64,000 nucleotides of DNA, taken from positions 1 through 64,000 of the IMG/VR virus record IMGVR_UViG_3300026522_000001, one strand, 5' to 3'. The position numbers were made by a program, and so were the translations under genes. The notes beneath the pieces are model-generated. The model was not told where the DNA came from. It searched no databases and saw only the letters and a program-made list of their open reading frames with translations. Positions 1-64,000 of this stretch are shown in pieces (positions within the stretch are counted from its first letter, which is position 1; each line of letters opens with the position of its first letter). Origin of the DNA: a virus.

Positions 1-82
1 CTCACCTCTTGTTTGATATTATATCTATTTATAAACTACATCTATCCCTGTGTCTAAAAGCAGCGGCTTGCGGTACAGAAAT

Positions 83-1780
83 TTATGACATTAACATTTT
101 AGTTAATGATGCAATAGATATATTATTATCTATTAGCCCATCTTGTATAGATTTCTTTTTATTTACAATATCTAGTATATGTTCATCTATTGTATTATGT
201 GCTACTAAAACATATACAGTTAATTTTTCTGTTGTTGTAGCCCTATAGCATCTATCTATTGCTTGTGTAAATCCTGCATATGTCCATCCTACACTAAAGA
301 ATATCTCTGTATGCGCTTCTTGTAGATTTAATCCTACTCCTCCTGCTCCTATTGTTGTTATAAATACTTTACAGGATTCATCTTTCTTGAACTTTTCTAC
401 TTGCTCATTTTTATTCTTTGTAGTGCCAGTTAGTAAAGCACAATTATACTTTTTAGATAGTTCTCTATACAGAATATCACATGTTGTGCTAAATACACTA
501 AATATAACTACTTTACCGTCTATTTGTTCTAGTAATTCTTTTGTTCTTTCTATTTTTGAACTTTCTAAAACATTTGTAGATAGTAATTCAGTTGTTTCTG
601 TTGCTTGCCTTAATCTTGTTAATTGACTTAACATTGTTGGTATATTTTCTATTTTATCAAGATTATCTATAATATCTTTAGTTATATTATTATATACCTT
701 TTGTTGTTTATCTGTTAATTCTATATATTCTTTTCTGATAATCTTAGGCGGTAATTCTAGTATATCTTTTTTTAATCTTCTAATAGACACACTATCTACT
801 AAATCTTTTATTTCATTTAGATTTTTATAGCTTTCTATGTTATTAAACATACCAAAGTTACAAAAATGATTCTTAAATGAATAATAATTAGTATCTATTC
901 TTCCTATAAATTTTAATGGTACATATACATTTAGAGGATTATTTGTTATTAGTGTACCTGTCATAGCTATTTTATATTTTGTATTTAGCTTTAATAATGC
1001 TTTAGTCATTATTGCATTAGGATTTGTACAAAGATGTACTTCATCTACAACAATCATTTCTATTTCTTTTTTCTTTATCCAATACTGTAGTTTCTTTACT
1101 ATATCTTTATTTTGTAAAGAATGTATATTAGTTATTATAAAAAACTCTTTTTCATCTATTTTTTGTAAATCTTCTAATTTATCTTTATTTGATTTTATAA
1201 TATATTTATTATTCCTATTCTTTCTTAGTCCTAAAACAGTAGAATTTAATCCTGTATGTGTTTTTATTTCATCTTTATAGTTCCATATCAGACTACTTCT
1301 ACATACTATGATTAAACAATGTTTTATTTTATTTTCTTTTTTTCTAATAAGAGAAGAATATATAGTTACTAAAGATTTACCTAATCCCATTTCAGATAAT
1401 AATAATGATTTATCTATACTTGTTAAATAGTCTATATCTTCTTTTTGATATTTATATGGTTTAGTAATTATTTCTTTAGGTAATTTATAATGGTTTAATT
1501 TAACTATTTTATTTTCTTTATCTAAAGGAGTACCTGTTATATTATAAGTTATACTTATATTACTATATTTATTTAATACTTCTTTTAATCTATCTAAAAC
1601 ATTATAAGGTAATTCCCAACATTGATAATATTTATCTTTTTTATCATAATGATAATATTTTTCTGTAAAAGAATTTCTAATAATATTTACTATATTAGCA
1701 TTATATACAAATTTAATATAAATACTTTGTTTATATATTTTTAATTTATTACTTTTATCATATGTTATATTTATAATCAT
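83..1780 (-). CDS. SNF2/Swi2-family helicase-like ATPase
   Basis: 565-aa ORF; motif I LSEMGLGKSL, motif II VVDEVH, C-terminal helicase-C-like block (LLTGTT, GGVGLNLQ, QAIDRCYR). Confidence 0.85.
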   Translation of the reverse strand: MIINITYDKSNKLKIYKQSIYIKFVYNANIVNIIRNSFTEKYYHYDKKDKYYQCWELPYNVLDRLKEVLNKYSNISITYNITGTPLDKENKIVKLNHYKLPKEIITKPYKYQKEDIDYLTSIDKSLLLSEMGLGKSLVTIYSSLIRKKENKIKHCLIIVCRSSLIWNYKDEIKTHTGLNSTVLGLRKNRNNKYIIKSNKDKLEDLQKIDEKEFFIITNIHSLQNKDIVKKLQYWIKKKEIEMIVVDEVHLCTNPNAIMTKALLKLNTKYKIAMTGTLITNNPLNVYVPLKFIGRIDTNYYSFKNHFCNFGMFNNIESYKNLNEIKDLVDSVSIRRLKKDILELPPKIIRKEYIELTDKQQKVYNNITKDIIDNLDKIENIPTMLSQLTRLRQATETTELLSTNVLESSKIERTKELLEQIDGKVVIFSVFSTTCDILYRELSKKYNCALLTGTTKNKNEQVEKFKKDESCKVFITTIGAGGVGLNLQEAHTEIFFSVGWTYAGFTQAIDRCYRATTTEKLTVYVLVAHNTIDEHILDIVNKKKSIQDGLIDNNISIASLTKMLMS

Positions 1781-1930
1781 TTTATTTTTCCTTTTTTATG
1801 GCTCTTAATCTATATATAGATATTATAACATATATAGGATTTCATTTCAAGTTATATTTTTATTAAAAATAAGTAGTGGAAATTGTCTTTCTAAAAAGGA
1901 CTCATGTTTATTCTGCCCTATTTATATATT

Positions 1931-1954
1931 ATATATGAACGTAGTGAATATATA
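1931..1954 (+). repeat. Single copy of the ATATA-YGAACGTAGTGAR-TATA motif that also forms the 58.9-59.1 kb palindrome arms
   Basis: atatatgaacgtagtgaatatata here versus tatatacgaacgtagtgagtatat at 58950-58972 and its reverse complement at 59072-59094. Confidence 0.6.
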
Positions 1955-2043
1955 ATATATAAATAGCATATAACTATATATTATTTATATTATATAGTTA
2001 ATTTTATTAAATAGATAAATATTATATATTATTATTTATACAT

Positions 2044-2072
2044 ATTATACAATAAAAAATACCCTTTGTCAA
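2044..2072 (-). promoter_or_regulatory. sigma70-type promoter TTGACA-N17-TATAAT reading leftward toward the SNF2 gene
   Basis: Minus strand: TTGACA (2067-2072), 17-nt spacer, TATAAT (2044-2049). The -35 sits in the loop and 3' arm of the adjacent hairpin. Confidence 0.55.
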
Positions 2073-2075
2073 GGG
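2062..2075 (-). terminator. Short intrinsic-terminator-like hairpin after vapD
   Basis: CCCTT-TGTC-AAGGG stem-loop followed by a T-run on the minus strand (tattttttatt); only 5 bp, so weak. Confidence 0.4.
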
Positions 2076-2194
2076 CATTTTGATTAAAAATTTAATAAAC
2101 AAATTTAATGTAGGTCTAATTGACCTTACTGATTTTTTGTGATACTATAAAGAATAGAAGAAATATTAATTCTGCTTCCTTTGTTAGCTTTTTA

Positions 2195-2485
2195 TTATTT
2201 TACAATATTCGTAAATTTAGATAAATCCTCTACTTTGAAAACTGCCACATCATGTACACTTTTCTTAAACCAGTCTAGTGTAGATATTCTATTGATTACT
2301 CTGTATGCATATGCTAAACTATTTTTCCCATGATAATTTATGTATACACTTCCATTTAGCCATACAAAATTAAACTTTGCAAGTTCCTCTTCTATTTCAT
2401 CATAGGCTTTGCTAGTATCTCCATATTCCTTCTTTAGCTCATCTAAATTAAAATCAAATGAAATTGCGTACATGATATAACCCAC
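2195..2485 (-). CDS. vapD: VapD-family (Cas2-fold) endoribonuclease
   Basis: 96 aa; MYAISFD...AYDEIEEELAKFNFVWLNGSVY...LDWFKKSVHDVAVFKVEDLSKFT matches remembered VapD pattern MYAIAFD...AY.DI...LAKFGF...GS.Y...SVRDIRAF..E.WSDFT. True start is probably the MYAISFD Met. Confidence 0.75.
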   Translation of the reverse strand: MGYIMYAISFDFNLDELKKEYGDTSKAYDEIEEELAKFNFVWLNGSVYINYHGKNSLAYAYRVINRISTLDWFKKSVHDVAVFKVEDLSKFTNIVK

Positions 2486-2521
2486 TTTCTTTTTATAAAT
2501 TTATTTTATAGATATAGTATA

Positions 2522-3211
2522 TCACATTTTACTAGTAGATTCAACCCTAGCTTTTACTTTTTCTGTAAGTTCCTCCATGAAAGTTACAATGGTTTGTCTA
2601 AGCAAATAAACTCCTGCTATCATGCTTGTGTATTTAGTCCATATTCCAAAATTTTTGAAAGAGCTAAATGGATTTATCTCACTTCTTTTAGTTACAAGTT
2701 TATCCATCAATGGTTGTATACCATGTATAACACTTGCTGTTAGATTCTTTCCTTGTGCGGCTATTAAATCATAAGCATTATCTTTTAGTGCACTTTCTAA
2801 TACTCTTTTTTGTTGTTTGAAGCTGTCATTTAGTGCATTAAATTGGTTTTTTATATCATCATAATTATCAGTATCCTTAAAGATATATGCGTTTATTACA
2901 TTTTTTAGTGCTGTATCTGTTGTTGTTTTTATATTTTCTTCTGTATTACTTATAGCATTTTCTATAGTATCAGATGTTTTAAGTATTATGTCTTTTATAT
3001 AGCTTTTTGTTTCATCATCTATTATGAATGTTTCTATTACATTATCTATTTTATAGTTATAAGTACCATCATATAGACCTGAAACAGTTACTTTACCATT
3101 TTCATCTGTTTTCCTAGATATTACTCCATACTGCCCTAGATTAAATATTACATCTTTTGCAGCAATAGGGCTACCACTAGAATCTTTTAGATTAAGCTGA
3201 ATATCTGCCAT
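2522..3211 (-). CDS. Hypothetical membrane-anchored protein with N-terminal Ig-like/carboxypeptidase-regulatory-like beta domain
   Basis: 229 aa; KDSSGSPIAAKDVIF...DENGKVTVSGLYDGTYNYKI motif; one C-terminal hydrophobic helix (YTSMIAGVYLL). Confidence 0.5.
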   Translation of the reverse strand: MADIQLNLKDSSGSPIAAKDVIFNLGQYGVISRKTDENGKVTVSGLYDGTYNYKIDNVIETFIIDDETKSYIKDIILKTSDTIENAISNTEENIKTTTDTALKNVINAYIFKDTDNYDDIKNQFNALNDSFKQQKRVLESALKDNAYDLIAAQGKNLTASVIHGIQPLMDKLVTKRSEINPFSSFKNFGIWTKYTSMIAGVYLLRQTIVTFMEELTEKVKARVESTSKM

Positions 3212-3236
3212 AGTCTATCATTCCCTTCTTTTTATA

Positions 3237-3608
3237 TTACATTATTATAATTTTTTCTATATAAGAATTTGTAGATGGTATAGATAATTCTATAGTTTTA
3301 TCTTCATAGCCATCTTTTATTATTTTTATTTTTGTATTGTCTATAATACCTTGTAGCTTTATTATTCCATCGCTATTTCCTATTTTAGCTATTTCTCCAT
3401 ATTTTGTGCTATTAAATACTGCTATTGGTTTATCTATTTTATTGTTATTCTTGTCTATACATTCTAATGTTATAGATACATCTGTCTTGTCTAGTATTTT
3501 TTGAGAAATATATTTACTAAAACAGTTTAGCCATCCTTCCATGTGTTTAGAAACAAAACTAACAAGATAGGGCAACACAAAGTTTATTATTTGTGCAATT
3601 ATATTCAT
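3237..3608 (-). CDS. Hypothetical small membrane protein (N-terminal TM helix plus beta domain)
   Basis: 123 aa; IIAQIINFVLPYLVSFV hydrophobic N-terminus; NSDGIIKLQGII...KDGYEDKTIEL. Confidence 0.5.
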   Translation of the reverse strand: MNIIAQIINFVLPYLVSFVSKHMEGWLNCFSKYISQKILDKTDVSITLECIDKNNNKIDKPIAVFNSTKYGEIAKIGNSDGIIKLQGIIDNTKIKIIKDGYEDKTIELSIPSTNSYIEKIIIM

Positions 3609-3640
3609 GCCTGTTCTCCCTGTCTAATTTAATTCATAAT

Positions 3641-3757
3641 GCCCTGTACAGCGCCCATATTTAGCCGCTGAGGGGCGTCTAGTCCTCTTTAGGTATATTT
3701 ATACCTATCGGCTAAAAAATTCCCTTAGAGGGGCTTCTACGGCTTTATGTCAGCCCC
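3641..3757 (+). repeat. Structured intergenic element of about 115 nt, copy A (homologous to the reverse complement of 58641-58750)
   Basis: Shared blocks CCCTGT, AGGGGC, TTTAGGTATATTTATAC, AAAAA, GGCTTCTACG; local stems TAGCCG/CGGCTA and AGGTAT/ATACCT. Confidence 0.55.
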
Positions 3758-4280
3758 ATTTTCCCTTTAGTTCTTCATATAAGATTTCTGGTGTTATACT
3801 ATCAGGTTCTACATTCCCACAAACATTATATCCAAAAGCTCTAAGTATTCTTGTTACAGCTTCACTGCAATCCATAGTATCTTCGCCATCACTATATGTT
3901 TGTTTATTTGTTACTGTATATATAGCACCACTAATTAAAGCTAACCATCCGTATGGTTTACCCCAACACTTGTTAAACTCTTTTAATCCTGCTTTTATAG
4001 ATTGCTCATCTGCACGATAGGAAATAAATTTTCTTATATTTTCTTTTTTGTAATTAGATAGTTTTGTCTGAACAAATCCGCTAGTTAATGCTTCTCTAAA
4101 TTTACCATTTATGTTTATACCAACATGTGATGGAACAAAACTATCTTGTTTATTTTTTCTAAATAGCCCACAAAACCATTTAATTATTTTACTATACCAA
4201 TGATTTGAAGAAAAGAATATTACTTCTATTCTTACAAGATTTGTATATTTATTCCCCATAACAACACCTACTTCACACAT
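3750..4280 (-). CDS. Putative cell-wall amidase/peptidase (permuted papain-like fold), weak call
   Basis: 176 aa; overlaps the endolysin gene end by 8 nt; His block SHVGIN precedes Cys block DCSEAV. Confidence 0.4.
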   Translation of the reverse strand: MCEVGVVMGNKYTNLVRIEVIFFSSNHWYSKIIKWFCGLFRKNKQDSFVPSHVGININGKFREALTSGFVQTKLSNYKKENIRKFISYRADEQSIKAGLKEFNKCWGKPYGWLALISGAIYTVTNKQTYSDGEDTMDCSEAVTRILRAFGYNVCGNVEPDSITPEILYEELKGKWG

Positions 4281-4932
4281 TATACATAGTGGATTGGTCG
4301 AGCGTATTATCGTTTGTTGTAAACTGCCACATCTTTATATTTTCTTCTAGGTCAGGATTTTCCTCTAAAAGACTATTTACAGGATATCCATACTGGGCTA
4401 CCCAAATAAGGTAGCCTTTTTCTTTTATTGTTTCAAGAGAGACATATCCACTATCGAAATAGCTATATCCTGCATATATTCCATATAGCCCACCAGGATT
4501 TCCGCTTTGCCAATCTATTAGTGTGTCTAAGAATGTTTGTACTCTTGTATCTGCTTCTACATTCTTTGTGCTTTCAACCTCTAGGTCAGCCCATATACCT
4601 AGTGTAAATAGTTTATTATCTTCACCTAGATATTCATAAATTTTATCATTAACAAATTGTGCTTCTTTTTCAGGTATGCTATCATCTATAAAATGATTTA
4701 CATAATATATGCCGAATGGTTTGTTATATTTTACTGCCGCATTTACGTTTTCAACAAAATTATCATCTAGTGTTGGTACACCTGAAAGTGTTTCCCCTAG
4801 CTTAATTATATATCCATCAGCATTATCACGTGTATCTTCAATCCAGTCTATTGTTGTCTCATATCCATGTGTACTATTGCAATCTGAAACATCATATATA
4901 TTTGCTGTTGCCATATTATATATTACCTCCAA
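4273..4932 (-). CDS. GH25-family muramidase (endolysin)
   Basis: 219 aa; YDVSDCNS, GYIIKLGE, GIYYVNHF, WVAQYG, WQFT blocks resemble the GH25 lysozyme pattern. Confidence 0.7.
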   Translation of the reverse strand: MEVIYNMATANIYDVSDCNSTHGYETTIDWIEDTRDNADGYIIKLGETLSGVPTLDDNFVENVNAAVKYNKPFGIYYVNHFIDDSIPEKEAQFVNDKIYEYLGEDNKLFTLGIWADLEVESTKNVEADTRVQTFLDTLIDWQSGNPGGLYGIYAGYSYFDSGYVSLETIKEKGYLIWVAQYGYPVNSLLEENPDLEENIKMWQFTTNDNTLDQSTMYNV

Positions 4933-4935
4933 CTT

Positions 4936-5292
4936 TTATTGTTTTATAGGCAGTTTTATCGTTTTTTCTACTATTATATTTAATCCATGATTTCCACCTA
5001 GTTTTTTATAGCTATCATACATATCTGTAATAGATGTTATTTGTTGTTGTGTGATAAACCCATTATTTTCTATATGTCTACAACTCTGTGTTATTCTATC
5101 TCGTAATAGGCTTACTATTCCTTCTTTGATAGCTACTATTTCTTCTTTATTTTCTTCTTTTTCTTTTTCTTTTCTATCTTGTAATTCTTTTAACCTTTCT
5201 TCTCTCTTTTTGAATTTGAATGTTATCCATGATATTACTAATGTTAATAATCCATTAGTAACCATGAATCCAAATTGTAAGAGAATTTCCAA
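4936..5292 (-). CDS. Membrane protein upstream of endolysin (holin candidate)
   Basis: 118 aa; single N-terminal TM (GFMVTNGLLTLVISWITF) followed by a highly charged KKREERLKELQDRKEKEKEE segment; position just 5' of the lysin. Confidence 0.4.
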   Translation of the reverse strand: MEILLQFGFMVTNGLLTLVISWITFKFKKREERLKELQDRKEKEKEENKEEIVAIKEGIVSLLRDRITQSCRHIENNGFITQQQITSITDMYDSYKKLGGNHGLNIIVEKTIKLPIKQ

Positions 5293-5311
5293 AAGAACAT
5301 CTTCCTCCTAT

Positions 5312-5995
5312 TTATGTTATCGAGTTTTGTGTGATTTGATAGTTAAACTTAAAGTCACCATCTGATAAAATATTAAATTTAAGCGTGCTGTTTCCTGTAT
5401 AGCCATAAGAATAATCTGTTCCATTTATTGCTTTTGACCATGCACCTCGTATATCAACAGTAACAGATAGTTTATCTATACTTGGCACTTGTGCAGAATT
5501 TGTTTGAGATATAGCAAAACCTATTCCTATTCCATCAACATCATTTTTACTGTCGTAGAATGTAGCCCATTGTGTTGGTGTTATTGCTCCTAAAGAACTA
5601 GCGTCAATGCCTTCATTTAACACAGTATCAACGTCCATAGCACTTAGTCTAACAAATTTACTATCATAAAATGTATAATAGTCTTTAAGGTCTTTTGTTA
5701 TAAAATAAACAATTTTACTATTTTTTTGTATTATATCTGTTACAGTAACATTATTTATTTTATCGAAAGAGTCTCCGAATAGCTCTCTAGGCAAGCATAG
5801 TATATTGTTAGGAATTGCTGTTAGCTGTACTTTGCTTACTGTGTCTGTTTCATCTTCTGATTTAACAGCTATTTTGAATTTGCCTAAATCATACAATTCT
5901 GAAGGTGATGCCTGTTCATAATTATTAAACAATGCTTCTTTTTCTGCATCACTTAATGCTGTAAAATTATCTGCTACTTTAATAAGTTTATACAA
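5312..5995 (-). CDS. Hypothetical protein downstream of DGR RT
   Basis: 227-aa ORF with no recognisable motif. Confidence 0.55.
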   Translation of the reverse strand: MYKLIKVADNFTALSDAEKEALFNNYEQASPSELYDLGKFKIAVKSEDETDTVSKVQLTAIPNNILCLPRELFGDSFDKINNVTVTDIIQKNSKIVYFITKDLKDYYTFYDSKFVRLSAMDVDTVLNEGIDASSLGAITPTQWATFYDSKNDVDGIGIGFAISQTNSAQVPSIDKLSVTVDIRGAWSKAINGTDYSYGYTGNSTLKFNILSDGDFKFNYQITQNSIT

Positions 5996-6010
5996 TTATT
6001 TCTCACCCCT

Positions 6011-7093
6011 TTATATTAGTATTCTTTTTGGCTTATATGGTTTACCATTCATTTTATAAGAAATTAACCTTGAATTTTCTCTAATTATATCTTTTACTAC
6101 ATACATATTTATATTCTTTTGCACGAAATTAAATATCTTTTTAGAATAACAATGTGTAGCCATACCTAATCTTGATGTTATTCCTTGTGCTTCTTTTACA
6201 GGTATGATTTTTAACTTACTTATTCTTCTTGTTTGATTTAATATTCCTTTTAATACTCTTTTTCTTAGTATTATTTTGTTAGGATAAAATCTATAACCTA
6301 TGAAGTCTAGTCCCATGTTTTCTAGTCTAAATAGCTGATAGGTATGTTTTGGTTTTAGTTTATATTTTCTTAATACCTTTTCTACAAGAGGTTTTATTAG
6401 TTTTGCTTTTTCCCAGTCATCACAAAAAGCCACAAAGTCATCCATATATCTTACATAGTGTTTTACTGTTGGTTGACTTCGTATTACTGAATCCATTTCT
6501 TTTAGTAGCAAATTTGCATCAAAAGCACTACAATAATTTCCTAGTGGTAATGTTTTACAGCTATATACAACTTTAGCCTTTAAGGATAAATATTTTTTAT
6601 CTTTTATAAACCTCTTATAACATTGCATCAATATGTCAGGCTGTACGTTATCAAAGAATTTTTCTATGTCTCCTTTAATGACATATGTTGTTCCTTTCTT
6701 GTCATTTGCTATCCATTTCTTTATAGCAGTAAATGCTTTCATCTGTCCTCTGCCTTTTATGCTTGCTACGGCATAAGGGTCTATTCTTTTTACTAATTTA
6801 TCTTGTATTAACATAATTAGTATATGATGAAGGCATTGGTCTGGGAAGAATTTTGGTTTTTGTAATTTTCTTAATTTCCCGTTCTCTATCCTTTCTTCAT
6901 ATATGTATTTATTTGGTGTAAATGTGTCATTCAATACCATTTCTCTTAGTAAGTCTGCATATTTATCTATATTAGCAAAGACTTTCTGTACACTTAATTT
7001 CTTGTGCTTATGTCTAGCCGCTTCTTCAATAGCAGTTATACAAAAATCATGTGTGATGTTTTCTTCTGTAATTAAATTTCCTATCCTTTTCAT
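6011..7093 (-). CDS. DGR reverse transcriptase
   Basis: 360 aa; RT motifs IKGRGQ, FDNV, LPLGNYCSA, YVRYMDDFVAF; lies directly downstream of the TR. Confidence 0.9.
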   Translation of the reverse strand: MKRIGNLITEENITHDFCITAIEEAARHKHKKLSVQKVFANIDKYADLLREMVLNDTFTPNKYIYEERIENGKLRKLQKPKFFPDQCLHHILIMLIQDKLVKRIDPYAVASIKGRGQMKAFTAIKKWIANDKKGTTYVIKGDIEKFFDNVQPDILMQCYKRFIKDKKYLSLKAKVVYSCKTLPLGNYCSAFDANLLLKEMDSVIRSQPTVKHYVRYMDDFVAFCDDWEKAKLIKPLVEKVLRKYKLKPKHTYQLFRLENMGLDFIGYRFYPNKIILRKRVLKGILNQTRRISKLKIIPVKEAQGITSRLGMATHCYSKKIFNFVQKNINMYVVKDIIRENSRLISYKMNGKPYKPKRILI

Positions 7094-7150
7094 TTCATTA
7101 TCCTAACACCATGTTTATATTGAAATACAAAACTGTATTATTTATTTCTC

Positions 7151-7400
7151 TTGTCAGCACTACAATTAACACTAATTACATTTCCAAATTAACTTCGTAC
7201 TAAGTAATTTTTATTTTGTGTATATTTTTACCTAAGTAAAGTAAGCATCACCTCATTCATTTGTATATTGTGCTGACAACTTCACAAAAACCATAGTTCA
7301 CATTAACAATGCCTACGGCATTATTACACGTAAACGTGAACAATCCACAATGTGAACCATTCTACGTGTTACTACCAACAAGAGGGGCTGTGATGCTTAC
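7151..7400 (-). ncRNA. DGR template RNA (TR plus spacer) with bracketing long-range helices
   Basis: 7390-7400 gtgatgcttac is the reverse complement of 7241-7251; 7270-7279 gtgctgacaa is the reverse complement of 7151-7160; no ORF in the region. Confidence 0.65.
7283..7389 (-). repeat. DGR template repeat (TR)
   Basis: 107 bp matching VR at offset 288; all 14 mismatches fall at TR adenines on the coding strand; in the VR frame the TR contains an in-frame TAG and AAY codons. Confidence 0.92.
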
Positions 7401-7484
7401 TCTTGAGTTACATTACTGTAACTATTTATATTATACAACAATAAAATGTAAATGTCAAATCTTACTCAAATAAAATAAAAAAAA

Positions 7485-7509
7485 CTAGGCACATTAAAAA
7501 TGTGCCTAG
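7485..7509 (-). terminator. Bidirectional intrinsic terminator between VR and TR
   Basis: ctaggcaca-ttaaaaa-tgtgcctag hairpin flanked by an A-run and a T-run. Confidence 0.7.
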
Positions 7510-7559
7510 TTTTTTTTGCCCTATTTTATTTTTTTTCTCTTTTTCTCTTTTTATTCTTT

Positions 7560-8798
7560 TTAAGCTATAGCACAAAAACCATAGTCCACATCAACAAGGC
7601 CCACGGCATGATCACACGTAAACGCGAACAATCCACAAGGCGAACCACTCCACGCGCTACCACCAACAAGAGGGGCTTGTAATCCATAAGCTGACCAAAA
7701 GTTATCATTTACTGTTTGTGTTGTTGCATTAGTATCACTAGAGGGTGTAAATAACCAATCGTAGTCTGCATCATTTGCTATAGCTGTAATTAGTGTAGAA
7801 CTACCACCATTAGGATATGTACTTGTTGTAGGAGTCCATGATGCTAAATCATTTACTGTTGGGTCTGTTTGTATTGTATCTACATCCTTAAAGTATGTTT
7901 TACCTGCATAGCATACTGCTCCATCTATATATGACCAAACATTACCCCAAAAATCTTCTATCCCTAATGCTAATGCACTTTCATTTGCTGTTACTGCTGT
8001 TGCACTACCATCCATTCCTTTTACGCTATCTGCGCCACCTGTAGTCCAAACATGACTTCCTTCGCTATATCCATTTGCCACAATAGCTTGTACATCTGTT
8101 GTTGCATATTTTACTAGCATTAACATTACTAAGCTATATTGTGCTTCAAAGGTTAATTCATTCATTCCTTTTGCTTGTAATGTTGTTCTTGCTGTATTTA
8201 ATGCTGTATTTGTTCTAGGTGTTTGTCCACTTAAGCTCTTGAAGTCTCCACTTAGTTTATATTTTGAGATATATCTTTTTTCATAGTGTTTTCCATTTAC
8301 GTAATGCCAAGGGTCAGGCTTGAATCCTGCTTTATATTTTGGTGCTACGATTATCTCAAATTTCTTATCTTCTCTTTGTACCCTTCTATACCAAAATTCA
8401 TTGACTTCAATCATGATGTCACCTTTGATAGAAGCATGAGTACCTTTTCTTATTGTCTCCCATTCTTCGTCTGTATAATCGTCTTTATACACATATGAAG
8501 CTGTCTTTGCTGTATCATTCCATATTCTACAACATTCTCTTGTTTTGAATGGTGCGATGTTCTTGAAGTTATCTATTCCTTCTACTGTATTACTGCTCCT
8601 ATTCCATGTTAATCCTGCCGCATCATACGTTCTTGTTCCTACTGTTTTACTCGGTTCAAACAATACTCCATACATAGGAACTGTTTCATCTAGTGCTGTT
8701 TTTACTGAATCAGGAATAAAACTTGTATCTACGTTTCCAATAAGTAATCCCATATCTTTCTTTTCCTCCATTAAGTAGTTTGTTCTCTCATAGCCCAA
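7560..8798 (-). CDS. DGR target protein: tail fibre/receptor-binding protein with C-type-lectin-like variable C-terminus
   Basis: 412 aa; carries the VR; GGSAW...YGF C-terminal pattern typical of DGR variable proteins; last gene of the fibre cluster. Confidence 0.85.
   Translation of the reverse strand: MGYERTNYLMEEKKDMGLLIGNVDTSFIPDSVKTALDETVPMYGVLFEPSKTVGTRTYDAAGLTWNRSSNTVEGIDNFKNIAPFKTRECCRIWNDTAKTASYVYKDDYTDEEWETIRKGTHASIKGDIMIEVNEFWYRRVQREDKKFEIIVAPKYKAGFKPDPWHYVNGKHYEKRYISKYKLSGDFKSLSGQTPRTNTALNTARTTLQAKGMNELTFEAQYSLVMLMLVKYATTDVQAIVANGYSEGSHVWTTGGADSVKGMDGSATAVTANESALALGIEDFWGNVWSYIDGAVCYAGKTYFKDVDTIQTDPTVNDLASWTPTTSTYPNGGSSTLITAIANDADYDWLFTPSSDTNATTQTVNDNFWSAYGLQAPLVGGSAWSGSPCGLFAFTCDHAVGLVDVDYGFCAIA
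7571..7677 (-). repeat. DGR variable repeat (VR)
   Basis: Covers roughly the last 36-39 codons of ORF 7560-8798 (...PLVGGSAWSGSPCGLFAFTCDHAVGLVDVDYGFC). Confidence 0.92.
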
Positions 8799-9436
8799 AC
8801 AGAATTATCAGCTACTTTTATATATACCATCTTATAGAATTTTGATAGCTCTAAATAGTCTGTCGGTATGTCTTTTAGGTATTCATTTACACCACCAAAT
8901 ATTAATACATCATCTACTGTAACATCATACCCTGTTAGTGTTTTACTGTCATTACCTAAATAAATATAGCTTTTATCATTTAAGTTAAATACAACTGTGT
9001 TTATTCCTGTTGCTATTTGTTCGTTGTTTACATATATTGTTACAGTATTATTTTTGTCTCTTTGTATTTTATACCAATTCCAATCTGTTTGTACTAATTC
9101 TTTATTATCTGTACCTATTGTTTTTGGTAGTGTTGTTCCAATGCTTGTTCCATCATTGAATATTATATGTATACTATTTGGGTGTACTTCATCTACATCC
9201 TTTAGTTTTTCAAATTTCGCCCAAAAACATACTGTAAATTCTTTATCATATGTGTATGGTATTTCACCAACATTATATAGATATGTATTTTTCTTAAATG
9301 TAGTTGCTACATATCTTTTTTTATTGCTAAATCTAGGGTCTCGTCTTACCGTGTTCATGTCTATGAGTTTACTTGATTTTGCCATAAACTCTATTGGTTT
9401 TATTTCGTCTTGCCATCTATAAATACTTTTACTCAA
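8771..9436 (-). CDS. LamG/concanavalin-like domain structural protein
   Basis: 221 aa; FTVCFWAKF...IIFNDG...WYKIQRD...VTIYVNNE pattern of Laminin_G_3-type jelly roll. Confidence 0.55.
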   Translation of the reverse strand: MSKSIYRWQDEIKPIEFMAKSSKLIDMNTVRRDPRFSNKKRYVATTFKKNTYLYNVGEIPYTYDKEFTVCFWAKFEKLKDVDEVHPNSIHIIFNDGTSIGTTLPKTIGTDNKELVQTDWNWYKIQRDKNNTVTIYVNNEQIATGINTVVFNLNDKSYIYLGNDSKTLTGYDVTVDDVLIFGGVNEYLKDIPTDYLELSKFYKMVYIKVADNSVWAMREQTT

Positions 9437-11186
9437 TTAGCTCCACCTTCTCGAAAGTCTTAAATTCTGATGGGTCTATTTCTTCTGAAACCCTATAATA
9501 GTTTGTAGTCATTTTTGTATAATCTCCTAGGACATATTTATATTCATTATTTGGCTTTGCTACTCCGTCAAATATAATAAATTTTGATTTACTTGCTATT
9601 GTATTGTTTATAGTAAACCTTTTTCCATCACCAGAATCATAATCAAATATATTTTCTGATACACCTTTTGTTACACCGGAAAGTTTTAATACTTCTACGG
9701 GTGGAAATGAGAATGTTGCTGTTTTTTGAACAGAAACATCGAATGTATCACCTTTTTTAGCCCCTAGTTTATTTACTTGACCATAGTTATTATGTTCTGT
9801 TGCAGATAGCAATACCCAATAATTAGCATCATCTTCAAAGCTCTCTGTTGACATATTTTTTTGTATGCACAAATACAATTTATTATCATTTATTACAATA
9901 TCATTAGTATTATATTGTTTTTTTGGTTTCCATTCTTCAACAGAACTTCCACCACCTATATTAGCCCAATTAGATTCTGTAAATGCAACATCAGAATTTG
10001 TTGTCTTACATTTATAGATTTTATTGTTATGCTCAACAATAGCTCCTTTTACATAATAACAACTACTTGTCCATTCAGGTATTTGTGTACATACTAATTC
10101 CCAATTATTTTGCTCTTGTGTAAAATCTGTTCCTGATGTTATATTTGCTTTTGCTCGATATAGTATATTATCATAATATACCATTTCCCCTTTATTATAT
10201 CCTTTTTTTGGTTTCCAGTCAAGTATTTTATTTGAAGAATATAATAAACCTATAATTTCCCAAGAAACATTACCGTCTGTTATAGTAGTGCCAATTTCTT
10301 CTGTTTCTAATGTTGGTGGTGTACTTGCTGTTGTTCCACCTAATACACATCTTATCCATACATCATTAAATCTTACAATATCGTCTTTATTGTATAGGTG
10401 ATTGTTCTGCCTTACAATTGAGTTTTTATTTATGTATTCTACTATTTTTTTATGATAATGTTTTAGTCCATTTGTGTCTAAAAATCCTTGTGACATTCCA
10501 TCCCATACATCTAATGAGGGTACTGTAAAATTATCTGTCCATAATCCTGCACCCTGTATGAGTGAAAAGCTATCTACTTTCATGTTTCTCTTTATGGTTG
10601 GTGTATTATCAGAATCATTACATGAACCACTATTTATAGCAAAGTCTGTTACAGGAAAACTAAAGTCTTTTGTTTTATATCTAGTCTCTAGGTTATCTTC
10701 TATTTCTTTTTTGCCATCAATGAAAACATAAAAGATGTCACCTTTTCTTACTATGCTTATGAAATGATTTTTGCCATCTGCTAGATTTAATGTTTCTGTT
10801 GCGTCAATATATACATTATTCTGTATAGCTAGTCTTAATGGATTGCATAGAAGCATAAATGTTCCTGCTGTTGTTAAGCTATTATTATTTGCTACAGACA
10901 ATAAAACTGTATTTTTACCTGCTGATGCTTCTACATTAAACCAAAAAGATAGTGTAAAGTCATTACTTCCTAGAGAAAAATTTGAAGTGCCTTTAACAGA
11001 AATCTCATAGTCTGTTCCTAGATTAAAGCTACCATCACCAATTATTCCTGCTTTTTCTATAGGTACAGAAGAATTACTTAAAGCACCTGATTTATATATT
11101 CCAAATTCTCCATTTATATTGTTGTCTTTATATATTTCAACTTTTCCATGTTTATATATTGCTCTTAATGCTAATGTATATTCCAA
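9429..11186 (-). CDS. Tail fibre protein: LamG-like domain plus CBM5/12-like repeats
   Basis: 585 aa; FTLSFWFNVEA...FISIVRKGDIFYVFIDG; then at least 3 repeats of W..YNKG..V.Y.N.LYR.K type. Confidence 0.6.
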   Translation of the reverse strand: MEYTLALRAIYKHGKVEIYKDNNINGEFGIYKSGALSNSSVPIEKAGIIGDGSFNLGTDYEISVKGTSNFSLGSNDFTLSFWFNVEASAGKNTVLLSVANNNSLTTAGTFMLLCNPLRLAIQNNVYIDATETLNLADGKNHFISIVRKGDIFYVFIDGKKEIEDNLETRYKTKDFSFPVTDFAINSGSCNDSDNTPTIKRNMKVDSFSLIQGAGLWTDNFTVPSLDVWDGMSQGFLDTNGLKHYHKKIVEYINKNSIVRQNNHLYNKDDIVRFNDVWIRCVLGGTTASTPPTLETEEIGTTITDGNVSWEIIGLLYSSNKILDWKPKKGYNKGEMVYYDNILYRAKANITSGTDFTQEQNNWELVCTQIPEWTSSCYYVKGAIVEHNNKIYKCKTTNSDVAFTESNWANIGGGSSVEEWKPKKQYNTNDIVINDNKLYLCIQKNMSTESFEDDANYWVLLSATEHNNYGQVNKLGAKKGDTFDVSVQKTATFSFPPVEVLKLSGVTKGVSENIFDYDSGDGKRFTINNTIASKSKFIIFDGVAKPNNEYKYVLGDYTKMTTNYYRVSEEIDPSEFKTFEKVELIE

Positions 11187-11218
11187 GTATTAAACCCCCA
11201 TTCACTGTAATCCTTCAA

Positions 11219-11400
11219 TTGACACTCCCCATGCTTAAAGGCAGGGGATTCCTACTTCTTTGACCGTAGCGTATGCGGTGAAACCGCATGAGGTATGGCG
11301 TAGCCATACCTTTTTATGTCTTACACAATCTCCATAGGCTTATTTTATACTGATTCCGCAAGCCCTACGGTACAGTTTTTATATTGTTTAAGCTACTGAA
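11219..11400 (-). ncRNA. Predicted TnpB omega-RNA (reRNA) scaffold
   Basis: GC-rich hairpins in AT-rich DNA just 3' of tnpB (GCGG-tgaaa-CCGC, GGTATGGC-gta-GCCATACC, CCCC..GGGG terminal hairpin); location as known for TnpB omega-RNAs. Confidence 0.6.
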
Positions 11401-12500
11401 AGTAATCTTTTACCCTCATTTAAGATGTTTATGCTTGCATTTATGTCTCTATCATGTGTAGTATGACATTTTGGACATTCCCATTCTCTGATTGACAAAT
11501 CTTTTACTTTTGGATTTCTATATCCACAAGAACTGCAGATTTGAGAACTAGGAAAGAAAGTGTCTATTTTTACTACTTGGCAATTACTTTGCCATTTTGA
11601 TTTATACTCAAGCATAGTAACAAATTTATACCATGAACAATCTTGAATAGACTTAGCTAGTCTATGACTCTTTACCATATTCTTAATCCTTAAACTCTCA
11701 ATAGCTATAACTTGGTTTTCGTCTACTAGCTTTGTTGAAAGTTTTTGAAAGAAATCATTCTTGAAATTGGTAATTTTTTCATATTGAATAGCTACTTTTA
11801 TCCTTCTTTTTTCATGGTTTTTAGATTTAGGCATTGTTCTTGAAAATTTTCTTTGTAACCTTTTTAACTTATTTTCAAGTTTTTTAATATGCTTAATATC
11901 CATATTGTATTTTGTACCATTAGATAAAATAGCAAAATCTTTAATACCTAAGTCAATACCAACTTCATTAGACTTAGAAGTTTTAAAAGTATCTTCTTCC
12001 TCAACAAGAAGTGAAACAAAATACTTATTTGATGGTGTCTTTGACACTGTAGCATTTTTGATTTTTCCAGTAAAAGCTCTACTCTGTTTTATTTTTATAA
12101 GAGTTTTTAATTTAGGCAAGTGTAACTTGCCGTCACTAATAAATATCATTCCAGACTGATTAAGTGTTCTATAAGAATTTTTCCTGTGTTTACTATGAAA
12201 TCTTGGATATTTAGACTGCTTCTTAAAAAATCTCTGAAAAGCAGTATCAAGGTCACGAAGAGATTGCTGTAAAGCAACAGAATCACTCTTTTTTAACCAT
12301 TCATATTCAGAATATCTTTTTAAATCAGTAATATGCCTTGAAAGTTCTTTCATAGAGATAGATTTTTTCTCATTTTCCCAAAGTTCTTTTTTAAGAGCTA
12401 AACAATGATTATACACAAAACGTGCATTTCCAATACATTGGTTAAAAAATTGTTTTTGACTCTCATTGGGATATAACCTAAATTTATATGCTTTTAGCAT
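11388..12500 (-). CDS. tnpB: TnpB (OrfB) RNA-guided endonuclease-type transposase accessory protein
   Basis: 370 aa; MLKAYKFRLYPN start, RuvC-like VGIDLGIKD and IAIESL, zinc ribbon CSSCG...CPKCH, DRDINASINI. Confidence 0.9.
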   Translation of the reverse strand: MLKAYKFRLYPNESQKQFFNQCIGNARFVYNHCLALKKELWENEKKSISMKELSRHITDLKRYSEYEWLKKSDSVALQQSLRDLDTAFQRFFKKQSKYPRFHSKHRKNSYRTLNQSGMIFISDGKLHLPKLKTLIKIKQSRAFTGKIKNATVSKTPSNKYFVSLLVEEEDTFKTSKSNEVGIDLGIKDFAILSNGTKYNMDIKHIKKLENKLKRLQRKFSRTMPKSKNHEKRRIKVAIQYEKITNFKNDFFQKLSTKLVDENQVIAIESLRIKNMVKSHRLAKSIQDCSWYKFVTMLEYKSKWQSNCQVVKIDTFFPSSQICSSCGYRNPKVKDLSIREWECPKCHTTHDRDINASINILNEGKRLLSVA

Positions 12501-12565
12501 TTTGTTTCACCCCCCCCCCTCCAGTTTAACACTCTCCACACCTAAATTTTTGTTATTTTGTTTAT

Positions 12566-12594
12566 ATTATAATACAAAAGTTGGTGCTTGTCAA
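12566..12594 (-). promoter_or_regulatory. Consensus promoter inside the IS left end driving tnpB
   Basis: Minus strand TTGACA (12589-12594)-N17-TATAAT (12566-12571). Confidence 0.6.
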
Positions 12595-12645
12595 TACTTA
12601 ATTTAGTTCTCGCGCCTTATATCCCCAGCCATAAATGACGGGGTT

Positions 12646-15600
12646 TTACAGTGCTTCAAATAATGTGTCTATAAATTCGTTTGTTATTGGTTGAATTTTT
12701 GTGTCATATACTGCAAGTTCAAAATTATTTTTTGAGAAACTTGTGTCATTATTCTGTTTTATGCTTCTATATATTGCACCATCATATAATACAAGCTCTC
12801 CTTCTGTATATGTATTTCCTGATTTCCAATCTTGTATATTAGATAATAATTCCCAATTATCAATATCATCTTTAAATGTATTTGCGCTTGTATGTTCTTT
12901 TATACATCTATATAATATACAATTATATATAATAACATCATTTACAAAATATCTTGTACCTTTTGCCCAGTTATCATGTTTTCTATCAAATCCATCCCAA
13001 TACTGTGGTTCAAATATACTTGTTGATATGTGTGTTGAATTACATACATACAATGCTCCATTATAATATACTAAAGTATTTTTCTCATAAACTTTATTTG
13101 CAGTCCATTTTGAAATATTTAAATCAGATACATCACCAATTAATTGCCAATATCCATCATTAACAGATATTATTAATGGCTTTACTTTATTATATGAACC
13201 ATTAGAAGCATAGCTTCGCTTTTCTCTATTTGATACGAATTTAATATATCTTGTATTTAAAGTAACTTTTAAATTAAAGTTTCCATCAAGCTCATTTTGT
13301 GTTTCATATAATTTTGAGTAATTTGTTCCGTCATCACTTACATAAATATATAAATTACAATATGCCGCGGAATAATTAGCAAAGTAAGCATAAATATTTG
13401 ATACTTGTTTTATACTTCCTAAATCATATACATCTGATGCGTCTATAGTAACATATTCGTATGAGCCTATTGGTGCGTCACCATCATATGTTGTTACAAA
13501 AAATTCATTCTTAGTATTTAATGTAGTTTGTTCAACATCTTCTGAAACACTTGTATGTGCTACTTTACATCTATATAGTTTATTATTAGAAATAACAGTA
13601 TCTCCAACTTTATAATATATTCCTTTTTTATATAATTGTACATTTGAAAATGTCTGTAACCATTCTGCTTCATCCGTTGCAAAATCATTGCCGCTTATAT
13701 GTGTTTCTACTGCTTTATATGGAACATTATTATAATAAACTATTTGGTCTTTTAAATATAATGTTTGCTTTGTCCATGTGCTAGCAATATTTATTGTTCC
13801 AATTAATTGCCAATTAGCTACATCTGCATTGAAACTTGTACTTGTATGTAATTTTACACACCTATACAAATTATTTTCATAACGAATCATATCACCAATT
13901 TCATATTTATGTGATGTTACCCAATCTAATATTGTAGCACTGCATAATTGTACCCAATCATCATTATTATAATCAACATCAAAATTATTTGTGCTTGTAT
14001 GTAATACTTTGCATCTATATAGTAAATTATTATGTAATACTAATTGGTCTTTTTTATACTCTTTGTTTGCAGTCCAGTCCGTTATTTCATCTACTGTAGG
14101 AGAAACTAATTCCCAATCACCATCAGTTTCATAATCTACTTTAAAGTCCGTACTGCTATCATTATTTTTAATGCACTTATATATCTGTGCATTTTTTAAT
14201 ACTAAATCACCAATATAATAATGTGTGTTACTTGCCCAATCGTCTATTTGTGTTTTACTTATTTCCTGCCAATAATCATTTTTATAATCGTGATTAAAAT
14301 CATTATTTGCTTTGTGTGCTAATAAGCATTGATATAGTTTATTATTATGAATAACAATGTCATCTTTTAAATACATTGTTGCCGCAGTCCATGTATTTAA
14401 TGTGCCACCACCAATGGTTTCCCAATCAGCATTATCATTGTCCCAATTAGTTGCGCTCATGTGTGCCGTTTTGCAACGATAAATCGTATTTCCATTTACA
14501 ATACATTGACCTTCATAATAATATTTATTTGCTACCCATGCTTGCAAATTTGCTAGTACGTTGCTTAGTAACGTCCATTTTGAGCGGTCTGTTTCAAAGT
14601 TACTACTAGATGTATGACCCGCTGAATTTATAAAAAATAGATTATCATATTTTATTATTGTTCCAGCCTTGTAATATACTCCGCTTGCCCAATTTGGTAT
14701 ATTAGCGTAAACTATATCCCATTTTGCAATATCTGTTTGAAAATCTGTTGTATTGCTTGTATGTTTTGTATTACAACGATATAGAATATCTTTGTATATT
14801 ACAAATTGACCTACTTGATATGGTTTATTTACTTGCCATTCATTTGCACCACCAACACCACCAACAATTTCCCATGAATTAGTTTCATTATCAAAACTTG
14901 TTGCATCACTCATGTGGTCTGTTTTAGAACGATATATAATACCGTCTACTAAAACGCATTGGCCTGTATAATAATATGTGGATGATTGCCAATTATTTAA
15001 ATATGCTGGTACATTTCCTAGTAATTTCCATTTTGCACGGTCTGTTTCAAAATTACTTGTCGATGTATGAGCACTTACACATTTATACAATAAACCATCT
15101 TTTATTACTACTACATTTAATGGGTAATATTTAGGATATGTCCAGTCATTTACTGAAGCATATAATAAGTTAAAGTTTGCAATATCATCTATAAAATTAG
15201 TGTTCCCACTTGTAAAATTTGCATTTGCTACATAGTATGTTCCTTGATATGTAACAATCTGACCTTTTTGATATTCTGTATTTTTAGCATATTCATCAAC
15301 TAAACCATATGTATCTAATAACTCAAATTTAGTTTTATCAAATGTAGTTGTACTTGTATGTTCTGTAATACATTTATAAATTCTATTATTATAAACTACT
15401 GTAGCATGTTCTTGATATAATACACCATCTTTCCACTCTTGTACATTTGAAAATAACTGTTGAAAATTAATTTTATCTTGTGCAAATGTATTTAATGATG
15501 TATGGTCTATTTTACATCTAAATATCTCATTATTATATAATACAATTTGTCCTCTTGTATAATATGTATTACCTATCCATAAGTCTAATGAGTTACTACT

Positions 15601-15951
15601 TCCAGCACTAAATTCATACACTATCCATTTTATACTACCATCAGTAACTATAGAACCTGTTACATTGTTTTTTGGTTCGGTTACACCGCTTGTGCCACCA
15701 ACAATACATTGATAGTATTGATTTGATTTTCCTTTTGTTATACGAATTATATCGCCCTTTACATAATCTGTGCTTTTATTCCAAACACTAAAATGTGCGG
15801 GGCTTTTTGCATGGTCTACCCCAAGGCACTTATCATCTATATCTTTAATAACATTATTAAATGTTACATCAATAAACTTATCTGTAGGTTGTATTAATTT
15901 AATCCCTAAATTAGTTGTTTTATTACTTGCCAATATATATTCACCCCGCAT
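12646..15951 (-). CDS. Tail fibre with about 18 CBM5/12-like repeats and an inserted discoidin (F5/8 type C)-like domain
   Basis: 1101 aa; 18 repeats of about 45 aa, W..(4-5)Y..G..V.YNN.(I/L)YRC...HTS...F..D...W; insert YVTIDASDVYDLG...YIYVSDDGTNYSKLYE...RYIKFVS between repeats 15 and 16. Confidence 0.7.
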   Translation of the reverse strand: MRGEYILASNKTTNLGIKLIQPTDKFIDVTFNNVIKDIDDKCLGVDHAKSPAHFSVWNKSTDYVKGDIIRITKGKSNQYYQCIVGGTSGVTEPKNNVTGSIVTDGSIKWIVYEFSAGSSNSLDLWIGNTYYTRGQIVLYNNEIFRCKIDHTSLNTFAQDKINFQQLFSNVQEWKDGVLYQEHATVVYNNRIYKCITEHTSTTTFDKTKFELLDTYGLVDEYAKNTEYQKGQIVTYQGTYYVANANFTSGNTNFIDDIANFNLLYASVNDWTYPKYYPLNVVVIKDGLLYKCVSAHTSTSNFETDRAKWKLLGNVPAYLNNWQSSTYYYTGQCVLVDGIIYRSKTDHMSDATSFDNETNSWEIVGGVGGANEWQVNKPYQVGQFVIYKDILYRCNTKHTSNTTDFQTDIAKWDIVYANIPNWASGVYYKAGTIIKYDNLFFINSAGHTSSSNFETDRSKWTLLSNVLANLQAWVANKYYYEGQCIVNGNTIYRCKTAHMSATNWDNDNADWETIGGGTLNTWTAATMYLKDDIVIHNNKLYQCLLAHKANNDFNHDYKNDYWQEISKTQIDDWASNTHYYIGDLVLKNAQIYKCIKNNDSSTDFKVDYETDGDWELVSPTVDEITDWTANKEYKKDQLVLHNNLLYRCKVLHTSTNNFDVDYNNDDWVQLCSATILDWVTSHKYEIGDMIRYENNLYRCVKLHTSTSFNADVANWQLIGTINIASTWTKQTLYLKDQIVYYNNVPYKAVETHISGNDFATDEAEWLQTFSNVQLYKKGIYYKVGDTVISNNKLYRCKVAHTSVSEDVEQTTLNTKNEFFVTTYDGDAPIGSYEYVTIDASDVYDLGSIKQVSNIYAYFANYSAAYCNLYIYVSDDGTNYSKLYETQNELDGNFNLKVTLNTRYIKFVSNREKRSYASNGSYNKVKPLIISVNDGYWQLIGDVSDLNISKWTANKVYEKNTLVYYNGALYVCNSTHISTSIFEPQYWDGFDRKHDNWAKGTRYFVNDVIIYNCILYRCIKEHTSANTFKDDIDNWELLSNIQDWKSGNTYTEGELVLYDGAIYRSIKQNNDTSFSKNNFELAVYDTKIQPITNEFIDTLFEAL

Positions 15952-16038
15952 AATTTTTACGTTATTAAGTATTAATTTAATTATATCATATTGCAGTATT
16001 TAAGTCAATAAAATAAGCATGATGCTTATTCACCATGC

Positions 16039-19000
16039 TTAAATTGTAATAAAGTCTTTATCTTCAAATGCACCACTATTCCACTTATAGCCTTTTGTAT
16101 AATTATTTGTTAATTGTGTATATCTTGATGCAATTCTATAGCCATCTTCCATTGTTACTGGTAACAATACAACTTTTCCATTACTATCTAATCCACATAT
16201 TCTATACATTGTAGGTTGTAATTCATATAAGAACCCATCTTGTCCTGTAACAGTACCTAATGTAGTCTGTGTCCCTATTCCTAATAATACACAATCATCT
16301 GTTGTATATGCTTGTGTAACACTATTTACTGTTTGTGGTAATGTTATTGTATTTCCTGTAACTACGCTTTGTGCAAACTGTTCCAAATCTTGTTGTGTTG
16401 TGAATACACCACCTAATATTGGAGCATTGTATTCCATTTCTTTTTCATAGCTTGCCCAAGAATAAATATTATTCTTTTCATCATATACATGTACAGTCAT
16501 ATGAATATTACTGTATTGTTTTAATTTATCATCACCAATAGCATTACAAAAATCTACCCACCTCATTCTCATGGATTTTTTACTAACACCGTTTGGTTGG
16601 TCGTATGCTACATCTTTTGTAACGTCAAATGTTTTATCATATGCTTCTATAGTAACTGTATTAAATAAATTTACATTAGTAACAACTACTGTTGTAGCAT
16701 CTGTTTGTGATATTATACCATAGTTATCAAATTTATTTCTTGGTATAAAACTATATACTAAATCACCAGTGAAATGTTTCTGTATGTCATAATCATCAAC
16801 ATATTTATATTCTGTTATGCTATCTCTATCCATGCCAAACTTCATATTTGCCATTACTGTTGGTTGTTCACTTCTACGTTTTGTGTATATAGTTTCTATT
16901 TTATCTAATTCAAAATCTTGCTCATCATTTACACTTGCCGTTCTTATTTCGTAATTATCTATTGTGATATTTCCTTCTTTGCAAGCATAATTAAGCCCAT
17001 TTGCGTTCATACCCGTATTTAAGAATGTTACTAAACTTCCTTGTGTATGCTTTTGTGGTAATGTATCAAAAATACCTCTTATAATCCCTGTTAGCTTATA
17101 TGTACCATTTGGCATTAATTGCATTTTATCATATGACATTATTTCGTCATCAATCATTACAATATTTTGACTACTCTTATTATTATATGTATCTGGGTCA
17201 TCTGCAATTCTATCACAAATATTATTAAATTGTGAACTAGAATCTGTACCTATATTTTGTATCTCAAATCCATTAGCATCTTCATCAAATGATAATGAAT
17301 ATTCTGTTGTTAGTTCACCAATCATAGAAAATTGAGAACTTCTTGATGTTACTCTAGTTCTACCATCTAAATATTTGTACATAAACCATGAGCGTGTTTC
17401 TTTATCTGGTCTTGTTGCATAAGCATTGATTGTAGTATTTAAATTCAATGTCATTTCATATGGTAATTCCAAGAAAGATGTTTGTTTACTTTCTGTTGGT
17501 TGCTCTGGTGTATCTTCCCATGATATTATACCATGATAATCATAATCAACTTTACCAAATCCAAATACATCTTCTACCGCCGTTATGTTTATAGTTTCAT
17601 CAGTTAATGAACCATAATCTATATCTGTTACCCTAAATGCCTGTTTTGTAATTCCATATGGTTCCCAGTTTATTCTTATTGGGTCTCCCAAAGTTACATT
17701 ATATCCTGCGCGATTACATTTAAATGTTATTGATGCTAATGGGTAACCTGCACTTAATAATGATGTTTGTGCTAATGTTCTTGCATTTTCAGCAGTTGTA
17801 AAATATTGTCCATCAGTATCTTGTTCAGTATAATTATGTGTTATAAATGTATTCGCAGTATCTTGTATAATTACCGTGCTTGTATCATATTTATTATTTG
17901 CATCTGTAAAATTAACATTTATTGCGCTTACTGTTTCAGACCAATCAAGTCTTGTAAACTCCATATTCTCACAATTAGATGTGTTAAATTCTATAACATT
18001 ATCTACATCGTAATCATTACGAATTAGCTTAAATGTTAGCATACCTGTTGTTGGTGAGTCAAAACATACACCATTTATATGTTGCAATATCTTATTTATA
18101 TATGAACTTGCTATATCTACTTGGTTAAATACACATGATACTCCTAATCCTTCTAGTTCGCATATTGCACCTAGCTTTATTAAGCTATCAACATCTATTC
18201 TAGTATCTCCATAATCGCAACCCCAATAATTATTCTTTAGTATCTCATATATAGCATCAGCAGGATTTTCATCATCGCCTAGTCGTCCTAAATGATAACG
18301 ACCATTTTCTACTAATTTATCAAAATTAGATGATACTCTATTAAACTCTGCACTCTTTGCATTTGGATAGTTATCTTTTAATGCTTTCCATTTATCTTTG
18401 ATATCAGATAGTGCACTATTGTAATTAACCATTTCTGCATCTGTGTCTGCCGATATAGTTCCTATATATGTATTTAGCGTATTATCACAGGCATCTTTGT
18501 AGTCTTTTATTGCATCCTTTACTGCTTGGTTTTGCTCCGATATATATTTATTAATATAATCGTAAGAATTAGTTATATCATTTCTATATTTCTGTATTAT
18601 TCTATTTTTATGATTTGTCCATAACTTATTTGGATAATTTACTATTTCAAACCACATTTCTGGTATATTTGGTTGCTTTCCTATATATGCTTTTGGTATT
18701 ACACATGTAAAATACATTGGATATACTGGTGTTAATCCTTTTAAATCATCCTCTACTTGTGCATTATCTGTCATTTGCTTAACCATCCAGCTATCTCTAC
18801 CCTGTTCTGTAGTACCAAAATATAGCCTAATATCTCCTACAAATCCACCGCCCTCATCTGGGCCACCAAACATATCCTCATCGTCTATATGAGCTACTAT
18901 ACCTTTTGGATTATCTACTTTCCATGCTACATGGTCGTTATTATCCCATACACCTTTTTCTGTAGATTCTTCAACCTTATCATCATACACATTCATGTAT

Positions 19001-19617
19001 ATTTTTTTTATTCCTATATTATCTCCTGTCCAACATATTATATGTTGCCAACCTAAATAATATTTAAACCCTTTTTGTATAGTTGTTTTTAGTAAATGTT
19101 TATTTATTAATGACATTAATATCCATACAAAGAAATGTGAAACAGCTTTCATCATTGCCGCACGTTTACCACCAGAATCTATAGTATTACCTTCACCTGG
19201 GCTAGAAGTAACACCACCACCACCACTTGTTGTAACATGTTGACCTGGGTGTACAATAACTTTATCTGGTATAGATATGCTAACTATCAAATCTATTAAC
19301 GTCCCCAATATCATAGGCCATACGTTTAATTTACTATGTGCTCCATATTCTTCTGTATATATTTTATAATCATAATCTCCATAATAACTAACTAGTGGAG
19401 TTTTAATCATTCCACGTCCAATTACTACAGGGATTGCACTACCTATTGCATTAACATTATCATATGTAAACTTTGATGGCTCTTGGATGCTACTTCCATC
19501 ATTACCAAATCTTCTCCTCAATAGCCATAGTAGCGTTGTTGATATACCCCAACCAAGATATGCTGAAAATTGGTTTTTATTTTCATTATTTTCATTATTT
19601 TTTGCGCGCTTACCCAA
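16039..19617 (-). CDS. Host-specificity / central tail hub protein (lambda J / GTA g15-like)
   Basis: 1192 aa; follows a DUF2163-like gene as in GTA-type tails; N-terminal SAIPVVIGRGMIKTPLV motif. Confidence 0.6.
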   Translation of the reverse strand: MGKRAKNNENNENKNQFSAYLGWGISTTLLWLLRRRFGNDGSSIQEPSKFTYDNVNAIGSAIPVVIGRGMIKTPLVSYYGDYDYKIYTEEYGAHSKLNVWPMILGTLIDLIVSISIPDKVIVHPGQHVTTSGGGGVTSSPGEGNTIDSGGKRAAMMKAVSHFFVWILMSLINKHLLKTTIQKGFKYYLGWQHIICWTGDNIGIKKIYMNVYDDKVEESTEKGVWDNNDHVAWKVDNPKGIVAHIDDEDMFGGPDEGGGFVGDIRLYFGTTEQGRDSWMVKQMTDNAQVEDDLKGLTPVYPMYFTCVIPKAYIGKQPNIPEMWFEIVNYPNKLWTNHKNRIIQKYRNDITNSYDYINKYISEQNQAVKDAIKDYKDACDNTLNTYIGTISADTDAEMVNYNSALSDIKDKWKALKDNYPNAKSAEFNRVSSNFDKLVENGRYHLGRLGDDENPADAIYEILKNNYWGCDYGDTRIDVDSLIKLGAICELEGLGVSCVFNQVDIASSYINKILQHINGVCFDSPTTGMLTFKLIRNDYDVDNVIEFNTSNCENMEFTRLDWSETVSAINVNFTDANNKYDTSTVIIQDTANTFITHNYTEQDTDGQYFTTAENARTLAQTSLLSAGYPLASITFKCNRAGYNVTLGDPIRINWEPYGITKQAFRVTDIDYGSLTDETINITAVEDVFGFGKVDYDYHGIISWEDTPEQPTESKQTSFLELPYEMTLNLNTTINAYATRPDKETRSWFMYKYLDGRTRVTSRSSQFSMIGELTTEYSLSFDEDANGFEIQNIGTDSSSQFNNICDRIADDPDTYNNKSSQNIVMIDDEIMSYDKMQLMPNGTYKLTGIIRGIFDTLPQKHTQGSLVTFLNTGMNANGLNYACKEGNITIDNYEIRTASVNDEQDFELDKIETIYTKRRSEQPTVMANMKFGMDRDSITEYKYVDDYDIQKHFTGDLVYSFIPRNKFDNYGIISQTDATTVVVTNVNLFNTVTIEAYDKTFDVTKDVAYDQPNGVSKKSMRMRWVDFCNAIGDDKLKQYSNIHMTVHVYDEKNNIYSWASYEKEMEYNAPILGGVFTTQQDLEQFAQSVVTGNTITLPQTVNSVTQAYTTDDCVLLGIGTQTTLGTVTGQDGFLYELQPTMYRICGLDSNGKVVLLPVTMEDGYRIASRYTQLTNNYTKGYKWNSGAFEDKDFITI

Positions 19618-19692
19618 TTATATTGTCACCTCTATAAATAAAAAAAAAATTCCTTACACATATTATATCATGTATAAGGAAAATTATCAATA

Positions 19693-20583
19693 TTAACCTA
19701 AGTTCATTGAATATATCTTTCTATCTGTATCTCGTGTAATTACATCTGTCATTACCCAATATGCTGGCGGATTTTGTGTGCTTCTTCTAGTATATACATT
19801 ATATGCTGGAATATAAGGCACTCCACTAAAATTATCTGTATTATGAAATTTTCTAGCACATTTTGTAAATAGATTACTGCATCCAGCATAAGCATAAAAT
19901 GTATTTTGTTTATCATTATCATTTATTGGATATTTTAGATATATTGTATTACCTTCATGCCTTTTTATTTGTCTATAGCAATTTCCCATTTTTATAAAGC
20001 CATCAGTAAACCACCCATTTTCAACATCTTCTAAATTCTTTGATTGTATAGTTAGTCCACTATGACTATCTACATAACATTTTAATTTCCATTCATCCAT
20101 ATTTAACATGCATTTATTATCATATATACAATTTATACAATAATAGCTTAATTTACCTTTTGGTACATTTCTTGACATTACATTTTCTATTGTAATAGTT
20201 AATTCTACTTCACTATCTATAAAATGCGCTTGCGTTACTGTTCCATCTAGTATTTTTATATAGTCTTGCTGACCTTCGCCATGCATACGATATATTTTTA
20301 ATTCAACACCGTCTTCTTCTGGTGGCGCTCCTTGATATAATAACCCTATTTGTGATGTTCTATTCATAGTTACTATACAAGTTTCTTTATTTGTAGTACC
20401 TAGTTTTAGACTATCTCCCCTATGAATATATTCTGCCGTACATGCATATATAACACCATCTAAATTAATAGTTTGTGAAAAATTTGAGCTTGTGTAGGCA
20501 TATTCAACACCATTATAGGTAAATATGTATATTTCTACAGGGTTACCATCGTCAACCGATAATTCACTAGTATTATAACTCAT
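19693..20583 (-). CDS. DUF2163 / phage BR0599-family tail protein (GTA g13-like)
   Basis: 296 aa; PVEIYIFTYNGVEYAYTSS...DGVIY N-terminus and C-terminal GCSNLFTKCARKFHNTDNFSGVPYIP (C..C..F.N..NF.G.P.IP) signature. Confidence 0.7.
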   Translation of the reverse strand: MSYNTSELSVDDGNPVEIYIFTYNGVEYAYTSSNFSQTINLDGVIYACTAEYIHRGDSLKLGTTNKETCIVTMNRTSQIGLLYQGAPPEEDGVELKIYRMHGEGQQDYIKILDGTVTQAHFIDSEVELTITIENVMSRNVPKGKLSYYCINCIYDNKCMLNMDEWKLKCYVDSHSGLTIQSKNLEDVENGWFTDGFIKMGNCYRQIKRHEGNTIYLKYPINDNDKQNTFYAYAGCSNLFTKCARKFHNTDNFSGVPYIPAYNVYTRRSTQNPPAYWVMTDVITRDTDRKIYSMNLG

Positions 20584-21842
20584 ACGTCCACTTCCTTAAA
20601 TGATACTGTTGTTGTAGCTACACAATCTGTCTCATAATTAAATTGTATCTCGTCGCTATCAAATCTTACTAGATTAAAATATGATATCATCATTATATTA
20701 TCTAATGGTATAGTTTCTTTTACTGTATCTGATAATAATATTTTACCTACTTTTATCTCCCCATATGTAGGGTCATGCCTTTTATCAGTAGCATATCCAA
20801 ATATTTTAAATATATGTGCTTGAAAATCTTTTGTCAATACTACTATATATTTCTTTCTTGTTACTGCTGAATAATAATCATACATGCCATTAAACTCTGT
20901 TATGATATAGTTTTGACCACCAACAATATCTTCATATGGCTCTATATCATTTACCCATGTTGGACAATAAAATGCTTTATATCTACCGCTAACATTTCTA
21001 AAAAATCTTTTCATATCAAATATCATTGATTTATCTAAAAGGTTTATATCCCATGTTTGTGTATCATAATAATAATTACTTTTCATATCATATTGGAATA
21101 TACCTGTATTATTATCAAGTTTATTTACATTTTTATTTATTTTTAAATTTACAGATTCGTCGCCTACCCATGTAGGTGTGAATAAAAATACTTCTCTATC
21201 ATTAAATGTTTGTGGTAGATTAAACATATTAAAATTTTCTGACGTACCCTCATAAGGTAATACTTTTGCTGGCAAACTTACGTTTCCTACTGCATTTACT
21301 GCTTCAAAATTTAATACAGTATGTGTTCCTCTAGCAAATACATAGTTTACATCTGACGATGGTTGCGTACATGTATTTATTAATGGATAAACAAATGTAG
21401 TTCCTGCTCTAAATGGTTTTGATACAGGGTCTTTTAATTCTATTATACCAACATTATTTTTATCATCTATTCTATAGTGCCTTACTTTTCTTACCATATT
21501 CTTACTTCTGCCCAATGGGTCATCTTCATAAAATAATTCTACATAATCACAATTTTCAAAATTATATAATGAGTTTACTGGTATTTTTATTATTTTACCA
21601 CCTAATACATCCTCTACTACTGGTGTAGCATTAAACCATAATGGTATATACTGTGTTCTATTTTGTTTTTGTCTTAATAATGCTCTTATCCATTGTGCTT
21701 GAAATACATCCATAGCATCGTAGTCAAAACTAAATTTACGTCTAGGATATTGCCTAGTTTTTAGTCTTTGCTCTTTACCGTCATAACTTGTTATTATACT
21801 TGTATTATATTCATATGTTTCTGTTATTTTTGTATCTGCCAA
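20580..21842 (-). CDS. Distal tail protein-like (GTA g12 / DUF2460-like), moderate call
   Basis: 420 aa; 4-nt overlap with the DUF2163 gene; N-terminal SYDGKEQRLKTRQYPRRKFSFDY resembles the family pattern. Confidence 0.5.
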   Translation of the reverse strand: MADTKITETYEYNTSIITSYDGKEQRLKTRQYPRRKFSFDYDAMDVFQAQWIRALLRQKQNRTQYIPLWFNATPVVEDVLGGKIIKIPVNSLYNFENCDYVELFYEDDPLGRSKNMVRKVRHYRIDDKNNVGIIELKDPVSKPFRAGTTFVYPLINTCTQPSSDVNYVFARGTHTVLNFEAVNAVGNVSLPAKVLPYEGTSENFNMFNLPQTFNDREVFLFTPTWVGDESVNLKINKNVNKLDNNTGIFQYDMKSNYYYDTQTWDINLLDKSMIFDMKRFFRNVSGRYKAFYCPTWVNDIEPYEDIVGGQNYIITEFNGMYDYYSAVTRKKYIVVLTKDFQAHIFKIFGYATDKRHDPTYGEIKVGKILLSDTVKETIPLDNIMMISYFNLVRFDSDEIQFNYETDCVATTTVSFKEVDV

Positions 21843-21854
21843 CTAAGTCTCACC

Positions 21855-22514
21855 TCAATTCCTGTGACTTGGGCTATACTCGCCATAATACTTTAATTCT
21901 GCGGCTTTTCTAGCATTTAATGCTTCTTCTTCTGTATCGAACCTACCCAAATGAATAGCCTTTTTATCTACTGTAATATATGCTTCCCATTTACCATAAT
22001 GAAACCTATATCCTTTTGCACCACGTCTATTAAAATTATTATGTGATATTGTAATCCATCTACAATTCTCTGGCGAATATCCTTTATCATTATCAAATCT
22101 ATCTAATTGTAATCCTTCTTTATATCCACTGTTATTAGCCCACTCAACAAATGCTTTTAGACCTTCAACTGTATCTGCCCATTCTTCACATACTTTAATT
22201 CCCCTACCACCGTAATTAGGGTATTTATAATCTTTTTCGTATTCACAACGTTTGTGCATGTCCTTAAAAACTGGGTATAATTTATTACTAGATAAATTAT
22301 GTTTTGTGAAAGTATGCTTTATAGTGCAAGCATGACACATTTTAGTTTTGCTATGCGTTAAATTTGATAATTGTACGTGGTATATTTTTCCACACCCTAA
22401 ACATTTCAAAATCAACATTCTTGCACCACTTTTATTTGGTTTTGGTAGTTCCCCCAAATACTGCCAATGTCCAATAACTTCTCCAACTGTAAAATTGTAC
22501 TTTCTGTTAGCCAT
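21855..22514 (-). CDS. HNH homing endonuclease with AP2 DNA-binding domain and one zinc-ribbon module
   Basis: 219 aa; LDRFDNDKGYSPENCRWITISHNNFN (HNH_3-like), GYRFHYGKWEAYITVDKKAIHLGRFDTEEEA (AP2), N-terminal KCLGCG...CHAC. Confidence 0.75.
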   Translation of the reverse strand: MANRKYNFTVGEVIGHWQYLGELPKPNKSGARMLILKCLGCGKIYHVQLSNLTHSKTKMCHACTIKHTFTKHNLSSNKLYPVFKDMHKRCEYEKDYKYPNYGGRGIKVCEEWADTVEGLKAFVEWANNSGYKEGLQLDRFDNDKGYSPENCRWITISHNNFNRRGAKGYRFHYGKWEAYITVDKKAIHLGRFDTEEEALNARKAAELKYYGEYSPSHRN

Positions 22515-22547
22515 AGTTAACTTCCTCCTAAATCATTTGATACATCT

Positions 22548-22576
22548 ATTATAGCATGATTTTCCTTGGTTGTCAA
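22548..22576 (-). promoter_or_regulatory. Consensus promoter for the HNH-AP2 gene
   Basis: Minus strand TTGACA (22571-22576)-N17-TATAAT (22548-22553). Confidence 0.6.
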
Positions 22577-22588
22577 CTACATGATTTT

Positions 22589-24130
22589 CTACCAGCTCGG
22601 ACTGAGGTCATATATTGAAATACTAACATCATCATTCCAATGTTCACCATGCCCTGCAATAACAAATTTATATTTACCATAAATTAACCAAGGCTCATAT
22701 ATAGGTCTATTATTTATTCCTACATCTGGTCTTTGTAATGGCTCTAATGCAGGATATAATGATGTTGAATACTCTGACAACGACCATGTTAAACTTAATG
22801 GTTTTGCAGTTAATTTAGGATATTTCTTATATTTAATAAGCACATCACAAATTTTATTTAAATATTTACTGTCTATGCCTAAATCTGTTAATGTAAAATC
22901 TTGTAATACTAAATAATTTGTTCTAAAACCATCTTTATTTTCATATGTTAATACTTCATCTTTTTTATATTCTTTTCCTATTTCTACTTCTTTTATATCA
23001 CTATCATAACATAAATAATAATCTTTATTTATACCATCATGGCAACTTTTACAACCACCACATATAAATTCTGAATCTAGCTTAGATTCTACTTCTATCC
23101 AATTATCTTTTTCTGCTTCAAAATCCCCTGTAGATGTATATTCCTTTATACATCTATAATATTTATACTCATATGCTACAAAATCACATTGTTTATATTC
23201 TTTGTTTTTTACATATTTCTTTATTTTATTTTTATTCTGCCCCTTACTTGCAATATGTGCAATCCATTTTACTCCATTTTCATCATCTATGGTTACAAAA
23301 GTTCCACTACAATTTTCTCCTTCTGGGTTATATGGGTCTATATGTGTTGGGTCAATTTTGACATGGGTTGCTCTTAACCATTCAAAACCTTCTAAATAAA
23401 AATATGTATTACTTAGTACCTTATTAAATGATAGTGTTGGATATTTATTTAATCCTGTATACTGATAATATCCTCCATTAGCAACGTGTAACCTAGACCA
23501 CTCACCAAAATATTCATATACTGTTGTTCCTGCTTTTTTATTTATTATTGTATCATATGTTGCTAATAACTTTATAAAGAATGTTGGATTATTTATGTCA
23601 TCTTTACCATATGGTCTTGCTAAATCAGCAAGATATATATTTCCAATACCCTCTTTACTATCATCATCTATTACCATATCATATACTGGTTTTTCAAAAT
23701 GCCCTATAATAAAATATTTTGTACTGTCATCATTACCACCATATATTACTTTAAATTGGTGGCTATTAGCTATAGTAAAATCTATTTTCATATCTGCTAT
23801 TGATGTGATATTTGTAGTTCTTGACTTTAATGTTTTTGTTTCATCGTATACTTCAAATACTTTTGTTGATGTGTTGTATACATATAAATACCCATCTTGC
23901 CTTGTCAATACTGCCGTTCCTGCTGGTAATGTTCCAGTATTTAAATGTAACATTCCCCACATTCTCATTGTCATAGTATCCCCATACCAAGGAAATTGTG
24001 TTAAACTACTAAGCATTTCTGCCGATACTATTCTTATTCCATTCCAATATGGGTAACTAAAATCAAAACTAGCATTTACTGGACTAAATGCTCTATATCC
24101 TATTTCTTTTACATAATATTCATTTGCCAA
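22589..24130 (-). CDS. Tail fibre/baseplate-associated structural protein with one CBM5/12-like module
   Basis: 513 aa; YKQCDFVAYEYKYYRCIKEYTSTGDFEAEKDNWIEV matches the repeat of ORF 12646-15951. Confidence 0.5.
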   Translation of the reverse strand: MANEYYVKEIGYRAFSPVNASFDFSYPYWNGIRIVSAEMLSSLTQFPWYGDTMTMRMWGMLHLNTGTLPAGTAVLTRQDGYLYVYNTSTKVFEVYDETKTLKSRTTNITSIADMKIDFTIANSHQFKVIYGGNDDSTKYFIIGHFEKPVYDMVIDDDSKEGIGNIYLADLARPYGKDDINNPTFFIKLLATYDTIINKKAGTTVYEYFGEWSRLHVANGGYYQYTGLNKYPTLSFNKVLSNTYFYLEGFEWLRATHVKIDPTHIDPYNPEGENCSGTFVTIDDENGVKWIAHIASKGQNKNKIKKYVKNKEYKQCDFVAYEYKYYRCIKEYTSTGDFEAEKDNWIEVESKLDSEFICGGCKSCHDGINKDYYLCYDSDIKEVEIGKEYKKDEVLTYENKDGFRTNYLVLQDFTLTDLGIDSKYLNKICDVLIKYKKYPKLTAKPLSLTWSLSEYSTSLYPALEPLQRPDVGINNRPIYEPWLIYGKYKFVIAGHGEHWNDDVSISIYDLSPSW

Positions 24131-24152
24131 TATATCACCACCACCAATAAAA

Positions 24153-24188
24153 AATCCTCTATATATATATTATAATATATAGAGGATT
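24153..24188 (-). terminator. Intrinsic terminator after the 1013-aa gene
   Basis: 13-bp stem aatcctctatata/tatatagaggatt followed by TTTTTT on the minus strand. Confidence 0.65.
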
Positions 24189-24197
24189 TATTGTCAA
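24169..24197 (-). promoter_or_regulatory. Consensus promoter overlapping the terminator hairpin
   Basis: Minus strand TTGACA (24192-24197)-N17-TATAAT (24169-24174). Confidence 0.55.
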
Positions 24198-27100
24198 TTT
24201 GATTCTTTTGTATTATCCTCAGTTTTTGCTTCTTCTTCTTGATATATTGAAATACCATCAAAACCATAATATCCTCTGCGCTTACCCATTGGGAATATTT
24301 CACAAAGTATATTACTTTCTGGGTATTGAATTTCATATGTATGTGATGTTTGCATGTTTAATGTGCTTATAAAATATATACCATTAGCCGCACCGGCTGG
24401 TGCATATAAATCCATGGCATCTGGGTCTACACATACACTAAAATATATTGGCATATTTATTGTAATACAATTTAATGTATTTATATCTCTACCCCAATCT
24501 AGTCTTTCTTTTGATTGTAGATATAAATAGTGTGGTATTTTACCGTTCTGTGCTTGCCCTTTTACTCTTATTGGTAATGATAGTCTCTTACCTGTTATAT
24601 TATCATTACCACTACTTGCCCAATAGATGTTTCCTCTTGCATCTGTTGGTGCCTCATCTATATCTATTCTCAAGAATGTATTTGAATATTGACCGCTACT
24701 TAATACTGGTAATATAGCTTCATCTGATTCATCTTCATCTTCATATACTTTATATGCAGTTTTCATCATATATCTTGTAGCTGAACCACTAAAATATGCT
24801 CCACCTGTCCATGTGTCATATTTATCTAAATTACCAAATATTAAATGCGTTGTTTGGAATAATTGTGATGTTGTGTCATCTTTATAGGTTATTCCTACAC
24901 CATTCTCTAAATTTGATATATAAGCATCAAATGCAGTATCATATGTTGTCATATCTTGTTGATATTTTGTCATATCTGTATTATATTGAGTCATAGCAGT
25001 ATTATAGTCATCATCTATTTTTTTACAATCTGCTTTATATTGTACCCAATCATCTGATGTCTGATTATAATATCCTATTATGTTATCTATTTCAAAATTA
25101 TTTGCTTTATTAGATTTATAATTATTTATCAATATGTCCTTAGGAACTAAATAAAGAGTGCTTGTATCGTATGTAGGTTTTGATGAACTACCAGTAGATG
25201 TAATAGTATAATTATTTTGTTTTGGTGTTTTCATAATGTTACAAAAATAACATTTAAATGATTTATCCTTACTTACCATATATGGAGCTACGCCAAAAAA
25301 GTTTACTACACTACTAAAATCCTTTTCTGTCATATATGATGTGATACTATATGACATACCAAAATCATATGATGATGATGTTGTTACTGATGATATTAAT
25401 GCACCTTTTATAGCTGGAACATATGTAACACCATCTGACTTTCCTAAACTATCACATATTGATTGTAAATTAGTATCAGCAGTAACTACTTGCATTGACT
25501 GCAAATCTAAACGTAACGCACTATAATTAGTTCCTGCGGAAGAATTTAAATCATTTAATTTATTATTAATATTTATTGCATATGATTGTAAATCTGATAC
25601 ACTACCACACCCAATATCAGAACCATTATCCCCAACTAAAACATCCCAAAACCGTGCATATGCATGGTCTGGCATATCTGACATAGCTCTTATTGCTGGT
25701 TTTGTAGGTTTATTTGGATATTGTGCTTTTACAGGTTTTACAGGTGGTGTTGGTCTTGTTGGTGGGTCTGCAACTTTATCAATAACTCTTTGTCCTTGTT
25801 TTACTAAACTAAATGTTAATGTATCTGTTGGTTTAGTAATTTCATTACAATATAAATTATATGTAAATCCTGTTGCATTTTTATTTTTCAAGTATGTTAT
25901 ATAATTATCTTCTGCTGTTAAATATGCTTGATATGCCGCTACTTTCTGAAGATATTTGTTATAATCTGCAGCTTTATTATTATAGTCTGTGTCTATTTTA
26001 TCACACTCTTGCTGATATTTTTGTAAATCTGCTTGATACTGTGCATCTATTGCCGCGACTTGTTGATTATAGGTTGCTAAATCAGATTGATATTGTTTTA
26101 ATGCAGTATCATAATCTGAAATTGTTTGGCTGAAATTCTTTAGTTTTTCAAATACTGATTTTGGCATAGCTATACCAACAATACCGTCATAAAATCCTTC
26201 TCTATATGGCCCAACTGTTGCAGTAAGTAAACTTGAGTTTACATCGCCGTTATTTTTATGTTCCACAATGGCGAATGGAAAATTAAAATTACTACCAACA
26301 GAATACTTCTCTTTCGCCTGTTCTGGCATAGCGTTCCATTTATCCATAAAACTACTTTCAGTAAGTGTGGATATTTCTTGTCCAAATACTTCAATCACAT
26401 CTTTGAACGTACCTGTACCGCCAACATATACACCTTTATTTTTAAACTCATTACCATTTTCTATTGTAGCTTGAGTACCATTAGTAACTATTCTCATTGA
26501 GTTATTATCAAATAAAAATACTATTTCATTATTATATTGATGTGCGGTATCGTATAATAAATCAGCTAGTGGAACACCCCTACCACCATATTTATCTTTA
26601 TCATTCTGTAATGAAAATGGGTCTGTTCCATGTATGTTTGTAATACGTGGTGCTATTTTTCGGCCTAGGCTTGCGTTCTTATCACTCCTAACTACTGTAG
26701 GGTCTGTTGGCTCTGTTGGCCTTGTTGGGTAATTTGCCCTTTTAGGTGCTTCTGGATAATCTTCTTTTACTGGTTTATCTACTGGAGTAGGATAATCTAC
26801 TTTTGTAGGTCTTGTCTGTACTGTTGTTGCAGTTCCCTGTGTTACTGGCATAAATACACCCTGTACATCTTTTCCTCTATATTGTACAGGTGCATTATAT
26901 TGATTATACCATCGTTGTGCCTTTGAATAACCTTCTGATACTGTCATGCCAATACCATAATAATGGATATCTTTATCTGCGCTTAAGCTATCCATTTGTG
27001 CATCGTCATTTGTGCCAAATATATTTGTACCATTTGCACTACGTAAACTTATAAAATATTCATTCGTTCTATCTTGAAATACTATTTTTTTACCATCATT

Positions 27101-27235
27101 ACTAGACCTATCATAGATATTAGAATCGTCTGTAAGGTCTTGTACTATAGTATATCCTTTTCTTGTTATATAATCTGACATTTTTTCAAGTACTTCATTA
27201 GGTGTACTTAAACCCTCATATACTACATATGACAT
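24194..27235 (-). CDS. Large structural protein (paralog family member) with alternating proline-rich and Tyr-periodic helical segments
   Basis: 1013 aa; shares N-terminal (NEVLEKMSDYITRKGYT), internal (FGNLDKYDTWTGGAYFSG) and C-terminal (DINTLNCITINMPIYF...) blocks with ORF 27235-28608. Confidence 0.6.
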   Translation of the reverse strand: MSYVVYEGLSTPNEVLEKMSDYITRKGYTIVQDLTDDSNIYDRSSNDGKKIVFQDRTNEYFISLRSANGTNIFGTNDDAQMDSLSADKDIHYYGIGMTVSEGYSKAQRWYNQYNAPVQYRGKDVQGVFMPVTQGTATTVQTRPTKVDYPTPVDKPVKEDYPEAPKRANYPTRPTEPTDPTVVRSDKNASLGRKIAPRITNIHGTDPFSLQNDKDKYGGRGVPLADLLYDTAHQYNNEIVFLFDNNSMRIVTNGTQATIENGNEFKNKGVYVGGTGTFKDVIEVFGQEISTLTESSFMDKWNAMPEQAKEKYSVGSNFNFPFAIVEHKNNGDVNSSLLTATVGPYREGFYDGIVGIAMPKSVFEKLKNFSQTISDYDTALKQYQSDLATYNQQVAAIDAQYQADLQKYQQECDKIDTDYNNKAADYNKYLQKVAAYQAYLTAEDNYITYLKNKNATGFTYNLYCNEITKPTDTLTFSLVKQGQRVIDKVADPPTRPTPPVKPVKAQYPNKPTKPAIRAMSDMPDHAYARFWDVLVGDNGSDIGCGSVSDLQSYAININNKLNDLNSSAGTNYSALRLDLQSMQVVTADTNLQSICDSLGKSDGVTYVPAIKGALISSVTTSSSYDFGMSYSITSYMTEKDFSSVVNFFGVAPYMVSKDKSFKCYFCNIMKTPKQNNYTITSTGSSSKPTYDTSTLYLVPKDILINNYKSNKANNFEIDNIIGYYNQTSDDWVQYKADCKKIDDDYNTAMTQYNTDMTKYQQDMTTYDTAFDAYISNLENGVGITYKDDTTSQLFQTTHLIFGNLDKYDTWTGGAYFSGSATRYMMKTAYKVYEDEDESDEAILPVLSSGQYSNTFLRIDIDEAPTDARGNIYWASSGNDNITGKRLSLPIRVKGQAQNGKIPHYLYLQSKERLDWGRDINTLNCITINMPIYFSVCVDPDAMDLYAPAGAANGIYFISTLNMQTSHTYEIQYPESNILCEIFPMGKRRGYYGFDGISIYQEEEAKTEDNTKESN

Positions 27236-28608
27236 TAATTATCACCTTCCTGTCTAAATGCTATTCCATTATAGCCTAATAATCCGAACATATTTCTACG
27301 AATACCTGTTTGAAAACAATTATATTTATGAACTTCTACTGGGTAATTACCATTTTTAATGCGATTTGTTGCCATATTATACATATTAACATATCTTATT
27401 ACATTTGATATTCCTACACAAGAATAATTATCTAATTGTTGCGGGTCACGTTTTACCATAAAATACATTGGCATAGCTAAGGTTATTCCATTTAATGTAT
27501 TTATGTCATGCCCCATTTCTGCTATTGATTTAGAATACAAAGGCCAATATGTTGGTAATTTTACTGCATTATTTATATCTAATGTAGTTACCATTTTCAT
27601 ATAATATGGCATATCTAATGTTGTACACCATATATTTGTCTGCTCTAAATCTTTTATATCACTATCTTTTATATCACTATCTTTTTTATCTGTACTATTA
27701 CCTAATATTACTTTTCCACCAAAATTTTGTAATAATGTTCTTTTATCACGATTTGGTGCATTATCTACCAACCCATATAAAAATACCTCTACATTAAATA
27801 ATGAATTATGATTTGGTTTTGCTGGACTAAACATATAACAATCATAATTATTTTCTGGGTAATCTATCCAAGGCTTTCCTTGTGCATACCCTGCATTATA
27901 TATTGTTGAGTGCCAACTTAAATCTTTATAATCTGCACTTGCAACCATATATACTTGTGAATATAAATATGATGCTGATTTTGCTACAGTAGAAACTCTT
28001 ACTCTATGAACTAACTCATATGTACATATAAAATCTCCACCATAATAAAATCCACCACCCATATCAGTCCATTTATCTAAATCACCAAAAAACATATTTG
28101 TTGTACAATCATAGCTTGTTGTATCTGTGAAATCTTGATACTGTACATTTTGTTTATTTATTGCTGAAATCATAAATGTATTATGGTCTGAATTATAATT
28201 CATTACTAATACATTTGGTTTATATAATGTAGGTGTTGGATATAACATATAATAATTTTTAGTAAAATCTACTGAACTAGATATATCTGAATCATATACA
28301 TTCATTATACCTCTTGTGCATAAATTCTTCTGCCAAAATATACTTTCATCATTGTCCAATTCATTTGTTGCCATCATTGAAATATATCCATTATCTATAC
28401 CAAAGAATATTACATACATTTTATAAATTCTGTTATAAAATATCATATATGTATATGTATTTTTTAGTTTTGGTATTCTATTTGGTGGTGATGCATATGT
28501 TGTTATATTTTGGTGCATAGTATATACACCTACATCTAACAAAAAATCTCTTATTTCTTTTAATATCGTAGATGTATCTGTATCTGCTAATTGTACTTCT
28601 TTTCTCAA
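27235..28608 (-). CDS. Structural protein, paralog of ORF 24194-27235
   Basis: 457 aa; STILKEIRDFLLDVGVYT, FGDLDKWTDMGGGFYYGG, HDINTLNGITLAMPMYF blocks. Confidence 0.6.
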   Translation of the reverse strand: MRKEVQLADTDTSTILKEIRDFLLDVGVYTMHQNITTYASPPNRIPKLKNTYTYMIFYNRIYKMYVIFFGIDNGYISMMATNELDNDESIFWQKNLCTRGIMNVYDSDISSSVDFTKNYYMLYPTPTLYKPNVLVMNYNSDHNTFMISAINKQNVQYQDFTDTTSYDCTTNMFFGDLDKWTDMGGGFYYGGDFICTYELVHRVRVSTVAKSASYLYSQVYMVASADYKDLSWHSTIYNAGYAQGKPWIDYPENNYDCYMFSPAKPNHNSLFNVEVFLYGLVDNAPNRDKRTLLQNFGGKVILGNSTDKKDSDIKDSDIKDLEQTNIWCTTLDMPYYMKMVTTLDINNAVKLPTYWPLYSKSIAEMGHDINTLNGITLAMPMYFMVKRDPQQLDNYSCVGISNVIRYVNMYNMATNRIKNGNYPVEVHKYNCFQTGIRRNMFGLLGYNGIAFRQEGDN

Positions 28609-28611
28609 CTA

Positions 28612-30975
28612 TTATGCACCTTCTTCCAATGGAATTAACATTTTATTATCAAATTTATTGTGTAATAATTCTTTATCAAAATAATTTAATACTTTTTTAT
28701 TTTCCCAATCATCATTTACCACTACACCGACTTTTGTAGGATATTTTCGTAATCTATCATCCCAACCATTTGGCACACTTAAATATTTTTTACCACTAAT
28801 AGTTACTTCACCGCTAGGCATTGTTTTAGACCATGACATATAATTGCTAGGTAACATACCATATATACCATTTTCTTTATGTTCTATTGCGTCTGTTTGA
28901 TATACAATTACTCTAGTGAATGGTGAAGCAAATTTTAATTTAAATTTATTTGTTAGTTCTTTTATTCTATATGTATCAGTAGTATGTGTAGTATCTGCCC
29001 TAGATGGATATGCACCATGTAAATTTGATGCTTCTAGCCATTTCGGCTCATTTAATGGATATCCCCAATCCCATATACTACCACAACTAAAATAATGTAC
29101 TACTGTTGCATCTTGTTGCATACCATAAATATCTTTCCATATACCTTCTGGTGATAATATTCTAAAATTAGAAACATTTGAACCATTAAATTTACATGGA
29201 TATAATAAGTTAGAATTTGATAATGCTATATTTTTTATATCTAATGTATATGAATTTCCTTGTGTATGTGTTGGCATACCACCTGTAGTTCTTCCAAATA
29301 CCCATATATCTTGTGTTAAAGCCCCACTACCTCCTGCTACAAATAATGGAAATTTATATGTAGCATCATCTACACAATCCATCATTCCAAAACTCATTGA
29401 TTGATATACATCTTGTAAATCTGATGGTCTAGTAACTCTATAGGTAATTGTAGCACTATAATCATTTTTTGTAAACCAATATGTTAATGTATTACCAAAT
29501 TCTGCTTTATTTTCATCACTCATTGTAAACCAAGGGCAACCAACACTAGGAAATGATGGTAATGCTATATCATTATCTGAACGACCATATTCATAATATA
29601 TTTGTCGTGCTGGTAATAAATTCTGTCTATTGAATTGTGCATGGGCTTCTTTTTCACAAGTTATTTGTGGTTGTTCACACATCCATAAATTTTCATCAAA
29701 TAATGTATGTGCTCCTATAGCTAAAAATTCACCTGTGTCTATAAATGGATTTTCTATGTTATCAGAATTATATTTAGTTCTTATATATCTACCACGGCTC
29801 CTATTATATGATAATATCTCTAAATCATTATGATTATATAATTCTGCTTGATTTGTTTTATGTGTTATTCCTTCACTATTTATATCATTAAAATTATTAG
29901 CTCTATAAAAAGGATAATCTACTTCTTTTCTTACCCAATCTGCATATGTATTTTTATTTACATCTGTATGTTGTAGTGATATATAAAAATATGGTAGTGT
30001 TTCTGAAAATTTCTTTGCTACCTTTCTTACTCCTTTTTTAGTGACTGTTACCTTTTTAGGATAGCCCTTTGCTTGTACTTTATGTATTTCTTCAAGTTTT
30101 TTATCAACAAGACTCTGTAATTCTTTCATACAATCATCTGTATATATTACATCTACTAGCCACAAAAAATAATCTGAATATGTAACATTATCTGTTGATA
30201 AATTATTTTTTTTCAGCGCATAATCTATTGCTTTTTTATGTATAGCACTATATGGAAGACCAGTTGGTGAATAACCATTCAGGCACATCCAATACGTATA
30301 ATACTGACTTTGCTTGTTATAACTCTCACCACCACGATATGATAATATAGGATTCTTAGTTTTAATTTCAGTATTCATGTTTATTATATTTGTCGAAGTA
30401 ATATTTGACAATTTTGATAAAAGTTCTTGCCAAATACTGTCACCATTTAACATCATTGGTGAAAAACTTGTTTCATTTTTATCTGGTAATATCGGAATTA
30501 TCAATATATTATTACTATTTATATAGTTTTTTATATATGATATAATAGTATCTGTATCACCAGTATACTTAGTTCCAATAGATAATACATCTATCCTATT
30601 AGTAAATGTTGGTATCGTATATCCTTCTGGTGCGCTACCAACTGTATCAAAATTATTTACTAGCTTGCAACCTGTATACGAAAAATTATTTTTTGAGGAA
30701 ATGACATTTAATCCTGCTCCATTATAACCTGTAAAATTATCTTTAATTTCGTATTTAGGATATATATACCCATCTTCTGTATATGTATATTCTTCATCCA
30801 CATATCGTGTTACTTCTTTTGTTATTGGTACTTGTAATGTAGCTCCATAAAAACTATGTAGTCTATCATCTACTAAATTCCATGCTTGTGTTGTAGCATT
30901 TGATTTTTGGGCAAATGTTAAAAATTTGTCTCCCATATCCCTTAGTGATGTTGCCGTTCCTTTTTCAACCATCAT
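28612..30975 (-). CDS. Large structural protein, related to ORF 30983-31900
   Basis: 787 aa; YKFPLFVAGGSGALTQ block parallels YPMYIAGNGTSQGG of the 305-aa neighbour. Confidence 0.55.
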   Translation of the reverse strand: MMVEKGTATSLRDMGDKFLTFAQKSNATTQAWNLVDDRLHSFYGATLQVPITKEVTRYVDEEYTYTEDGYIYPKYEIKDNFTGYNGAGLNVISSKNNFSYTGCKLVNNFDTVGSAPEGYTIPTFTNRIDVLSIGTKYTGDTDTIISYIKNYINSNNILIIPILPDKNETSFSPMMLNGDSIWQELLSKLSNITSTNIINMNTEIKTKNPILSYRGGESYNKQSQYYTYWMCLNGYSPTGLPYSAIHKKAIDYALKKNNLSTDNVTYSDYFLWLVDVIYTDDCMKELQSLVDKKLEEIHKVQAKGYPKKVTVTKKGVRKVAKKFSETLPYFYISLQHTDVNKNTYADWVRKEVDYPFYRANNFNDINSEGITHKTNQAELYNHNDLEILSYNRSRGRYIRTKYNSDNIENPFIDTGEFLAIGAHTLFDENLWMCEQPQITCEKEAHAQFNRQNLLPARQIYYEYGRSDNDIALPSFPSVGCPWFTMSDENKAEFGNTLTYWFTKNDYSATITYRVTRPSDLQDVYQSMSFGMMDCVDDATYKFPLFVAGGSGALTQDIWVFGRTTGGMPTHTQGNSYTLDIKNIALSNSNLLYPCKFNGSNVSNFRILSPEGIWKDIYGMQQDATVVHYFSCGSIWDWGYPLNEPKWLEASNLHGAYPSRADTTHTTDTYRIKELTNKFKLKFASPFTRVIVYQTDAIEHKENGIYGMLPSNYMSWSKTMPSGEVTISGKKYLSVPNGWDDRLRKYPTKVGVVVNDDWENKKVLNYFDKELLHNKFDNKMLIPLEEGA

Positions 30976-30982
30976 AATAACA

Positions 30983-31900
30983 TCACTCCAATTTTATACA
31001 AAAATATGAGTTGTTACTTCTCATTTGCTTTGTATCAAATGCAATATATTGTTCATTATTCCATGTCAATATACGTTCAGCATCTAAGTCTCTAGTACCA
31101 GAAATCCAATATACACCACGAAGAATACCATTTACATCTATTGGGTCATTTGTTTGTAACATTACTGGTATCAATAAGAAGTTATTCTGCTCAACTTGGC
31201 CATCTTCACGATAATTAGGAATTAGTTTCTCATTCTTAGCATTATATGGAAATACTGTACCTACTGTGTTATATCCATAGCTTGTGTTAAAATCAAATTT
31301 TCTCCATGTTCCATCTGCTCTACGCAAATATCCGCTACCACCATTAGGAAATAGGAATGACCCTTGTGTATTATTAGGCCATACACCGCCCTGTGATGTT
31401 CCATTACCTGCAATATACATTGGATATGGATATTGACGTTCACTTGCTATTGGATTTATAAATCCAATATACATACTCTCGTATACGATTGACATACGAG
31501 TTACTATTATTGCTCTATATGTATCTACAAATATCCAATACACAAACCTTTCATCTTTAGCCGTTGTATATGCTGGTTGTAATCCTATCTCTCCTTGATG
31601 AGATATTTTTAACCATTGTTGTATAGAACCAGGTTGTTCCCATAACATTAAATATTCATCATACCCTGCACATGAATCTAAATACATTCTTGCATTTGTG
31701 TTAGTATCTACTAATGCCTGTAAGTATATTTTATCATTGCCATCTCCGATGCCTTCCCATATGCAGTGCATTAGTCTATCATTACCATTATATGTATGTT
31801 TTTGTACTAAATGTTGTGTCCAACCTACCTTAACTAACATTTCATCTAGTTTTTCTATTACATCATATATTGAAGATGCTTCACCACTTACATAAGCCAA
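30983..31900 (-). CDS. Structural protein (paralog family; TTG start)
   Basis: 305 aa; SSIYDVIEKLDEMLVKVGWT N-terminal motif shared with the 457- and 1013-aa proteins. Confidence 0.55.
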   Translation of the reverse strand: MAYVSGEASSIYDVIEKLDEMLVKVGWTQHLVQKHTYNGNDRLMHCIWEGIGDGNDKIYLQALVDTNTNARMYLDSCAGYDEYLMLWEQPGSIQQWLKISHQGEIGLQPAYTTAKDERFVYWIFVDTYRAIIVTRMSIVYESMYIGFINPIASERQYPYPMYIAGNGTSQGGVWPNNTQGSFLFPNGGSGYLRRADGTWRKFDFNTSYGYNTVGTVFPYNAKNEKLIPNYREDGQVEQNNFLLIPVMLQTNDPIDVNGILRGVYWISGTRDLDAERILTWNNEQYIAFDTKQMRSNNSYFCIKLE

Positions 31901-31904
31901 TTTA

Positions 31905-32027
31905 TCACCCCATCTGCTTCATTAATTCATTCATGTCTAATTTTGAAAAATCAACATGATTCATTTGTTCCATCATTTCATTCGTCATATCCCTTGTTAT
32001 ACCCACCTGTGTCTCTACACTATTCAT
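31905..32027 (-). CDS. Possible 40-aa ORF translationally coupled to the next gene
   Basis: MNSVETQVGITRDMTNEMMEQMNHVDFSKLDMNELMKQMG; its end (ATGGGGTGA) supplies the SD for the TTG start at 31900; its own SD is weak. Confidence 0.3.
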   Translation of the reverse strand: MNSVETQVGITRDMTNEMMEQMNHVDFSKLDMNELMKQMG

Positions 32028-32061
32028 GGTGAGTATTGCACTATATGTTTCTATTTTTTTT

Positions 32062-32148
32062 TCAACAATTCATAAGAATTGTCTTGTAAATATTCTTTGA
32101 TTGCTTTTTACGCTCATCTGTCAATTTTTCAATAAACTTCTCATCCAT
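32062..32148 (-). CDS. Possible 28-aa ORF
   Basis: GGAGG SD 8 nt before ATG; consensus promoter about 35 nt upstream; MDEKFIEKLTDERKKQSKNIYKTILMNC. Confidence 0.4.
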   Translation of the reverse strand: MDEKFIEKLTDERKKQSKNIYKTILMNC

Positions 32149-32185
32149 ATTAATTTCCTCCGTGCTATCAAATTTCTATATATTC

Positions 32186-32214
32186 ATTATAGCATTTATA
32201 CAGCATTATGTCAA
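32186..32214 (-). promoter_or_regulatory. Consensus promoter restarting transcription of the baseplate/fibre genes
   Basis: Minus strand TTGACA (32209-32214)-N17-TATAAT (32186-32191); abuts the orphan omega-RNA-like end. Confidence 0.6.
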
Positions 32215-32218
32215 TAAA

Positions 32219-32371
32219 TTGACACTCCACATTTCTAAAAGCAGGAGATTCTTGGTTCAACAACCATTGCGCTTTCCGCCAAAGCATCTGGCGTCTTACA
32301 CGATTTCCCCAAGCGTGAATTCCCATGCAAAACATATAGCTAAATTATTTTAAAAAATAGAAATTTGACAA
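32219..32371 (-). ncRNA. Orphan (tnpB-less) omega-RNA-like IS605-family right-end copy with upstream promoter-like box
   Basis: Closely similar to 58446-58571 and shares the terminal hairpin and GTCTTACA box with the tnpB-linked copy; TTGTCA-N17-ATAATT at 32343-32371. Confidence 0.55.
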
Positions 32372-32386
32372 TGAAGTATAACTTGA

Positions 32387-32590
32387 CTATGTGTTTATAG
32401 TACCACATGACTTTTCATATGCCAATAGATTTTTATGAAAAATTTTATTTTTTCTTGAAGAAATTTCCAAAGATTTGAACAGTTCTTGTTTTGTGTCACA
32501 ATTAGGTAAACATATTAATATTTCCATAACTTGTTCATATGTCATTCTCATAGAAACTTCTCTACTATTACAATCCATATATGTAAACAT
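32387..32590 (-). CDS. Hypothetical 67-aa protein (possible small HTH)
   Basis: GAGGTG SD 8 nt upstream of ATG; no recognised motif. Confidence 0.45.
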   Translation of the reverse strand: MFTYMDCNSREVSMRMTYEQVMEILICLPNCDTKQELFKSLEISSRKNKIFHKNLLAYEKSCGTINT

Positions 32591-32689
32591 GAATTATAAC
32601 ACCTCAATATGTGTACTTAAATACAATATGCCATAAATAATATTAACTATTTAAGACATATTTTATATTATTACTTACATTTAGCCGTA

Positions 32690-32965
32690 AAATAAAATCG
32701 TACAAAACAGGGTAGGCGAAATCCTGTCACGATTTTAGATGTTACGGAGCACCTACATCTACAAATTTCTTATACCGTTTCTCTTGCAAGCAATGGACTA
32801 CAACAGCTTGGGAAATCCGTTACCTTATTAGAATCCAATCAGGTAGGAGTGCCTGAATCTCTTGGAACAGACAGTCCTACCTGATTGGAATTTTATTATC
32901 TAAATTAAGCAGGTTTCGTAAAGTCACTTCTTTTATACATAGGATAACACCTCGTTTATTGTCTT
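32690..32965 (-). ncRNA. Stand-alone structured RNA of about 270 nt (unknown class) with 11-codon mini-ORF at its 5' end
   Basis: Consensus promoter 32971-32999. SD plus ATG for MYKRSDFTKPA (32905-32940). 15-bp perfect hairpin 32834-32848/32875-32889. Further stems CAAGC/GCTTG and AGATGT/ACATCT. Nested terminal hairpin 32694-32736 followed by a U-rich tract. Confidence 0.55.
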
Positions 32966-32970
32966 TTTAT

Positions 32971-32999
32971 ATTATATCATTTTTGTTCTAATTTGTCAA
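32971..32999 (-). promoter_or_regulatory. Consensus promoter of the structured RNA locus
   Basis: Minus strand TTGACA (32994-32999)-N17-TATAAT (32971-32976). Confidence 0.6.
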
Positions 33000-33006
33000 A
33001 TAAAAA

Positions 33007-33047
33007 ATAGGTGCAAATAAGGAATTTATGCCCCCGTTTGCACCTAT
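33007..33047 (-). terminator. Intrinsic terminator ending the tape-measure transcription unit
   Basis: 11-bp stem ataggtgcaaa/tttgcacctat, followed by TTTTTT on the minus strand. Confidence 0.65.
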
Positions 33048-33321
33048 TATAAAATCTGCTAACTTACCTTTTAGTATTAAAGTACTGATAATACTTTAAT
33101 TTGGTATAGTTTATTATTTATAGAGTCTAACTCTGTTGATATATCTATATTATTATTTTGTATTACTGACTTTAATTTTGAAATATAGTTTATTATAGTA
33201 TCAGTATTCTGTTTACTATCTTCTGCCAACACAATATTTATATAATTTTTCATATACTAAATTATACTCTTATTAAATTCTTCTACAATTTCATCTTCTG
33301 TAATAACCTCACCTTCCTATA

Positions 33322-36300
33322 TTAATAGCTACCAACAATCTTATTAGTAAACTTAGCACTACCTCTTGTAAAGTCAAGCATAATTCTCTGACCTCTTGGT
33401 GAACGCATAAAGTGTGCTATGGCTTCTTCTTGGTTGCTTACTAATGCTACATTCATATTTGTTGTACTACTTACATTTGTTCCTAAAGTACTAGCAAATG
33501 TACTCATTCCTCTTGCAGTCTCTTGTGCCGCAACTTCACCACCATCTGCAAATTTAGGAACATTTATAATATTTGGTATTCTGCTAAAGTTACCATTATT
33601 TACAGCATTTAAGAATCCTGTTCCGTATTTTCTTACGGCGCTTGCTTTAACAACAAATTCTCCATTACTCAACATCGCAGGTATACTGTCACTTGTTGAT
33701 GTTCCTTCACCTTTAACATTTCCACCTGTAGAGAATTTTCTTATTAGTCCTCCATCCTTATGCCCTTGTTCTTTAGTTCCTTGCCCTGAAGGTATATTTG
33801 CAGCTGCTGTTGCTATAACGTCTAGTGCTTCCTTTGCACTTTTAGCTGAATCACTAAGTTCATCTAAACTAGTCTTTACTTCTGTTGAACTTTGCTGAAC
33901 TGCACTAGATAGCTGTTGCAAAGATGTATTTGTTTGTGATATTGTTGTTTCTATTGAAGCATTATTTGTAGCTTGCTGTGCTTGTGCAGAAGCATTTGCT
34001 ACTGTTGGAGTAGATAATGCTGATTGTGATTTCTTCAATTCACTATATGTTTTATTTTGGTCTAATACTCTAAAGTATCCACCAGTACCATCTTGCATCC
34101 ATGTATTTTTTAAGTCATAATTCTTTTTGCTATTATCCATCTCAAAATAATGACCAGTTTCGGGATTTTTAAGGCCTAATATATCTGAGGAATCTCTATA
34201 TGTTTGTAGACCCTGTATTCCAGTACCATCTTCTGATGCTATAATATGTAGCTGTGACCTGATAGGTGAAAAATAGTCTGTTAAACCATTTTTATCTACA
34301 TTTTTATATTGATTAAGTGTATATATTTGCCCTGGTGTTACTTTAGACGCAAGATTTTCTGTTGTTGGTTGTCTACCAGACTCGTCTTTTACTGGAAACC
34401 ATTGTTGCATAAGCCCTTCAACAAGTCTCTTTGCAAAGAACTTTTGCATTGTCTTTAGGAAATCTACAACCATATTTTGTAGAGCTTCACCTAATGAATG
34501 AGCTTCATTTACCCCGTCTGTAAGGAATGTTACAAGCCCATCTTCTAGTGCTTGTCTTGCAGTTTCATGCGTTTCTTCTAATAAAGTTTTTATATGACTT
34601 AACATACCAGAAATTCTCTCTTTATTAGCTATCTCTTGCATCTGACTCATAGAAGCTGTCTGTCTTTCCATCTGTAAAGCTATATCAGCATTTAACTCAT
34701 CTATTCTTTTTGTTACATTAGCCACTTCTTGAGAGCCTTGTGGAAGTCTATCTCTTTCTGCCTGTTTCTTGCTTAATTCTTCTCTTAATCCTGCTATTTG
34801 TATCTGCCTACTCATATAGTCATTATTCATAGCGGCATATTGTTGTTTATATGCTTTATTTAATTCGGCATTTTTATAGGCTTTCATCTCCTTATTTGCT
34901 TCTTCTCTTTGAAGGTTTGTCATAGGTATATTTTCTAATACACTATTCATGTAGTCATACCTATCAGAAATTGCTTGTGTCATACCATTTAATATACTAT
35001 ATAATTTTTCTTGTGCACTTATTAGCTTTTTCTTTATTTCTTCTGCTTTTTCAGAATTACCCATAGCTGTAAACTCAGCATATTGCTTTACTAGAGCTTC
35101 CATCTGATAAGCAGGTGTTTGTTTAGCAAGATTTATTTTTGTTCTAAGTGTATCTAATTCTTTATTGTACTCTGATAATTCAACATCTGATTTTTTCTTT
35201 GCAACAAAATATGCTTGTTCTTTTATTTTTAGGTCTGATTTTTTCTGATTCCAAATCTTCTGTTCTGCAAGTAAATCATCTCTTGTAATGTTCTTACCTG
35301 CTGTTTTATCAGACATATCAAAGCCCTTATTATACTTAATAAGCATTTCATAGAACTTTTGATTTTCTTTACTAAATTCTTTTCTTACTTTATCATAGTC
35401 TGATTTAGCGTTTTGTGTATTTCTTATATTAGCATATTTACCAATATCAGAACGCTTTAAACCTTCTCTTAAAGAGTCTTGTAAGCCTTTTCTCCAATAA
35501 TAACTATCAAACTGTTTCTTATTCTCATTGTTGTTTCTATACGCCCACTCTTTATCATTAGCTTCTTTCCAACTATTATAATAAGTCTTATATGACTCGT
35601 TCATCATATCATTACCACGAAGTGCTAATAATCTTTGTGTATCTGCATGTAAGTCATTTAATACATTTAGCTTATCAACTATTCCTTGGTTCTTAATATA
35701 ATTACTATCATTTAACTTCTTATATGCACTTTGTAGTTCTTCTTTTGATGAAAGTCTATAATAATAATCACTAAGCATATTTCTACTTTCTTCCATTGAC
35801 TGCCAAGAGTCAACAATATTTTTATTATTACCTGTGTTATTAAATCTCCAAAGTGCATCATTAGCAGGACGTTCTTTATCATTTATTTCTCTATATTTTG
35901 GATTTGATTTATCCCATCCTATTGAATCCATTTCTGTTTTATATTTTTTATATTCAGAAAATAAATAATTAAATTCACTTACTAAATCTTTTGCATTATT
36001 TTGTGACTCAAATACTTCCATCTTGCTTGTAAGATTTTCATAAGCTTTCTTTAATTCACTAAACCCATTAGGATTAGATAGGAAATCATATATTTTTTGT
36101 CTCTTATCGAGTGTATCTCTTATTAAGGATATACTTTCAGGTTTATTTATATAACCTATATATTTTTCTGCTAATTCACCAAAATCTGTATCATAGTTTT
36201 TATATTTTCCATAAGCAACTTCATATGCACGATACTTAGCTGTTGTTTCAAGTCTACTTATATTAAAGTCAAGCTGTTTTTCTAGTGCATCTGTTACAAC

Positions 36301-39300
36301 TTTTGCTGTCTCTTGTCTTATTCTTATATTTAGTGCGTTAACCATATCACTAGCTTCAGGAGAATTACTTCTTTTGGCTTTTTCTAGCTTTTCATAAAGA
36401 CTTCTTAACTTTACTTCAAGCATTGGCTGACTACCAAATATATCAGAATTTATATCACTTAATATATCCTTGTATTCATCTATTTTCTTTTGCATATCTT
36501 CAAATGCTTGCATAGCTTCTTTTGAGCTATGTGGAGAAAATAGAGACATCCTTCCATTAGATGAACCGCCACTTAATGCAACATTCTGTGAACCTGTTCT
36601 TATTACTGCATTTGTTCTAGCTAACCAATAATTTAAGTCTTGTTCCATAATACCACTACCACTAGAAGTATTTGGGTTATTATGTGAGCTGTTTCCTACA
36701 GTATGCTGTGCGTCTTTTACCATAACAACATGACCATAATCATTTGTAACTAAAACATCACCCGGCTGTGCAATACTTGTATTTGTGTCTACTGCAATCC
36801 CTTGACTCTTTGCATCACTAACAAGTCTATCAACATTTGCTACACCTTTAGCATATTCATCTGCTAAGAATGTGTTAAACCAACTACCTAGTCTAACTAC
36901 TGCTTCTACACACCCATTAGCTAAATCAGGCATTTCTGCATTTCTTAGTCCACTATTTAATGCTGTATTCAATGCACTTGTAATAGCATTTCCTGCATTA
37001 AATCCTATCTGCTCTCCTAATGCTTGGTTTCCTATTGAGTTACTAATATAATTAGCTAATGTTATTCCGCTTTGTGAAATTTTCTGCTGATATTCTTGTG
37101 CTAATGAAATATATCCACTTAAGTCATTTGTGGTCATATAACCGCCATTATGGAGTATGTTAAATGCACTAGAAGCATCATGTGACTGTAAGAATCCACT
37201 ATATCTATCTTGTTCTAATACTTCTGCTAAATCTTTAGCGGCGGCTGATAAGTCAGGAAATTTTACATAATATCCACCCTCATTAGAAGGTCTTGCGTCA
37301 CCACGCATTGACATTGGATAATTTTCATTCCACGTTATGCCAGCTGGGTTATTATCATTTACAAATACATCACTTGTTCCTCTTGCTGTTTCATTAGCTA
37401 TAAGTCCTGCTATTATTCCAATATCAGGTGAAGTTCCTGTCTGTGCTTGGATTGCCTTAGAAACTTCTATTGCTAAGTCTAATACTTTATCACCTGTATT
37501 AGCTTGTGCACCATTCGTTCCTGACTGCTGTACCATCTGCATAGAAGAAAGTGCATTACTAAATTGTGCAGATGCTTCAAGCATTACTTCGCTATATGTA
37601 CCTAAGTCTCTACCAATTTCTTTTTGTGTTTGTGTAGCTTTAGCAAGTTCTTTTGTATATTTATTTATTTCTCTTTGTACTTTATGTTCTTCTTTTAGCT
37701 TATCATACTCGTTTGCAAATTTACTTGTCTGTATAGCGGCTAGTTCTTCTTTTGCTTCTTCTAGTCTAGCCGCCGCTTCTTCTTTTTCGATTTCTGTTTT
37801 CTGCATATAATAATCTTTTACAGACTTAAATCCTTCTTTATATGCTATGTCATTTTTTTCAAGTAAATCTTTTAGTGCTTCTATCTTATCGCTAAGAATC
37901 TCTTTTAGTCTTTCTCTGTTTTCTTTTAGCATATCTTGAGATTCTTTAATAGCCGCTCTATTTGCCTTATCTGCTTCTCTTTGTGCTTTAGCTTTTTCTT
38001 TGCTATCGTCAGCAGGTCTGCCTTTTAATGCGTTTTGATTTGGATTTTGAGTTGAAAGTATATGTTCCCTATTATTTAAGAAATTTCTTATACCTTCAAC
38101 AAAATCATGCAAATTCTTATGTGGTTGTGAATTTTCTCCTGCTTCTCTTGCTTGCTGACCTCTTTCTCTCCATCCATTTATGGTTTGAATATCTCTGTAA
38201 GAATTTGTTATTATATCTGCACCTGTAATGGCTATCCCTGCGATTGGGATATATTTCTTTAACATGCCTTTTGCGGCTTCTGCTGCATCTACTCCTGCTT
38301 GTGTAAATGCCTTTGCCGCACCTTCTGCATCACCATGCATCAAATCCCACACAGCCTTAACAACATTGTATAAAGTTCTAAAAATAGCAACAACAGGTTT
38401 TACATATGAAACAATACCTATAAGTACATTCTTAATTATTGCAAAAGCATATAAAGCATCATAACCTAAATCTTCAATAGATGTTTTATTTTCTTCTAAT
38501 AAAGCAATTACATCTATTATTCTTTCTGCAATGAATACTAATAAGCCAACACAAATACTTATTGCGTCGCTAAGTGAATCTACAGAATCTTCTGCCCCTA
38601 GAGATTGCTCTGCATATTCTGCAACCTCTATAATAGCATCACCGATAATTTCAACAAAATTAGCAACAAAATTAAGTAATCCTTCAAATGATTCACTTAA
38701 TGTTATTACAGTAGCATTTTGTTCTTCTAATGCTTGTGTTTCTTCTTCTGTTGCTCCTGTTGCTTCTCTATACTTTGTAGCATCATCTTGCAGTCCTGTA
38801 TCTTCTGCATTTTTATCTACCGCCGCTTGGTCTGATGTATCAATACCATTTCTTGCCGCTGATGATTTCTTTAGCACATCCCATTTTGCAGAGTTTGGAT
38901 TGATTCCCATATCATAGACTGTTGCTATTTGAGAACCTACCCATTTCATAAACTCAATTACAGGCTGTTTTACTGCATCACTATCAAATACACTTGCTAG
39001 TGTTAATTCCCATGTTGATTTTAAGCTGTCAAAAGCACCACCTAGAGTAGCAATGTTTTCTCTGTTTGATGCAACGAAACCTGCTAGTCTATTCTCTAAC
39101 CACGCATATAAATCTTCACCTTTGGCTTTTACTTCTTTAATTTCTTCGTCTGTAATGCCTAGTTGTTTAGCCATTACAGTTCTGTTAGCCATACCATTAA
39201 AGATATCTCTTGTATCTCTTGCGATAGTCAAAGAGTTTAATTGAAGTTCTTTACCAATAGTTGTGAACAAATTAGCCATTTCTTCAATCTGACTAATGTT

Positions 39301-41655
39301 CATTCCTGATTGTAAGCCAGGCTCAATGATTGCTCTAAATGTATTTGTTATTGCTTCTAGGCTAGTACCTGTTTTTATTGCGTCTACTGCTAGTTGCTTA
39401 ACAATACCATCTGCCATATTTAGTGCTTGGCTAAATTGTAGTGGTTGATTATTTAGCAAACCTATTGATGACATAGCACCTGCAATACCATTACGCATCA
39501 TCTGCATAGCGTTTGCCGCTTCTAGCCCAGGCTTTATAATATAATCTTCTATTGCACTACCAATAGATTGTACAACACTAAAAAGTGTTTCTGTTGCTGA
39601 AATAGCACCACCGATTGCAACAGAAAATGCCGCCGCTCCTGCAACCATAGTAGAAAACATCTCTGGGAGAACCGCTAGACCATTGTTTATACCAAGTATT
39701 GACTTTTCTGCCATCTCCGACTGTCTAGCCAATTCGTGCATACCAGAACCAAATCCACGTTCAAAAGAACCTGCTAACTTAGCTAATTCTATCCCTGAAA
39801 GTCTTGTTGTGAGAATATTCTTTAAGGAAGATATTGTAGGCTCATATCTTCCTTCTACATTTGAACGTAATCCTGAACCTAGATTTGCATAGTTATTATT
39901 AACAGCCGCCGCTCTTTGACGTTTTAGCCATTCCCTTCTAGCATATTCATTCTTTATTGAAGGTAGGAAATCACCATATAATTTAGATTCTGCCGCATAA
40001 CTTAGCTTTCCTCTTTCTGTAAGGAATTGCTTCATGTTATTCATGATTCCTAGTGCTTCTTGTACTCTAGCATTTAAGGCTTTATTACCCTTATCAGCAC
40101 TGGTATCAAATTTATTTATTTCTGCAATAGTAGACGCAAGTTGTTTACGTAATTCATTAAACTGTTTACTATCATTATTTACCTCGCGTCTATTCTTCCT
40201 TATAGAGTCAGTTAATCTATCTACACCCGCAGAAGAATTTCCAGTATCACCTAATAACTGTTTAGCATAATTATTAAAGTTATTTTTTCTACTTTCTATT
40301 GTATTTTTTAGTTGTGCCGCTGTATCATATCTAGGGTCTTGTTCTGTTATTGTACCATTCTTGATTTGAGAAAGAAGATTTCTATATACTTTTTGCTGTT
40401 CTGAAATAGAACGTAAAGAATTTAAGAACTCATTTTGTGCCGCTTTTGTTGCATCTCTTTCAGCAACTAATGCATTATATTTACCAAGGTCTCCATCTCT
40501 CCATGCTTTTTCAGCACCTTGAGTAGCATTTTTTATTCTAGTATTAAACTGTTCATTTTTTTCTTTTGCAAGTCTTTCACGACGTTCTTTGTTTTCTAAA
40601 GCTGTTAATGCTCTATCTGTTTTTTCACGTTCTCTTTCAGCTTCTTTATCCTTGCGGATTTGTGCAATTTCTTCTTGCTTTACTTGTCTCCACATGGCAT
40701 CGATTTGCTTATTAGCTTCTGCCCTGCTTCGTCTTTCTTCTCTATCTAAAGCATTATTTGCTCTTGCTATATTATTAGAGGTTCTTATTCGTTCTGCTTT
40801 AGATATTTCAGGCTCATTTATTTTATCAATAACTTCTTGCCCTTTTGCTTTTAGCTGTTGCATTTTAGCATTAGCTGAATCTAGTCCATTACCAAATCCA
40901 TCTATATGAACAGCCTTTGCCTTATCCCCTAGCTCTTGTAAAAGCCCTATTGCCTGTGTTAAAGACCTTTGTGCATTTTTATTATCTGCAAGCCCATCAT
41001 ACATACTTGCTTCTAGCACTTTTACTTGTGCTAGTTTCTGCTTTAGCTTATCTAAATTAGGTGTAAGCCCTGCTTCTTTCTGCATAGTAAAAGAGTCTTT
41101 TATAGCCTTAGAAACAATTCCAGACCTAATTTGATAGCTTGCTATGCTAGGTGAATCTTTTAATGCTTTAGCAACAGCATTTTCATAACTCTTTACTGCC
41201 TTTCTAGCAGAGTCTACATCTAGCCCATTATTCTTTAAGTTTGAAAGCAATAGCCTAGCATCACTAGCCCTATTGTTTCCATATGAAAGATTTCCTGCTA
41301 TTTTTTGATTTGTTATATGGAATGGGGAATTCTTTATAGCAAGAGAGAGCGCCTTTAGTCTATTTAGAGCCGCTTCTAGTTCTGCTATATCTCTCTTTGC
41401 TTGCTTTGTGTCTACCCCTATTTTAATGTCTTTTGCTACAGTTGAAAGTTGTTTGCTTAATCCCTTTGTAGCAACTACTGATTCCCTCTCAAGGCTATTC
41501 TGCAAATTTTTAAGAGGTTTATTTACATCAAATTTTATGTTTGCATCATTTAGACTTCTTTTCCAGTCTGTTATTTTTCTTTTAGCTACGTCTAAATTTG
41601 CTAGTAGACTTTTTACATCCGCTTCTATGTCTACTACTATTTTTTCTCTAGCCAT
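33322..41655 (-). CDS. Tape measure protein with embedded glucosaminidase-like and CHAP/NlpC-P60-like domains
   Basis: 2777 aa; long coiled-coil regions and a Gly/Ala-rich hydrophobic core; NPAGITWNENYP...GGYYVKFPDL block; NGCVEAVVRLGSW...GDVLVTNDYGHVVMV block; follows the frameshifted chaperone. Confidence 0.85.
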   Translation of the reverse strand: MAREKIVVDIEADVKSLLANLDVAKRKITDWKRSLNDANIKFDVNKPLKNLQNSLERESVVATKGLSKQLSTVAKDIKIGVDTKQAKRDIAELEAALNRLKALSLAIKNSPFHITNQKIAGNLSYGNNRASDARLLLSNLKNNGLDVDSARKAVKSYENAVAKALKDSPSIASYQIRSGIVSKAIKDSFTMQKEAGLTPNLDKLKQKLAQVKVLEASMYDGLADNKNAQRSLTQAIGLLQELGDKAKAVHIDGFGNGLDSANAKMQQLKAKGQEVIDKINEPEISKAERIRTSNNIARANNALDREERRSRAEANKQIDAMWRQVKQEEIAQIRKDKEAEREREKTDRALTALENKERRERLAKEKNEQFNTRIKNATQGAEKAWRDGDLGKYNALVAERDATKAAQNEFLNSLRSISEQQKVYRNLLSQIKNGTITEQDPRYDTAAQLKNTIESRKNNFNNYAKQLLGDTGNSSAGVDRLTDSIRKNRREVNNDSKQFNELRKQLASTIAEINKFDTSADKGNKALNARVQEALGIMNNMKQFLTERGKLSYAAESKLYGDFLPSIKNEYARREWLKRQRAAAVNNNYANLGSGLRSNVEGRYEPTISSLKNILTTRLSGIELAKLAGSFERGFGSGMHELARQSEMAEKSILGINNGLAVLPEMFSTMVAGAAAFSVAIGGAISATETLFSVVQSIGSAIEDYIIKPGLEAANAMQMMRNGIAGAMSSIGLLNNQPLQFSQALNMADGIVKQLAVDAIKTGTSLEAITNTFRAIIEPGLQSGMNISQIEEMANLFTTIGKELQLNSLTIARDTRDIFNGMANRTVMAKQLGITDEEIKEVKAKGEDLYAWLENRLAGFVASNRENIATLGGAFDSLKSTWELTLASVFDSDAVKQPVIEFMKWVGSQIATVYDMGINPNSAKWDVLKKSSAARNGIDTSDQAAVDKNAEDTGLQDDATKYREATGATEEETQALEEQNATVITLSESFEGLLNFVANFVEIIGDAIIEVAEYAEQSLGAEDSVDSLSDAISICVGLLVFIAERIIDVIALLEENKTSIEDLGYDALYAFAIIKNVLIGIVSYVKPVVAIFRTLYNVVKAVWDLMHGDAEGAAKAFTQAGVDAAEAAKGMLKKYIPIAGIAITGADIITNSYRDIQTINGWRERGQQAREAGENSQPHKNLHDFVEGIRNFLNNREHILSTQNPNQNALKGRPADDSKEKAKAQREADKANRAAIKESQDMLKENRERLKEILSDKIEALKDLLEKNDIAYKEGFKSVKDYYMQKTEIEKEEAAARLEEAKEELAAIQTSKFANEYDKLKEEHKVQREINKYTKELAKATQTQKEIGRDLGTYSEVMLEASAQFSNALSSMQMVQQSGTNGAQANTGDKVLDLAIEVSKAIQAQTGTSPDIGIIAGLIANETARGTSDVFVNDNNPAGITWNENYPMSMRGDARPSNEGGYYVKFPDLSAAAKDLAEVLEQDRYSGFLQSHDASSAFNILHNGGYMTTNDLSGYISLAQEYQQKISQSGITLANYISNSIGNQALGEQIGFNAGNAITSALNTALNSGLRNAEMPDLANGCVEAVVRLGSWFNTFLADEYAKGVANVDRLVSDAKSQGIAVDTNTSIAQPGDVLVTNDYGHVVMVKDAQHTVGNSSHNNPNTSSGSGIMEQDLNYWLARTNAVIRTGSQNVALSGGSSNGRMSLFSPHSSKEAMQAFEDMQKKIDEYKDILSDINSDIFGSQPMLEVKLRSLYEKLEKAKRSNSPEASDMVNALNIRIRQETAKVVTDALEKQLDFNISRLETTAKYRAYEVAYGKYKNYDTDFGELAEKYIGYINKPESISLIRDTLDKRQKIYDFLSNPNGFSELKKAYENLTSKMEVFESQNNAKDLVSEFNYLFSEYKKYKTEMDSIGWDKSNPKYREINDKERPANDALWRFNNTGNNKNIVDSWQSMEESRNMLSDYYYRLSSKEELQSAYKKLNDSNYIKNQGIVDKLNVLNDLHADTQRLLALRGNDMMNESYKTYYNSWKEANDKEWAYRNNNENKKQFDSYYWRKGLQDSLREGLKRSDIGKYANIRNTQNAKSDYDKVRKEFSKENQKFYEMLIKYNKGFDMSDKTAGKNITRDDLLAEQKIWNQKKSDLKIKEQAYFVAKKKSDVELSEYNKELDTLRTKINLAKQTPAYQMEALVKQYAEFTAMGNSEKAEEIKKKLISAQEKLYSILNGMTQAISDRYDYMNSVLENIPMTNLQREEANKEMKAYKNAELNKAYKQQYAAMNNDYMSRQIQIAGLREELSKKQAERDRLPQGSQEVANVTKRIDELNADIALQMERQTASMSQMQEIANKERISGMLSHIKTLLEETHETARQALEDGLVTFLTDGVNEAHSLGEALQNMVVDFLKTMQKFFAKRLVEGLMQQWFPVKDESGRQPTTENLASKVTPGQIYTLNQYKNVDKNGLTDYFSPIRSQLHIIASEDGTGIQGLQTYRDSSDILGLKNPETGHYFEMDNSKKNYDLKNTWMQDGTGGYFRVLDQNKTYSELKKSQSALSTPTVANASAQAQQATNNASIETTISQTNTSLQQLSSAVQQSSTEVKTSLDELSDSAKSAKEALDVIATAAANIPSGQGTKEQGHKDGGLIRKFSTGGNVKGEGTSTSDSIPAMLSNGEFVVKASAVRKYGTGFLNAVNNGNFSRIPNIINVPKFADGGEVAAQETARGMSTFASTLGTNVSSTTNMNVALVSNQEEAIAHFMRSPRGQRIMLDFTRGSAKFTNKIVGSY

Positions 41656-41754
41656 ATATCCACACCGACCTCTGCTTTCTATATTATATGCCGTACATTT
41701 TATTTATTAACAAAATAGCCGTATCTAACATAAAATTAAATACGGCTAATATAT

Positions 41755-42075
41755 TTATTGCTTCATTTTGTCTAGTAGCTTTGTTATGCGTTTTCCACCG
41801 TTGCCATTACCAGAAAAAGCTAAACCAATCGCCATTGCTGTCATTTCACAGTCATAGGCATTTTTTCGCATGTCTTGCTTTACACACTTTTCATAGTACA
41901 TCATGATTTCTTCTCTACTATATTCTCTTAGTATTTTATCTTTATCGTGACCATGTTCTATTAAGCATTGTATAGCATCATATATGCTTATTTGCTCTTC
42001 TTCTTTTCTGCGTCTAGCTTCTTCTTGACTCCCGCTAACTTCTCGTTTACTTTCGTTATAAATTTCGTAAAAAAA
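41755..42075 (-). other. -1 programmed frameshift extension of the tail assembly chaperone (G/GT-type)
   Basis: Slippery GGT TTT TTT A (A7 run 42069-42075 on + strand). The -1 frame stays open for about 105 codons to a TAA at 41755-41757 (...EYSREEIMMYYEKCVKQDMRKNAYDCEMTAMAIGLAFSGNGNGGKRITKLLDKMKQ). Confidence 0.7.
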
Positions 42076-42467
42076 CCTTCATTTACCTCGTAGATGTTTT
42101 GAATCAAATCAACACTATCTTCAAGTGCAATCATCTCTACATCTTCATCTGTCATTGTGGTTGACTTTACAATTAAATCTTTAATAAAGTCTACACCTTC
42201 ATCACCAATCATAGTTACAAGGTCTACAAAACCTAGTAGACGTATGCTTGTAGTTGTAGCTTTATTATTTTCATCTACATACGAAAGTTCACTTATTGCT
42301 CTACTAAATCCTTCGCTATCTTCCATTAGCCGTTTAACAACACCACTTAGTTTTGTTGTTAGTCTGATAGCATTAAGCATTGAAATTTTCTTTACGATAA
42401 ATTTCTTTGTACCTAGTTTTATTTCTCTTTCTGCCAAGAGTAAATCCATTTCATCTTTTGTACTCAT
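41988..42467 (-). CDS. Tail assembly chaperone (zero-frame product)
   Basis: 159 aa, acidic; sits between the tube and tape measure genes. Confidence 0.7.
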   Translation of the reverse strand: MSTKDEMDLLLAEREIKLGTKKFIVKKISMLNAIRLTTKLSGVVKRLMEDSEGFSRAISELSYVDENNKATTTSIRLLGFVDLVTMIGDEGVDFIKDLIVKSTTMTDEDVEMIALEDSVDLIQNIYEVNEGFFTKFITKVNEKLAGVKKKLDAEKKKSK

Positions 42468-42528
42468 AAAATCTTCCTCATTTCTTTTTATTAATTTTAT
42501 TAGTTTTCTGCATCAATTCATTAATTAT

Positions 42529-42557
42529 ATTATAACATATTTATCAAAAAAATGCAA
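42529..42557 (-). promoter_or_regulatory. Promoter for the chaperone/tape-measure unit
   Basis: Minus strand TTGCAT-N17-TATAAT with TGn extended -10. Confidence 0.5.
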
Positions 42558-42576
42558 TATGCAAAAATGCAATACA

Positions 42577-44382
42577 TTACTGTTTCCACATCCATTTTGT
42601 ATTACCACATCTCCATACTTGAAATGCGCCTAGCTTATCCATTATATACACTTCTTTATTTCCTACTTCTTTATTTATTGCTTCTTCAAACAAATCAGGA
42701 TAATCTTTTTTTAGATATTTTAACTGACAATGCTCTCTTTTTATTTCTTCCCCGTTCAAATACCAATAATATCTAGGTGTAGACTGACTATCAAATTTAT
42801 ACCCCAATACAGGATATATTCCCCCTAAAAAGTAGTCATTATCAGAATAGCTTCTTATGTATTTAGGACTATATTCTCTAATAAAGGCTTTATGCAGTTT
42901 ATTTGCACCGCCTACAATAGTATATCCATCTTTTACACAATACCTGTGTAACTCATATTCGCCACTTTCTGCTTTTGTCAATCTAGGCTTACCAAAAATC
43001 ATTACAGAATATAATTCGTCATTATAAAACAATCCATAATTATACAATGCAAAATGCTTTTGTGTTCTGCCCTGAATATGATATTTGTCACAAAAGCTAT
43101 TTGCTTCTTCCTCTGTAATATGTCTTACAATACATTTTCTTGCATAGATTGCTTTATTTTTTACTAATAATGACCTTAAATACATTTTTATTTTTTCAGA
43201 GTTTTTCTTCCAGTCAACATCAAAAATACTAATTAGATGTACACCATTTTCTTTGCATGTCAAAAATTTTTCTCTATGATATTCTTTATCTTTGCAATAT
43301 AGTTTATTATTTACTGAATGAAATACACTACCGTTATATTCAATAGCTAAATGCTTAGATGGAATATAAATATCAAGCTCTTTTCCACCTAATACACTTC
43401 TATTATGTTGCACTACTTCCTCGTTTGTAATGCTTTTTACATAATCATATATTTCTAATTCTGCTTGTGAACCTCTCTGTGCAATGTTTACACAACCACA
43501 AGAATAGCACTTACCAGCTTTGACGGAAGTAACTCGCATTATCTTATCTTTTCCACAATGTGTACAATGGAATTTCCAAAAAGTTGCCCCGTCTTTAGTA
43601 TAAACATATTCTTTAGCTACTAAATATCCAAACTGTTTCCCTGTAATATCTTCATATCTATGCTCATGTTTTTTATGTCCACAAGAAGTTGTTAAACCAC
43701 TTTTCATTCTTTTACCACAGATAACACACTTCTTTCCGCAAGAACATGTACAATTCCAATAAGCCCTATGTTCTTTAGTATATGCAAAAGAATCAACATG
43801 CAATTCTCCAAAAGTCTTTCCCGTTAAATCCTCACCAAAATGATTATGCTTTCCACAATCATCTGTCTTACCATTTCTTAGCCTTTGTCCACTAGCTACG
43901 CATGTGTTCCCACAATCACATACACAATTCCAATAAAGCCTATTATCTTTACTATATGCAAAAGAAGTTACTGTTAGTTTTCCAAATCTTTTACCAATAA
44001 GTTCTTTTCTTTCTTCCTCTGGCTTACACTTGCCACAGGATTTTCTTCTTCCATTTAACAAAGAGTCTCCATCTGCAATAGTTTCATTTCCACAATCACA
44101 TTTACACCTAAATTTACTTTTACCAACATACTCCAATACAGTAAGGCTACCATACTTATTCCCAATCATATAATCATATTTTGTTGACTTCTTTTTTAAT
44201 ATACATTCTTTACAATGTGTTGTTATACCTTTTGTTAAATTTCCTGTTGCTGTTTCAATAGTGCCACCACAATCACATTTACATAACCAAAGTACCTTTC
44301 CACTATTTGATTTATGGTTGCATTTATTTAATACAACTAAGCTCCCAAATCTTTTCCCAGCTAAATTTAATGCTTTTGGCAT
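42577..44382 (-). CDS. Free-standing homing-endonuclease-like protein: 5 zinc-ribbon repeats, a Vsr/DUF559-like PD-(D/E)xK domain and a conserved C-terminal domain
   Basis: 601 aa; 5 repeats of G(K/R)xFGxLxV...W.C.CDCG...L..G....CG; ELDIYIPSKHLAIEYNGSVFHS; C-terminal half paralogous to ORF 45814-47460. Confidence 0.6.
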   Translation of the reverse strand: MPKALNLAGKRFGSLVVLNKCNHKSNSGKVLWLCKCDCGGTIETATGNLTKGITTHCKECILKKKSTKYDYMIGNKYGSLTVLEYVGKSKFRCKCDCGNETIADGDSLLNGRRKSCGKCKPEEERKELIGKRFGKLTVTSFAYSKDNRLYWNCVCDCGNTCVASGQRLRNGKTDDCGKHNHFGEDLTGKTFGELHVDSFAYTKEHRAYWNCTCSCGKKCVICGKRMKSGLTTSCGHKKHEHRYEDITGKQFGYLVAKEYVYTKDGATFWKFHCTHCGKDKIMRVTSVKAGKCYSCGCVNIAQRGSQAELEIYDYVKSITNEEVVQHNRSVLGGKELDIYIPSKHLAIEYNGSVFHSVNNKLYCKDKEYHREKFLTCKENGVHLISIFDVDWKKNSEKIKMYLRSLLVKNKAIYARKCIVRHITEEEANSFCDKYHIQGRTQKHFALYNYGLFYNDELYSVMIFGKPRLTKAESGEYELHRYCVKDGYTIVGGANKLHKAFIREYSPKYIRSYSDNDYFLGGIYPVLGYKFDSQSTPRYYWYLNGEEIKREHCQLKYLKKDYPDLFEEAINKEVGNKEVYIMDKLGAFQVWRCGNTKWMWKQ

Positions 44383-44473
44383 ATTAAAGTCTCCTTATGC
44401 TCCTTATGTCTCCTTAAAAAATTCTAAATACGGGCATTCCCTGCCCTTGCAGGTCATTCTTATACATACTTAT

Positions 44474-44501
44474 ATTATACCACAAATTGAGCATAAGTCA
44501 A
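44474..44501 (-). promoter_or_regulatory. Own promoter of the 601-aa endonuclease-like gene
   Basis: Minus strand TTGACT-N16-TGgTATAAT. Confidence 0.5.
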
Positions 44502-44599
44502 TTACAATTACATTAAATTTTTATACTAAAAAGAGGGTACTCCTGTGCCGGAATACCCTCTGTTCATAAAAAGGAAAAGAAAGGAAAAGATTTATATGA

Positions 44600-45811
44600 T
44601 TACCACTCAGGTAGATATTCACCTTTACCGCTCTGTGCATCAGAAACACGCTCGATTGCTGTAACCTTTGCATATGGGAACTGTGGGTGGTGTTCTGAAT
44701 CGTCCAAAAAGTCAATTTTTAGCTTATAAGAGCCAAAATCACTTGAGATAAGACCTGAAAGGTCGCCATCAGGCTGCACTTTGACCTTCCAACCTTCTAT
44801 TGTATAGTTGATACCAACATTAGCGTCACCAACAAATAGAAGTTCACCTTCAATATCTCCTGCGTCACCTAGTGAAACATTTGAGAATGTTCTTTCAGGA
44901 ACAGATGCACTAACTAGAACTGTGTCACCTGTCTTTAGTGAACCATTTGGAAGGAATCTTATGATACCTGCTCTTGCATCTTGTTCAGAGCAATCATAGT
45001 CTACACCTTTTACATATGCTGTCTTTGGTGCTACTATTTTTACTTCTGCCATTACACCTGAACTAAATGCTGTAAAAGAATCACTACTAGTTAGTGTTAT
45101 TACTGCTTTTGCACCACTTGCAAGAGTAAATGTTTCTGTTGTACCTGTTGTAGCTGTATACTTCTGTGCCGCGCCTGTAATACCTTCTTTGAAAGTTATT
45201 ACTAGCCCTGCAACATCACCATTAGCTGTGTTTGCTGTGTCTACACTAAAGAATAGTCTTTCATCTGTGCCTGTTGCATAAGCAGTTGCATCAATCTGTA
45301 TTTTACCACCTTTATCATCTGTTAGTGTAGAACCTGTAAAGTTCATAGAAGATGGCGCTGTCTTTACTGTTGCTGTTGCTTTACCTGCACCAACAGGCTT
45401 AACAACAATATCCTTTACATCATAGTATCTATTACCATCTGCATCTGTTAGTGTTATGATTCCTGGAACACTTGCAAGAGTATATGATTCATTAGTTAGT
45501 GTTACCGCTTCTTGCTTTGTTATTGCTTCCTCACCATAAAGACCGAGTGCAAGGTCATATGGGTTGTATTCTGTTAGTGTAAGAGAAGCACTAGGCTTAA
45601 CTGCTGTTGTAACTGTTGCCATTAGCGTTCTCTTTCTATTCATTGAACTGTTCTTTTCGACTGTTGTTACGTCTACTGTAATATTAAATTCATCAACATT
45701 GCCTAGATGGTGGAATCCGTTTGAATCCTTTGATGCACTCTTACGATTAAACCAAACTTCACCCGCCCCTACGAGGAGATCGGAAGCTAGACTTTGTGCC
45801 TGATTACTCAA
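44600..45811 (-). CDS. Major tail (tube) protein with C-terminal Ig-like extension (TTG start)
   Basis: 403 aa; position between neck genes and chaperone; Thr/Ala/Gly-rich beta composition; GGGAGG SD. Confidence 0.65.
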   Translation of the reverse strand: MSNQAQSLASDLLVGAGEVWFNRKSASKDSNGFHHLGNVDEFNITVDVTTVEKNSSMNRKRTLMATVTTAVKPSASLTLTEYNPYDLALGLYGEEAITKQEAVTLTNESYTLASVPGIITLTDADGNRYYDVKDIVVKPVGAGKATATVKTAPSSMNFTGSTLTDDKGGKIQIDATAYATGTDERLFFSVDTANTANGDVAGLVITFKEGITGAAQKYTATTGTTETFTLASGAKAVITLTSSDSFTAFSSGVMAEVKIVAPKTAYVKGVDYDCSEQDARAGIIRFLPNGSLKTGDTVLVSASVPERTFSNVSLGDAGDIEGELLFVGDANVGINYTIEGWKVKVQPDGDLSGLISSDFGSYKLKIDFLDDSEHHPQFPYAKVTAIERVSDAQSGKGEYLPEW

Positions 45812-45813
45812 TA

Positions 45814-47460
45814 TTATTCCTCCCTTAAATTAAACAACCATTTTGTGTTGCCACTTCTATATACCTGACTTGCATTTAATTTTGTCATTACATAAATTTC
45901 TTTATTTGAAGCATTTTCTTTTAATGCTTCATTATAGATGTCTTTATACATTTCTTTTAGGTATTTTAACTGGCATTTTTCTCTTTTAAGCTCTACGCCG
46001 TTTAAGTACCAATAGTATCTAGGGTTTGTATACCCACTAAATGTATATCCTAGTCTATTGTAGATATTACCACTAAAGAAATCATTATCAGAATAGCTTA
46101 CTATTTGTTTTACATTGTGTGTTCTTTCAAAATACTTGTGTAATTTATTTGCCCCACCGACTACTGTATAGCCGTCCTTTACACAATATCTGTGTAATTC
46201 GTAGTAACCTTCTTTATTTTTAACAAATCTTTGATTACCAAAACACATTACACTAATCAATTCATTGTTATAGTATAAACCATAAATATATTTTGAAAGT
46301 CCTTTTCTTGAAGCCCCTTGTAAATGATATTTATTACAAAAGTCTTTATATGTCTCATAGTCTACATGTACTAGAGCGCATTTTCTTGCATATACCACTT
46401 TATTCTTTGTTAGCAATGATTTTAGATACATTTTAATCTTTTGTTTGTTTGATTCCCAGTCAACATCAAAGATATTTATTAAATGTACTCCTTTTTCTTT
46501 TGCTAATTTAAATTTATTAAAATGATATAGCTTGTCAACATTATCATATACGGAATTTACTGTTGCATGAAACATACTTCCATTATATTCTATACCTAAT
46601 TTATATTCAGGTAAATACAAGTCTATTTCTTTACCATCAAGAATTTCTCTTGTTTTTTCTATCTTTATATTTTTATTTAGTGATAATATATAATTTTTAA
46701 TTTCTAATTCTTCACTAGAACCTTCTTTTGCTATTGAAATGCAACCACAAGACTTGACTTCGCCGCGCATTACATATATTTTCTTTGCAATTATTTCATT
46801 ACCACAATCGCATCTAAATTTCCAGTAATGCCTTTTATCATCGCCCACATGGTCGAAACATATAGCTGTTAAATGATTGAATTTTTTATCCGTAATATCA
46901 ATAGTTCTTTCTTCATCTCGTAAACATCCACAAGACTTAGACCTCCCTGCTAATAACTTAGCTTTTTCTACTACTGATGTATTTCCACAATCACACCTAC
47001 ATAACCATTTTGCATCACCAACATAGGAAACTACTGTAAACCTACCAAATCTTCTACCAATAAATGAAGTGTCAATCTTTTTTCTACTACACCCACAAGA
47101 ATAATCTTTATCGTTCTTATGTGATATTAAGTAACTTCTTTTCTTTGTTGTGTAGTTTCCACATTCACACTTACATTTCCACAAGTCATTACCTAAATAT
47201 TCAACAATGGTAAGTTTCCCTATCTTTTTATTTAATAGGTCTTTGTTAAAGTTTTTTCTTTGTGCTTTCTTTCTTTGCTCTTTTCTAAAACACCCACAAG
47301 AAATTACCTTACCAGTATTTAGCAATGAACCTTGTACGGTTGTGTAATTTCCACAATCGCATTTACATAGCCATGCAGTCCGCCCGTTCTTCTTGCCATT
47401 CTCTCGAATAACTGTTAGTCTGCCAAACCGCTTTCCTGAAAGTTCTAGCTTTCGTCCCAC
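45814..47460 (-). CDS. Free-standing homing-endonuclease-like protein, paralog of ORF 42577-44382 (4 zinc-ribbon repeats, GTG start)
   Basis: 548 aa; EIDLYLPEYKLGIEYNGSMFHA; LHRYCVKDGYTVVGGANKLHK and PRYYWYLNGVELKREKCQLKYLK nearly identical to the paralog. Confidence 0.6.
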   Translation of the reverse strand: MGRKLELSGKRFGRLTVIRENGKKNGRTAWLCKCDCGNYTTVQGSLLNTGKVISCGCFRKEQRKKAQRKNFNKDLLNKKIGKLTIVEYLGNDLWKCKCECGNYTTKKRSYLISHKNDKDYSCGCSRKKIDTSFIGRRFGRFTVVSYVGDAKWLCRCDCGNTSVVEKAKLLAGRSKSCGCLRDEERTIDITDKKFNHLTAICFDHVGDDKRHYWKFRCDCGNEIIAKKIYVMRGEVKSCGCISIAKEGSSEELEIKNYILSLNKNIKIEKTREILDGKEIDLYLPEYKLGIEYNGSMFHATVNSVYDNVDKLYHFNKFKLAKEKGVHLINIFDVDWESNKQKIKMYLKSLLTKNKVVYARKCALVHVDYETYKDFCNKYHLQGASRKGLSKYIYGLYYNNELISVMCFGNQRFVKNKEGYYELHRYCVKDGYTVVGGANKLHKYFERTHNVKQIVSYSDNDFFSGNIYNRLGYTFSGYTNPRYYWYLNGVELKREKCQLKYLKEMYKDIYNEALKENASNKEIYVMTKLNASQVYRSGNTKWLFNLREE

Positions 47461-47484
47461 TTTTCATTTCCCCTCTCACTATGT

Positions 47485-47513
47485 ATTATACCACATTTTG
47501 AGGGAAATTTCAA
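47485..47513 (-). promoter_or_regulatory. Own promoter of the 548-aa endonuclease-like gene
   Basis: Minus strand TTGAAA-N17-TGgTATAAT. Confidence 0.5.
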
Positions 47514-47576
47514 CTCCAAAACTCTAACCACCATTTAGCATATTTATATGCAAACATTTTCTTTATTTTATTTTTT

Positions 47577-48062
47577 TTATAATCTATTTTTGCGCCATTC
47601 TATATCTAAAACATAGCGTGCTGAAACTGAAACTGGAGCATTTGTATCTCCATCGCTCAATACTGCTAATGGATTTAGCTTCATCACTATTCCATTGTCT
47701 GCCATGTATCTTTGAAATACAGGTAATAGTTGAGTTATTTCTTGTTCTATTTCATATACTTGCCGATAACAGGAGTCGTCGTAATCGTTCTCTCCATCTT
47801 CTGCCGCACCTTTTACATACATATCTATCCATAACTGAACTATTGCTCCGTTTACCCTGTCCTGTTTATCTAATGATTCTTCTGAACCAAATAGTATCCA
47901 TATTGCAGGATATTCGCCTGTATTACCTGCGCCTACTCTTATTATTAAGTCATCTCTATCAACTAGAGATGGAAATAATATAGAACCATCACTCTTTTTA
48001 TAGTTTCTCAAAAAATTTCTTAGCGTCATAGCTATTGTATACCAATTAACTTCATGTAACAA
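47577..48062 (-). CDS. Neck/tail-completion protein (by position)
   Basis: 161-aa ORF between the head-tail joining genes and the tube module. Confidence 0.45.
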   Translation of the reverse strand: MLHEVNWYTIAMTLRNFLRNYKKSDGSILFPSLVDRDDLIIRVGAGNTGEYPAIWILFGSEESLDKQDRVNGAIVQLWIDMYVKGAAEDGENDYDDSCYRQVYEIEQEITQLLPVFQRYMADNGIVMKLNPLAVLSDGDTNAPVSVSARYVLDIEWRKNRL

Positions 48063-48076
48063 TTTTGTTTCACTCC

Positions 48077-48463
48077 TTAATTTCTATACACAGCCATTGT
48101 ACTAGGAAACTTTCTTCTTTTAGCACTATTACCATCTTTGAAGCTATCAGCTGTTATTTTTGATTCAAGCTCATCTAATAAAGATTTATATAGTCTATAC
48201 TTTAATGAAAAACTGTCATTATTTGCATCTTTACCAACACTAAATGTTGCTTTTCTTTGCGCCGCTGTCATATAAGCAAATGTCTGTGCAAGTCTGCTTA
48301 TTGGATATGGTGTAGGATTAGCAATATCTTTTGGCAAGATGTTAAATGTTAGTGCTAATGATTCTATATACTTAGATGATTCCTCTACTATAGCAGGGGT
48401 TACATAAGTTTTTAAGAGAGCATCATCTAAGTTTTTTGAATTAAAATATTCTCTATTAGCCAT
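48077..48463 (-). CDS. Head-tail connector/adaptor protein (by position)
   Basis: 128-aa ORF overlapping the upstream gene by 8 nt. Confidence 0.45.
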   Translation of the reverse strand: MANREYFNSKNLDDALLKTYVTPAIVEESSKYIESLALTFNILPKDIANPTPYPISRLAQTFAYMTAAQRKATFSVGKDANNDSFSLKYRLYKSLLDELESKITADSFKDGNSAKRRKFPSTMAVYRN

Positions 48464-48992
48464 TAAGTAACCTCTCTAAGTTTTTGCTAAAAATCTTACT
48501 TATAGAAACAGACTTCTTTGCATTTATTACAGGTTTTTCTAAGTCTATTGGCGATGTACCCGGATGAAGTACTCTATGAACAACTATATATTTATCCATT
48601 TTCTCCCAATAAAACTTTAGCTTTTTATGTGGTGTATATTTACCAACTATCTCATGTGGTCTTGTACCATTCTGCACATATGGAGCATAATAATAATCTT
48701 TACCATGTTCTCTATGTACAGCTATTCTTTCGTTTATATATATAGTACCACCTTTTGCACCGTTTACTAACCTATATTGTATTGCTCGTTCTAGTCTGCC
48801 GCTTCTTGTCTTAAAAGAAGGATGGTGATGTCTTGCATACATAGTAATTTTTTCACAGGCTTCTACTAGACTGTCTCTTATAAAAGCATTGATGTCAACA
48901 TCTTTTATAATCCCTTCTTCTAGTCCTTTTGAAAGTTTATTTCTAAACTTAACTGCAACCCTACTACCTACATTATTAAGTATATCTGCCAC
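48456..48992 (-). CDS. HK97 gp10-family head-tail joining protein
   Basis: 178 aa; FKTRSGRLERAIQY...YAPYVQNGTRPH pattern. Confidence 0.55.
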   Translation of the reverse strand: MADILNNVGSRVAVKFRNKLSKGLEEGIIKDVDINAFIRDSLVEACEKITMYARHHHPSFKTRSGRLERAIQYRLVNGAKGGTIYINERIAVHREHGKDYYYAPYVQNGTRPHEIVGKYTPHKKLKFYWEKMDKYIVVHRVLHPGTSPIDLEKPVINAKKSVSISKIFSKNLERLLNG

Positions 48993-49016
48993 AACATCAC
49001 CACTTTCTTAAACTTA

Positions 49017-50066
49017 TTAGTTTACAGAAGCAATTAGGATTGAACCTGCACCACTCTCAACGTCTGTGCTAAAGGATGGCAAGCAAATCTGAGAAACGAT
49101 TGTCTCAACATTAACAGGGTGCTCTATTGTACGTGTAAATACTGCTACACCTGTATCAATGATGCTAACTGCATTATTCTGCTTATTGAGAAGGTCTGCT
49201 TCCTCTGGTGTTGTACCCATGAACATGTTACCAATCACGCCGTTACCAACTGGAAGAAGTGTAACAACATCATCAGGGAAGAATGTCTTTGGTGTGCCAC
49301 CAACTGCATCTCTATAAGAGTTATCATTGATAAGAACAGTTAGTCCTGTAAACTTCTGAATTGCACTCTTAACTTCTGCCGCTGTGACAAGAGGTGCATT
49401 TACTGCATTTGGATAAAGTGCCTGCTTAACTTCCTTAGAAGCCTTGATAAGATTAAATGTCTTTGTTGTCATTACTGCGTAACCAAGTGCAATACGGAAG
49501 TCTGTTCTAAATTGGTCAACCCAATTCATCAGATCTTCTAGTGGTTTGCTGTTTTCAGTATCTTCCCACTTAACAGAAGCCTTTGTCTTTTGCTTACGAT
49601 TTAGCTTGTAGTCATATGCAAGACGAACACCATTACCAACAATATCAATCTTACCAGTTGAGATAAGTTGCATTGCCATGCGTTCGCGCTGTGCTCTTGC
49701 ACCACGGATTAGGTTGTTGGTATCATCAAAGATGTTTGCAACAATTCCTTCTAGTACGCTATCATTGGAGATTGCCATGATTTGCTGTCTAGTTTCCTCG
49801 TCAACCTTCATTCTTTCACGGAAGAATGGCATCTTTGATTTCTGGAGTTCAACAGACTGTCTATCACGGTATGTTGCCTGTGTATCAAAAGCACTTGGCT
49901 TTAGAGTAACAGGAAGTCCTGCATATCCGCTAATCTTATTTATTTCAAGCCCCATAACCTTCTTCTTTGGGAAAAGGTAATCAGAAAGATAAGTTGTCTG
50001 ATTTGCTTTTGTATTATCCCAATATGCTACAATATTTTGTGGGGTAACAATATCAAAAATATTCAC
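49017..50066 (-). CDS. Major capsid protein (lambda gpE-like family)
   Basis: 349 aa; follows the scaffold and decoration genes; N-terminal IVAYWDN...YLSDYLFPKKKVMGLEI resembles Phage_cap_E. Confidence 0.75.
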   Translation of the reverse strand: MNIFDIVTPQNIVAYWDNTKANQTTYLSDYLFPKKKVMGLEINKISGYAGLPVTLKPSAFDTQATYRDRQSVELQKSKMPFFRERMKVDEETRQQIMAISNDSVLEGIVANIFDDTNNLIRGARAQRERMAMQLISTGKIDIVGNGVRLAYDYKLNRKQKTKASVKWEDTENSKPLEDLMNWVDQFRTDFRIALGYAVMTTKTFNLIKASKEVKQALYPNAVNAPLVTAAEVKSAIQKFTGLTVLINDNSYRDAVGGTPKTFFPDDVVTLLPVGNGVIGNMFMGTTPEEADLLNKQNNAVSIIDTGVAVFTRTIEHPVNVETIVSQICLPSFSTDVESGAGSILIASVN

Positions 50067-50089
50067 TATTATTTTTCCTCCCTCTTATA

Positions 50090-50818
50090 TTAGTCCTTAC
50101 GACCAAATACGATATGTGGTAGCTTTGCTTTTACTGCCGCACTTGGAACACTTGGCATATTATCTACATTGATATAGCCATGAATAATAAGTGCTCCTGT
50201 TGCTTCACCATCTGTAACATCTACACTGTGATAAAGAATACCGTCGATGTCTCCATCTACTGTTGCATCTCCACCCTTTGAAAGTGGCGCGGCTACTGCT
50301 TCTGCCGCTAGAGCATCTTCACCAACACCGGCCGCGAGTTCTGCTGTTACAAAAGTATTAGCAACAATATCGTCATTGATTGCATCGACAACCTCTTTAT
50401 ATGTGGTTGTGATAGCACCTGCCTTGTCTACTGCAAGAGTAACAACTAGTGCCTTTGTTTTAACATCAAAATTAACAGAAAGTGCACGCTTTGTTCCTTT
50501 TGTAAATGCTACTGTATAAGCACTAAGGTCGCCCTCATCCTTTGCTGTAACAACAACACTAGAATTTACTGTTAGTGCTGACTTTGTAACTTTTTCCTTA
50601 ACTGCTACTGCTTCTTGCTGTGGATTAACTAGAAGTGAACCTTCCTTACCATAAAGATATGTGCCTTGTGGAATAATATAATGTCCATCAACAGGTGTAA
50701 TATCTGCAATGGTATCTTTTGAAACTGTTACAGGACGTGCAACATACCCCTCGCTGACAAGAAGTAGTTCTTTATCATCCAAGCCTGTAACTGGACTTTT
50801 TCCAAAATTTACTGCCAT
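50090..50818 (-). CDS. Head decoration protein
   Basis: 242 aa, Ala/Val/Thr-rich, immediately upstream of the major capsid gene. Confidence 0.55.
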   Translation of the reverse strand: MAVNFGKSPVTGLDDKELLLVSEGYVARPVTVSKDTIADITPVDGHYIIPQGTYLYGKEGSLLVNPQQEAVAVKEKVTKSALTVNSSVVVTAKDEGDLSAYTVAFTKGTKRALSVNFDVKTKALVVTLAVDKAGAITTTYKEVVDAINDDIVANTFVTAELAAGVGEDALAAEAVAAPLSKGGDATVDGDIDGILYHSVDVTDGEATGALIIHGYINVDNMPSVPSAAVKAKLPHIVFGRKD

Positions 50819-50865
50819 ATTTATTATGTCCTCCTTAAATATTAAATTTATTATATATTATCCGA

Positions 50866-51630
50866 TTAGCCAAATGTTTCAGCTAAACTTGCTCCGTCAC
50901 CATTTTCATTGCCGGAATTGTTATCACCAATAATCTTTGACATAAAATCACTAACACCAGTGTTAGCTCCATTGCCATTAGAACCATTTGAACCAAATCC
51001 ACTATGTACTTGTTTTTCAATAAATGCACTATTAGATTCATCATTTGCGAAGTCTGCAATATAATCAGCAATAGAAAGTTCCGAACCATCATCACCTGTA
51101 ATCATAACAGTCTTGCCGTCCTTGTCTACTGTTGCTCTACTGCTAAACATATCAACAAACATGTCAGGCTTAATTACATGATTCTTTTCAAGCTCTTTTC
51201 TAATAGCTGTCTTTTTAACTCCATCAATTCTCATTTTCTGTTCTTTGGTGAGATTTTCTGTAAGTTCAGAAATCTGCTTTGCATCCTTTTCTGTTTGACG
51301 CTTTAGCTTTGTAAGCTCTCTATTGAGTTCCTTAATCTCATCAGGTGTAGCTCCACCACCTGCTTCTTTTAGCATTTCATCTTTCTTTTCTTGAATCATT
51401 GTGTCAATATCTTCTGCTTCAAAGTCAAGATTAAATGCTTTCTTTACAATATCTAGCTTTTCTAGGCTTGCCTTATTATCCTCTAGGGACTTGTTAGATG
51501 CTTCTAGGTCTTTCTTTGCCTTGTTAAGCTCTCTCTGTTGAGCATTATATTCTTTCTTTAGAATACTTGCCTTATCCTTATTTTCATCTGTATCAAGCCC
51601 AAGTGCCTTTGTAAGTTCTTCTAGTGTCAT
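50866..51630 (-). CDS. Capsid scaffolding protein
   Basis: Coiled-coil, Lys/Glu-rich. Start set at MTLEEL (GGAGGA SD), because the consensus promoter 51684-51712 would place the transcription start at about 51677. The longest ORF runs to 51678. Confidence 0.65.
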   Translation of the reverse strand: MTLEELTKALGLDTDENKDKASILKKEYNAQQRELNKAKKDLEASNKSLEDNKASLEKLDIVKKAFNLDFEAEDIDTMIQEKKDEMLKEAGGGATPDEIKELNRELTKLKRQTEKDAKQISELTENLTKEQKMRIDGVKKTAIRKELEKNHVIKPDMFVDMFSSRATVDKDGKTVMITGDDGSELSIADYIADFANDESNSAFIEKQVHSGFGSNGSNGNGANTGVSDFMSKIIGDNNSGNENGDGASLAETFG

Positions 51631-51683
51631 ATTTATCTTTTCCTCCGTAATAAAAATCTTTTTATAATTTTCATTCATTATAT

Positions 51684-51712
51684 ATTATAACATATTTTTA
51701 ATAATTTGTCAA
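51684..51712 (-). promoter_or_regulatory. Consensus promoter upstream of the scaffold gene
   Basis: Minus strand TTGACA (51707-51712)-N17-TATAAT (51684-51689). Confidence 0.55.
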
Positions 51713-51787
51713 TACCTGTAAATATATATAAAAGTGTGTATAAAATCTCGTTATTAAACATATACAAATAATACATATTATTACCTC

Positions 51788-53260
51788 TTATACCGCTGTT
51801 GGCTGAACTGTCTTTATTGTACCTGCTTCTATTCCAGTACCCTTTTCAGGATTCTTCTCTAGGTCATTTATTACTTCTGTTACAACACTATTGTCAACAT
51901 CTTGAAGTACACTTCTTATTACCTGCTTCTTTACTTCTATATTAAATCCTTCGCAAATATTCATCGCTAAAGAAGAAGTAGCATTTGCAAGAACACTTGA
52001 AGCGTCTGTAACACTAAAGTTTTTATTATATACTACTGATATGTTATCAAGACTTTCACCAACATATAGCCCAAATATCTTTGCTATCTTTTTTTCTACT
52101 TCTTGTAGCCCATTAGCTAATTCTGTCAATGACTGATATAGCTGTTGGTTCATCATCTGCATAGCCGCACCAGAAACATTTGAAACATACTGTTGCTGTG
52201 TAAACTGCATGTTTGCCATTCTATAAATTTCTTTTATTAACATAGAAATTTCATTACTTATCATATCAGAAGCATGTGTATTAGGGCAAATCCATTCAGG
52301 TTTCTGACTACCATTTCTATATAATAGCAAATCAGAAGTTCCTATGTTTAGTGAATCAACATCTTCATAATCATCATCTTCACCTACTGGGTATACTAAT
52401 AGGTTAAATGCCTGATTACGTGTAATTTCTCTCCATTCACTGCAAGCATTAAACAGAGCTAAATTAGTTCTTGCTATTGCATACATATCAGATTGTGGAA
52501 TTAAATCATCACTATTATTTATAGTCCCATAGACAGGTATCATTGGTATAATACCAATAGTATTATCAAACTTTTCTGTATTGCCATCATAGCTTTTAAT
52601 ACAAAATTCTTTTGTCAATGTCCATGTCTCAAACATGGTTTTCTTATTACCTTCGCTGTCTATTGTATCATTCTCCACACTATATTTAATGTATACAAGT
52701 CTACCAAATTTATCTACAACATAATCTTCTATGTTTGCTGGACTAACTAAATATAGATATGGATATAGTCTATCATCAATAAATTTCTTTTTTGTTACAA
52801 CAGTAGTTTCATCTATTCTTGGTGCGTCTATTACAATAAATTCAACCCCATGTAGCTTTGCTCTTATAGCCGCTTTTTTCATAAATCTTGTCAATGATGT
52901 TCCGTTTCCATCAACGTCTGATAAAAACAAATTATAAGTTGATGAAATGTTCTGCCTAACAGGTTCATTCTTAAAAATAAGATTTATATTTGCATCTACT
53001 ATCGGCTTTACATAATTTATGAAATATGACATGTTCTTACGTCTTGTATATTTCTCTGCTGTTTCTCTCGGATGAGGAATTAAAGCATCTCCTGTTTCAA
53101 ACATACCATTTGCTCTATAAGCATCATCAAGTAATTTATATTTGTTAAATGGAGCACCACTATATGAAGCCATCAACTGATTTATTGTCTCATTATATTT
53201 CTTTTCAGTATATTCATGCTCACCTTTTAACGTGGAATACCTTTCACCTATTTGTGACAT
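51788..53260 (-). CDS. Portal protein
   Basis: 490-aa ORF between the large terminase and scaffold genes. Confidence 0.7.
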   Translation of the reverse strand: MSQIGERYSTLKGEHEYTEKKYNETINQLMASYSGAPFNKYKLLDDAYRANGMFETGDALIPHPRETAEKYTRRKNMSYFINYVKPIVDANINLIFKNEPVRQNISSTYNLFLSDVDGNGTSLTRFMKKAAIRAKLHGVEFIVIDAPRIDETTVVTKKKFIDDRLYPYLYLVSPANIEDYVVDKFGRLVYIKYSVENDTIDSEGNKKTMFETWTLTKEFCIKSYDGNTEKFDNTIGIIPMIPVYGTINNSDDLIPQSDMYAIARTNLALFNACSEWREITRNQAFNLLVYPVGEDDDYEDVDSLNIGTSDLLLYRNGSQKPEWICPNTHASDMISNEISMLIKEIYRMANMQFTQQQYVSNVSGAAMQMMNQQLYQSLTELANGLQEVEKKIAKIFGLYVGESLDNISVVYNKNFSVTDASSVLANATSSLAMNICEGFNIEVKKQVIRSVLQDVDNSVVTEVINDLEKNPEKGTGIEAGTIKTVQPTAV

Positions 53261-53289
53261 CTAATTATATTCACCAACTTTCAAAATCA

Positions 53290-54636
53290 TTACAGGCCTA
53301 TACGGCGTGTAACATTTTCCATAGAATGTACTCTCTGTGTTTCCATTACTAAATATCTTAATGCATCGCAAGCGTGGTCATTAACCTTGCATGGACTATC
53401 TATACCTAACTGTTGTTTTTTTGAATCCCAACTATATGTATGTAATTCTTGTATTAGATTTGTACATTCTTTACTTATATATAATTTACCTTGTGAAAAC
53501 AATGTGGCTACTGTTCTTATTCCATCTAATACATCGTTATTAGCATTTTTTGTTTTCATATGGTATCTTCTTAACTGTAACTTAAAGCTATTTGCCGCAG
53601 GGTCTACAATTATAGGAATTTCTCTATATGTAAGCCCATCTGTTAAATATTCATTATCAGATATGAATTGTCTCATATCATTTGTATACTCAATATCTGT
53701 TTTTTGTGAATCATAGTCACCCTGTTCTTGAGCTTCTAATCTTCCTGCAAAATAATATTCTTTACATATATAAATATTTCCATTTATATCCTTAAAACCT
53801 AATTCAAAAGCTGTAGCATTTGCTGTTCCATAGTCTACACCAATATACCATTTTTCAGCCTTATCATAAGGTATATCGTCAGGATGTTTTATGTTTACTG
53901 GTGACAACATATCATATATTAGTCCATCAGCAACACACCATTTACCATCTATAAATCTACGTTTCCAAACACCACTATATAGCTGTTTGTATCTATCCTT
54001 TACTTCTTCTGAAAGTGAAGGGTTATCATCCATCGTGAAATGTAAATAGATTCCATTTATTTTTGGTAGCCTTTTTATTACATCTTTATAAAACCATGAC
54101 CAAGGACTACCAGGGTTTGAAGTAGTAAATATTTTTGCACCATCAACACTATGTCTTGCTACTAACTGATTATAGAACGATTCAGGCATTAGTACAACCT
54201 CGTCGATTAGTGAACAAGCAAGTGTTAAGCCCTGTACCATGTCTTGTGCTCTCTCATCTTTACCACCGAAGATATATACAAGATTACAAGTCTTTCCCTG
54301 ACGTAACTCTAAAAAGTTCTCACTTCTATGGTCTATTACTTCTATACCTAATGTTAAACATATTTGCTTTAGTGGATTTACTAAGTTTCTTCTTGCTGTC
54401 ATTACTGTCTTACCACTTATTGAAGCATTTTGATAGTTAAAATTTGACATTAAGAATAAAACAAAAGATGTTATAGCTACAACTGTTTTTCCTGAGCGGA
54501 CACTTCCGTCAGCTACACATATAAATTTATCTTTATATGGACTATCTTTTGTCCACCAAGATAATAATTCAAGTTGTTTTTTGCTAAATGGTTGAAACTT
54601 AAATGCTTTAGCAACAATACTCTTATTATTTGCCAT
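53290..54636 (-). CDS. Terminase large subunit (PBSX-type)
   Basis: 448 aa; Walker A ADGSVRSGKT, LIDEV Walker B-like, C-terminal nuclease-type acidic residues. Confidence 0.85.
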   Translation of the reverse strand: MANNKSIVAKAFKFQPFSKKQLELLSWWTKDSPYKDKFICVADGSVRSGKTVVAITSFVLFLMSNFNYQNASISGKTVMTARRNLVNPLKQICLTLGIEVIDHRSENFLELRQGKTCNLVYIFGGKDERAQDMVQGLTLACSLIDEVVLMPESFYNQLVARHSVDGAKIFTTSNPGSPWSWFYKDVIKRLPKINGIYLHFTMDDNPSLSEEVKDRYKQLYSGVWKRRFIDGKWCVADGLIYDMLSPVNIKHPDDIPYDKAEKWYIGVDYGTANATAFELGFKDINGNIYICKEYYFAGRLEAQEQGDYDSQKTDIEYTNDMRQFISDNEYLTDGLTYREIPIIVDPAANSFKLQLRRYHMKTKNANNDVLDGIRTVATLFSQGKLYISKECTNLIQELHTYSWDSKKQQLGIDSPCKVNDHACDALRYLVMETQRVHSMENVTRRIGL

Positions 54637-54650
54637 TCAAATCTTTTCCT

Positions 54651-55370
54651 TTAGTAGTCTTTTGTCGCTTCTTTCCAATCATCATTTGAATCATTATTTT
54701 CTTCTTTTTGATTCTCATATAATTTCTTTGTTGATTTACTTATAGCATCAATAAGGCTATTTGAATCAGCTCCAGAATCTTTCTTTGTGCCCCAATCAAA
54801 GTAATTCTTTAGATTTTCCCATGCTTTATATTTATTTGGAAGTAATAGTTTTATTCCATCTCTGCCTTGTGAAACTTCTGACAAAAGACTTGTATCACAC
54901 TCATCACTATTCTTAAATTTAAGTCTACTTATTTTCTTAAATTTCTGATTTCCATTTTCATCTAAAACAGGACTACCATCTACGTCTGTTTCTGGTACTT
55001 CTTCTGTATAGAATGACATATAATCTCCTATGTCTGCTTTTGCTATTTTTAGATTATATTCTACATATTCTAGTGGGTCTATATCTAAAGTATATGCCAT
55101 TAACTTCTTTGCTCTTTTTAGTGCGGCCTGTATTTTAGGCTTTTTTATTTCCATATTTCCTAAAACACCTGCTGTTTTCTTATTCTTTACATTAAAAGCA
55201 CTAAAATAAGAAATTGTAGGATTTGAATTAGAAAGATATAGCATAACAAAATCTTTTTGTTTATCAGTTAAATCTGAATCACCAAAAATATCATCATATA
55301 TTTTTTCTCTTAATTCTTTATTTTCTTCAAAAGAATTAACAACACGCTCTTCTTCTTTTTTCTTTGCCAT
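54651..55370 (-). CDS. Terminase small subunit
   Basis: 239 aa; LTDKQKDFVMLYL...AGVLGNMEIKKPKIQAAL HTH-type N-terminus; precedes the large subunit. Confidence 0.7.
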   Translation of the reverse strand: MAKKKEEERVVNSFEENKELREKIYDDIFGDSDLTDKQKDFVMLYLSNSNPTISYFSAFNVKNKKTAGVLGNMEIKKPKIQAALKRAKKLMAYTLDIDPLEYVEYNLKIAKADIGDYMSFYTEEVPETDVDGSPVLDENGNQKFKKISRLKFKNSDECDTSLLSEVSQGRDGIKLLLPNKYKAWENLKNYFDWGTKKDSGADSNSLIDAISKSTKKLYENQKEENNDSNDDWKEATKDY

Positions 55371-55417
55371 CTAAAAAGTCCCCTTTATCTAAATGATTAG
55401 CATACTGTTATATCAGT

Positions 55418-55446
55418 ATTATAGCATATTTTTAATAAAAAATCAA
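55418..55446 (-). promoter_or_regulatory. Promoter of the packaging/head operon
   Basis: Minus strand TTGATT-N17-TATAAT. Confidence 0.5.
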
Positions 55447-55463
55447 GATATTATATACAACAA

Positions 55464-55493
55464 AATAGCTACTGTGGTTAATCAGTAGCTATT
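55464..55493 (-). terminator. Intrinsic terminator after the tRNA array
   Basis: 11-bp stem aatagctactg/cagtagctatt with 8-nt loop, then TTTTG on the minus strand. Confidence 0.6.
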
Positions 55494-55566
55494 TGCACAA
55501 GGAGACTGAAAAATGGAAACCGAATTCATTGGCAATCTTTATGTGTTTAGCATATTGATTGCATGT

Positions 55567-55640
55567 TGGAGCGAATAATCAGAATCGAACTGACATATTA
55601 TCCTTGGAGGGGATATGTTCTACCATTGAACTATATTCGC
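55567..55640 (-). tRNA. tRNA-Gly (anticodon UCC), CCA encoded, unusual C33
   Basis: GCGAATA/TATTCGC acceptor, GTTC/GAAC D stem, TATCC-CCTCCAA-GGATA anticodon arm, GTCAG-TTCGATT-CTGAT T arm, U73. Confidence 0.75.
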
Positions 55641-55642
55641 AT

Positions 55643-55716
55643 TGGATGCGGAAGAAAGAGTTGCACTTTCATCTCCTGCCTATGAAACAAGTATTCTTCT
55701 GTTAAACTATTCCGCT
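55643..55716 (-). tRNA. Non-canonical tRNA-like gene, anticodon CAU (Met or Ile2), CCA encoded
   Basis: Acceptor GCGGAA/TTCCGC with an A1xA72 mismatch, U8 A9, weak D stem GTTT/GAAT with D loop lacking GG, CTTGT-TTCATAG-GCAGG, T arm GAAAG-TGCAACT-CTTTC (G at position 55). Confidence 0.5.
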
Positions 55717-55717
55717 A

Positions 55718-56036
55718 TGGTTGAGATAGATGGGCTTGAACCATCGACCTTTGGTTTATCTTGCTACTACATATTTCTATGTCCACAAAAAATATTGTGT
55801 TGTAGTCTGGGCTATATCTTCATCATTTCAGATGGGCAACGTATAGTCTCTACGAATCCTGTGCAATCAGTTTTCTCGGTATTGTCTTTAGCATTACCTA
55901 GTAAGAGTTTCACCGATATAGTTGCCTGCACTTTATACATTAACTCATTACATTAAATCTATTGCAAGTAATGATTCTGTATAAAGGCTCATATTATGTT
56001 TAAGACCACTGCTCTAACCTACTGAGCTATATCTCA
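55718..56036 (-). tRNA. Intron-containing tRNA, most likely tRNA-Ile (UAU); exons 56002-56036 and 55718-55759
   Basis: Exons join to TGAGATA TA GCTC AGTAGGTTA GAGC A GTGGT CTT|ATAA ACCAA AGGTC GATGG TTCAAGC CCATC TATCTCA A CCA. Confidence 0.75.
55760..56001 (-). ncRNA. Group I (IC3-like) self-splicing intron in the tRNA anticodon loop, 242 nt, ORF-less
   Basis: 5' splice after U, last nt G, IGS GAGCC, P2 TTTATACA/TGTATAAA, P3 GGCAAC/GTTGCC, P4 TCGGT/ACCGA, P9 ACTACA/TGTAGT. Core GTAGAGACTATACG resembles GUAGAGACUAGACGG of tRNA IC3 introns. Confidence 0.8.
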
Positions 56037-56040
56037 ATTA

Positions 56041-56115
56041 TGGTGGGCTTACTAAGAATCGAACTTAGATTGTGGGATTAGAAGTCCCATGTATTATCCT
56101 TTATACTATAAGCCC
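56041..56115 (-). tRNA. tRNA-Arg (anticodon UCU), CCA encoded
   Basis: GGGCTTA/TAAGCCC, GTAT/ATAC, TGGGA-CTTCTAA-TCCCA, CTAAG-TTCGATT-CTTAG. Confidence 0.9.
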
Positions 56116-56338
56116 ATTATTACAAGTTTTTTCCTGTTTCCCCACCAAGCAGAATGGAAAACTTGAAAAACCATCTAACACACCCACATATTACTATGTA
56201 TATATCCATATGTAATGTTAGTCCCTAAGCCAGCTTACATTTTACTAGACGCATTTGATAAAGATTTATAAATCATATATGTATAACTTTTTTCAATTAA
56301 TTGCTGTGTGCGTCTATTCCCTTACCGCTTATATATTT

Positions 56339-56367
56339 ATTATACCACAGGTTAAGCCCTGTGTCAA
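56339..56367 (-). promoter_or_regulatory. Consensus promoter upstream of the tRNA array
   Basis: Minus strand TTGACA (56362-56367)-N17-TATAAT (56339-56344). Confidence 0.6.
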
Positions 56368-56427
56368 TACCTTATTTTTTTTTATTCTCCAAACTTGAAA
56401 TTCTGTTCTCCCCGATGACATGTACTT

Positions 56428-56456
56428 ATTCTAACACATATTAGCCCCAATGTCAA
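56428..56456 (-). promoter_or_regulatory. Second tandem promoter upstream of the tRNA array
   Basis: Minus strand TTGACA (56451-56456, overlapping the DUF2828 stop)-N17-TAGAAT. Confidence 0.5.
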
Positions 56457-58009
56457 CAGTATTTGAAAATTTCTTCGACAACGTCATAGCGGGACTTATT
56501 CAGCTGTCTGCAAAAGGCTTTATATGGGTCAAGTTCATTACAACAAACCATATCTACAAGCTCTTTACTAAATCCACTCAAAAGAATTACACCATTTCTT
56601 GAGCTTTGAATTGGGACTGTACCATCATTATAACAAGAGACATTCCAAAAAATGAGTTTAGGAAGTTCATACCCACAATCCTTATACTTCTTCTCAATAT
56701 TCTCAAATAATGTGTCATTTTCTTGTATATTTTGATTGCGTAATGGGAATCCAAATGCATCTGTATCACACATAGCAGTATTAAACTGCATATCAGAAAT
56801 GATAAGAACATTCTTTGGCATATCTGCCTGTGTCGCATTACACTTCTTTGCTGTTTTTAGGATGAGGTCAAATACAGATTCAACATTAGTTGTACTACAT
56901 TCTGTATTTTTCATTAGCTTTTCTATATTGTCCCTTAATGTATTGCAGTTTACTGTAATCATCTTTGGGTTATTAGAAAATGCCATGATTTTATCTTTGA
57001 ATACACCTGTATTATTTTTTGCACAATACAGAGCAATTGAATCCCCAATTTCCATCGCTGAAACATTTTTTGATACATATGATAACATAGAGCCACTTCC
57101 ATCTCTAACAACAAGCGTATCAGCAAATGTTTTTGGTTTCTTTTGAGATTCCCAAAGACTCTCTAGGGTATTGTCAACAGGTTTCATTCCAATGCCAAAA
57201 AAATTAGCATCTTTCTCATATGCATGAACTATGTCATACAAAAACATAGAATTAGCATTTATCTTATTTTCGCCACGAGCTACATCAATAAGATATTCAT
57301 TTCTTCTAGCAAAATCGTGCTTAAGAAAAGAATCCTTATACTTGATATTTGCTAAAGATGGTACATGAGAGTAATCTACTTTATCCCATTTATTTGAACT
57401 TAACTTTACCTCTAAAACATCTAGCCCTTTTCTTAGTTTAGAAAGTGTTTTTCTATACTGTGAAGGAGACATTCTAAAATATTTTCTAAGTTCATTACCA
57501 ACTGCTACTGTTTTCTTTGAAGATGTATTGATACTCGGCATCCATTTTGCTAAAAGACTGTATGGCTTTCCATTGGAATAATTATATAAGTCATCATAAA
57601 GCTGTTCTTGCAAAATCCCTGCAATATATATTTTTAAGTCATCATATTTTGTATTTGCAAAAAGATAAATATAGTCGTCCCATCTGCCAAATTCAGGCAA
57701 GTCAACCGTGTAAATAAATCTATAGAAAATAGACATATCGATTTCTGTAAGATGAAGTAGCAACTTTCTAAAAGTATCTCTTTCACCCATTCCTTCTCTG
57801 ACATCTCTCAAAAAGAGAAGGAATCTTAATGTCATAGCTTTATCTTGATAATATGCTTCATCAAAAAGAGAATAATCTATTGGATTTTCCCTAAATGATG
57901 AAACTTTATAGAAAAAATCTAAAAGTTTACTGCCTGTTGTAGCATAAGCTACTGCACCATTTTCTGTTGTTGTTTTTACATTGTTTTCAAGATTTTCAAT
58001 AAAATTCAT
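56453..58009 (-). CDS. DUF2828-family protein (TROVE-like N-terminal region plus vWA-like C-terminal domain)
   Basis: 518 aa; N-terminal TTENGAVAYATTGSKLLDFFYK...FLLFLRDVREGMGER as remembered for DUF2828; C-terminal VVRDGSGSM...LIISDMQF is vWA/MIDAS-like. Confidence 0.65.
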   Translation of the reverse strand: MNFIENLENNVKTTTENGAVAYATTGSKLLDFFYKVSSFRENPIDYSLFDEAYYQDKAMTLRFLLFLRDVREGMGERDTFRKLLLHLTEIDMSIFYRFIYTVDLPEFGRWDDYIYLFANTKYDDLKIYIAGILQEQLYDDLYNYSNGKPYSLLAKWMPSINTSSKKTVAVGNELRKYFRMSPSQYRKTLSKLRKGLDVLEVKLSSNKWDKVDYSHVPSLANIKYKDSFLKHDFARRNEYLIDVARGENKINANSMFLYDIVHAYEKDANFFGIGMKPVDNTLESLWESQKKPKTFADTLVVRDGSGSMLSYVSKNVSAMEIGDSIALYCAKNNTGVFKDKIMAFSNNPKMITVNCNTLRDNIEKLMKNTECSTTNVESVFDLILKTAKKCNATQADMPKNVLIISDMQFNTAMCDTDAFGFPLRNQNIQENDTLFENIEKKYKDCGYELPKLIFWNVSCYNDGTVPIQSSRNGVILLSGFSKELVDMVCCNELDPYKAFCRQLNKSRYDVVEEIFKYC

Positions 58010-58099
58010 CTTTTTTCTTCCTTCCTAGATACAAAATAATTATCCCATATTATTATTTATTATTGATTGCTGTATGTATCTAAATAAATTAAAATTATA

Positions 58100-58174
58100 T
58101 TATAAATACTTTAGGTTATGAATACCAAAACAAATCAATACAATTCCTGAAATTAGAATAAGACTAACTAGCAT
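58100..58174 (-). CDS. Possible 24-aa hydrophobic peptide
   Basis: GGAGA SD 7 nt before ATG; MLVSLILISGIVLICFGIHNLKYL. Confidence 0.3.
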   Translation of the reverse strand: MLVSLILISGIVLICFGIHNLKYL

Positions 58175-58273
58175 TATATATCTCCAAAAAGCAATTTGCT
58201 TTAACATCTATTGGTTTCATCATTTTGACTACTTATGCTATCCACCACGTAAAGGTTGATGTTACTGGATAAC

Positions 58274-58354
58274 TGCCCCTGACAGGATTCGAACCTGCAC
58301 GTCTTTCGACAACGGATTTTGAATCCGCACTGTCTTCCATTCCAGCACAAGGGC
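58274..58354 (-). tRNA. tRNA-Leu (anticodon CAA), type II, no encoded CCA
   Basis: GCCCTTG/CAGGGGC acceptor, GCGGA-TTCAAAA-TCCGT, long variable arm GTC-GAAA-GAC, GCAGG-TTCGAAT-CCTGT, A73. Confidence 0.85.
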
Positions 58355-58445
58355 AATAATTGGTTTTTTCGTTTTTTCCTTAACGACCTAGCTTTTCAGA
58401 TGCGTTTTAGTGCTGGCCAGTCACTTCAAGCATAGTCCTATCCGC

Positions 58446-58600
58446 TTGACACTCCCCATGCCTAAAGGCAGGGGATTCTTGGTTCAACGACCAGTGCACC
58501 GCTTCCAAGGAATTGGTGTCTTACATGATTTCCCCAAGCGTGAATTCCCGTGTGTCCCACGGTATGTTTATATTATAACACACCCTAAAACACATGTCAA
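58446..58600 (-). ncRNA. Orphan (tnpB-less) omega-RNA-like IS605-family right end fused to a consensus promoter
   Basis: ttgacactccccatgcctaaaggcaggggattc... shares the terminal hairpin with the tnpB-linked copy and is closely similar to 32219-32345; TTGACA (58595-58600)-N17-TATAAT (58572-58577) on the minus strand. Confidence 0.6.
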
Positions 58601-58640
58601 CACCTTTTCTGAAAAATTTTGACGAAAATTGAAAAATATA

Positions 58641-58750
58641 TTCTGACCTCGTAGAAGCCGTTCTGAGAGTATTTTTCCCTCTATGAGTATAAATATACCT
58701 AAAAATGCTTGGGAGCCCCTTAGTGGGCATCCTTCGAAACGACACAGGGT
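58641..58750 (-). repeat. Structured element of about 110 nt, copy B (reverse complement resembles 3641-3757); possible IS left-end remnant
   Basis: Shared blocks CCCTGT, AGGGGC, TTTAGGTATATTTATAC, GGCTTCTACG. Confidence 0.5.
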
Positions 58751-58939
58751 TTTATATTTATATTCTTTTCTCCAACCTGCACAAAAATAAAAATATTGGC
58801 CAAAAAATGAATTTTATATATATAGTGAAATTTTTCACAAGCTATACACTATTTTTTTAGGAGAGGGAGACAGCTAAAGGTAGTTCCCCTCATGGTATAC
58901 ATTTTACACATTTGTCCATTTCGTCTTATATTATATATT

Positions 58940-59105
58940 ATTATATTATATATACGAACGTAGTGAGTATATTTAATATATAATATATAATATAATATAT
59001 ATAAAAAATAATATAATAAATATATATATATAAATAATAAAATATTATATATGCTATATATATTATATTATATATACTCACTACGTTCGTATATATAATA
59101 TAATA
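58940..59105. repeat. 166-bp AT-rich palindrome with perfect arms of about 33 bp, at the divergent late/early junction
   Basis: 58940-58972 attatattatatatacgaacgtagtgagtatat is the reverse complement of 59073-59105; the centre consists only of A/T. Confidence 0.8.
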
Positions 59106-59440
59106 TATATAGGGCAAAATAAGCACCTGTCTTTTAGAGAAAGACAAATTATAAAGACTACTTTTTAGCTAAAAATTAGACTAAAGTCCTATTTACTATT
59201 TAGACAAAATACTTTATAATATATAAAATAATAAAAATAAATAAAAAATAATAATATTTTATCTAAACAGAGCATATAATATTTAGATAAAAATAAATAT
59301 AAAATAATCTTAAATAATAAATTTAATATTAATTTTTATAAATAAAATATAATAATAAATTCTAAATAATTATTATATGTTTAGATTAACATAAATATAA
59401 GAATTTAATAAAAGTTTAATAAAATAAATTAAAATTTCTA

Positions 59441-59469
59441 TTGACAGCTATATATACGTATGATATAAT
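59441..59469 (+). promoter_or_regulatory. Consensus early promoter (rightward)
   Basis: TTGACA (59441-59446)-N17-TATAAT (59464-59469). Confidence 0.65.
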
Positions 59470-59535
59470 ATATGTATAGAGAAAAAGGAAATAAGGATTT
59501 TAGAGATAATAATAAAAAGAAGTGAAAGGAAAAAT

Positions 59536-60060
59536 ATGATTCAAAAACACATAAATATAAAAAATTTACAAGGAACAGTTTCTTTGAATAAAGATATTCT
59601 TGTAGATTTAGCAGAATTAGTAAGAATTTCACCTATTTCATCAAGACTATTATTCTTTATTATGGGTTATGCAGATGATAATAATGAAATTATTACAAAT
59701 GTAAAGACTTTATCTAAATATTTAGGAAAAAATAGAGGATTAATAGAATATGCAATTAAAAATCTAGTTAAAAATGGATATATTACTATGTCATGTGTAG
59801 ATATAGATAAATCTATTGATATTATTGGTAAAGAGCATGATATGGAACTCTATTTAGCTTCAAATAAACGTATTTGGAAAGTTATAGGAAATAAATATAT
59901 TGGAACTTTTAAGATTAAGGGAAAATATATTAAACTTAAAGTTAATGAGAATATTATTAAGTGTTCAAATAATAGAACAGGAAATATTATTCTTAATATA
60001 AAAGATAATTTATATTATGATACAAGAATTGAAGATAATGATTTAAAGTGGGAGTTATAA
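59536..60060 (+). CDS. Hypothetical early protein, possible winged-helix DNA-binding protein
   Basis: 174 aa; LSKYLGKNRGLIEYAIKNLVKNGYI is wHTH-like; first gene after the early promoter. Confidence 0.45.
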   Translation: MIQKHINIKNLQGTVSLNKDILVDLAELVRISPISSRLLFFIMGYADDNNEIITNVKTLSKYLGKNRGLIEYAIKNLVKNGYITMSCVDIDKSIDIIGKEHDMELYLASNKRIWKVIGNKYIGTFKIKGKYIKLKVNENIIKCSNNRTGNIILNIKDNLYYDTRIEDNDLKWEL

Positions 60061-60063
60061 TAT

Positions 60064-60228
60064 ATGCAGTCTACAAGAATTATTTTTAATATAAATACTA
60101 GACTAAAAGAAATGTTTGAAGATATTTGTAAAGAAAAAGGACTTACAAAAACTAAAGTTATTACAATGCTAATTAAAAAATATGTTAATGATAATAATAA
60201 AATTGAAAGAGAGGAAATTAAGGTTTGA
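60064..60228 (+). CDS. Ribbon-helix-helix (CopG/Arc-like) protein, 54 aa (below the ORF-track cutoff)
   Basis: MQSTRIIFNINTRLKEMFEDICKEKGLTKTKVITMLIKKYV fits the beta-alpha-alpha RHH pattern; stop overlaps the next start (GTTTGA). Confidence 0.55.
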   Translation: MQSTRIIFNINTRLKEMFEDICKEKGLTKTKVITMLIKKYVNDNNKIEREEIKV

Positions 60229-61022
60229 TAGAAAAAGAAAAATTACTATCAGATAAACTAAATACACATACATTCTCTTTTAGAACAACTCAAGATAAAA
60301 TGTTTTTAGTAGTTTTATCTGATATACACATGGGAGCTTGTAATAGAGAATATCTTAGAGAAATTATCTCTTTTATTCTTAGTATTAAAAACTGTTATGT
60401 TATCTTAGGTGGAGATGCTACAAATAGTACAACTACTACTTCTAAAGGAAATGTTTTAGAAGAACAATTATCAGGTGATAAACAGATTTATGCTATTGTA
60501 GAAGATTTAAAGCCATTAGTAGAAAACAATAGATTAATTGCTATTGGTGAAACAGGAAATCATGGTAATAGAATTTATGATAATTCTTATATAAGCATCA
60601 ATAAGATGATTGCTGTTTTGCTAGGTGTTCCTAAACTATATAAGGGAAATGCTCTTTTTGGATTTATCAATGTAAATAATATTTGTTATACAATATCAGT
60701 AATTCATAAAAACAGAAAAGCAAAAAATTATTATGAATATGCTAGATGTGATATTCTTTATAAAGAACATTGGCATGAACTTAGATATGAACAAAAACTT
60801 GTTTATGAATGGAATAAATATAATAAGTCACTAAGTGTTATTCCAACATTTGAAATTTATAATGGTTCTTTTTTGAATTTTCCTGAATATAGCTTGAAAG
60901 CTAATTATAGACCACAGTTTATTGGAACATACTTTACTCTTTTAGACGGTAAAAAGAGATATATTCAACCATTTATAGATAAAGATTTATATTACATTAT
61001 CAATAATGGGTTTAAGGCTTAA
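60225..61022 (+). CDS. Calcineurin-like metallophosphoesterase
   Basis: 265 aa; LSDIHMG, GGDATN, GNHG motifs. Confidence 0.75.
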   Translation: MIEKEKLLSDKLNTHTFSFRTTQDKMFLVVLSDIHMGACNREYLREIISFILSIKNCYVILGGDATNSTTTTSKGNVLEEQLSGDKQIYAIVEDLKPLVENNRLIAIGETGNHGNRIYDNSYISINKMIAVLLGVPKLYKGNALFGFINVNNICYTISVIHKNRKAKNYYEYARCDILYKEHWHELRYEQKLVYEWNKYNKSLSVIPTFEIYNGSFLNFPEYSLKANYRPQFIGTYFTLLDGKKRYIQPFIDKDLYYIINNGFKA

Positions 61023-61034
61023 AGGGGAAAATAA

Positions 61035-61319
61035 ATGAGTGAATTAAGCATATCAGATAAGTTTTTAGATTTTCTAAAAAATAAAATTAATGAACATGTA
61101 GATATTGTAAATAATTATTCTTATAACGAAGAAAAACTAAACAAGGCTTTAGAAAAATTACAAGTAGAAACAACTATTTATGCTAATCTTGTAACAATTT
61201 ATACAAATTCAAAAACAAAAGAAATTACAGATGAAATTATTAATAGTATGAAAAATGTTGACGCTGATACTATCAATAATGCAATAAGTCAGTTTAGTAA
61301 TTTTACAGATAAGAATTAA
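61035..61319 (+). CDS. Hypothetical protein
   Basis: 94-aa ORF with a GGGGAAA SD. Confidence 0.5.
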   Translation: MSELSISDKFLDFLKNKINEHVDIVNNYSYNEEKLNKALEKLQVETTIYANLVTIYTNSKTKEITDEIINSMKNVDADTINNAISQFSNFTDKN

Positions 61320-61333
61320 GACGGGGTAATTAT

Positions 61334-61786
61334 ATGAAGCCAATTAGAGAATTTAAGTCAGACGAAGAATTTCAAAAGATTGCTAAAGACCTACAGCATA
61401 AACTCTTTTTAGATGATTGGTTTATCATTTTTGGGCTTACAGATGAGCCAATTAAGATTTCTGAAGGATATGCTAGTGGATTAACACATTATGATTATGA
61501 TAATAGAGAAGCTACAATTCTTGTTCTAAATAAAGATAATTGGGATTATTCACCAGAAGTAGCAGAGCATAAACCTGCTGTAACTAGGAATTGTGCCTTA
61601 TTGAATCTTCTACATGAATTATTGCATCTAAAGAGAGAGTATATAGTTCCTTCTGATATTCTTGGAAATGAAGCAGATGAATTATCTGAAATGGAAAGAG
61701 AAGAAGTTCATGTAAATCTTGAAAAGATGGCAAAAACACTTTTCATGGCACTAACAGGAACTAATACAGATTATTTTCTAAAATAA
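61334..61786 (+). CDS. Hypothetical protein with HExxH motif (possible zinc metallopeptidase)
   Basis: 150 aa; LLNLLHELLHLKREY. Confidence 0.4.
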   Translation: MKPIREFKSDEEFQKIAKDLQHKLFLDDWFIIFGLTDEPIKISEGYASGLTHYDYDNREATILVLNKDNWDYSPEVAEHKPAVTRNCALLNLLHELLHLKREYIVPSDILGNEADELSEMEREEVHVNLEKMAKTLFMALTGTNTDYFLK

Positions 61787-61811
61787 AAAGAATAAAGGAG
61801 TTTTCTATTAT

Positions 61812-62495
61812 ATGAGAAAACAAGACAATGATTATATAGACTTAAAGAATATGAAAGAAAGAGATAGAATATTCCTAAAGTTCAATAAAGAACAAAAAGA
61901 AATGTTTAAGTCTATACAAGATAATATATTCACATTTGTAGAAGCAAAGTCAGGAACAGGAAAGACATTAGTCTCTATTTCTGCTATGATTGACCTTTTG
62001 GCAAACGACGAAATTAATAAGATTGTGTATTTCCAAAAAGTAAGTGACAGATACCTAGAGCATGGATTTTTAGCGGGAAGTTTAGAAGAAAAAACAAATA
62101 TGCTTTGGACTCCATTTTATGATGCAATGAATACTTTAGGATTTTTTGAAAGCACTATTCAACATCTTATTGATAAAGAAATTATTGTATTGACAACAGA
62201 TAGTGTTCTTAGAGGAGTTAATTTAGAGAAGTGTGGTGTTATTGCAGATGAGTGTGAAAACTGTGACACAGAAACACTAAGGCTTATTTTTACAAGATGT
62301 CATGATGATTGTCATATAGTAATGCTTGGTGATTCAATGCAAAAAGACAATGCACATAAAGATAATAAAGAGTTTGTTTACTATGGTGAATATCTTTCTA
62401 ATCAAGAATTTGGTGATAGATGCAAACTAACTAAGAATTATAGAGGTAAATTCAGTAAGTGTGCAGAAGATTTTATTTATAATTTTAAAGAATGA
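61812..62495 (+). CDS. PhoH-like ATPase
   Basis: 227 aa; Walker A EAKSGTGKT, Walker B VIADECEN, LGDSMQ. Confidence 0.75.
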   Translation: MRKQDNDYIDLKNMKERDRIFLKFNKEQKEMFKSIQDNIFTFVEAKSGTGKTLVSISAMIDLLANDEINKIVYFQKVSDRYLEHGFLAGSLEEKTNMLWTPFYDAMNTLGFFESTIQHLIDKEIIVLTTDSVLRGVNLEKCGVIADECENCDTETLRLIFTRCHDDCHIVMLGDSMQKDNAHKDNKEFVYYGEYLSNQEFGDRCKLTKNYRGKFSKCAEDFIYNFKE

Positions 62496-62509
62496 GATAA
62501 ATATAATAT

Positions 62510-62680
62510 ATGACATATACTAAATTAAAAAAAAATACTATTGATTCAGTCCTTGCAAATAATGCAATAACTGATAAATCTAGCAAAATTAGTCAATATA
62601 TTAAGTTAATGGAAGATTTTAGTAATAAATATGAAATTTACTTTTTAACTGTTATGGATAGTGATGGTGATACACATTGA
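62510..62680 (+). CDS. Possible 56-aa ORF (below the ORF-track cutoff)
   Basis: ATG at 62510; stop overlaps the TTG start of the next ORF (CATTGA). Confidence 0.35.
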   Translation: MTYTKLKKNTIDSVLANNAITDKSSKISQYIKLMEDFSNKYEIYFLTVMDSDGDTH

Positions 62681-63228
62681 GTACTGATAGTAGAGCTTTT
62701 TTTGAGCGAGAACTAAAGATTTTGGAGGATGAATCAGAAAAAGATGATAAGGCTATTTTTGATAAAACAGGCAAATATCCTTCTCCTTCTGCTTTGTCCG
62801 TCCAAAAGAAAGTTACAAATGCTATCTTAGAATTACATGATGTATTTGCTAAACAACATCATGATAATTTTAGTGCTAGTTATGTAATGGATTTATTTTA
62901 TAAACTTGTTCATTTTACACCTCTTTCGCCGCTTACTGGTAAAGATGAAGAATGGGAACCTGTAGATGGTATGGATAATACAGAATATAATACTAGATTT
63001 ACTGGTATTAGTCGTACTAATAAAGATAATAGTACTGCTATTTGGAATGATGGTATTCTATTTTGTGAACCAAATAATAATAATTGGTTTGGGGCTAAAG
63101 AATCAAGAGTAAACGTATCATTTCCTTTTTCTGATTTTGCGCGAAAGCTATATGTGTTGAAATATAAATGTGAAGATAAACCTATTGCAGACCAGCTTAA
63201 AGATGGAGATTATGAGGTTGTGAATTAA
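62677..63228 (+). CDS. Hypothetical protein
   Basis: 183-aa ORF with no recognised motif. Confidence 0.5.
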   Translation: MSTDSRAFFERELKILEDESEKDDKAIFDKTGKYPSPSALSVQKKVTNAILELHDVFAKQHHDNFSASYVMDLFYKLVHFTPLSPLTGKDEEWEPVDGMDNTEYNTRFTGISRTNKDNSTAIWNDGILFCEPNNNNWFGAKESRVNVSFPFSDFARKLYVLKYKCEDKPIADQLKDGDYEVVN

Positions 63229-63307
63229 TGTCAGTATCCCTACATAAAAACATCAAATTATTATCTATGCGTAAAAATTATCTGTGTGAACTAAGAAAGG
63301 TGGTGTA

Positions 63308-63529
63308 GTGGCGATTCCTCCCACGGGCTTGCCCGTGGGTTTCCTCGCCACAGATATTATGACTTATCGTATTACATTCACAAACGGCGAAGTAAAAGAA
63401 GTAGAGAGCGTTACAGACATTGTTTTAGACAAGGACGGTATGTGTAAGGTTTCTGTTGAATGGACTGAATCGGCATATCTTATTTTTCCTAAGTCTAAGA
63501 TTGAACTAATTGAACTTATTGAAGCGTAA
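63308..63529 (+). CDS. Hypothetical small protein (start ambiguous: GTG 63308 or ATG 63359)
   Basis: The first 15 codons (of 17 before the alternative ATG) are encoded by a GC-rich nested hairpin (63308-63351); AAAGGTGG SD before the GTG. Confidence 0.45.
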   Translation: MAIPPTGLPVGFLATDIMTYRITFTNGEVKEVESVTDIVLDKDGMCKVSVEWTESAYLIFPKSKIELIELIEA

Positions 63530-63536
63530 ATAAACG

Positions 63537-63560
63537 AGAGGAAAGCAATTTCCTCTTTTT
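63537..63560 (+). terminator. Intrinsic terminator
   Basis: agaggaaa-gcaa-tttcctct followed by TTTT. Confidence 0.7.
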
Positions 63561-63572
63561 GTGCATATATAT

Positions 63573-64000
63573 ATGAAAACAAAAAAGACAAAAGAAATAG
63601 AAAATTATTTATATCTGTTTTTACAGAGAAAAGGAACATTTTGTTGTCCAGAAGTAAAGATGGGTATGGGGAATACAGGTAAACATGGTATAGTAGACTA
63701 TCTTAGTCTAACAACTAAAGGTATAGTTACCTGTTATGAAATAAAGGTAACTAAAGAAGATTTAGTTAATAGTAGTCATGGTCATAATTTTTATGGTAAT
63801 TACAATTTCTATGTTATTCCAATAGGATTGTATTCAAAAATTAAAGACTTTGTGCCAAAATATGTTGGTGTAATAGGCTTTGATATAGATGGTCATGCTA
63901 AATACTTAAAAGAAGCAAAATTCCTTACTATAAGAAATCTTTCTAGTATTAAATTATACTTGATACGTTCTTTATATAGGGAATTTCAAAAAACGATGAA
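63573..64000 (+). CDS. PD-(D/E)xK nuclease-like protein (MmcB-like), 3' end beyond the window
   Basis: ATG at 63573 and open to the window end; GIVDYLSL...CYEIKVTKEDL gives a D...E.K signature. Confidence 0.5.
   Translation, partial: MKTKKTKEIENYLYLFLQRKGTFCCPEVKMGMGNTGKHGIVDYLSLTTKGIVTCYEIKVTKEDLVNSSHGHNFYGNYNFYVIPIGLYSKIKDFVPKYVGVIGFDIDGHAKYLKEAKFLTIRNLSSIKLYLIRSLYREFQKTM

Follow-up and report, generated by a model that had tools for sequence, protein, structure and literature searches.

The window analysed here (i.e. the whole stretch of 64,000 nucleotides) carries on its minus strand, in the direction of transcription, a gene for a target (variable) protein that ends in the VR, a terminator, a promoter, the TR, a structured RNA spacer and a gene for a reverse transcriptase (RT). 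The target gene is the final gene of a tail-fibre module and stands immediately ahead of lysis genes. Its likely start is the ATG at 8753, which gives a gene at 7560–8753 that encodes 397 amino acids (aa): a GGAGG motif lies 9 nt ahead of this codon, and gene callers on related contigs pick the same start and the same length. The mechanical ORF that bears the VR does reach to a TTG at 8798, the upper end of the region described in an earlier note on this DNA, but this TTG is probably not the start of the target. The VR (7571–7677, minus strand) lies within the last ~39 codons of the gene, the TR (7283–7389, minus strand) lies downstream of it, and the RT gene (6011–7093, minus strand) follows.

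The alignment of TR and VR spans 107 nt, is free of gaps and keeps a constant offset of 288; a repeat search recovered the same pair independently as repeat family D1 (87% identity). Re-alignment reproduces all 14 mismatches given in the earlier note (TR coordinates 7298, 7304, 7310, 7314, 7322, 7325, 7337, 7351, 7353, 7360, 7363, 7367, 7369 and 7373). At each of them the plus-strand TR base is T, i.e. A on the minus (coding) strand, and the substitutions from TR to VR are 11 A to G and three A to C. Ten of the 24 TR adenines are unchanged in the VR, and re-tabulation finds no non-adenine mismatch across the 107 aligned positions, as had been claimed; the probability that 14 mismatches would all fall on 24 A of 107 positions by chance is 1.6e-11. 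The VR is in frame in the ORF at 7560–8798 (minus strand), where its 36 codons encode ...APLVGGSAWSGSPCGLFAFTCDHAVGLVDVDYGFC, followed by AIA and the stop codon, which bears out its proposed place at the C-terminus of the target. Read in the same frame, the TR contains six AAY codons, with the mismatches mainly at their codon positions 1 and 2, and, again as noted earlier, an in-frame TAG, which stands opposite TGG of the VR. The TR is non-coding, given this TAG and its position between the promoter and the RT gene. Because the TAG occupies a conserved Trp codon, faithful copying of the TR would truncate the target. A stretch free of A (GGTTTTTGTG) leads up to 7571/7283, where TR/VR homology stops abruptly. 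The stop codon is overlapped by a palindrome of just 8 nt (GCTATAGC), and no real hairpin lies closer to the VR than the terminator, 53 nt downstream; neither a GC-rich IMH nor a hairpin within a few bases of the VR, of the kind known from phage BPP-1, is evident. The 64 kb contain no second VR.

The RT is intact, with 360 aa and a YMDD motif (RYMDDF), in agreement with the earlier note. It matches RVT_1 (2.2e-19) and phrog_1423 (5.4e-70), and its top PDB match is the Bordetella phage enzyme bRT (8ub7_A, 1.8e-11). The homologue alignment shows no variation at the residues equivalent to bRT K29, R74, D138 and D215/216, and this RT has every residue that is invariant there. Domain 4 departs from the signature [I/V/L]GxxxSQ: the motif reads LPLGNYCSA, in which L and G are present and the final Gln is Ala. 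The canonical IGxYTSQ is found in more distant relatives, while the closest clade has SA, SG or SI at the end of this motif. The Gln of SQ touches the incoming dNTP in bRT (10.1101/2023.10.23.563531), yet the substitution Q187P leaves the misincorporation frequency of bRT unchanged (PMC7826257), so the SQ motif is typical but not obligatory. The nearest phage RTs in INPHARED are those of the crAss-like phages cr50_1 and cr10_1, Butyrivibrio phage Arawn, Lactobacillus phage LBR48 and Faecalibacterium phages; DGR RTs of such deposited gut or rumen phages share at most 35% protein identity with the RT, and these phages have zero nucleotide similarity to the window.

The same parts could in principle be read without a DGR, as a group II intron, retron or defence RT that happens to lie beside a duplicated gene fragment whose non-coding copy drifted towards A+T. 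The genome is indeed AT-rich (30.8% G+C), the TR (40%) is poorer in G+C than the VR (53%), and the RT gives generic RT-domain matches to group II, retron and DRT models. However, in the profile search these matches fall far below the curated cut-offs for group II intron, retron and Drt families (77.8 vs 300 bits, 52 vs 235 bits, and others similar), and bRT is the nearest solved relative. AT drift would alter G to A and C to T alike, whereas every mismatch falls on A of one strand and none on T, both here (14 of 14) and in the independent VRs of four related lineages whose cassette is intact (70 of 70); their concentration at the first two positions of AAY codons also argues against drift. Furthermore, most RT relatives examined have the same arrangement: among 83 loci (80 IMG/VR RT relatives at 27–46% identity plus the loci L001–L003), 62 have a VR/TR pair with adenine bias immediately ahead of the RT and in the same order, and the target has the fold of DGR variable proteins (see below). 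We therefore consider the reading without a DGR extremely improbable. As far as sequence analysis reaches, it is refuted, and the locus is a genuine DGR of a known kind, from a subgroup without the Avd helper protein. Each refuting condition named in the earlier note was checked, and none told against a DGR. We place the RT in the DGR clade on the basis of the bRT match, phrog_1423, the family cut-offs and the VR/TR pairs of its relatives.

We then examined the region around the TR for transcription signals and RNA structure. A bidirectional intrinsic terminator (7477–7517), i.e. a strong hairpin flanked by an A-run and a T-run, is the sole strong hairpin downstream of the VR and is expected to end the target transcript; relatives keep it with a compensatory change (CTAGGCACA/TGTGCCTAG vs CTATGCACA/TGTGCATAG). 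Past it lies a perfect sigma-70 promoter (7430–7458, minus strand; TTGACA, 17 nt, TATAAT; 12 of 12 consensus matches), which is predicted to drive a TR–RT transcript. A promoter with TTGACA, a 17-nt spacer and a –10 element that matches TATAAT at five or six of six positions occupies the corresponding position in each of the nine close-clade loci.

Two long-range helices, both on the minus strand, appear to frame the TR. The 5′ arm of P1 (AGAGUAAGCAUCAC, 7390–7403) ends exactly at the first TR base, the place taken in Bordetella by the upstream strand of the 'cPRT Stop' duplex, and its 3′ arm (GUGAUGCUUACUUU, 7238–7251) lies 31 nt past the TR, which gives a duplex of 12–14 bp; P1 helices of at least 8 bp, with differing sequences, occur in 46 of 64 relatives. 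The 5′ arm of P2 (UUGUCAGCAC, 7270–7279) begins 3 nt past the TR and pairs with a 3′ arm at 7151–7160 (GUGCUGACAA). L001 and L090 show a compensatory U-A to C-G change in P2, and many relatives have analogous helices at the same positions. Averaged over all relatives, the excess over shuffled controls is modest (9.3 vs 7.0 bp for P1, 8.2 vs 7.4 bp for P2). Directly past the 3′ arm of P1 comes a short hairpin (UUAC-UUAG-GUAA) followed by AAAA (7224–7239, minus strand). A hairpin with at least three A is found here in 33 of the 46 relatives that have P1, compared with 21% at random positions, and its stems covary among relatives (TTGCC/GGCAA, TACC/GGTA, CACC/GGTG and others). These elements were mapped onto the cryo-EM description of the bRT–Avd–RNA complex (10.1101/2023.10.23.563531). 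At the sequence level, the cPRT Stop triad of flank duplex, short stem-loop and unpaired adenosines is thus present in the window and recurs with covariation in relatives.

The spacer also contains an RT-18-like structured RNA (7160–7238, minus strand) that comprises the hairpin, an outer stem (ACAC/GUGU), an inner stem (AUUAC/GUAAU) and UAGUA and GAAA loops. Its match to RF03021 (RT-18) is below threshold (23.5 bits vs a gathering score of 41.3; E 0.04 in a search of 211 nt), although the alignment covers the full model length and every helix forms. The gathering score of RT-18 or RT-17 is reached between TR and RT in 13 of 18 relatives tested, and a model that we built from 10 relatives finds this site as its only match in 175 kb (19.7 bits, E 0.2). 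The element of the window is best described as a divergent homologue of RT-18.

Comparison with related phages bears on whether the element still works. In the closest clade, with RTs 52–54% identical, five loci show the same pairing of VR/TR and RT. The TR is nearly unchanged (two differences) in L001, L002 and L174, and the VR of the window differs from that of L001 at 12 positions, all of them TR-adenine positions; one TR difference, C vs A at position 8, recurs in the VR. Some close RT relatives have an uncharacterised Cys-rich ORF of 117–140 aa between VR and TR. Several other close relatives lack the RT or the whole cassette: (i) L090 has an internally deleted RT, (ii) L175 has a replaced TR and only RT fragments, (iii) L176 is missing a segment that runs from the TR to around residue 300 of the RT and (iv) L093 lacks the cassette cleanly. 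This indicates that the element is dispensable. Relatives that lost the DGR retain the target gene with a fixed VR, and they also keep the gene past the RT (5312–5995), which hence is not part of the cassette.

Such repeated loss raises the alternative that the copy in the window is a recently inactivated DGR, with its parts present but homing lost and the VR frozen in its last state. The TAG at an essential Trp codon of the TR and the SA in place of SQ in the RT would fit this alternative, and inactivated DGRs with adenine-only mismatches are on record (PMC3521204). By contrast, the RT has the same full length as in intact relatives and keeps its alignment-invariant residues, the promoter, P1, P2 and the hairpin are intact, and non-adenine mismatches number none of 14 here but three of 19 in L090, in which the RT is deleted. 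Moreover, both the SA and the TAG are common to lineages whose VRs have diverged at adenine sites, which indicates that diversification continued after both arose. Recent inactivation is accordingly unlikely in our view, and we infer ongoing activity from the comparison with related phages.

We also analysed the target protein. Its sequence has no Pfam, NCBIfam or PDB match, including to Pfam families such as FGE-sulfatase or DUF1566, but it matches phrog_5302 'tail protein' (2.3e-35). An AlphaFold2 model (pLDDT 83.6, pTM 0.87) finds as its top fold matches TaqVP (5vf4; E 3e-8, TM 0.45–0.47), then Mtd (1yu0–1yu4; E 2.6e-3 to 1.2e-2) and then formylglycine-generating enzymes (FGE). The target is thus predicted to carry a C-type-lectin fold, the fold for which the earlier note had proposed to model its last ~120 aa, with a conserved scaffold motif (GGxxW...GLF...GF) in the VR area; its N-terminal two thirds have no recognised relative. 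About 50 related gut-metagenome proteins are hypervariable at the AAY-templated residues, with a mean column entropy of 1.40 bits in the VR vs 0.32 elsewhere, and, starting from three known TR variants, changes at adenines alone suffice to produce 88% of the VR residues seen in them.

The name 'tail fibre' given to the target earlier is backed by synteny and by one PHROG tail family, but not by a characterised homologue. Accordingly, a working DGR might instead diversify some other virion- or lysis-associated lectin, for instance an auxiliary adhesin that binds mucus, glycans or cell debris, with no bearing on host range. The target being the last gene ahead of the lysis genes is compatible with such a role, as is the survival of the gene with a fixed VR in DGR-less relatives, in which variation is evidently not essential. 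However, the upstream neighbours are CBM_5_12 and Laminin_G_3 proteins, and the order of CBM fibre, Laminin_G_3 protein and target is kept across phages whose RTs are just 52–54% identical. The best fold matches also include Mtd, which determines the tropism of phage BPP-1. In addition, two further loops of the target that are not templated by the TR are hypervariable between relatives, as expected of a surface under host-driven selection. We regard a lectin without a role in host range as rather improbable, and a receptor-binding tip as the better reading.

Taken together, the locus is very probably a functional, accessory-gene-free DGR ('Architecture A', i.e. target-VR, TR, RT) of a tailed, AT-rich phage that is uncultivated and comes from gut metagenomes of animals or humans. 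In the mechanism that we propose, the consensus promoter past the terminator of the target would transcribe the TR, the structured spacer and the RT gene. P1, which on pairing and covariation joins the bases just 5′ of the TR to the segment 31 nt 3′ of it, would loop out the TR and be followed by the 4-bp hairpin with its A-run, and then by P2 and the RT-18-like stem with its UAGUA and GAAA loops. By analogy with Bordetella, these RNA elements may (i) bind the RT and place the TR 3′ end for cis-primed cDNA synthesis and (ii) halt cDNA synthesis at the TR 5′ edge, which is the exact end of TR/VR homology. The RT would copy the TR faithfully except at adenines, in line with the adenine-specific outcome seen here and in relatives, and the cDNA would then replace the VR in a presumed homing step, recoding up to ~17 residues of the lectin-fold tip and allowing roughly 5.6e11 protein variants.

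No Avd protein would take part in this mechanism, to judge from its absence from the window and from the cassettes of relatives. None of ten ORFs of 91–178 aa searched elsewhere in the window matches PF05635, no ORF lies in the 181-nt gap between VR and TR or the 189-nt gap between TR and RT, the VR–TR gaps of relatives are also too short for a gene, and no avd, HRDC, MSL or CH1 gene accompanies the TR–RT core. Because Avd genes are little conserved and the window covers only part of the phage genome, a helper may still exist that is encoded far away or escapes recognition. DGRs without avd make up 29% of a curated set and include one RT lineage that lacks avd (PMC5758913). A bolder possibility, which we put forward tentatively and do not favour, is that this RT clade is truly Avd-independent, with RNA alone scaffolding the enzyme and with the SA and amber changes altering mutation. 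The scaffold may then consist of P1 with the hairpin and A-run, the RT-17/18 element and, where an Avd-binding stem-loop would otherwise be, P2. The change from Gln to Ala in the SQ motif may also alter how the RT mutates; A-to-G changes account for 72% of 123 substitutions in the non-SQ clade, compared with 50% of 974 in loci with SQ-type RTs. On this bolder reading the amber codon would matter too: any cDNA with a faithful copy of its adenine, at this structurally required Trp, gives a truncated protein, so that a quarter or fewer of events would survive, and the codon may serve as a built-in filter or brake on diversification.

To our knowledge, prokaryotes and their viruses have no natural system of targeted protein hypermutation other than DGRs, which are currently being engineered for use in directed evolution. 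We know of biochemical and structural work only on the Avd-dependent Bordetella element, and Avd-less DGRs form a large but mechanistically unstudied minority. The locus leaves the understanding of what DGRs are unchanged. It offers a clean and fully delimited DGR from a group of uncultivated gut phages to which no deposited phage or genome is closely related and, with RNA and a 360-aa RT as its two parts, a compact system in which to test Avd independence. The comparative set extends the cPRT Stop RNA architecture, at the sequence level, to an Avd-less clade, and RT-17 and RT-18, two orphan Rfam motifs, are linked by it to DGRs.

Compared with the BPP-1 DGR (mtd-avd-TR-brt, of the avd-TR-RT type called Architecture B), the locus shares (i) adenine-specific differences, (ii) a VR at the C-terminus of a tail protein with a C-type-lectin fold and (iii) a flank duplex, short stem-loop and unpaired adenosines, followed by a long interrupted RT-binding stem. 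It differs in several respects. BPP-1 has avd and an Avd-binding stem-loop directly after the TR, whereas the window has neither and contains the long-range helix P2 there; BPP-1 has a GC-rich IMH with an adjacent cruciform-forming hairpin, neither of which is evident in the window; and the TR–RT unit of the window, unlike that of BPP-1, has its own consensus promoter. bRT is a distant relative (E 1.8e-11), with SQ in motif 4 where the window has SA. The signature that the earlier note called classic is thus classic in its adenine-only mismatches, but not in its lack of an Avd gene, its SA for SQ or its want of an evident BPP-1-like IMH and hairpin. The spacer RNA differs as well, being RT-18-like in the window, while RT-10 is the BPP-1 motif and the only one that Weinberg et al. 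2017 linked to a DGR, the other motifs being a matter of speculation (PMC5737381). Rfam RT-18 (RF03021) and RT-17 (RF03020) resemble the window copy in their TR–RT position, hairpin with A-run, outer and inner stems and UAGUA and GAAA loops, although the window copy is AU-rich and below the gathering threshold. TaqVP of Thermus aquaticus (5vf4) and Mtd (1yu0–1yu4) are just 10–16% identical in sequence to the target, but all three have their variable residues C-terminally on a C-type-lectin scaffold. In layout, the locus has Architecture A1 as defined by Wu et al. 2018 (PMC5758913) and resembles their RT Lineage 3, which lacks avd: target-VR, TR and RT follow one another there as they do here and in most of the RT relatives examined.

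The locus is a diversity-generating retroelement (DGR) that targets the lectin-fold tip at the C-terminus of a tail-fibre-module protein and belongs to the known type without accessory genes. The template region (TR, 7283–7389, minus strand) and variable region (VR, 7571–7677, minus strand) that an earlier note had paired were reproduced as an ungapped 107-nt alignment at offset 288, with likeness breaking off sharply at both ends; a repeat finder returned the pair as the longest repeat family (87% identity). All 14 mismatches claimed in that note were recovered at their positions, each a plus-strand T and hence a minus-strand A in the TR, and the VR base is G at 11 of them and C at three. The 10 adenines said to be unchanged are indeed so, giving 24 in the TR, and the chance that 14 of 14 mismatches fall on 24 adenines among 107 positions is 1.6e-11. 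Had a non-coding copy undergone general AT drift, T versus C would be expected on this strand as well, and none was seen. A search of both strands of the 64 kb with the TR, its adenines wild-carded, found no second VR.

As claimed, the VR lies in the coding frame, at the end of an ORF at 7560–8798 (minus strand), and the TR, read in the same frame, has six AAY codons and a TAG that faces a TGG in the VR. Of the 24 adenines in the TR, 20 stand at codon positions 1 or 2, as do 12 of the 14 that are changed. The target gene probably starts at the ATG at 8753, nine bases after a GGAGG, which gives 397 aa, the length also assigned by gene callers on related contigs. Since the target has no sequence match in Pfam, NCBIfam or the PDB, its fold was taken from prediction. 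An AlphaFold2 model built on a 62-sequence alignment (mean pLDDT 83.6, pTM 0.87) has as its best PDB fold match TaqVP, the DGR variable protein of Thermus aquaticus (E 3e-8, TM 0.45–0.47); five variants of Mtd, the variable protein of Bordetella phage BPP-1 (E 2.6e-3 to 1.2e-2), and, among the best matches, formylglycine-generating enzymes were also found. The check for a C-type-lectin fold proposed in the note thus came out positive on the predicted model; this fold family carries most known VRs. The pairing of TR and VR in the note is thus borne out, and its reading of the locus, with a reverse transcriptase (RT) next to the TR, as a DGR is supported. The target also contains three 33-nt direct repeats (7704–7736, 7848–7880 and 7980–8012; 73–76% identical, spaced by 144 and 132 nt) encoding D-x-x-x-T-x-x-T-[VA]-N-[DE], which probably reflect a repeated structural unit in the protein rather than a part of the DGR.

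By gene content the window is a segment of a tailed-phage genome: it contains a terminase (53290–54636), a major capsid protein (49017–50066), a tape-measure-like ORF of 2777 aa, Phage_BR0599 and Phage-tail_3 proteins, long CBM_5_12 and Laminin_G_3 fibre proteins, a GH25 lysin (4273–4932) and four tRNA genes. The fibre module ends with the target gene, whose product matches PHROG 5302 ('tail protein'). Two other loci are worth recording. A TnpB gene (11388–12500, minus strand; HTH_OrfB_IS605, OrfB_IS605 and Cas12f1-like TNB domains), without TnpA, is inserted between two tail-fibre genes and has GC-rich, structured flanks (11187–11390 and 12500–12650). A 518-aa DUF2828/DUF7788/vWA protein (56453–58009, within the region 55567–58355) is surrounded by the four tRNA genes (Gly, Met, Arg and Leu) and ORF-free stretches; its domain combination recalls Ro60/TROVE-like proteins, which are partners of small RNAs.

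The YMDD reverse transcriptase reported at 6011–7093 (minus strand) is a 360-aa RVT_1 protein with an RYMDDF motif, and matches PHROG 1423 at 5.4e-70. Its top solved relative is bRT, the RT of the Bordetella phage (8ub7, 1.8e-11), with a group II intron RT a close second. Membership of a retron or group II clade, which would speak against a DGR, is not favoured by the family scores: the protein reaches 77.8 bits against NCBIfam group II maturases (cut-off 300) and 52 bits against retron St85 (cut-off 235), is also far under the cut-offs for Drt2, Drt3a and Drt4, and obtains only generic RT-domain scores from PADLOC. Counterparts of bRT K29, R74, D138 and D215/216 are invariant across the homologue alignment. 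More decisive for the DGR assignment than any family score is the locus context of the RT relatives. An adenine-bias scan of 83 loci (80 from IMG/VR, with RTs 27–46% identical, and the ENA loci L001–L003) recovered the order VR, TR, RT with an adenine-biased pair in 62, the TR lying ∼110–150 nt before the RT; the same arrangement occurs in five closest-clade loci (RT 52–54% identical).

DGR RTs carry the signature [I/V/L]GxxxSQ, and motif 4 of the window RT reads LPLGNYCSA. Its final dipeptide is SA, SG or SI in the closest clade and SQ in more distant relatives. In bRT this glutamine (Q187) touches the incoming dNTP (10.1101/2023.10.23.563531), and a Q187P change leaves the misincorporation frequency unchanged but shifts its spectrum (PMC7826257); 15 of 155 DGR RTs vary in the last two signature residues (PMC3521204). 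A>G changes make up 72% of adenine substitutions (89/123) in the non-SQ clade (TR/VR pairs of the window, L001, L174, L091, L084, L086, L088 and L089) versus 50% with SQ-type RTs (n = 974, 70 loci); with selection and relatedness as confounders, the difference is no more than suggestive.

Diversification can be followed among related phages. The contigs L001 and L002 encode an RT 94% identical to that of the window and a TR with two differences from the window TR; their VR differs from their own TR at 21 positions, all adenines, and from the window VR at 12, all TR-adenine sites. At TR position 8, where the window and these contigs differ (C versus A), the difference is mirrored in the VRs. 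L174 combines the TR of L001 with a third VR (18 differences, adenine-only), and L091 has a more diverged TR (17 adenine-only TR/VR differences). Together, the four intact-cassette lineages show 70 mismatches with none off adenine, while L090, in which the RT gene is cut to its last ∼45 codons, shows 16 adenine and three non-adenine mismatches. Among 51 relatives of the target protein (78–93% identical, from many gut metagenomes), mean column entropy is 1.40 bits in the VR versus 0.32 elsewhere, and its peaks fall on AAY-templated residues; in the 49 sequences checked, 88% of VR residues are reachable by adenine-only changes from three TR variants. These sequence comparisons support active diversification in the lineage at the population level, which does not in itself prove activity of the window genome. 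Two target loops outside the VR, residues 230–237 and 318–320 (window 8043–8066 and 7794–7802), are templated by no TR and are almost as variable as the VR among ∼50 relatives, with up to 12 residue types and indels; they may be neighbours of the VR on the binding surface, with ordinary mutation or recombination as the source of their change.

The TAG is present at the TR Trp codon in all four intact-cassette lineages, and all their VRs read TGG there; the TR of the RT-deleted L090 reads TGG. The only other in-frame TR stops among 63 VR/TR pairs are in L033 and L044, where the frame is apparently mis-assigned. Faithful copying of the TAG adenine would truncate the target, and a share of homing events would therefore be wasted. 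The TAG may be a tolerated defect or a brake. Stop-codon reassignment was dropped as an explanation given the long unbroken ORFs under the standard bacterial code, and is also moot for an untranslated TR. Within the literature library that we could search, no account of in-frame stop codons in natural TRs turned up.

Close relatives whose target protein is 82–91% identical have lost the DGR by four different routes: (i) an internal RT deletion with the TR kept (L090, 5185–5777); (ii) a hairpin-rich insert of ∼190 nt in place of the TR, with only an RT fragment remaining (L175, 3697–4129), the insert being unrelated on comparison to the TnpB-gene flanks of the window; (iii) a deletion from just past the promoter to about RT residue 300 (L176, 3694–4042); and (iv) clean absence of the cassette (L093, 5194–5240). 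These relatives retain both the target gene and the 227-aa gene downstream, and the gene after the RT (5312–5995) is thus not an accessory gene. The window belongs to a phage group without a close deposited relative: the region 5800–9000 has no nucleotide match among 50,697 deposited phages, and a protein search of these returned RTs only, at ≤35% identity. Scanning species-representative genomes with the target alignment gave no relatives, and with the RT alignment only relatives of ≤36% identity, in gut Bacillota and other MAGs. It is very likely that the window DGR either works or was silenced only recently.

The sequence around the TR contains a set of putative expression and RNA elements. 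A strong bidirectional terminator (7477–7517) ends the target gene and is followed by a perfect TTGACA-17-TATAAT promoter (7458–7430); all nine close-clade loci have a near-consensus promoter at the same place. Directly before the TR, 14 bases (7403–7390) can pair with 7251–7238 (helix P1), and P1 is directly followed by a UUAC-UUAG-GUAA hairpin and an A-run. A 10-nt stretch that begins 3 nt past the TR (7279–7270) can pair with 7160–7151 (helix P2), and a stem with UAGUA and GAAA loops lies between the P1/hairpin and P2 elements. P2 shows a compensatory U-A to C-G change in L001 and L090, and in more distant relatives the same positions are taken by helices that differ greatly in sequence. 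Aligned with MAFFT, the close-clade TR flanks matched too poorly beyond the TR itself for use of RNAalifold, so helices were tabulated per locus by a script, which is more permissive and has a high shuffled background in AT-rich DNA. P1 is at least 8 bp long in 46 of 64 relatives, and 33 of these 46 have the hairpin and at least three adenines (versus 21% at random positions). Because the mean P1 length over all loci exceeds that in shuffles only modestly in this AT-rich DNA (9.3 versus 7.0 bp), the case for an RNA element is built on consistent position and on covariation rather than on energy. The Rfam motif RT-18 aligns at full length with 7160–7238 (minus strand) at 23.5 bits, below its threshold of 41.3, and 13 of 18 relatives tested pass the RT-18 or RT-17 threshold at the same position. 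A covariance model that we made from ten RT-18 hits matched only the window site in 175 kb (E 0.2) and, with default filters, missed the other close-clade loci. Weinberg et al. (PMC5737381) linked RT-10 alone to a DGR and, for the other RT motifs, offered speculation. Neither a BPP-1-like IMH, the element at the VR 3′ end, nor an adjoining hairpin is evident at the window VR. In several close relatives (L084, L003, L088 and L086), a strong terminator-like hairpin and T-run separate the structured spacer RNA from the RT start codon, which suggests that attenuation there yields more TR RNA than RT mRNA; at this place the window shows no more than a weak AU hairpin (∼7121–7137).

The gaps between VR and TR (181 nt) and between TR and RT (189 nt) contain no ORF, the VR-TR gaps of relatives are just as short, and none of ten 91–178-aa ORFs elsewhere in the window matches the family of the accessory protein Avd. 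This is the accessory-free 'Architecture A', which makes up 29% of a curated DGR set in which one RT lineage is wholly without avd (PMC5758913). In three relatives with RTs 52–54% identical, a Cys/His-rich ORF of 117–140 aa (L003, 9286–9639; L088, 5201–5623; L089, 5286–5660) with the pattern C.FCN...H...VPDC..C...C...VH..C lies between VR and TR, where avd lies in BPP-1. It matches no Pfam family, has no counterpart in the window by tblastn and is possibly an alternative accessory protein. The locus is of value for its well-delimited RNA and RT parts, and the comparative set is of value for work on Avd-independent DGRs.

A canonical DGR mechanism, with an RNA that dispenses with Avd, is most likely by analogy with the Bordetella bRT-Avd-RNA particle solved by cryo-EM, and it is on this basis that we infer promoter use, priming site and homing. 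In that system, the spacer RNA primes cDNA synthesis in cis, and synthesis ends just before a duplex of TR-upstream sequence with a spacer segment; this duplex, the short stem-loop behind it and unpaired adenosines in A-minor contacts form the 'cPRT Stop', after which come a 'thumb ring' of single-stranded RNA and an RT-binding stem that is long and interrupted, and an Avd-binding stem-loop directly follows the TR (10.1101/2023.10.23.563531). The survey in the same work was limited to DGRs with Avd. The window resembles the Bordetella system, here as read from sequence, in its triad of duplex, short hairpin and A-run, and the edge of P1 falls precisely where TR/VR homology has its 5′ end, which is what a polymerization stop would predict. 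An interrupted stem also occupies the RT-binding position in the window. Unlike Bordetella, the window would form the long-range helix P2 where the Avd-binding stem-loop would sit.

Follow-up and report, generated by a model that had tools for sequence, protein, structure and literature searches.

The 64,000-nt stretch of viral DNA analysed here (IMG/VR record IMGVR_UViG_3300026522_000001, positions 1 to 64,000; hereafter the window) carries near 32 kb a short unit that looks like the right end and omega-RNA region of an IS200/IS605 element, lies downstream of a promoter-like sequence and has no tnpB gene of its own. This locus raises the question of whether the unit, termed unit A, is a guide-RNA gene that serves a phage TnpB in trans, or the remnant of a mobile element that is being lost. 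The features of the locus (locus A) are given below in the direction of reading.

32344 to 32371 (read 32371 to 32344), minus strand: promoter-like TTGTCA-N16-AATAAT, 10 of 12 consensus matches
32328 to 32341, minus strand: phage sequence 5′ of a deletion junction, TTTTG/CATGGG (sister-allele alignment)
32219 to 32327, minus strand: unit A, what is kept of an IS200/IS605 right end with its omega-RNA scaffold (BLAST, covariance model R1)
32199 to 32218, minus strand: right-end flank, the would-be guide TTTATTGACATAATGCTGTA (sequence)
32186 to 32214, minus strand: sigma-70-type consensus promoter TTGACA-N17-TATAAT, 12 of 12 matches, with TG

Unit A spans the 3′ arm of hairpin 1, hairpins 2 to 5 and a terminal ...GGAGTGTCAA, and is one of three minus-strand copies in the window that end ...GG(G/T)GGAGTGTCAA, at 11219, 32219 and 58446. 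This three-copy repeat is real and far beyond chance: GGGGAGTGTCAA with at most two mismatches occurs five times against 1.56 expected, BLAST aligns 32219-32327 with 58446-58552 at 82.6% identity over 109 nt (E ~1e-22), 32217-32271 is 72.7% identical to 11217-11271, and the plus-strand box GTCTTACAyrATyTCC is found in all three window copies. Unit A, the 58.4 kb copy (unit B) and the tnpB-linked 11 kb copy have in common the box GGAAATCGTGTAAGAC and their final ~50 nt; in the 11 kb copy both fall within 11219-11387, the RNA region 3′ of tnpB, as the initial annotation had proposed. That annotation also described unit A as similar to unit B along its whole length, which is correct for 32219-32327; the homology ends at 32327, and 32328-32371, past the deletion junction, is ordinary phage sequence. 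A promoter-like site is indeed located upstream, with a spacing of N16 and a -10 box of AATAAT in place of the TTGTCA-N17-ATAATT first described.

The right-end motifs of IS608-type elements are present in unit A, including a subterminal hairpin, a short spacer, TCAA, and GAAT 5′ of the hairpin foot, and the end reads ...AAGAATCTCCTGCTTTTAGAAATGTGGAGTGTCAA up to the boundary, although only 6 of 9 pairs are left in the subterminal hairpin. The would-be guide overlaps the -35 box of the next promoter (32186-32214), which serves downstream small ORFs and a 305-aa structural gene. Searches with four TnpB proteins (tblastn) revealed no tnpB remnant adjoining the 32 kb or 58 kb units at E<1. A candidate tnpB fragment 3′ of unit A (32073-32189 against 11828-11946, 68.6% nucleotide identity) was rejected, as it has no protein-level match and consists of AT- and lysine-rich coding sequence. 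Rfam, which contains no family for this RNA, returned only tRNAs at the gathering threshold and, in E-value mode, nothing meaningful at unit B or the 11 kb copy, and BLAST of 31000-33400 against the INPHARED phages gave no match.

The scaffold family and its RNA structure

A 23-mer specific to units A and B, GGGAATTCACGCTTGGGGAAATC, retrieved a set of IMG/VR contigs including L002, in which a 121-nt scaffold directly follows the tnpB stop codon within a tnpA+tnpB IS605 element. The scaffold is likewise tnpB-linked, 3′ of the gene, in contigs L107 and L109, the latter carrying two tandem omega-RNA/right-end units after one tnpB (10898-11017 and 11125-11244), a natural two-scaffold arrangement. 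In a genome scan, members of the Selenomonadaceae, among them Selenomonas, Mitsuokella and Anaerovibrio, also proved to carry the scaffold; in most cases it lies 3′ of a tnpB gene with 73-90% identity to the L002 gene. The subfamily is abundant in genomes of this bacterial family, to which the host of the phage probably belongs. Since the same scaffold is found directly 3′ of tnpB elsewhere, units A and B are IS200/IS605 right ends, the segment from which the 3′ portion of the TnpB omega-RNA is encoded in complete elements. The initial assignment of unit A as a tnpB-less right end with an omega-RNA-type scaffold is thus well founded. The left ends of the family (n = 9) share a hairpin, TAAAAC-CCnnnnTTTAnnnnTGGGGATATAAGG, located 10-12 nt downstream of (T)TTAT, which we infer to be both the target and the TAM. 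Forms of the scaffold in PATEs (ORF-less, non-autonomous IS200/IS605 derivatives) were also identified in viral contig L093 and in Selenomonadaceae genomes (L140, L144, L153 and L154).

The secondary structure of the family consists of five hairpins (RNAalifold). In a 12-sequence model alignment, itself fitted to the model, 92% of cells are paired compared with 30-48% in slid controls, 11 pairs are changed on both sides, and none of 500 shuffles reaches the observed values. The covariance model R1 scores 149 bits for L001 and L002, 145 bits for a third orphan of the phage that lies outside the window (unit C), 141.7 bits for unit B, 126-149 bits for the units 3′ of tnpB in L002, L107 and L109, 114 bits for L129 and 107 bits for unit A (32219-32341), while the scaffold that belongs to the 11 kb tnpB reaches only 42 bits on this orphan model. 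Thermodynamic folding fails to separate the copies, with z-scores of -0.5 to -0.9 throughout and -0.74 for unit A. The covariance-model comparison that had been proposed as a check supports the scaffold structure for the family, yet places unit A below the intact copies (107 versus 142-149 bits).

By count of model pairs, unit A keeps 27 of 32 and unit B 30 of 32; the first tnpB-adjacent unit of L109 keeps 25 of 32, so that unit A falls inside the tnpB-adjacent range. Hairpins 2 and 4 and the conserved box are intact in unit A. The damage is found in the guide-proximal hairpin 5, in which three pairs are broken and 6 of 9 remain, compared with 9 of 9 in both L129 and unit B. Relative to the family consensus and L129, hairpin 5 of unit A carries the changes CCCC to CTCC, GGGG to GTGG and GGCA to GAAA, the first of which gives a wobble in register and the other two mismatches. 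The terminal hairpin had been credited with a compensatory change (CTCC...GGAG); GGAG is invariant in all copies and the proposed pairing needs a register shift, leaving a damaged hairpin. A second proposed case, an internal hairpin reading CGCC/GGCG in unit A and CACC/GGTG in unit B, does belong to a helix with covariation across the family, one of its pairs occurring as GC, GU and AU, but in unit A 2 nt are inserted in this helix and one of its pairs is broken. With its lower model score, its five lost pairs and its damaged guide-proximal hairpin, unit A does not bear out the claim that structure rather than sequence has been conserved.

A PATE deletion series at locus A

An exact-protein match to the 67-aa ORF upstream of unit A identified five further contigs, the flanks of which are 96-100% identical to the window. 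The alleles at locus A are as follows.

L129 and L132: promoter TTGTCA..AATAAT; tRNA-Leu(CAA); small hairpin; TTTAT; left-end hairpin TAAAACCACACCCTTTAGGGCTGGGGATA; hairpin 1; remaining scaffold; ...CAA, then TTTATTGACATAATGC
Window and L131: exactly 172 bp absent (tRNA, left end, 5′ arm of hairpin 1); junction TTTTG/CATGGG at 32328/32327
L133 and L134: the 172-bp deletion and a second deletion, from GGGGAAATCGTG to ACGGAGGAAAT

L129 and L132 carry an entire mini-element without an ORF, a PATE of ~165 bp, with a left end of TTTAT-N10-TAAAACCACACCCTTTAGGGCTGGGGATA; in L129 the left-end hairpin and hairpin 1 are separated by 9 nt with no protein-coding gene, and the tRNA-Leu(CAA) is called by ARAGORN. 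The left-end motif is absent from the window copy of locus A and occurs within the window only at the 11 kb IS. The second deletion in L133 and L134 takes out hairpins 3 to 5, the would-be guide and the 12/12 downstream promoter, which L129 and L132 keep, while the downstream genes are retained. Locus A is thus a deletion series of a PATE, and sequence is still being lost in relatives. The ancestral state, represented by L129 and L132, is an ORF-less PATE with both ends, and the element at this locus never needed a tnpB there. An empty-site target, TTTAT followed by TTTATTGACATAATGC, occurs in no recovered allele.

Two features ascribed to unit A are accounted for by this series. What was described as the unit's own promoter, taking the place of tnpB, is the promoter of the tRNA gene, driving tRNA-Leu(CAA) in the sister alleles and fused to the scaffold through the 172-bp deletion. 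The A-U pair in hairpin 1, considered as a compensatory replacement of G-C, is an artefact of the junction and was discarded: the deletion placed unrelated phage sequence where the 5′ arm had been, and 32328-32341 pairs by chance with the leftover arm, mimicking hairpin 1. Decay of MITE copies, which the initial annotation had named as the outcome that would speak against it, largely describes unit A, with near-identical phages carrying progressively deleted versions.

The reading that best fits these data, to which we give a probability of about 0.8, is that unit A is the immobile, eroded right end of a PATE. On this reading, the PATE entered 3′ of a TTTAT target in non-coding DNA, with a phage tRNA-Leu gene on one side and the promoter for the downstream structural operon on the other. 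The ancestors of the window later underwent the 172-bp deletion, through which the tRNA was lost together with the left end and the 5′ arm of hairpin 1, and the tRNA promoter became joined to the scaffold. As the left end is gone, the remnant should not be excisable by TnpA; no tnpA was identified in the 81 kb of contig examined. Unit A is probably transcribed, either from the fused promoter or by read-through, as a leader into the next promoter, given that no terminator intervenes. Such an RNA would consist of an omega-RNA-like 3′ scaffold followed by UUUAUUGACAUAAUGC, and its loading onto one of the three phage TnpB proteins is conceivable, the closest being the 11 kb TnpB, which is ~50% identical to the cognate type. 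Sister phages continue to delete parts of the locus, and in unit A the guide-proximal hairpin is damaged; both observations indicate that nothing maintains unit A and that it is selfish DNA being lost. As a counterpoint, all three orphan ends of the phage keep the omega-RNA part and two are located directly behind promoters, a pattern that could reflect selection for guide RNAs instead of chance. In addition, the unit itself is only 78% identical between the window and L129, compared with 96-99% for the flanks; this higher divergence suggests allele replacement or recombination between element copies, beyond simple neutral decay, and is the main reason that homing-type activity is still considered.

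A different origin, in which unit A is the relic of a full tnpB-carrying IS at this exact site that lost tnpB by a clean deletion and then evolved a new promoter, is very unlikely. In a related phage, L123 (neighbour protein 52% identical), the homologous structural gene is preceded by a tnpB element, and unit C on the same contig as the window still keeps 45 nt of tnpB, both of which would fit this history. Against it, the left-end hairpin in L129 and L132 abuts hairpin 1, with no room for a gene, the promoter is older than the deletion and serves a tRNA, no protein-level remnant of tnpB is found, and the L123 element is of another subfamily at another position. A search for relatives through the 305-aa neighbour protein gave none in IMG/VR and only 52%-identity relatives in the JGI metagenomes; since their tnpB element belongs to a different subfamily and a non-identical position, it is uninformative on the ancestry of unit A.

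That unit A is a cis-regulatory leader (a 5′ UTR or attenuator), unrelated to TnpB and exapted for the downstream promoter and operon, is hardly credible. The unit does lie directly upstream of the 12/12 promoter, with its flank overlapping the -35 box, but both unit and promoter are deleted in L133 and L134 while the downstream genes remain, and the locus has no terminator, no Rfam match and an unremarkable fold z-score (-0.74). The eroded PATE remains the preferred explanation for unit A.

Other orphan ends, TnpB proteins and candidate guides

Beyond the window, the same phage is represented by an 87,637-bp ENA contig (L004); the tnpB genes and the orphan end listed under L004 lie just past window position 1. 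The elements that bear on a possible use of the orphan scaffolds in trans are the following.

11219 to 12659, minus strand: complete tnpB-only IS200/IS605 element (Pfam, PDB match, left-end motif, covariance model)
12660 to 12663: TAM TTAT of this element
12501 to 12659: its left end, with hairpin and promoter
11388 to 12500: its tnpB
11219 to 11387: its right end and omega-RNA 3′ region
58572 to 58600, minus strand: consensus promoter TTGACA-N17-TATAAT upstream of unit B
58446 to 58566, minus strand: unit B, from the subfamily of unit A, an orphan right end with its omega-RNA scaffold, nearly intact, 141.7 bits
58273 to 58355, minus strand: tRNA-Leu(CAA), downstream of unit B at a distance of 90 nt from its end
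L004, 11785 to 12891 and 13754 to 14995: two more tnpB genes (368 and 413 aa) with differing right ends
L004, 15503 to 15669: unit C, a third orphan right end, outside the window

The 370-aa product of the 11 kb ORF (11388-12500) contains HTH_OrfB_IS605, OrfB_IS605 and Cas12f1-like TNB domains (Pfam) and matches ISDra2 TnpB in the PDB (E=1e-82), with the residues aligned to D191, E278 and D361 all present. No empty site was recovered for this element, the only other contig found also bearing an IS end. The sequence TTGAAG starts both its left end (12646-12663) and the flank past its right end (11199-11218), and the left end provides an in-frame stop to the upstream 1101-aa fibre-like ORF (...LFEAL* versus a predicted ...LFEGLQ*). 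A resemblance between the unit B promoter and the left-end promoter of the 11 kb element (18 nt, E=0.8) was discarded as homology, as several consensus promoters of the phage have similar -10 contexts.

A conserved non-coding region of ~560 nt, extending from the left-end hairpin to the start of the 413-aa tnpB, is common to L004 (13190-13750) and the tnpB element of the related phage L123 (1760-2320); its layout is IStron-like, and the long 5′ region of this gene gave no Rfam match to a group I intron. Unit C keeps the last 45 nt of the tnpB ORF and differs by 1 nt from the L002 element, indicating that truncation of such elements occurs in this phage. The phage thus has at least three tnpB genes along with three orphan right ends, whereas the initial annotation had envisaged a guide set for a single TnpB. 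The L002 TnpB, representing the cognate type, is 49.6% identical to the 11 kb TnpB and 32% identical to the second phage TnpB, and is unrelated to the third.

Locus B is also polymorphic. In L137 the unit lacks hairpin 2 and is followed by a degenerate half-unit downstream, and L136 has only a ~65-nt degenerate unit ending TTGAT directly 5′ of GCGGATAGGGCTATGC, which is the guide B target with one mismatch. As a candidate TAM this TTGAT was rejected, being one base off the (T)TTAT deduced from nine left-end flanks. The consensus promoter and the tRNA-Leu are kept in all three alleles (window, L136 and L137), and the persistence of the promoter without an intact unit indicates that it belongs to the tRNA-Leu transcription unit.

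The flanks that would serve as guides are TTTATTGACATAATGC for unit A, GCGGATAGGACTATGC for unit B and AAAAGGAGTAATATAT for unit C. A search of 81 kb of the contig with these and the 11 kb guide returned only the guides themselves, and no TAM-flanked target was found in the contig or the recovered sister alleles; guide A matches only its own flank, preceded by GTCAA.

These data allow an evaluation of the proposal that units A, B and C are stand-alone guide-RNA genes. Phage promoters would drive their expression, a phage TnpB would take up the RNAs in trans, and each RNA would direct cutting of the genomes of sibling or competitor phages in which the flank lies beside a TTTAT TAM and the insertion is missing; linked markers would thereby be driven through non-restorative homing or exclusion. 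We consider this unlikely. It draws on the 11 kb TnpB, which is ISDra2-like with an intact RuvC D-E-D triad, on the 73-85% conservation of the guide-proximal 45 nt between the orphans and the RNA belonging to that TnpB, on the promoters upstream of units A and B, on the presence/absence polymorphism in the population, on the near-match to guide B retained in L136 after TTGAT, and on the trans use of PATE omega-RNAs proposed in the literature. The promoters, however, are those of tRNA genes and are there with or without an intact unit, hairpin 5 of unit A is damaged and its hairpin 1 lost, the units are deleted in sister phages, and no guide has a TAM-flanked target in the contig or the recovered sister alleles. 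Identity between the cognate TnpB of L002 and its nearest counterpart in the phage is, moreover, only 49.6%, and the scaffolds differ (42 bits for the 11 kb copy). Activity of this kind is more plausible for the intact 58.4 kb copy than for unit A. An extended version, in which a few omega-RNA modules lacking tnpB (B and C intact, A decaying) in tRNA and promoter regions would act with the intact TnpB protein or proteins as a multi-guide system for trans homing or exclusion against sibling phages, the mosaicism of loci A and B being the footprint of this drive, is speculative and rather improbable.

Several other features of the window and contig were recorded. A diversity-generating retroelement occupies 6011-8798 on the minus strand. 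Its reverse transcriptase gene (RVT_1) spans 6011-7093 and its template repeat 7283-7389, and the ORF at 7560-8798 contains the variable repeat (7571-7677) in its 3′ end; all template/variable repeat differences fall on template adenines. At 56116-56400 (minus strand), just downstream of a DUF2828/DUF7788 (vWA-type) gene, a perfect TTGACA-N17-TATAAT (~56366 to 56338) precedes ~200 nt of unannotated sequence and then a tRNA-Arg, and this region may encode a small RNA. The region upstream of the unit B promoter (58650-58764) and an intergenic stretch at 3.7 kb (3626-3741) form an inverted repeat of ~115 nt with 66-73% complementarity. Clusters of AT-rich direct and inverted repeats with CGAACGTAGTGAGTATAT-type cores at 1880-2060 and 58930-59150 may be origin- or iteron-like or related to packaging. 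On L004, fragments of NrdD (anaerobic ribonucleotide reductase) are interleaved with HNH_3/NUMOD4 endonuclease genes at 17266-21698, suggesting invasion by introns or homing endonucleases. The window also contains a PhoH-like gene at 61812-62495 and, by precomputed annotation, an ORF matching the Pfam Tad3 family (anti-Thoeris-type) at 62677-63228.

Relation to known systems and significance

Meers et al. (2023, PMC10055086) described ORF-less PATEs in Geobacillus stearothermophilus and haloarchaea, including PATEs with omega-RNAs that would depend on a TnpB acting in trans, and proposed such trans use. The ancestral allele in L129 and L132 resembles these elements in its TTTAT target, its left-end subterminal hairpin, its right-end hairpin ending TCAA, its lack of an ORF, its size of ~165 bp and its omega-RNA scaffold, which would need TnpB in trans. 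The window copy differs in having lost its left end; it is a solo right end and no longer a PATE, fused to a tRNA promoter by deletion, and it resides in a phage genome beside the position of a tRNA gene. With the omega-RNA (reRNA) of the ISDra2 and ISGst2 TnpB proteins the scaffold shares its right-end position, an end at the transposon boundary, a flank in the place of the guide, a multi-hairpin scaffold and a conserved guide-proximal hairpin, and the (T)TTAT deduced as the TAM of the family matches that of ISGst2 TnpB2 (TTTAT). Unlike these RNAs, unit A has no overlapping or adjacent tnpB, its scaffold starts past the position of the tnpB stop, and its guide-proximal hairpin is weakened.

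The location of the would-be guide over a -35 box in a phage setting recalls TldR proteins, nuclease-dead TnpB-like repressors with promoter-targeting guides, some of which are phage-encoded. The catalytic triad of the nearest TnpB is intact, however, and the guide matches only its own flank, without a TAM and with no separate target promoter elsewhere. A parallel can also be drawn with the free-standing homing endonucleases and localized marker exclusion of T-even phages, in that trans-active units would bias the inheritance of adjacent markers and the units show presence and absence among siblings in the manner of HEG islands; recognition would here be RNA-guided. A 2026 review (PMC13565253) considers non-restorative homing of TnpB elements into co-infecting phages.

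If the plain reading is true, locus A provides a natural time series of a phage shedding a mini-IS200/IS605 element, from a full PATE, through a form with no left end, to near-complete loss. It also serves as a warning that promoter-bearing, omega-RNA-like orphans can arise through deletion and not selection. Should units B and C be loaded in trans by a phage TnpB, they would constitute a natural non-CRISPR arrangement of one nuclease with many guides and would give phages a way to compete by RNA-guided means, and the allelic series from the sister phages provides the exact substrates for testing trans loading.

Follow-up and report, generated by a model that had tools for sequence, protein, structure and literature searches.

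Structured RNAs located in front of genes include attenuators and riboswitch-like leaders that combine an aptamer with a terminator; HK022 put is an example of those that act in cis as antiterminators. Among mobile segments, the MPMEs of mycobacteriophages are about 440 bp long, have short terminal inverted repeats and a small ORF, and occupy many sites. These ultra-small mobile elements of phage genomes, MPME1 and MPME2, are named in PMC5356059 and PMC3029335. In addition, tRNA-linked theta (HDV-like) ribozymes occur in gut phages (PMC10879173). Here, we analysed a 64,000-nt stretch of the IMG/VR record IMGVR_UViG_3300026522_000001 (hereafter, the window), in which an RNA locus had been noticed between the tape-measure and baseplate genes, and compared this locus with about 25 related metagenomic contigs (L-numbers). 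The locus contains a discrete, structured, non-coding insert of 236 nt (element A, 32687-32922, minus strand; TTTACGAAACC...GATTTTATTTTAC), as delimited by its presence or absence among the contigs. Our preferred reading, to which we give a probability of roughly 45%, is that element A is an accessory, co-transcribed structured RNA cassette (an sRNA or a leaky attenuator) in a hypervariable ncRNA island.

Locus setting and distribution of element A

Element A lies within a larger insert of about 1.1 kb (32219-33313, minus strand), which separates the tape-measure gene from the ancestral promoter of the baseplate operon (32214-32186). The larger insert is missing from a 93%-related phage (L021), which has 82 bp at that place, and according to annotation neither it nor its immediate neighbours include tnpA or tnpB. 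No DNA similarity to the window was found among GenBank phages. At 19 IMG/VR loci carrying the neighbouring 305-aa gene, this position is occupied by a spacer of about 70 bp and a gene of about 85 aa, and element A is absent. The PHROG 687 alignment to this downstream 305-aa structural gene starts only at profile position 161; a split gene or intron was rejected, and the gene is considered complete, because all 120 homologues are approximately 300-320 aa long. Elsewhere in the window, the phage encodes further counter-defence genes, for example a Tad3 homologue at 62677-63228.

The preliminary description had reported a perfect TTGACA-N17-TATAAT promoter immediately after the tape-measure terminator. 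This sigma-70-type promoter (32971-32999, minus strand) indeed scores 12/12, with a TG before the -10 element (TTGACA-N17-(TG)TATAAT), and its predicted start is near 32964. The window has 11 such perfect matches, 10 of them on the gene strand, compared with 0.38 expected by chance. A strong intrinsic-terminator hairpin does precede the promoter (33006-33048, minus strand; dG -19.6 kcal/mol, z -5.5) and is followed by UUUUUUAUUU; an extra 58-aa ORF (33253-33077), which had been overlooked, sits between the tape-measure stop (33322) and this hairpin. From its sequence, the hairpin is predicted to end the transcript of the tape-measure gene and the 58-aa ORF just upstream of the promoter.

The conserved gene of the unit downstream is a 67-aa ORF (32387-32590, minus strand), which shares the GAGGTGTTAT context with an upstream mini-ORF, as had been pointed out. 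The 67-aa protein had no Pfam or PHROG match and no sequence match in the PDB. Its AF2 model consists of a beta-hairpin and three helices (pLDDT 76), for which no PDB fold match was found. Between element A and this ORF there is an AT-rich spacer (32591-32686, minus strand), which from 32686 (GGCTAAATG...) onward is homologous to the end of the gene's canonical leader in L075 (window 32686-32328 corresponds to L075 1760-2116, with 92.5% identity by blastn) and contains a degraded copy of the terminator hairpin of that leader.

Element A was present in eight sequence variants, and its boundaries could be placed with a 2-nt 'AC' ambiguity. Several contigs, L040 and L033 among them, end within or beside element A. 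Evidence for an accessory cassette comes from three near-identical contigs (L034, L035, and L037) from which exactly these 236 nt are missing and which keep the promoter, the Shine-Dalgarno sequence (SD) with its ATG, the spacer, and the ORF unchanged. The promoter is invariant across the related contigs whether the RNA insert is present or not. Since promoter, SD+ATG, and ORF persist in the contigs devoid of element A, the promoter belongs to the 67-aa transcription unit, and element A is an optional insert in the 5' leader of that gene. Thus, the locus is not stand-alone, as had been proposed; moreover, in L033 the same RNA adjoins a different upstream sequence that has no such promoter.

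The ends of element A are also consistent with an accessory cassette. Its 5' edge is the same beside the different upstream sequence of L033 (whose left flank is GTCAA, compared with GTGAC in the window), and directly beyond its 3' edge the sequence is again homologous to the canonical leader of L075. Two empty junctions have essentially the same end points (GTGAC/GGCT, with the slash marking the boundary, and GTGACTT-CAA-GGCT). Flank identity to the window was 99.5% for the empty L037 and 97.7-98.4% for the empty L034 and L035, compared with 95-96% for L038 and L039, which bear element A. Because the empty alleles are closer to the window than these two, parsimony suggests that element A was lost at least twice. 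This natural loss shows that element A is not needed for phage viability, a point against the preferred reading.

Folding, strandedness, and sequence evolution

All features listed in the preliminary description were recovered where it had placed them, and its view of a real, strongly structured segment was borne out: the 236-nt core folds at -72 kcal/mol, compared with -48.1 +/- 4.5 for shuffled sequences (z -5.29, reached by 0 of 200). Excess folding energy persists in L039, which is 10% diverged (z -4.16); this excess speaks for the accessory cassette, as does the local GC peak (0.40, compared with 0.22-0.33 in the flanks). The structure has a strand: folding of the opposite strand was always weaker (z -4.52 and -3.26 for the two), and the consensus fold reached -49.5 kcal/mol on the gene strand and -40.9 kcal/mol on the + strand. 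Furthermore, element A has no conserved ORF on either strand, in agreement with an RNA cassette; a 30-aa ORF on the + strand and a 22-aa ORF on the minus strand were rejected as coding candidates for lack of conservation.

Domain 1 (32812-32917, minus strand) is a long irregular hairpin in the RNAalifold consensus. It includes the 15-bp perfect stem that had been described (32834-32848 pairing with 32875-32889), to which an inner 6-bp helix is added (together 32834-32889, minus strand), and which is extended by helices H1 (32917-32907 with 32825-12) and H2 (32903-32899 with 32832-28). All seven varying pairs of domain 1 stay paired through G-U/A-U/G-C changes, and the domain recurs in the single-sequence minimum free energy (MFE) folds of L038-L039. 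Conservation covers the basal 8 bp of the 15-bp stem and the inner helix. In the L038-L047 clade, a 2-nt deletion and mismatches disrupt the upper 7 bp, so the stem as first described is not conserved; its top is broken in five of the eight variants, which counts against the accessory cassette.

The 15-bp palindrome also raises the question of whether element A acts through its + strand or as DNA, as an antisense RNA, a bidirectional terminator, or a protein-binding palindrome. It folds on both strands and is then followed by UUUUAUUAU on the + strand, where the TTTTATT noted earlier is present, and the + strand as a whole still folds at z -4.5. Nevertheless, every gene from 83 to 58009 is on the minus strand, the best nearby + strand promoter-like sites score only 9/12, and the + strand consensus fold is 8.6 kcal/mol weaker with almost no covariation term, many G-U pairs becoming C-A mismatches. 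Neither the palindrome nor the 30-aa + strand ORF, which is lost, is conserved in the L038-L047 clade. We thus regard such action as extremely unlikely, and the convergent antisense transcription that had been suggested finds neither a strong + strand promoter nor an equally stable fold.

Domain 2 is less well defined; its MFE folds, computed from single sequences, are not the same in all variants, which argues against the accessory cassette. For the third hairpin, the AGATGT/ACATCT inverted repeat of the preliminary description exists; sequence variation, on the other hand, favours another register, UAGGUG/CAYCUA (32755-32736), within a hairpin at 32729-32758 (minus strand) in the alignment and consensus fold. 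In L039-type variants, coordinated substitutions lengthen this hairpin to 10 bp, in favour of the accessory cassette, and they include the sole compensatory pair of element A (G-C to U-A).

The nested 3' hairpin was found as an inverted repeat (AAAATCGT..ACGATTTT, 32737-32693) followed by AUUUUAUUUUAC, as had been claimed. It occupies the end of element A (32687-32737, minus strand; AAAAUCGU-G-ACAGG ... CCUGU-UUUG-UACGAUUUU), has a dG of -13.7 kcal/mol and a z of -3.8 in the window, and is followed by a U-tract, features expected of the cassette that we favour. The evidence on the other side is that a consensus terminator scan did not call it, given its 11-nt loop and AU-rich stem, and that its lower stem is broken in four of the eight variants, being lost in the L042/43/45/39 clade (dG -5.9 kcal/mol, z -0.65), so that this hairpin is not conserved either. 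It may best be described as a moderate terminator-like end. The 3' strand of the putative terminator has alternative pairings, among them an alifold helix (alignment columns 141-151 / 222-232) that competes with the 3' hairpin; these pairings are AU/GU-rich and without covariation support.

Element A is the fastest-evolving segment of the region, which weighs against the preferred reading: it shows 3-10% divergence (3.0, 7.2, and 10.2%) where the 67-aa ORF shows 0-1% and other non-coding flanks 1-6%. Among seven distinct sequences with 69 pairs and at most 10% divergence, one varying pair was kept by a compensatory change and 12 by one-sided changes, in line with an RNA whose fold is retained. 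Covariation is weak, which counts against the cassette: its score was reached by 18 of 500 shuffles and is of a kind that unconstrained related sequences can also give according to the notes of the tool.

These data bear on the alternative that element A is a functionless relic, left over from an earlier recombination (e.g., a fragment of a foreign structured RNA), which is drifting and being deleted and whose hairpins are inherited and not selected. Its divergence, the highest in the region, the stems broken throughout one clade, the two or more losses predicted by parsimony, and the non-significant covariation would all fit this scenario, as would the many other deletions of 110-172 nt in the region, loss of a tRNA among them. 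Against a relic, the folding z is still -4.2 to -5.3 at 10% divergence and is strand-asymmetric, and most substitutions at paired sites preserve the pair, some of them building a longer helix. The same exact boundaries in two left contexts further suggest that selection keeps the unit. On balance, a relic seems rather unlikely.

The structured RNA had been presented as either a discrete sRNA or a leader-peptide attenuator. A structured RNA with a terminator-like end in the leader of the 67-aa gene is indeed what we see; the leader-peptide control is not supported by the comparison. The mini-ORF itself is present (MYKRSDFTKPA, 11 codons, 32905-32940, minus strand), with GAGGTG as its SD and 7 nt before the ATG. 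The 5' edge of element A falls within it, such that the last six codons lie in the insert and its 3' half forms the 5' strand of H1. The peptide therefore reads MYKRSDFTKPA where element A is present and either MYKRSDG or MYKRSDFKAKCK where it is absent, and because its C-terminus changes in this way, the mini-ORF does not encode a conserved peptide; unlike leader ORFs of the trp/his or the ribosome-stalling erm/cat type, it also has no run of regulatory codons. In a translation-coupled attenuator, ribosomes on the 11-codon ORF would melt H1 and switch between terminator and antiterminator for the 67-aa gene. The well-placed SD, the overlap of the last five codons and the stop with the 5' strand of H1 (32917-32907), and the alternative pairings of the terminator's 3' strand make such a design conceivable. 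We nonetheless judge it very unlikely, given a non-conserved peptide without repeated or regulatory codons, an SD+ATG that stays in L034, L035, and L037 with no structure to control, a mutated SD G (CGAGG to CTAGG) in L038-L047, and the loss of the terminator stem in one clade. On visual inspection, the SD-like GAGG also matches the 5' end of the canonical leader, which is non-coding (AACGAGGUUAG in L063). We did not accept the mini-ORF segment as a homologue of the 5' part of that leader, as the resemblance is suggestive by eye only and the MAFFT alignment was unconvincing.

Known families, mobile elements, and neighbouring RNA modules

Element A does not belong to a known RNA family. As the preliminary description had anticipated for riboswitch and T-box patterns, there was no match in a scan of 4227 Rfam families, among which are riboswitches, T-box, ribozymes, 6S, Y RNA/YrlA, tmRNA, group I/II introns, GOLLD/ROOL, and HEARO. 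The Rfam 15 gathering scan of the whole window returned only four tRNAs, and the E-value mode on both strands of 31800-33600 only mir-1420, on the palindrome (22 bits compared with a GA of 70). Element A is not tRNA-like, and the Rfam scan detected no ribozyme. A group I intron was rejected, with no RF00028 match and with junctions (...GTGAC/TTTACG...TTTTAC/GGCT) at which none of three registers gives U/...G/; furthermore, the empty alleles restore no ORF, only a 7- or 12-codon peptide.

We then considered whether element A could be a small selfish or mobile element, MITE- or PATE-like or of a new kind, with precise insertion and excision, to which a second insert (insert B) and the copies of a neighbouring motif (see below) would be analogous. 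Its base-precise presence and absence, the shared end points of the two empty junctions, the alternation between two left flanks, and TTTAC at both ends point in this direction, as does insert B, which is unrelated to element A, is of nearly the same size (231 nt), and occupies the corresponding place in the leader of L054. However, repeat searches of 32640-32970 revealed no terminal inverted repeat and no target-site duplication; a 21-nt direct repeat (D1), with one copy 12 nt inside element A, is AT-rich, 76% identical, and at chance level. The end architecture of IS200/IS605-type PATEs was not observed, since the left (UCCAAUCAGGUAGGA...) and right (AAAAUCGUGACAGG...) subterminal hairpins are unrelated and the left flanks (window, GTGAC; L033, GTCAA) offer no constant target. 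No transposase, TnpB, or reverse transcriptase is encoded near element A. It is single-copy in the window by blastn and nhmmer, and its covariance model, searched over 238 kb made up of the window and 30 loci, found only element A itself. Exact-pattern scans, which need exact matches of 22-27 nt and would miss diverged copies, gave no relatives in IMG/VR and GTDB genomes and, in JGI metagenomes, seven matches that were all unrelated GC-rich terminator hairpins. With parsimony also favouring loss over gain, we consider a selfish element unlikely.

The surroundings of element A are rich in other RNA modules. A 5'-truncated copy of a structured RNA motif family of about 125 nt (the region-2 motif) lies at 32219-32327 (minus strand), as judged by comparison with relatives. 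This motif covaries, has three copies in the window, and has the family profile ..GUAAGAC..GAAUCCCC..GGGGAGUGUCAA. In relatives, a tRNA-Leu(CAA) is found just upstream of it, which has been deleted here (32328/32327 in window coordinates), and tRNA and motif modules are shuffled, duplicated, and deleted as units. Other phages have structured leaders ending in terminators at the same position as element A (leader L in L048-L063 and L075, and insert B in L054), an arrangement that supports the accessory cassette; when IMG/VR was searched with a pattern of the canonical leader L, there was no match. Insert B has no counterpart in L048-53 and L061. It matches the region-2 HMM, of which it was itself one of the input copies; an independent comparison gave E 1e-3. 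Element A itself is not a diverged region-2 motif (no match at E<=100 by nhmmer --max with a 17-copy family HMM) or a diverged copy of insert B, to which it has no similarity.

A trans-acting decoy or anti-defence RNA, such as a mimic of a host CRISPR repeat or anti-repeat, a toxin-neutralising RNA, or a partner of the DUF2828-vWA protein, would explain both the fast evolution and the dispensability of element A. Its accessory distribution and rapid change with the fold kept are compatible with such a role, and its layout (about 33 single-stranded nt at the 5' end, a long duplex, small hairpins, and a terminator) resembles a natural single-guide RNA, in a phage with other counter-defence genes (Tad3 homologue). 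CRISPR-repeat mimicry, on the other hand, was rejected: in one test restricted to exact matches across 185,579 GTDB species genomes, the 18-mer TCCAATCAGGTAGGASTG of either arm occurred only as seven single chance matches, whose flanks were unrelated, and never in a repeat array. There is likewise no Rfam match, no similarity to the neighbouring motif family, and no target found; in the window, complementary matches to element A are only 11-15 nt long, at chance level, which also counts against the accessory cassette. For the DUF2828 protein as a relative of Ro60/TROVE, there was no PDB sequence match and no useful literature was found. A decoy or anti-defence role is therefore, in our estimate, quite unlikely.

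Proposed mechanism and comparison with known systems

According to the preferred reading of an accessory RNA cassette, element A would be carried in the 5' leader of a small unit that runs from the promoter (32999-32971) to the 67-aa ORF and, in relatives, also comprises tRNA-Leu and the structured motif. The unit itself may be a moron-like insert of about 1.1 kb that separates tape-measure from baseplate genes in a pig-gut Firmicute phage that is uncultured. Host RNA polymerase would start near 32964, and the first ~275 nt would fold into the irregular hairpin of domain 1 (about 106 nt), a less defined second domain, and the 3' hairpin with its U-tract, which in the window is most likely a leaky intrinsic terminator. 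The expected output is a discrete RNA of about 275 nt together with reduced read-through into the 67-aa ORF, and the duplex of more than 20 bp might be a substrate of the RNase III type. Closely related phages acquire, lose, and re-join the cassette as a whole, as they do the tRNA and motif modules next to it.

A bolder proposal, which we hold to be a long shot, is that element A, the unrelated insert B, and the dispersed region-2 copies may be cargo of an undescribed system of modular RNA units (about 110-240 nt) in phages of gut Firmicutes, inserting and excising precisely at promoter-proximal leaders and intergenic spacers. Such a system would do so without the usual transposon end structures, perhaps by an RNA- or ssDNA-based mechanism, and its units could act as RNA tools that phages exchange rapidly, such as anti-defence decoys or partners of the phage DUF2828-vWA protein.

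If it is a functional RNA, element A represents an orphan class of phage-encoded structured RNA, for which the natural A-plus and A-minus variants in pig-gut samples are a ready-made genetic test. Samples containing this phage include those behind ENA ERZ27252042 (k141_323065), ERZ28656164, and ERZ940727. The junction of tape-measure and baseplate genes and the early leader form a hypervariable island of RNA modules (tRNA-Leu, the ~125-nt motif, and inserts A and B). Annotation centred on proteins does not reveal such islands, in which RNA-based regulation or counter-defence could plausibly be sought. As element A is lineage-restricted and dispensable, its immediate significance is modest.

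Compared with known systems, element A shares with MPME1/2 and with MITEs/PATEs that it is a small intergenic segment whose presence or absence is base-precise in near-identical genomes; unlike MPMEs, it is 236 nt long, has neither terminal inverted repeats, target-site duplication, nor ORF, and is known from a single locus. As in attenuator and riboswitch leaders, it directly follows a strong promoter upstream of a putatively regulated ORF and has a terminator-like 3' hairpin with alternative pairings, and in other phages the homologous genes are preceded by a conserved leader of another kind, with a terminator. It differs from them in matching none of the Rfam families, in having no conserved core and a terminator that is not conserved, and in that the 67-aa gene also occurs without such a leader. 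As in phage tRNA/ncRNA islands, element A belongs to a stretch that resembles an array, with a covarying motif and, in relatives, tRNA-Leu(CAA), although it is neither tRNA-like nor a detectable ribozyme and does not resemble the motif family. For a base-pairing sRNA, the length and duplex content of element A are unusual, and no Hfq/ProQ-type seed is known in it. In contrast to phage morons and sRNA or 5'-leader units, the promoter of the locus is shared with a downstream protein gene, and the RNA part alone is optional. Like them, the locus brings a sigma-70-type promoter of its own, directly behind the terminator upstream; it is an insertion that separates two conserved structural modules and that a close relative lacks, and it is predicted to give a short structured transcript ending in a hairpin and a U-tract.

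Genomic setting and boundaries of element A

The A locus lies within a 1.4-kb gap between the tape-measure gene (2777 aa, 41655-33322, minus strand) and a 305-aa structural gene (PHROG 687; 31900-30983, minus strand), and every gene from window position 83 to 58009 is on the minus strand. ENA contig ERZ27252042 k141_323065 (87.6 kb) showed 100% identity to the window, and "pig gut metagenome" occurs in the names of related contigs. The closest cultured relatives by large terminase, Clostridium tetani phages, share just 46% identity, so the phage is uncultured and its host is low in GC and of Firmicute type. It uses host-type transcription signals, and perfect TTGACA-N17-TATAAT sites in the window number 11, where chance predicts 0.38.

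A is an insert within an insert. In the related contig L021, whose 305-aa protein is 93% identical, window 32219-33313 is replaced by only 82 bp, a terminator, and homology picks up again at a second perfect promoter (32214-32186), which is therefore the baseplate operon's ancestral promoter. Among 19 more distant IMG/VR relatives, the tape-measure gene is followed almost directly by a ~85-aa gene, behind which comes the 305-aa gene. In the window, two poly-A runs (near 32110 and 32062) differ in length within an 80-aa gene 5' of the 305-aa gene (32148-31905, minus strand), leaving separate ORFs of 28 and 40 aa. The gene is whole in L021, L030, L034 and L035, and L020 and L033 are also disrupted at the second run; the breaks are due either to sequencing error in homopolymers or to a site prone to slippage.

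Contigs retrieved via the exact 67-aa (32590-32387, minus strand) and 58-aa (33253-33077) proteins revealed a mosaic of small indels inside the ~1.1-kb insert. Exactly 32922-32687 (236 nt, minus strand, with a 2-nt "AC" ambiguity) was missing from L034, L035 and L037, which retain the promoter (32999-32971), the SD and ATG, the downstream spacer and the 67-aa ORF. L033 carries the 236-nt element with an identical 5' edge fused to different upstream sequence, and the 3' edge of A is the exact onset of homology to the leader that precedes the 67-aa gene where it is normally found (window 32686-32328 versus L075 1760-2116, 92.5% identity). The exact absence, the common 5' edge and the 3' homology edge together indicate that A is a discrete, optional unit in the 5' leader of the 67-aa transcription unit, with no promoter of its own; it is dispensable. 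Hence, the "stand-alone" locus proposed in the preliminary description does not hold. Every comparison is based on metagenome assemblies, and contigs ending in or beside A (L033 and L040 among them) fit population polymorphism and could also be assembly artefacts.

Flank identity to the window was 99.5% for the empty L037 and 97.7-98.4% for the empty L034 and L035, compared with 95-96% for the A-bearing L038 and L039. As the empty-allele flanks are the closer ones, A would have been lost under vertical descent, probably twice, with near-identical end points and differing junctions. Loss could have occurred via structure-prone deletion, recombination of co-infecting phages or site-specific excision. 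A has neither terminal inverted repeats nor a target duplication, and it is single-copy in the window and the related loci, with no exact-pattern matches in IMG/VR, JGI metagenomes or GTDB genomes. These features led us to reject a classical mobile element and make a selfish or mobile unit of any kind unlikely. An intron was rejected as well because the junction bases are wrong, removal restores no ORF and an Rfam match is absent. An exact-match search of GTDB species genomes for CRISPR-repeat mimicry by A found none.

Structure, variation and proposed role of A

All the elements listed in the preliminary description were found in the sequence: the promoter, the mini-ORF with its SD and ATG, the 15-bp stem with an inner 6-bp helix, smaller hairpins, a nested 3' hairpin with a U-tract, and a 67-aa ORF sharing the SD context of the mini-ORF. 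The locus has no Rfam match, and ARAGORN identified neither a tRNA nor a tmRNA in it. A is a GC peak (0.40 against a background of 0.22-0.33), and its core folds far better than shuffled controls (z -5.29, 0/200). In all, 8 distinct variants were recovered, diverging by at most 10%. Folding z-scores hold at -4.2 to -5.3 and the gene strand always folds better; the consensus fold reaches -49.5 kcal/mol on the gene strand versus -40.9 on the opposite one. A role on the plus strand or at the DNA level is considered highly improbable.

The consensus fold joins the 5' end of A, GAAACCUGCUU, to AAGGYAACGGAUUUC. The resulting irregular hairpin of ~106 nt encloses the 15-bp stem, and each of its seven varying pairs stays paired. 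Five variants have lost the upper half of the 15-bp stem, and in four the 3' hairpin lacks its lower stem (dG from -13.7 to -5.9). Predicted folds of the second domain vary between variants. In L039-type variants, four substitutions make the 32758-32729 hairpin a helix of 10 perfect base pairs, and these include the sole compensatory pair of A. The covariation score was reached by 18/500 shuffles and is within the range of related, unconstrained sequences, in contrast to the region-2 motif, a structured RNA family with nine compensatory pairs (0/500 shuffles). A is also the fastest-evolving segment of the region, diverging by 3.0, 7.2 and 10.2%, whereas the ORF differs by 0-1% and other non-coding parts by 1-6%. 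That A is a drifting relic seems doubtful to us.

The mini-ORF (32940-32905, minus strand) had been taken as a possible leader peptide acting by attenuation, and its 3' half does overlap helix H1 (32917-32907 with 32825-12). However, the 5' edge of A falls after its sixth codon, and the peptide reads MYKRSDFTKPA when A is there; L037 encodes MYKRSDG, and L034 and L035 encode MYKRSDFKAKCK. Because the C-terminus depends on A, the SD is weakened in L038-L047 and the mini-ORF contains no regulatory codons, leader-peptide attenuation is very unlikely. What stands is that the leader of the 67-aa gene holds a structured RNA, and it is neither stand-alone nor a leader-peptide system. The feature is real; the original observation was accurate and its interpretation right in part.

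The best explanation, to which we tentatively assign a probability of about 0.45, is that A is borne on a ~275-nt RNA whose partial termination reduces read-through into the 67-aa ORF. A perfect, conserved promoter lies 5' of A, the 236-nt element is non-coding with strand-asymmetric structure, and in the window it ends in a moderate hairpin and U-tract, with the conserved 67-aa ORF 96 nt beyond. Transcription would start at ~32964 and yield the structured RNA, and partial termination at 32695-32687 would release it as a discrete species while lowering read-through into the 67-aa ORF. A might in addition serve as a trans-acting decoy or have a protein partner; a trans-acting decoy as the main function has little likelihood.

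Origin of the 67-aa transcription unit

The 67-aa protein family is small (11 clusters). In L048-L063 and L075, the homologue is the first gene downstream of a divergent promoter region and is followed by tRNA-Leu(CAA), structured motif copies and a DUF2828-vWA gene; the corresponding neighbourhood in the window, at 56.4-59.5 kb, is without the 67-aa gene. In this usual home, a conserved, promoter-proximal ~85-nt leader (e.g., L075 1690-1765) and a terminator hairpin precede the gene. The leader reads AACGAAAGUUAGUAYGUUAAGUAA..GCAAAGYCGCACUAAAU..CUGAAUUGAAWAUGUGGGGCUA, followed by differing terminator hairpins; it has no Rfam match and looks riboswitch- or attenuator-like. Window 32686-32591 retains only its 3' end.

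In L054, the leader holds a 231-nt structured insert, B (L054 2130-2360; z -3.0), nearly equal to A in size and equal in relative position, and unrelated in sequence. B is exactly absent from L048-L053, six contigs that are near-identical in other respects (nhmmer, with L048, L050 and L051 also aligned), and from L061 (read directly in the sequence). At its core is a diverged region-2 motif, a motif not detected in A. A tRNA-Leu(CAA) lies 3' of the 67-aa ORF in L030 (5262-5348), L048 (2764-2850), L054 (2760-2846), L050 and L033, the last copy being decayed (23.9 bits, below threshold). At the equivalent window position (32328/32327), a ~172-nt deletion removed the tRNA and the first part of the adjacent motif; another tRNA-Leu(CAA) is retained at 58355-58273.

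The surrounding RNA module

The region-2 motif is an unannotated structured family of ~125 nt, absent from Rfam, with three minus-strand copies in the window (58570-58440, 32327-32219 and 11372-11217) and others in L054 (2904-3012, 3069-3192 and 3880-4006), L016 (2544-2670) and L064-L067. The consensus reads AUACCGUGGGGCACACGG-GAAUUCACGCUUGGGGAAAUCGUGUAAGAC-(variable hairpin)-GCAGUGGUUGUCGAACCAAGAAUCCCC-(hairpin)-GGGGAGUGUCAA, and its strong covariation involves both-side changes in 9/25 pairs. As judged by eye, the long-range helix CUUGG/CCAAG and the local hairpin UGGUU/AACCA are competing alternatives, each of which covaries in a divergent subtype. That subtype lies 3' of a 370-aa ORF in the window and syntenically in L016. 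One copy opens the transcript directly after a perfect promoter (58600-58572), ahead of tRNA-Leu(CAA). The motif might work as a switch, mark a site of processing or bind a protein. Beside the tRNA/motif cluster is a DUF2828 and DUF7788/vWA protein (518 aa, 56453-58009, minus strand), whose gene, in other phages, consistently lies next downstream of the 67-aa gene/tRNA/motif cassette; an RNA-protein partnership is conceivable.

An extremely AT-rich stretch (59440-58950) with a long palindrome, tatatatacgaacgtagtgagtatatata ... tatactcactacgttcgtatatata, lies in the divergent promoter region between a 174-aa HTH gene (59536-60060, plus strand) and the minus-strand operon, and may be a replication origin or operator region. 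Further along the plus strand are a PhoH-like ATPase (61812-62495) and a homologue of the Thoeris inhibitor Tad3 (62677-63228; E 9e-19). Immediately 3' of the retained tRNA-Leu(CAA), we noted a candidate HDV-like (theta-type) ribozyme (58273-58216, minus strand) scoring 22.2 bits against RF02682 (E 0.13), under the gathering score of 44. Its position is like that of the tRNA-linked theta ribozymes described in gut phages (PMC10879173).

The modular ncRNA island around A, especially the covarying ~125-nt motif, may reward study more than A. A itself is an orphan, lineage-restricted, optional RNA cassette, and as such it belongs to a known kind, the phage accessory RNA or leader.
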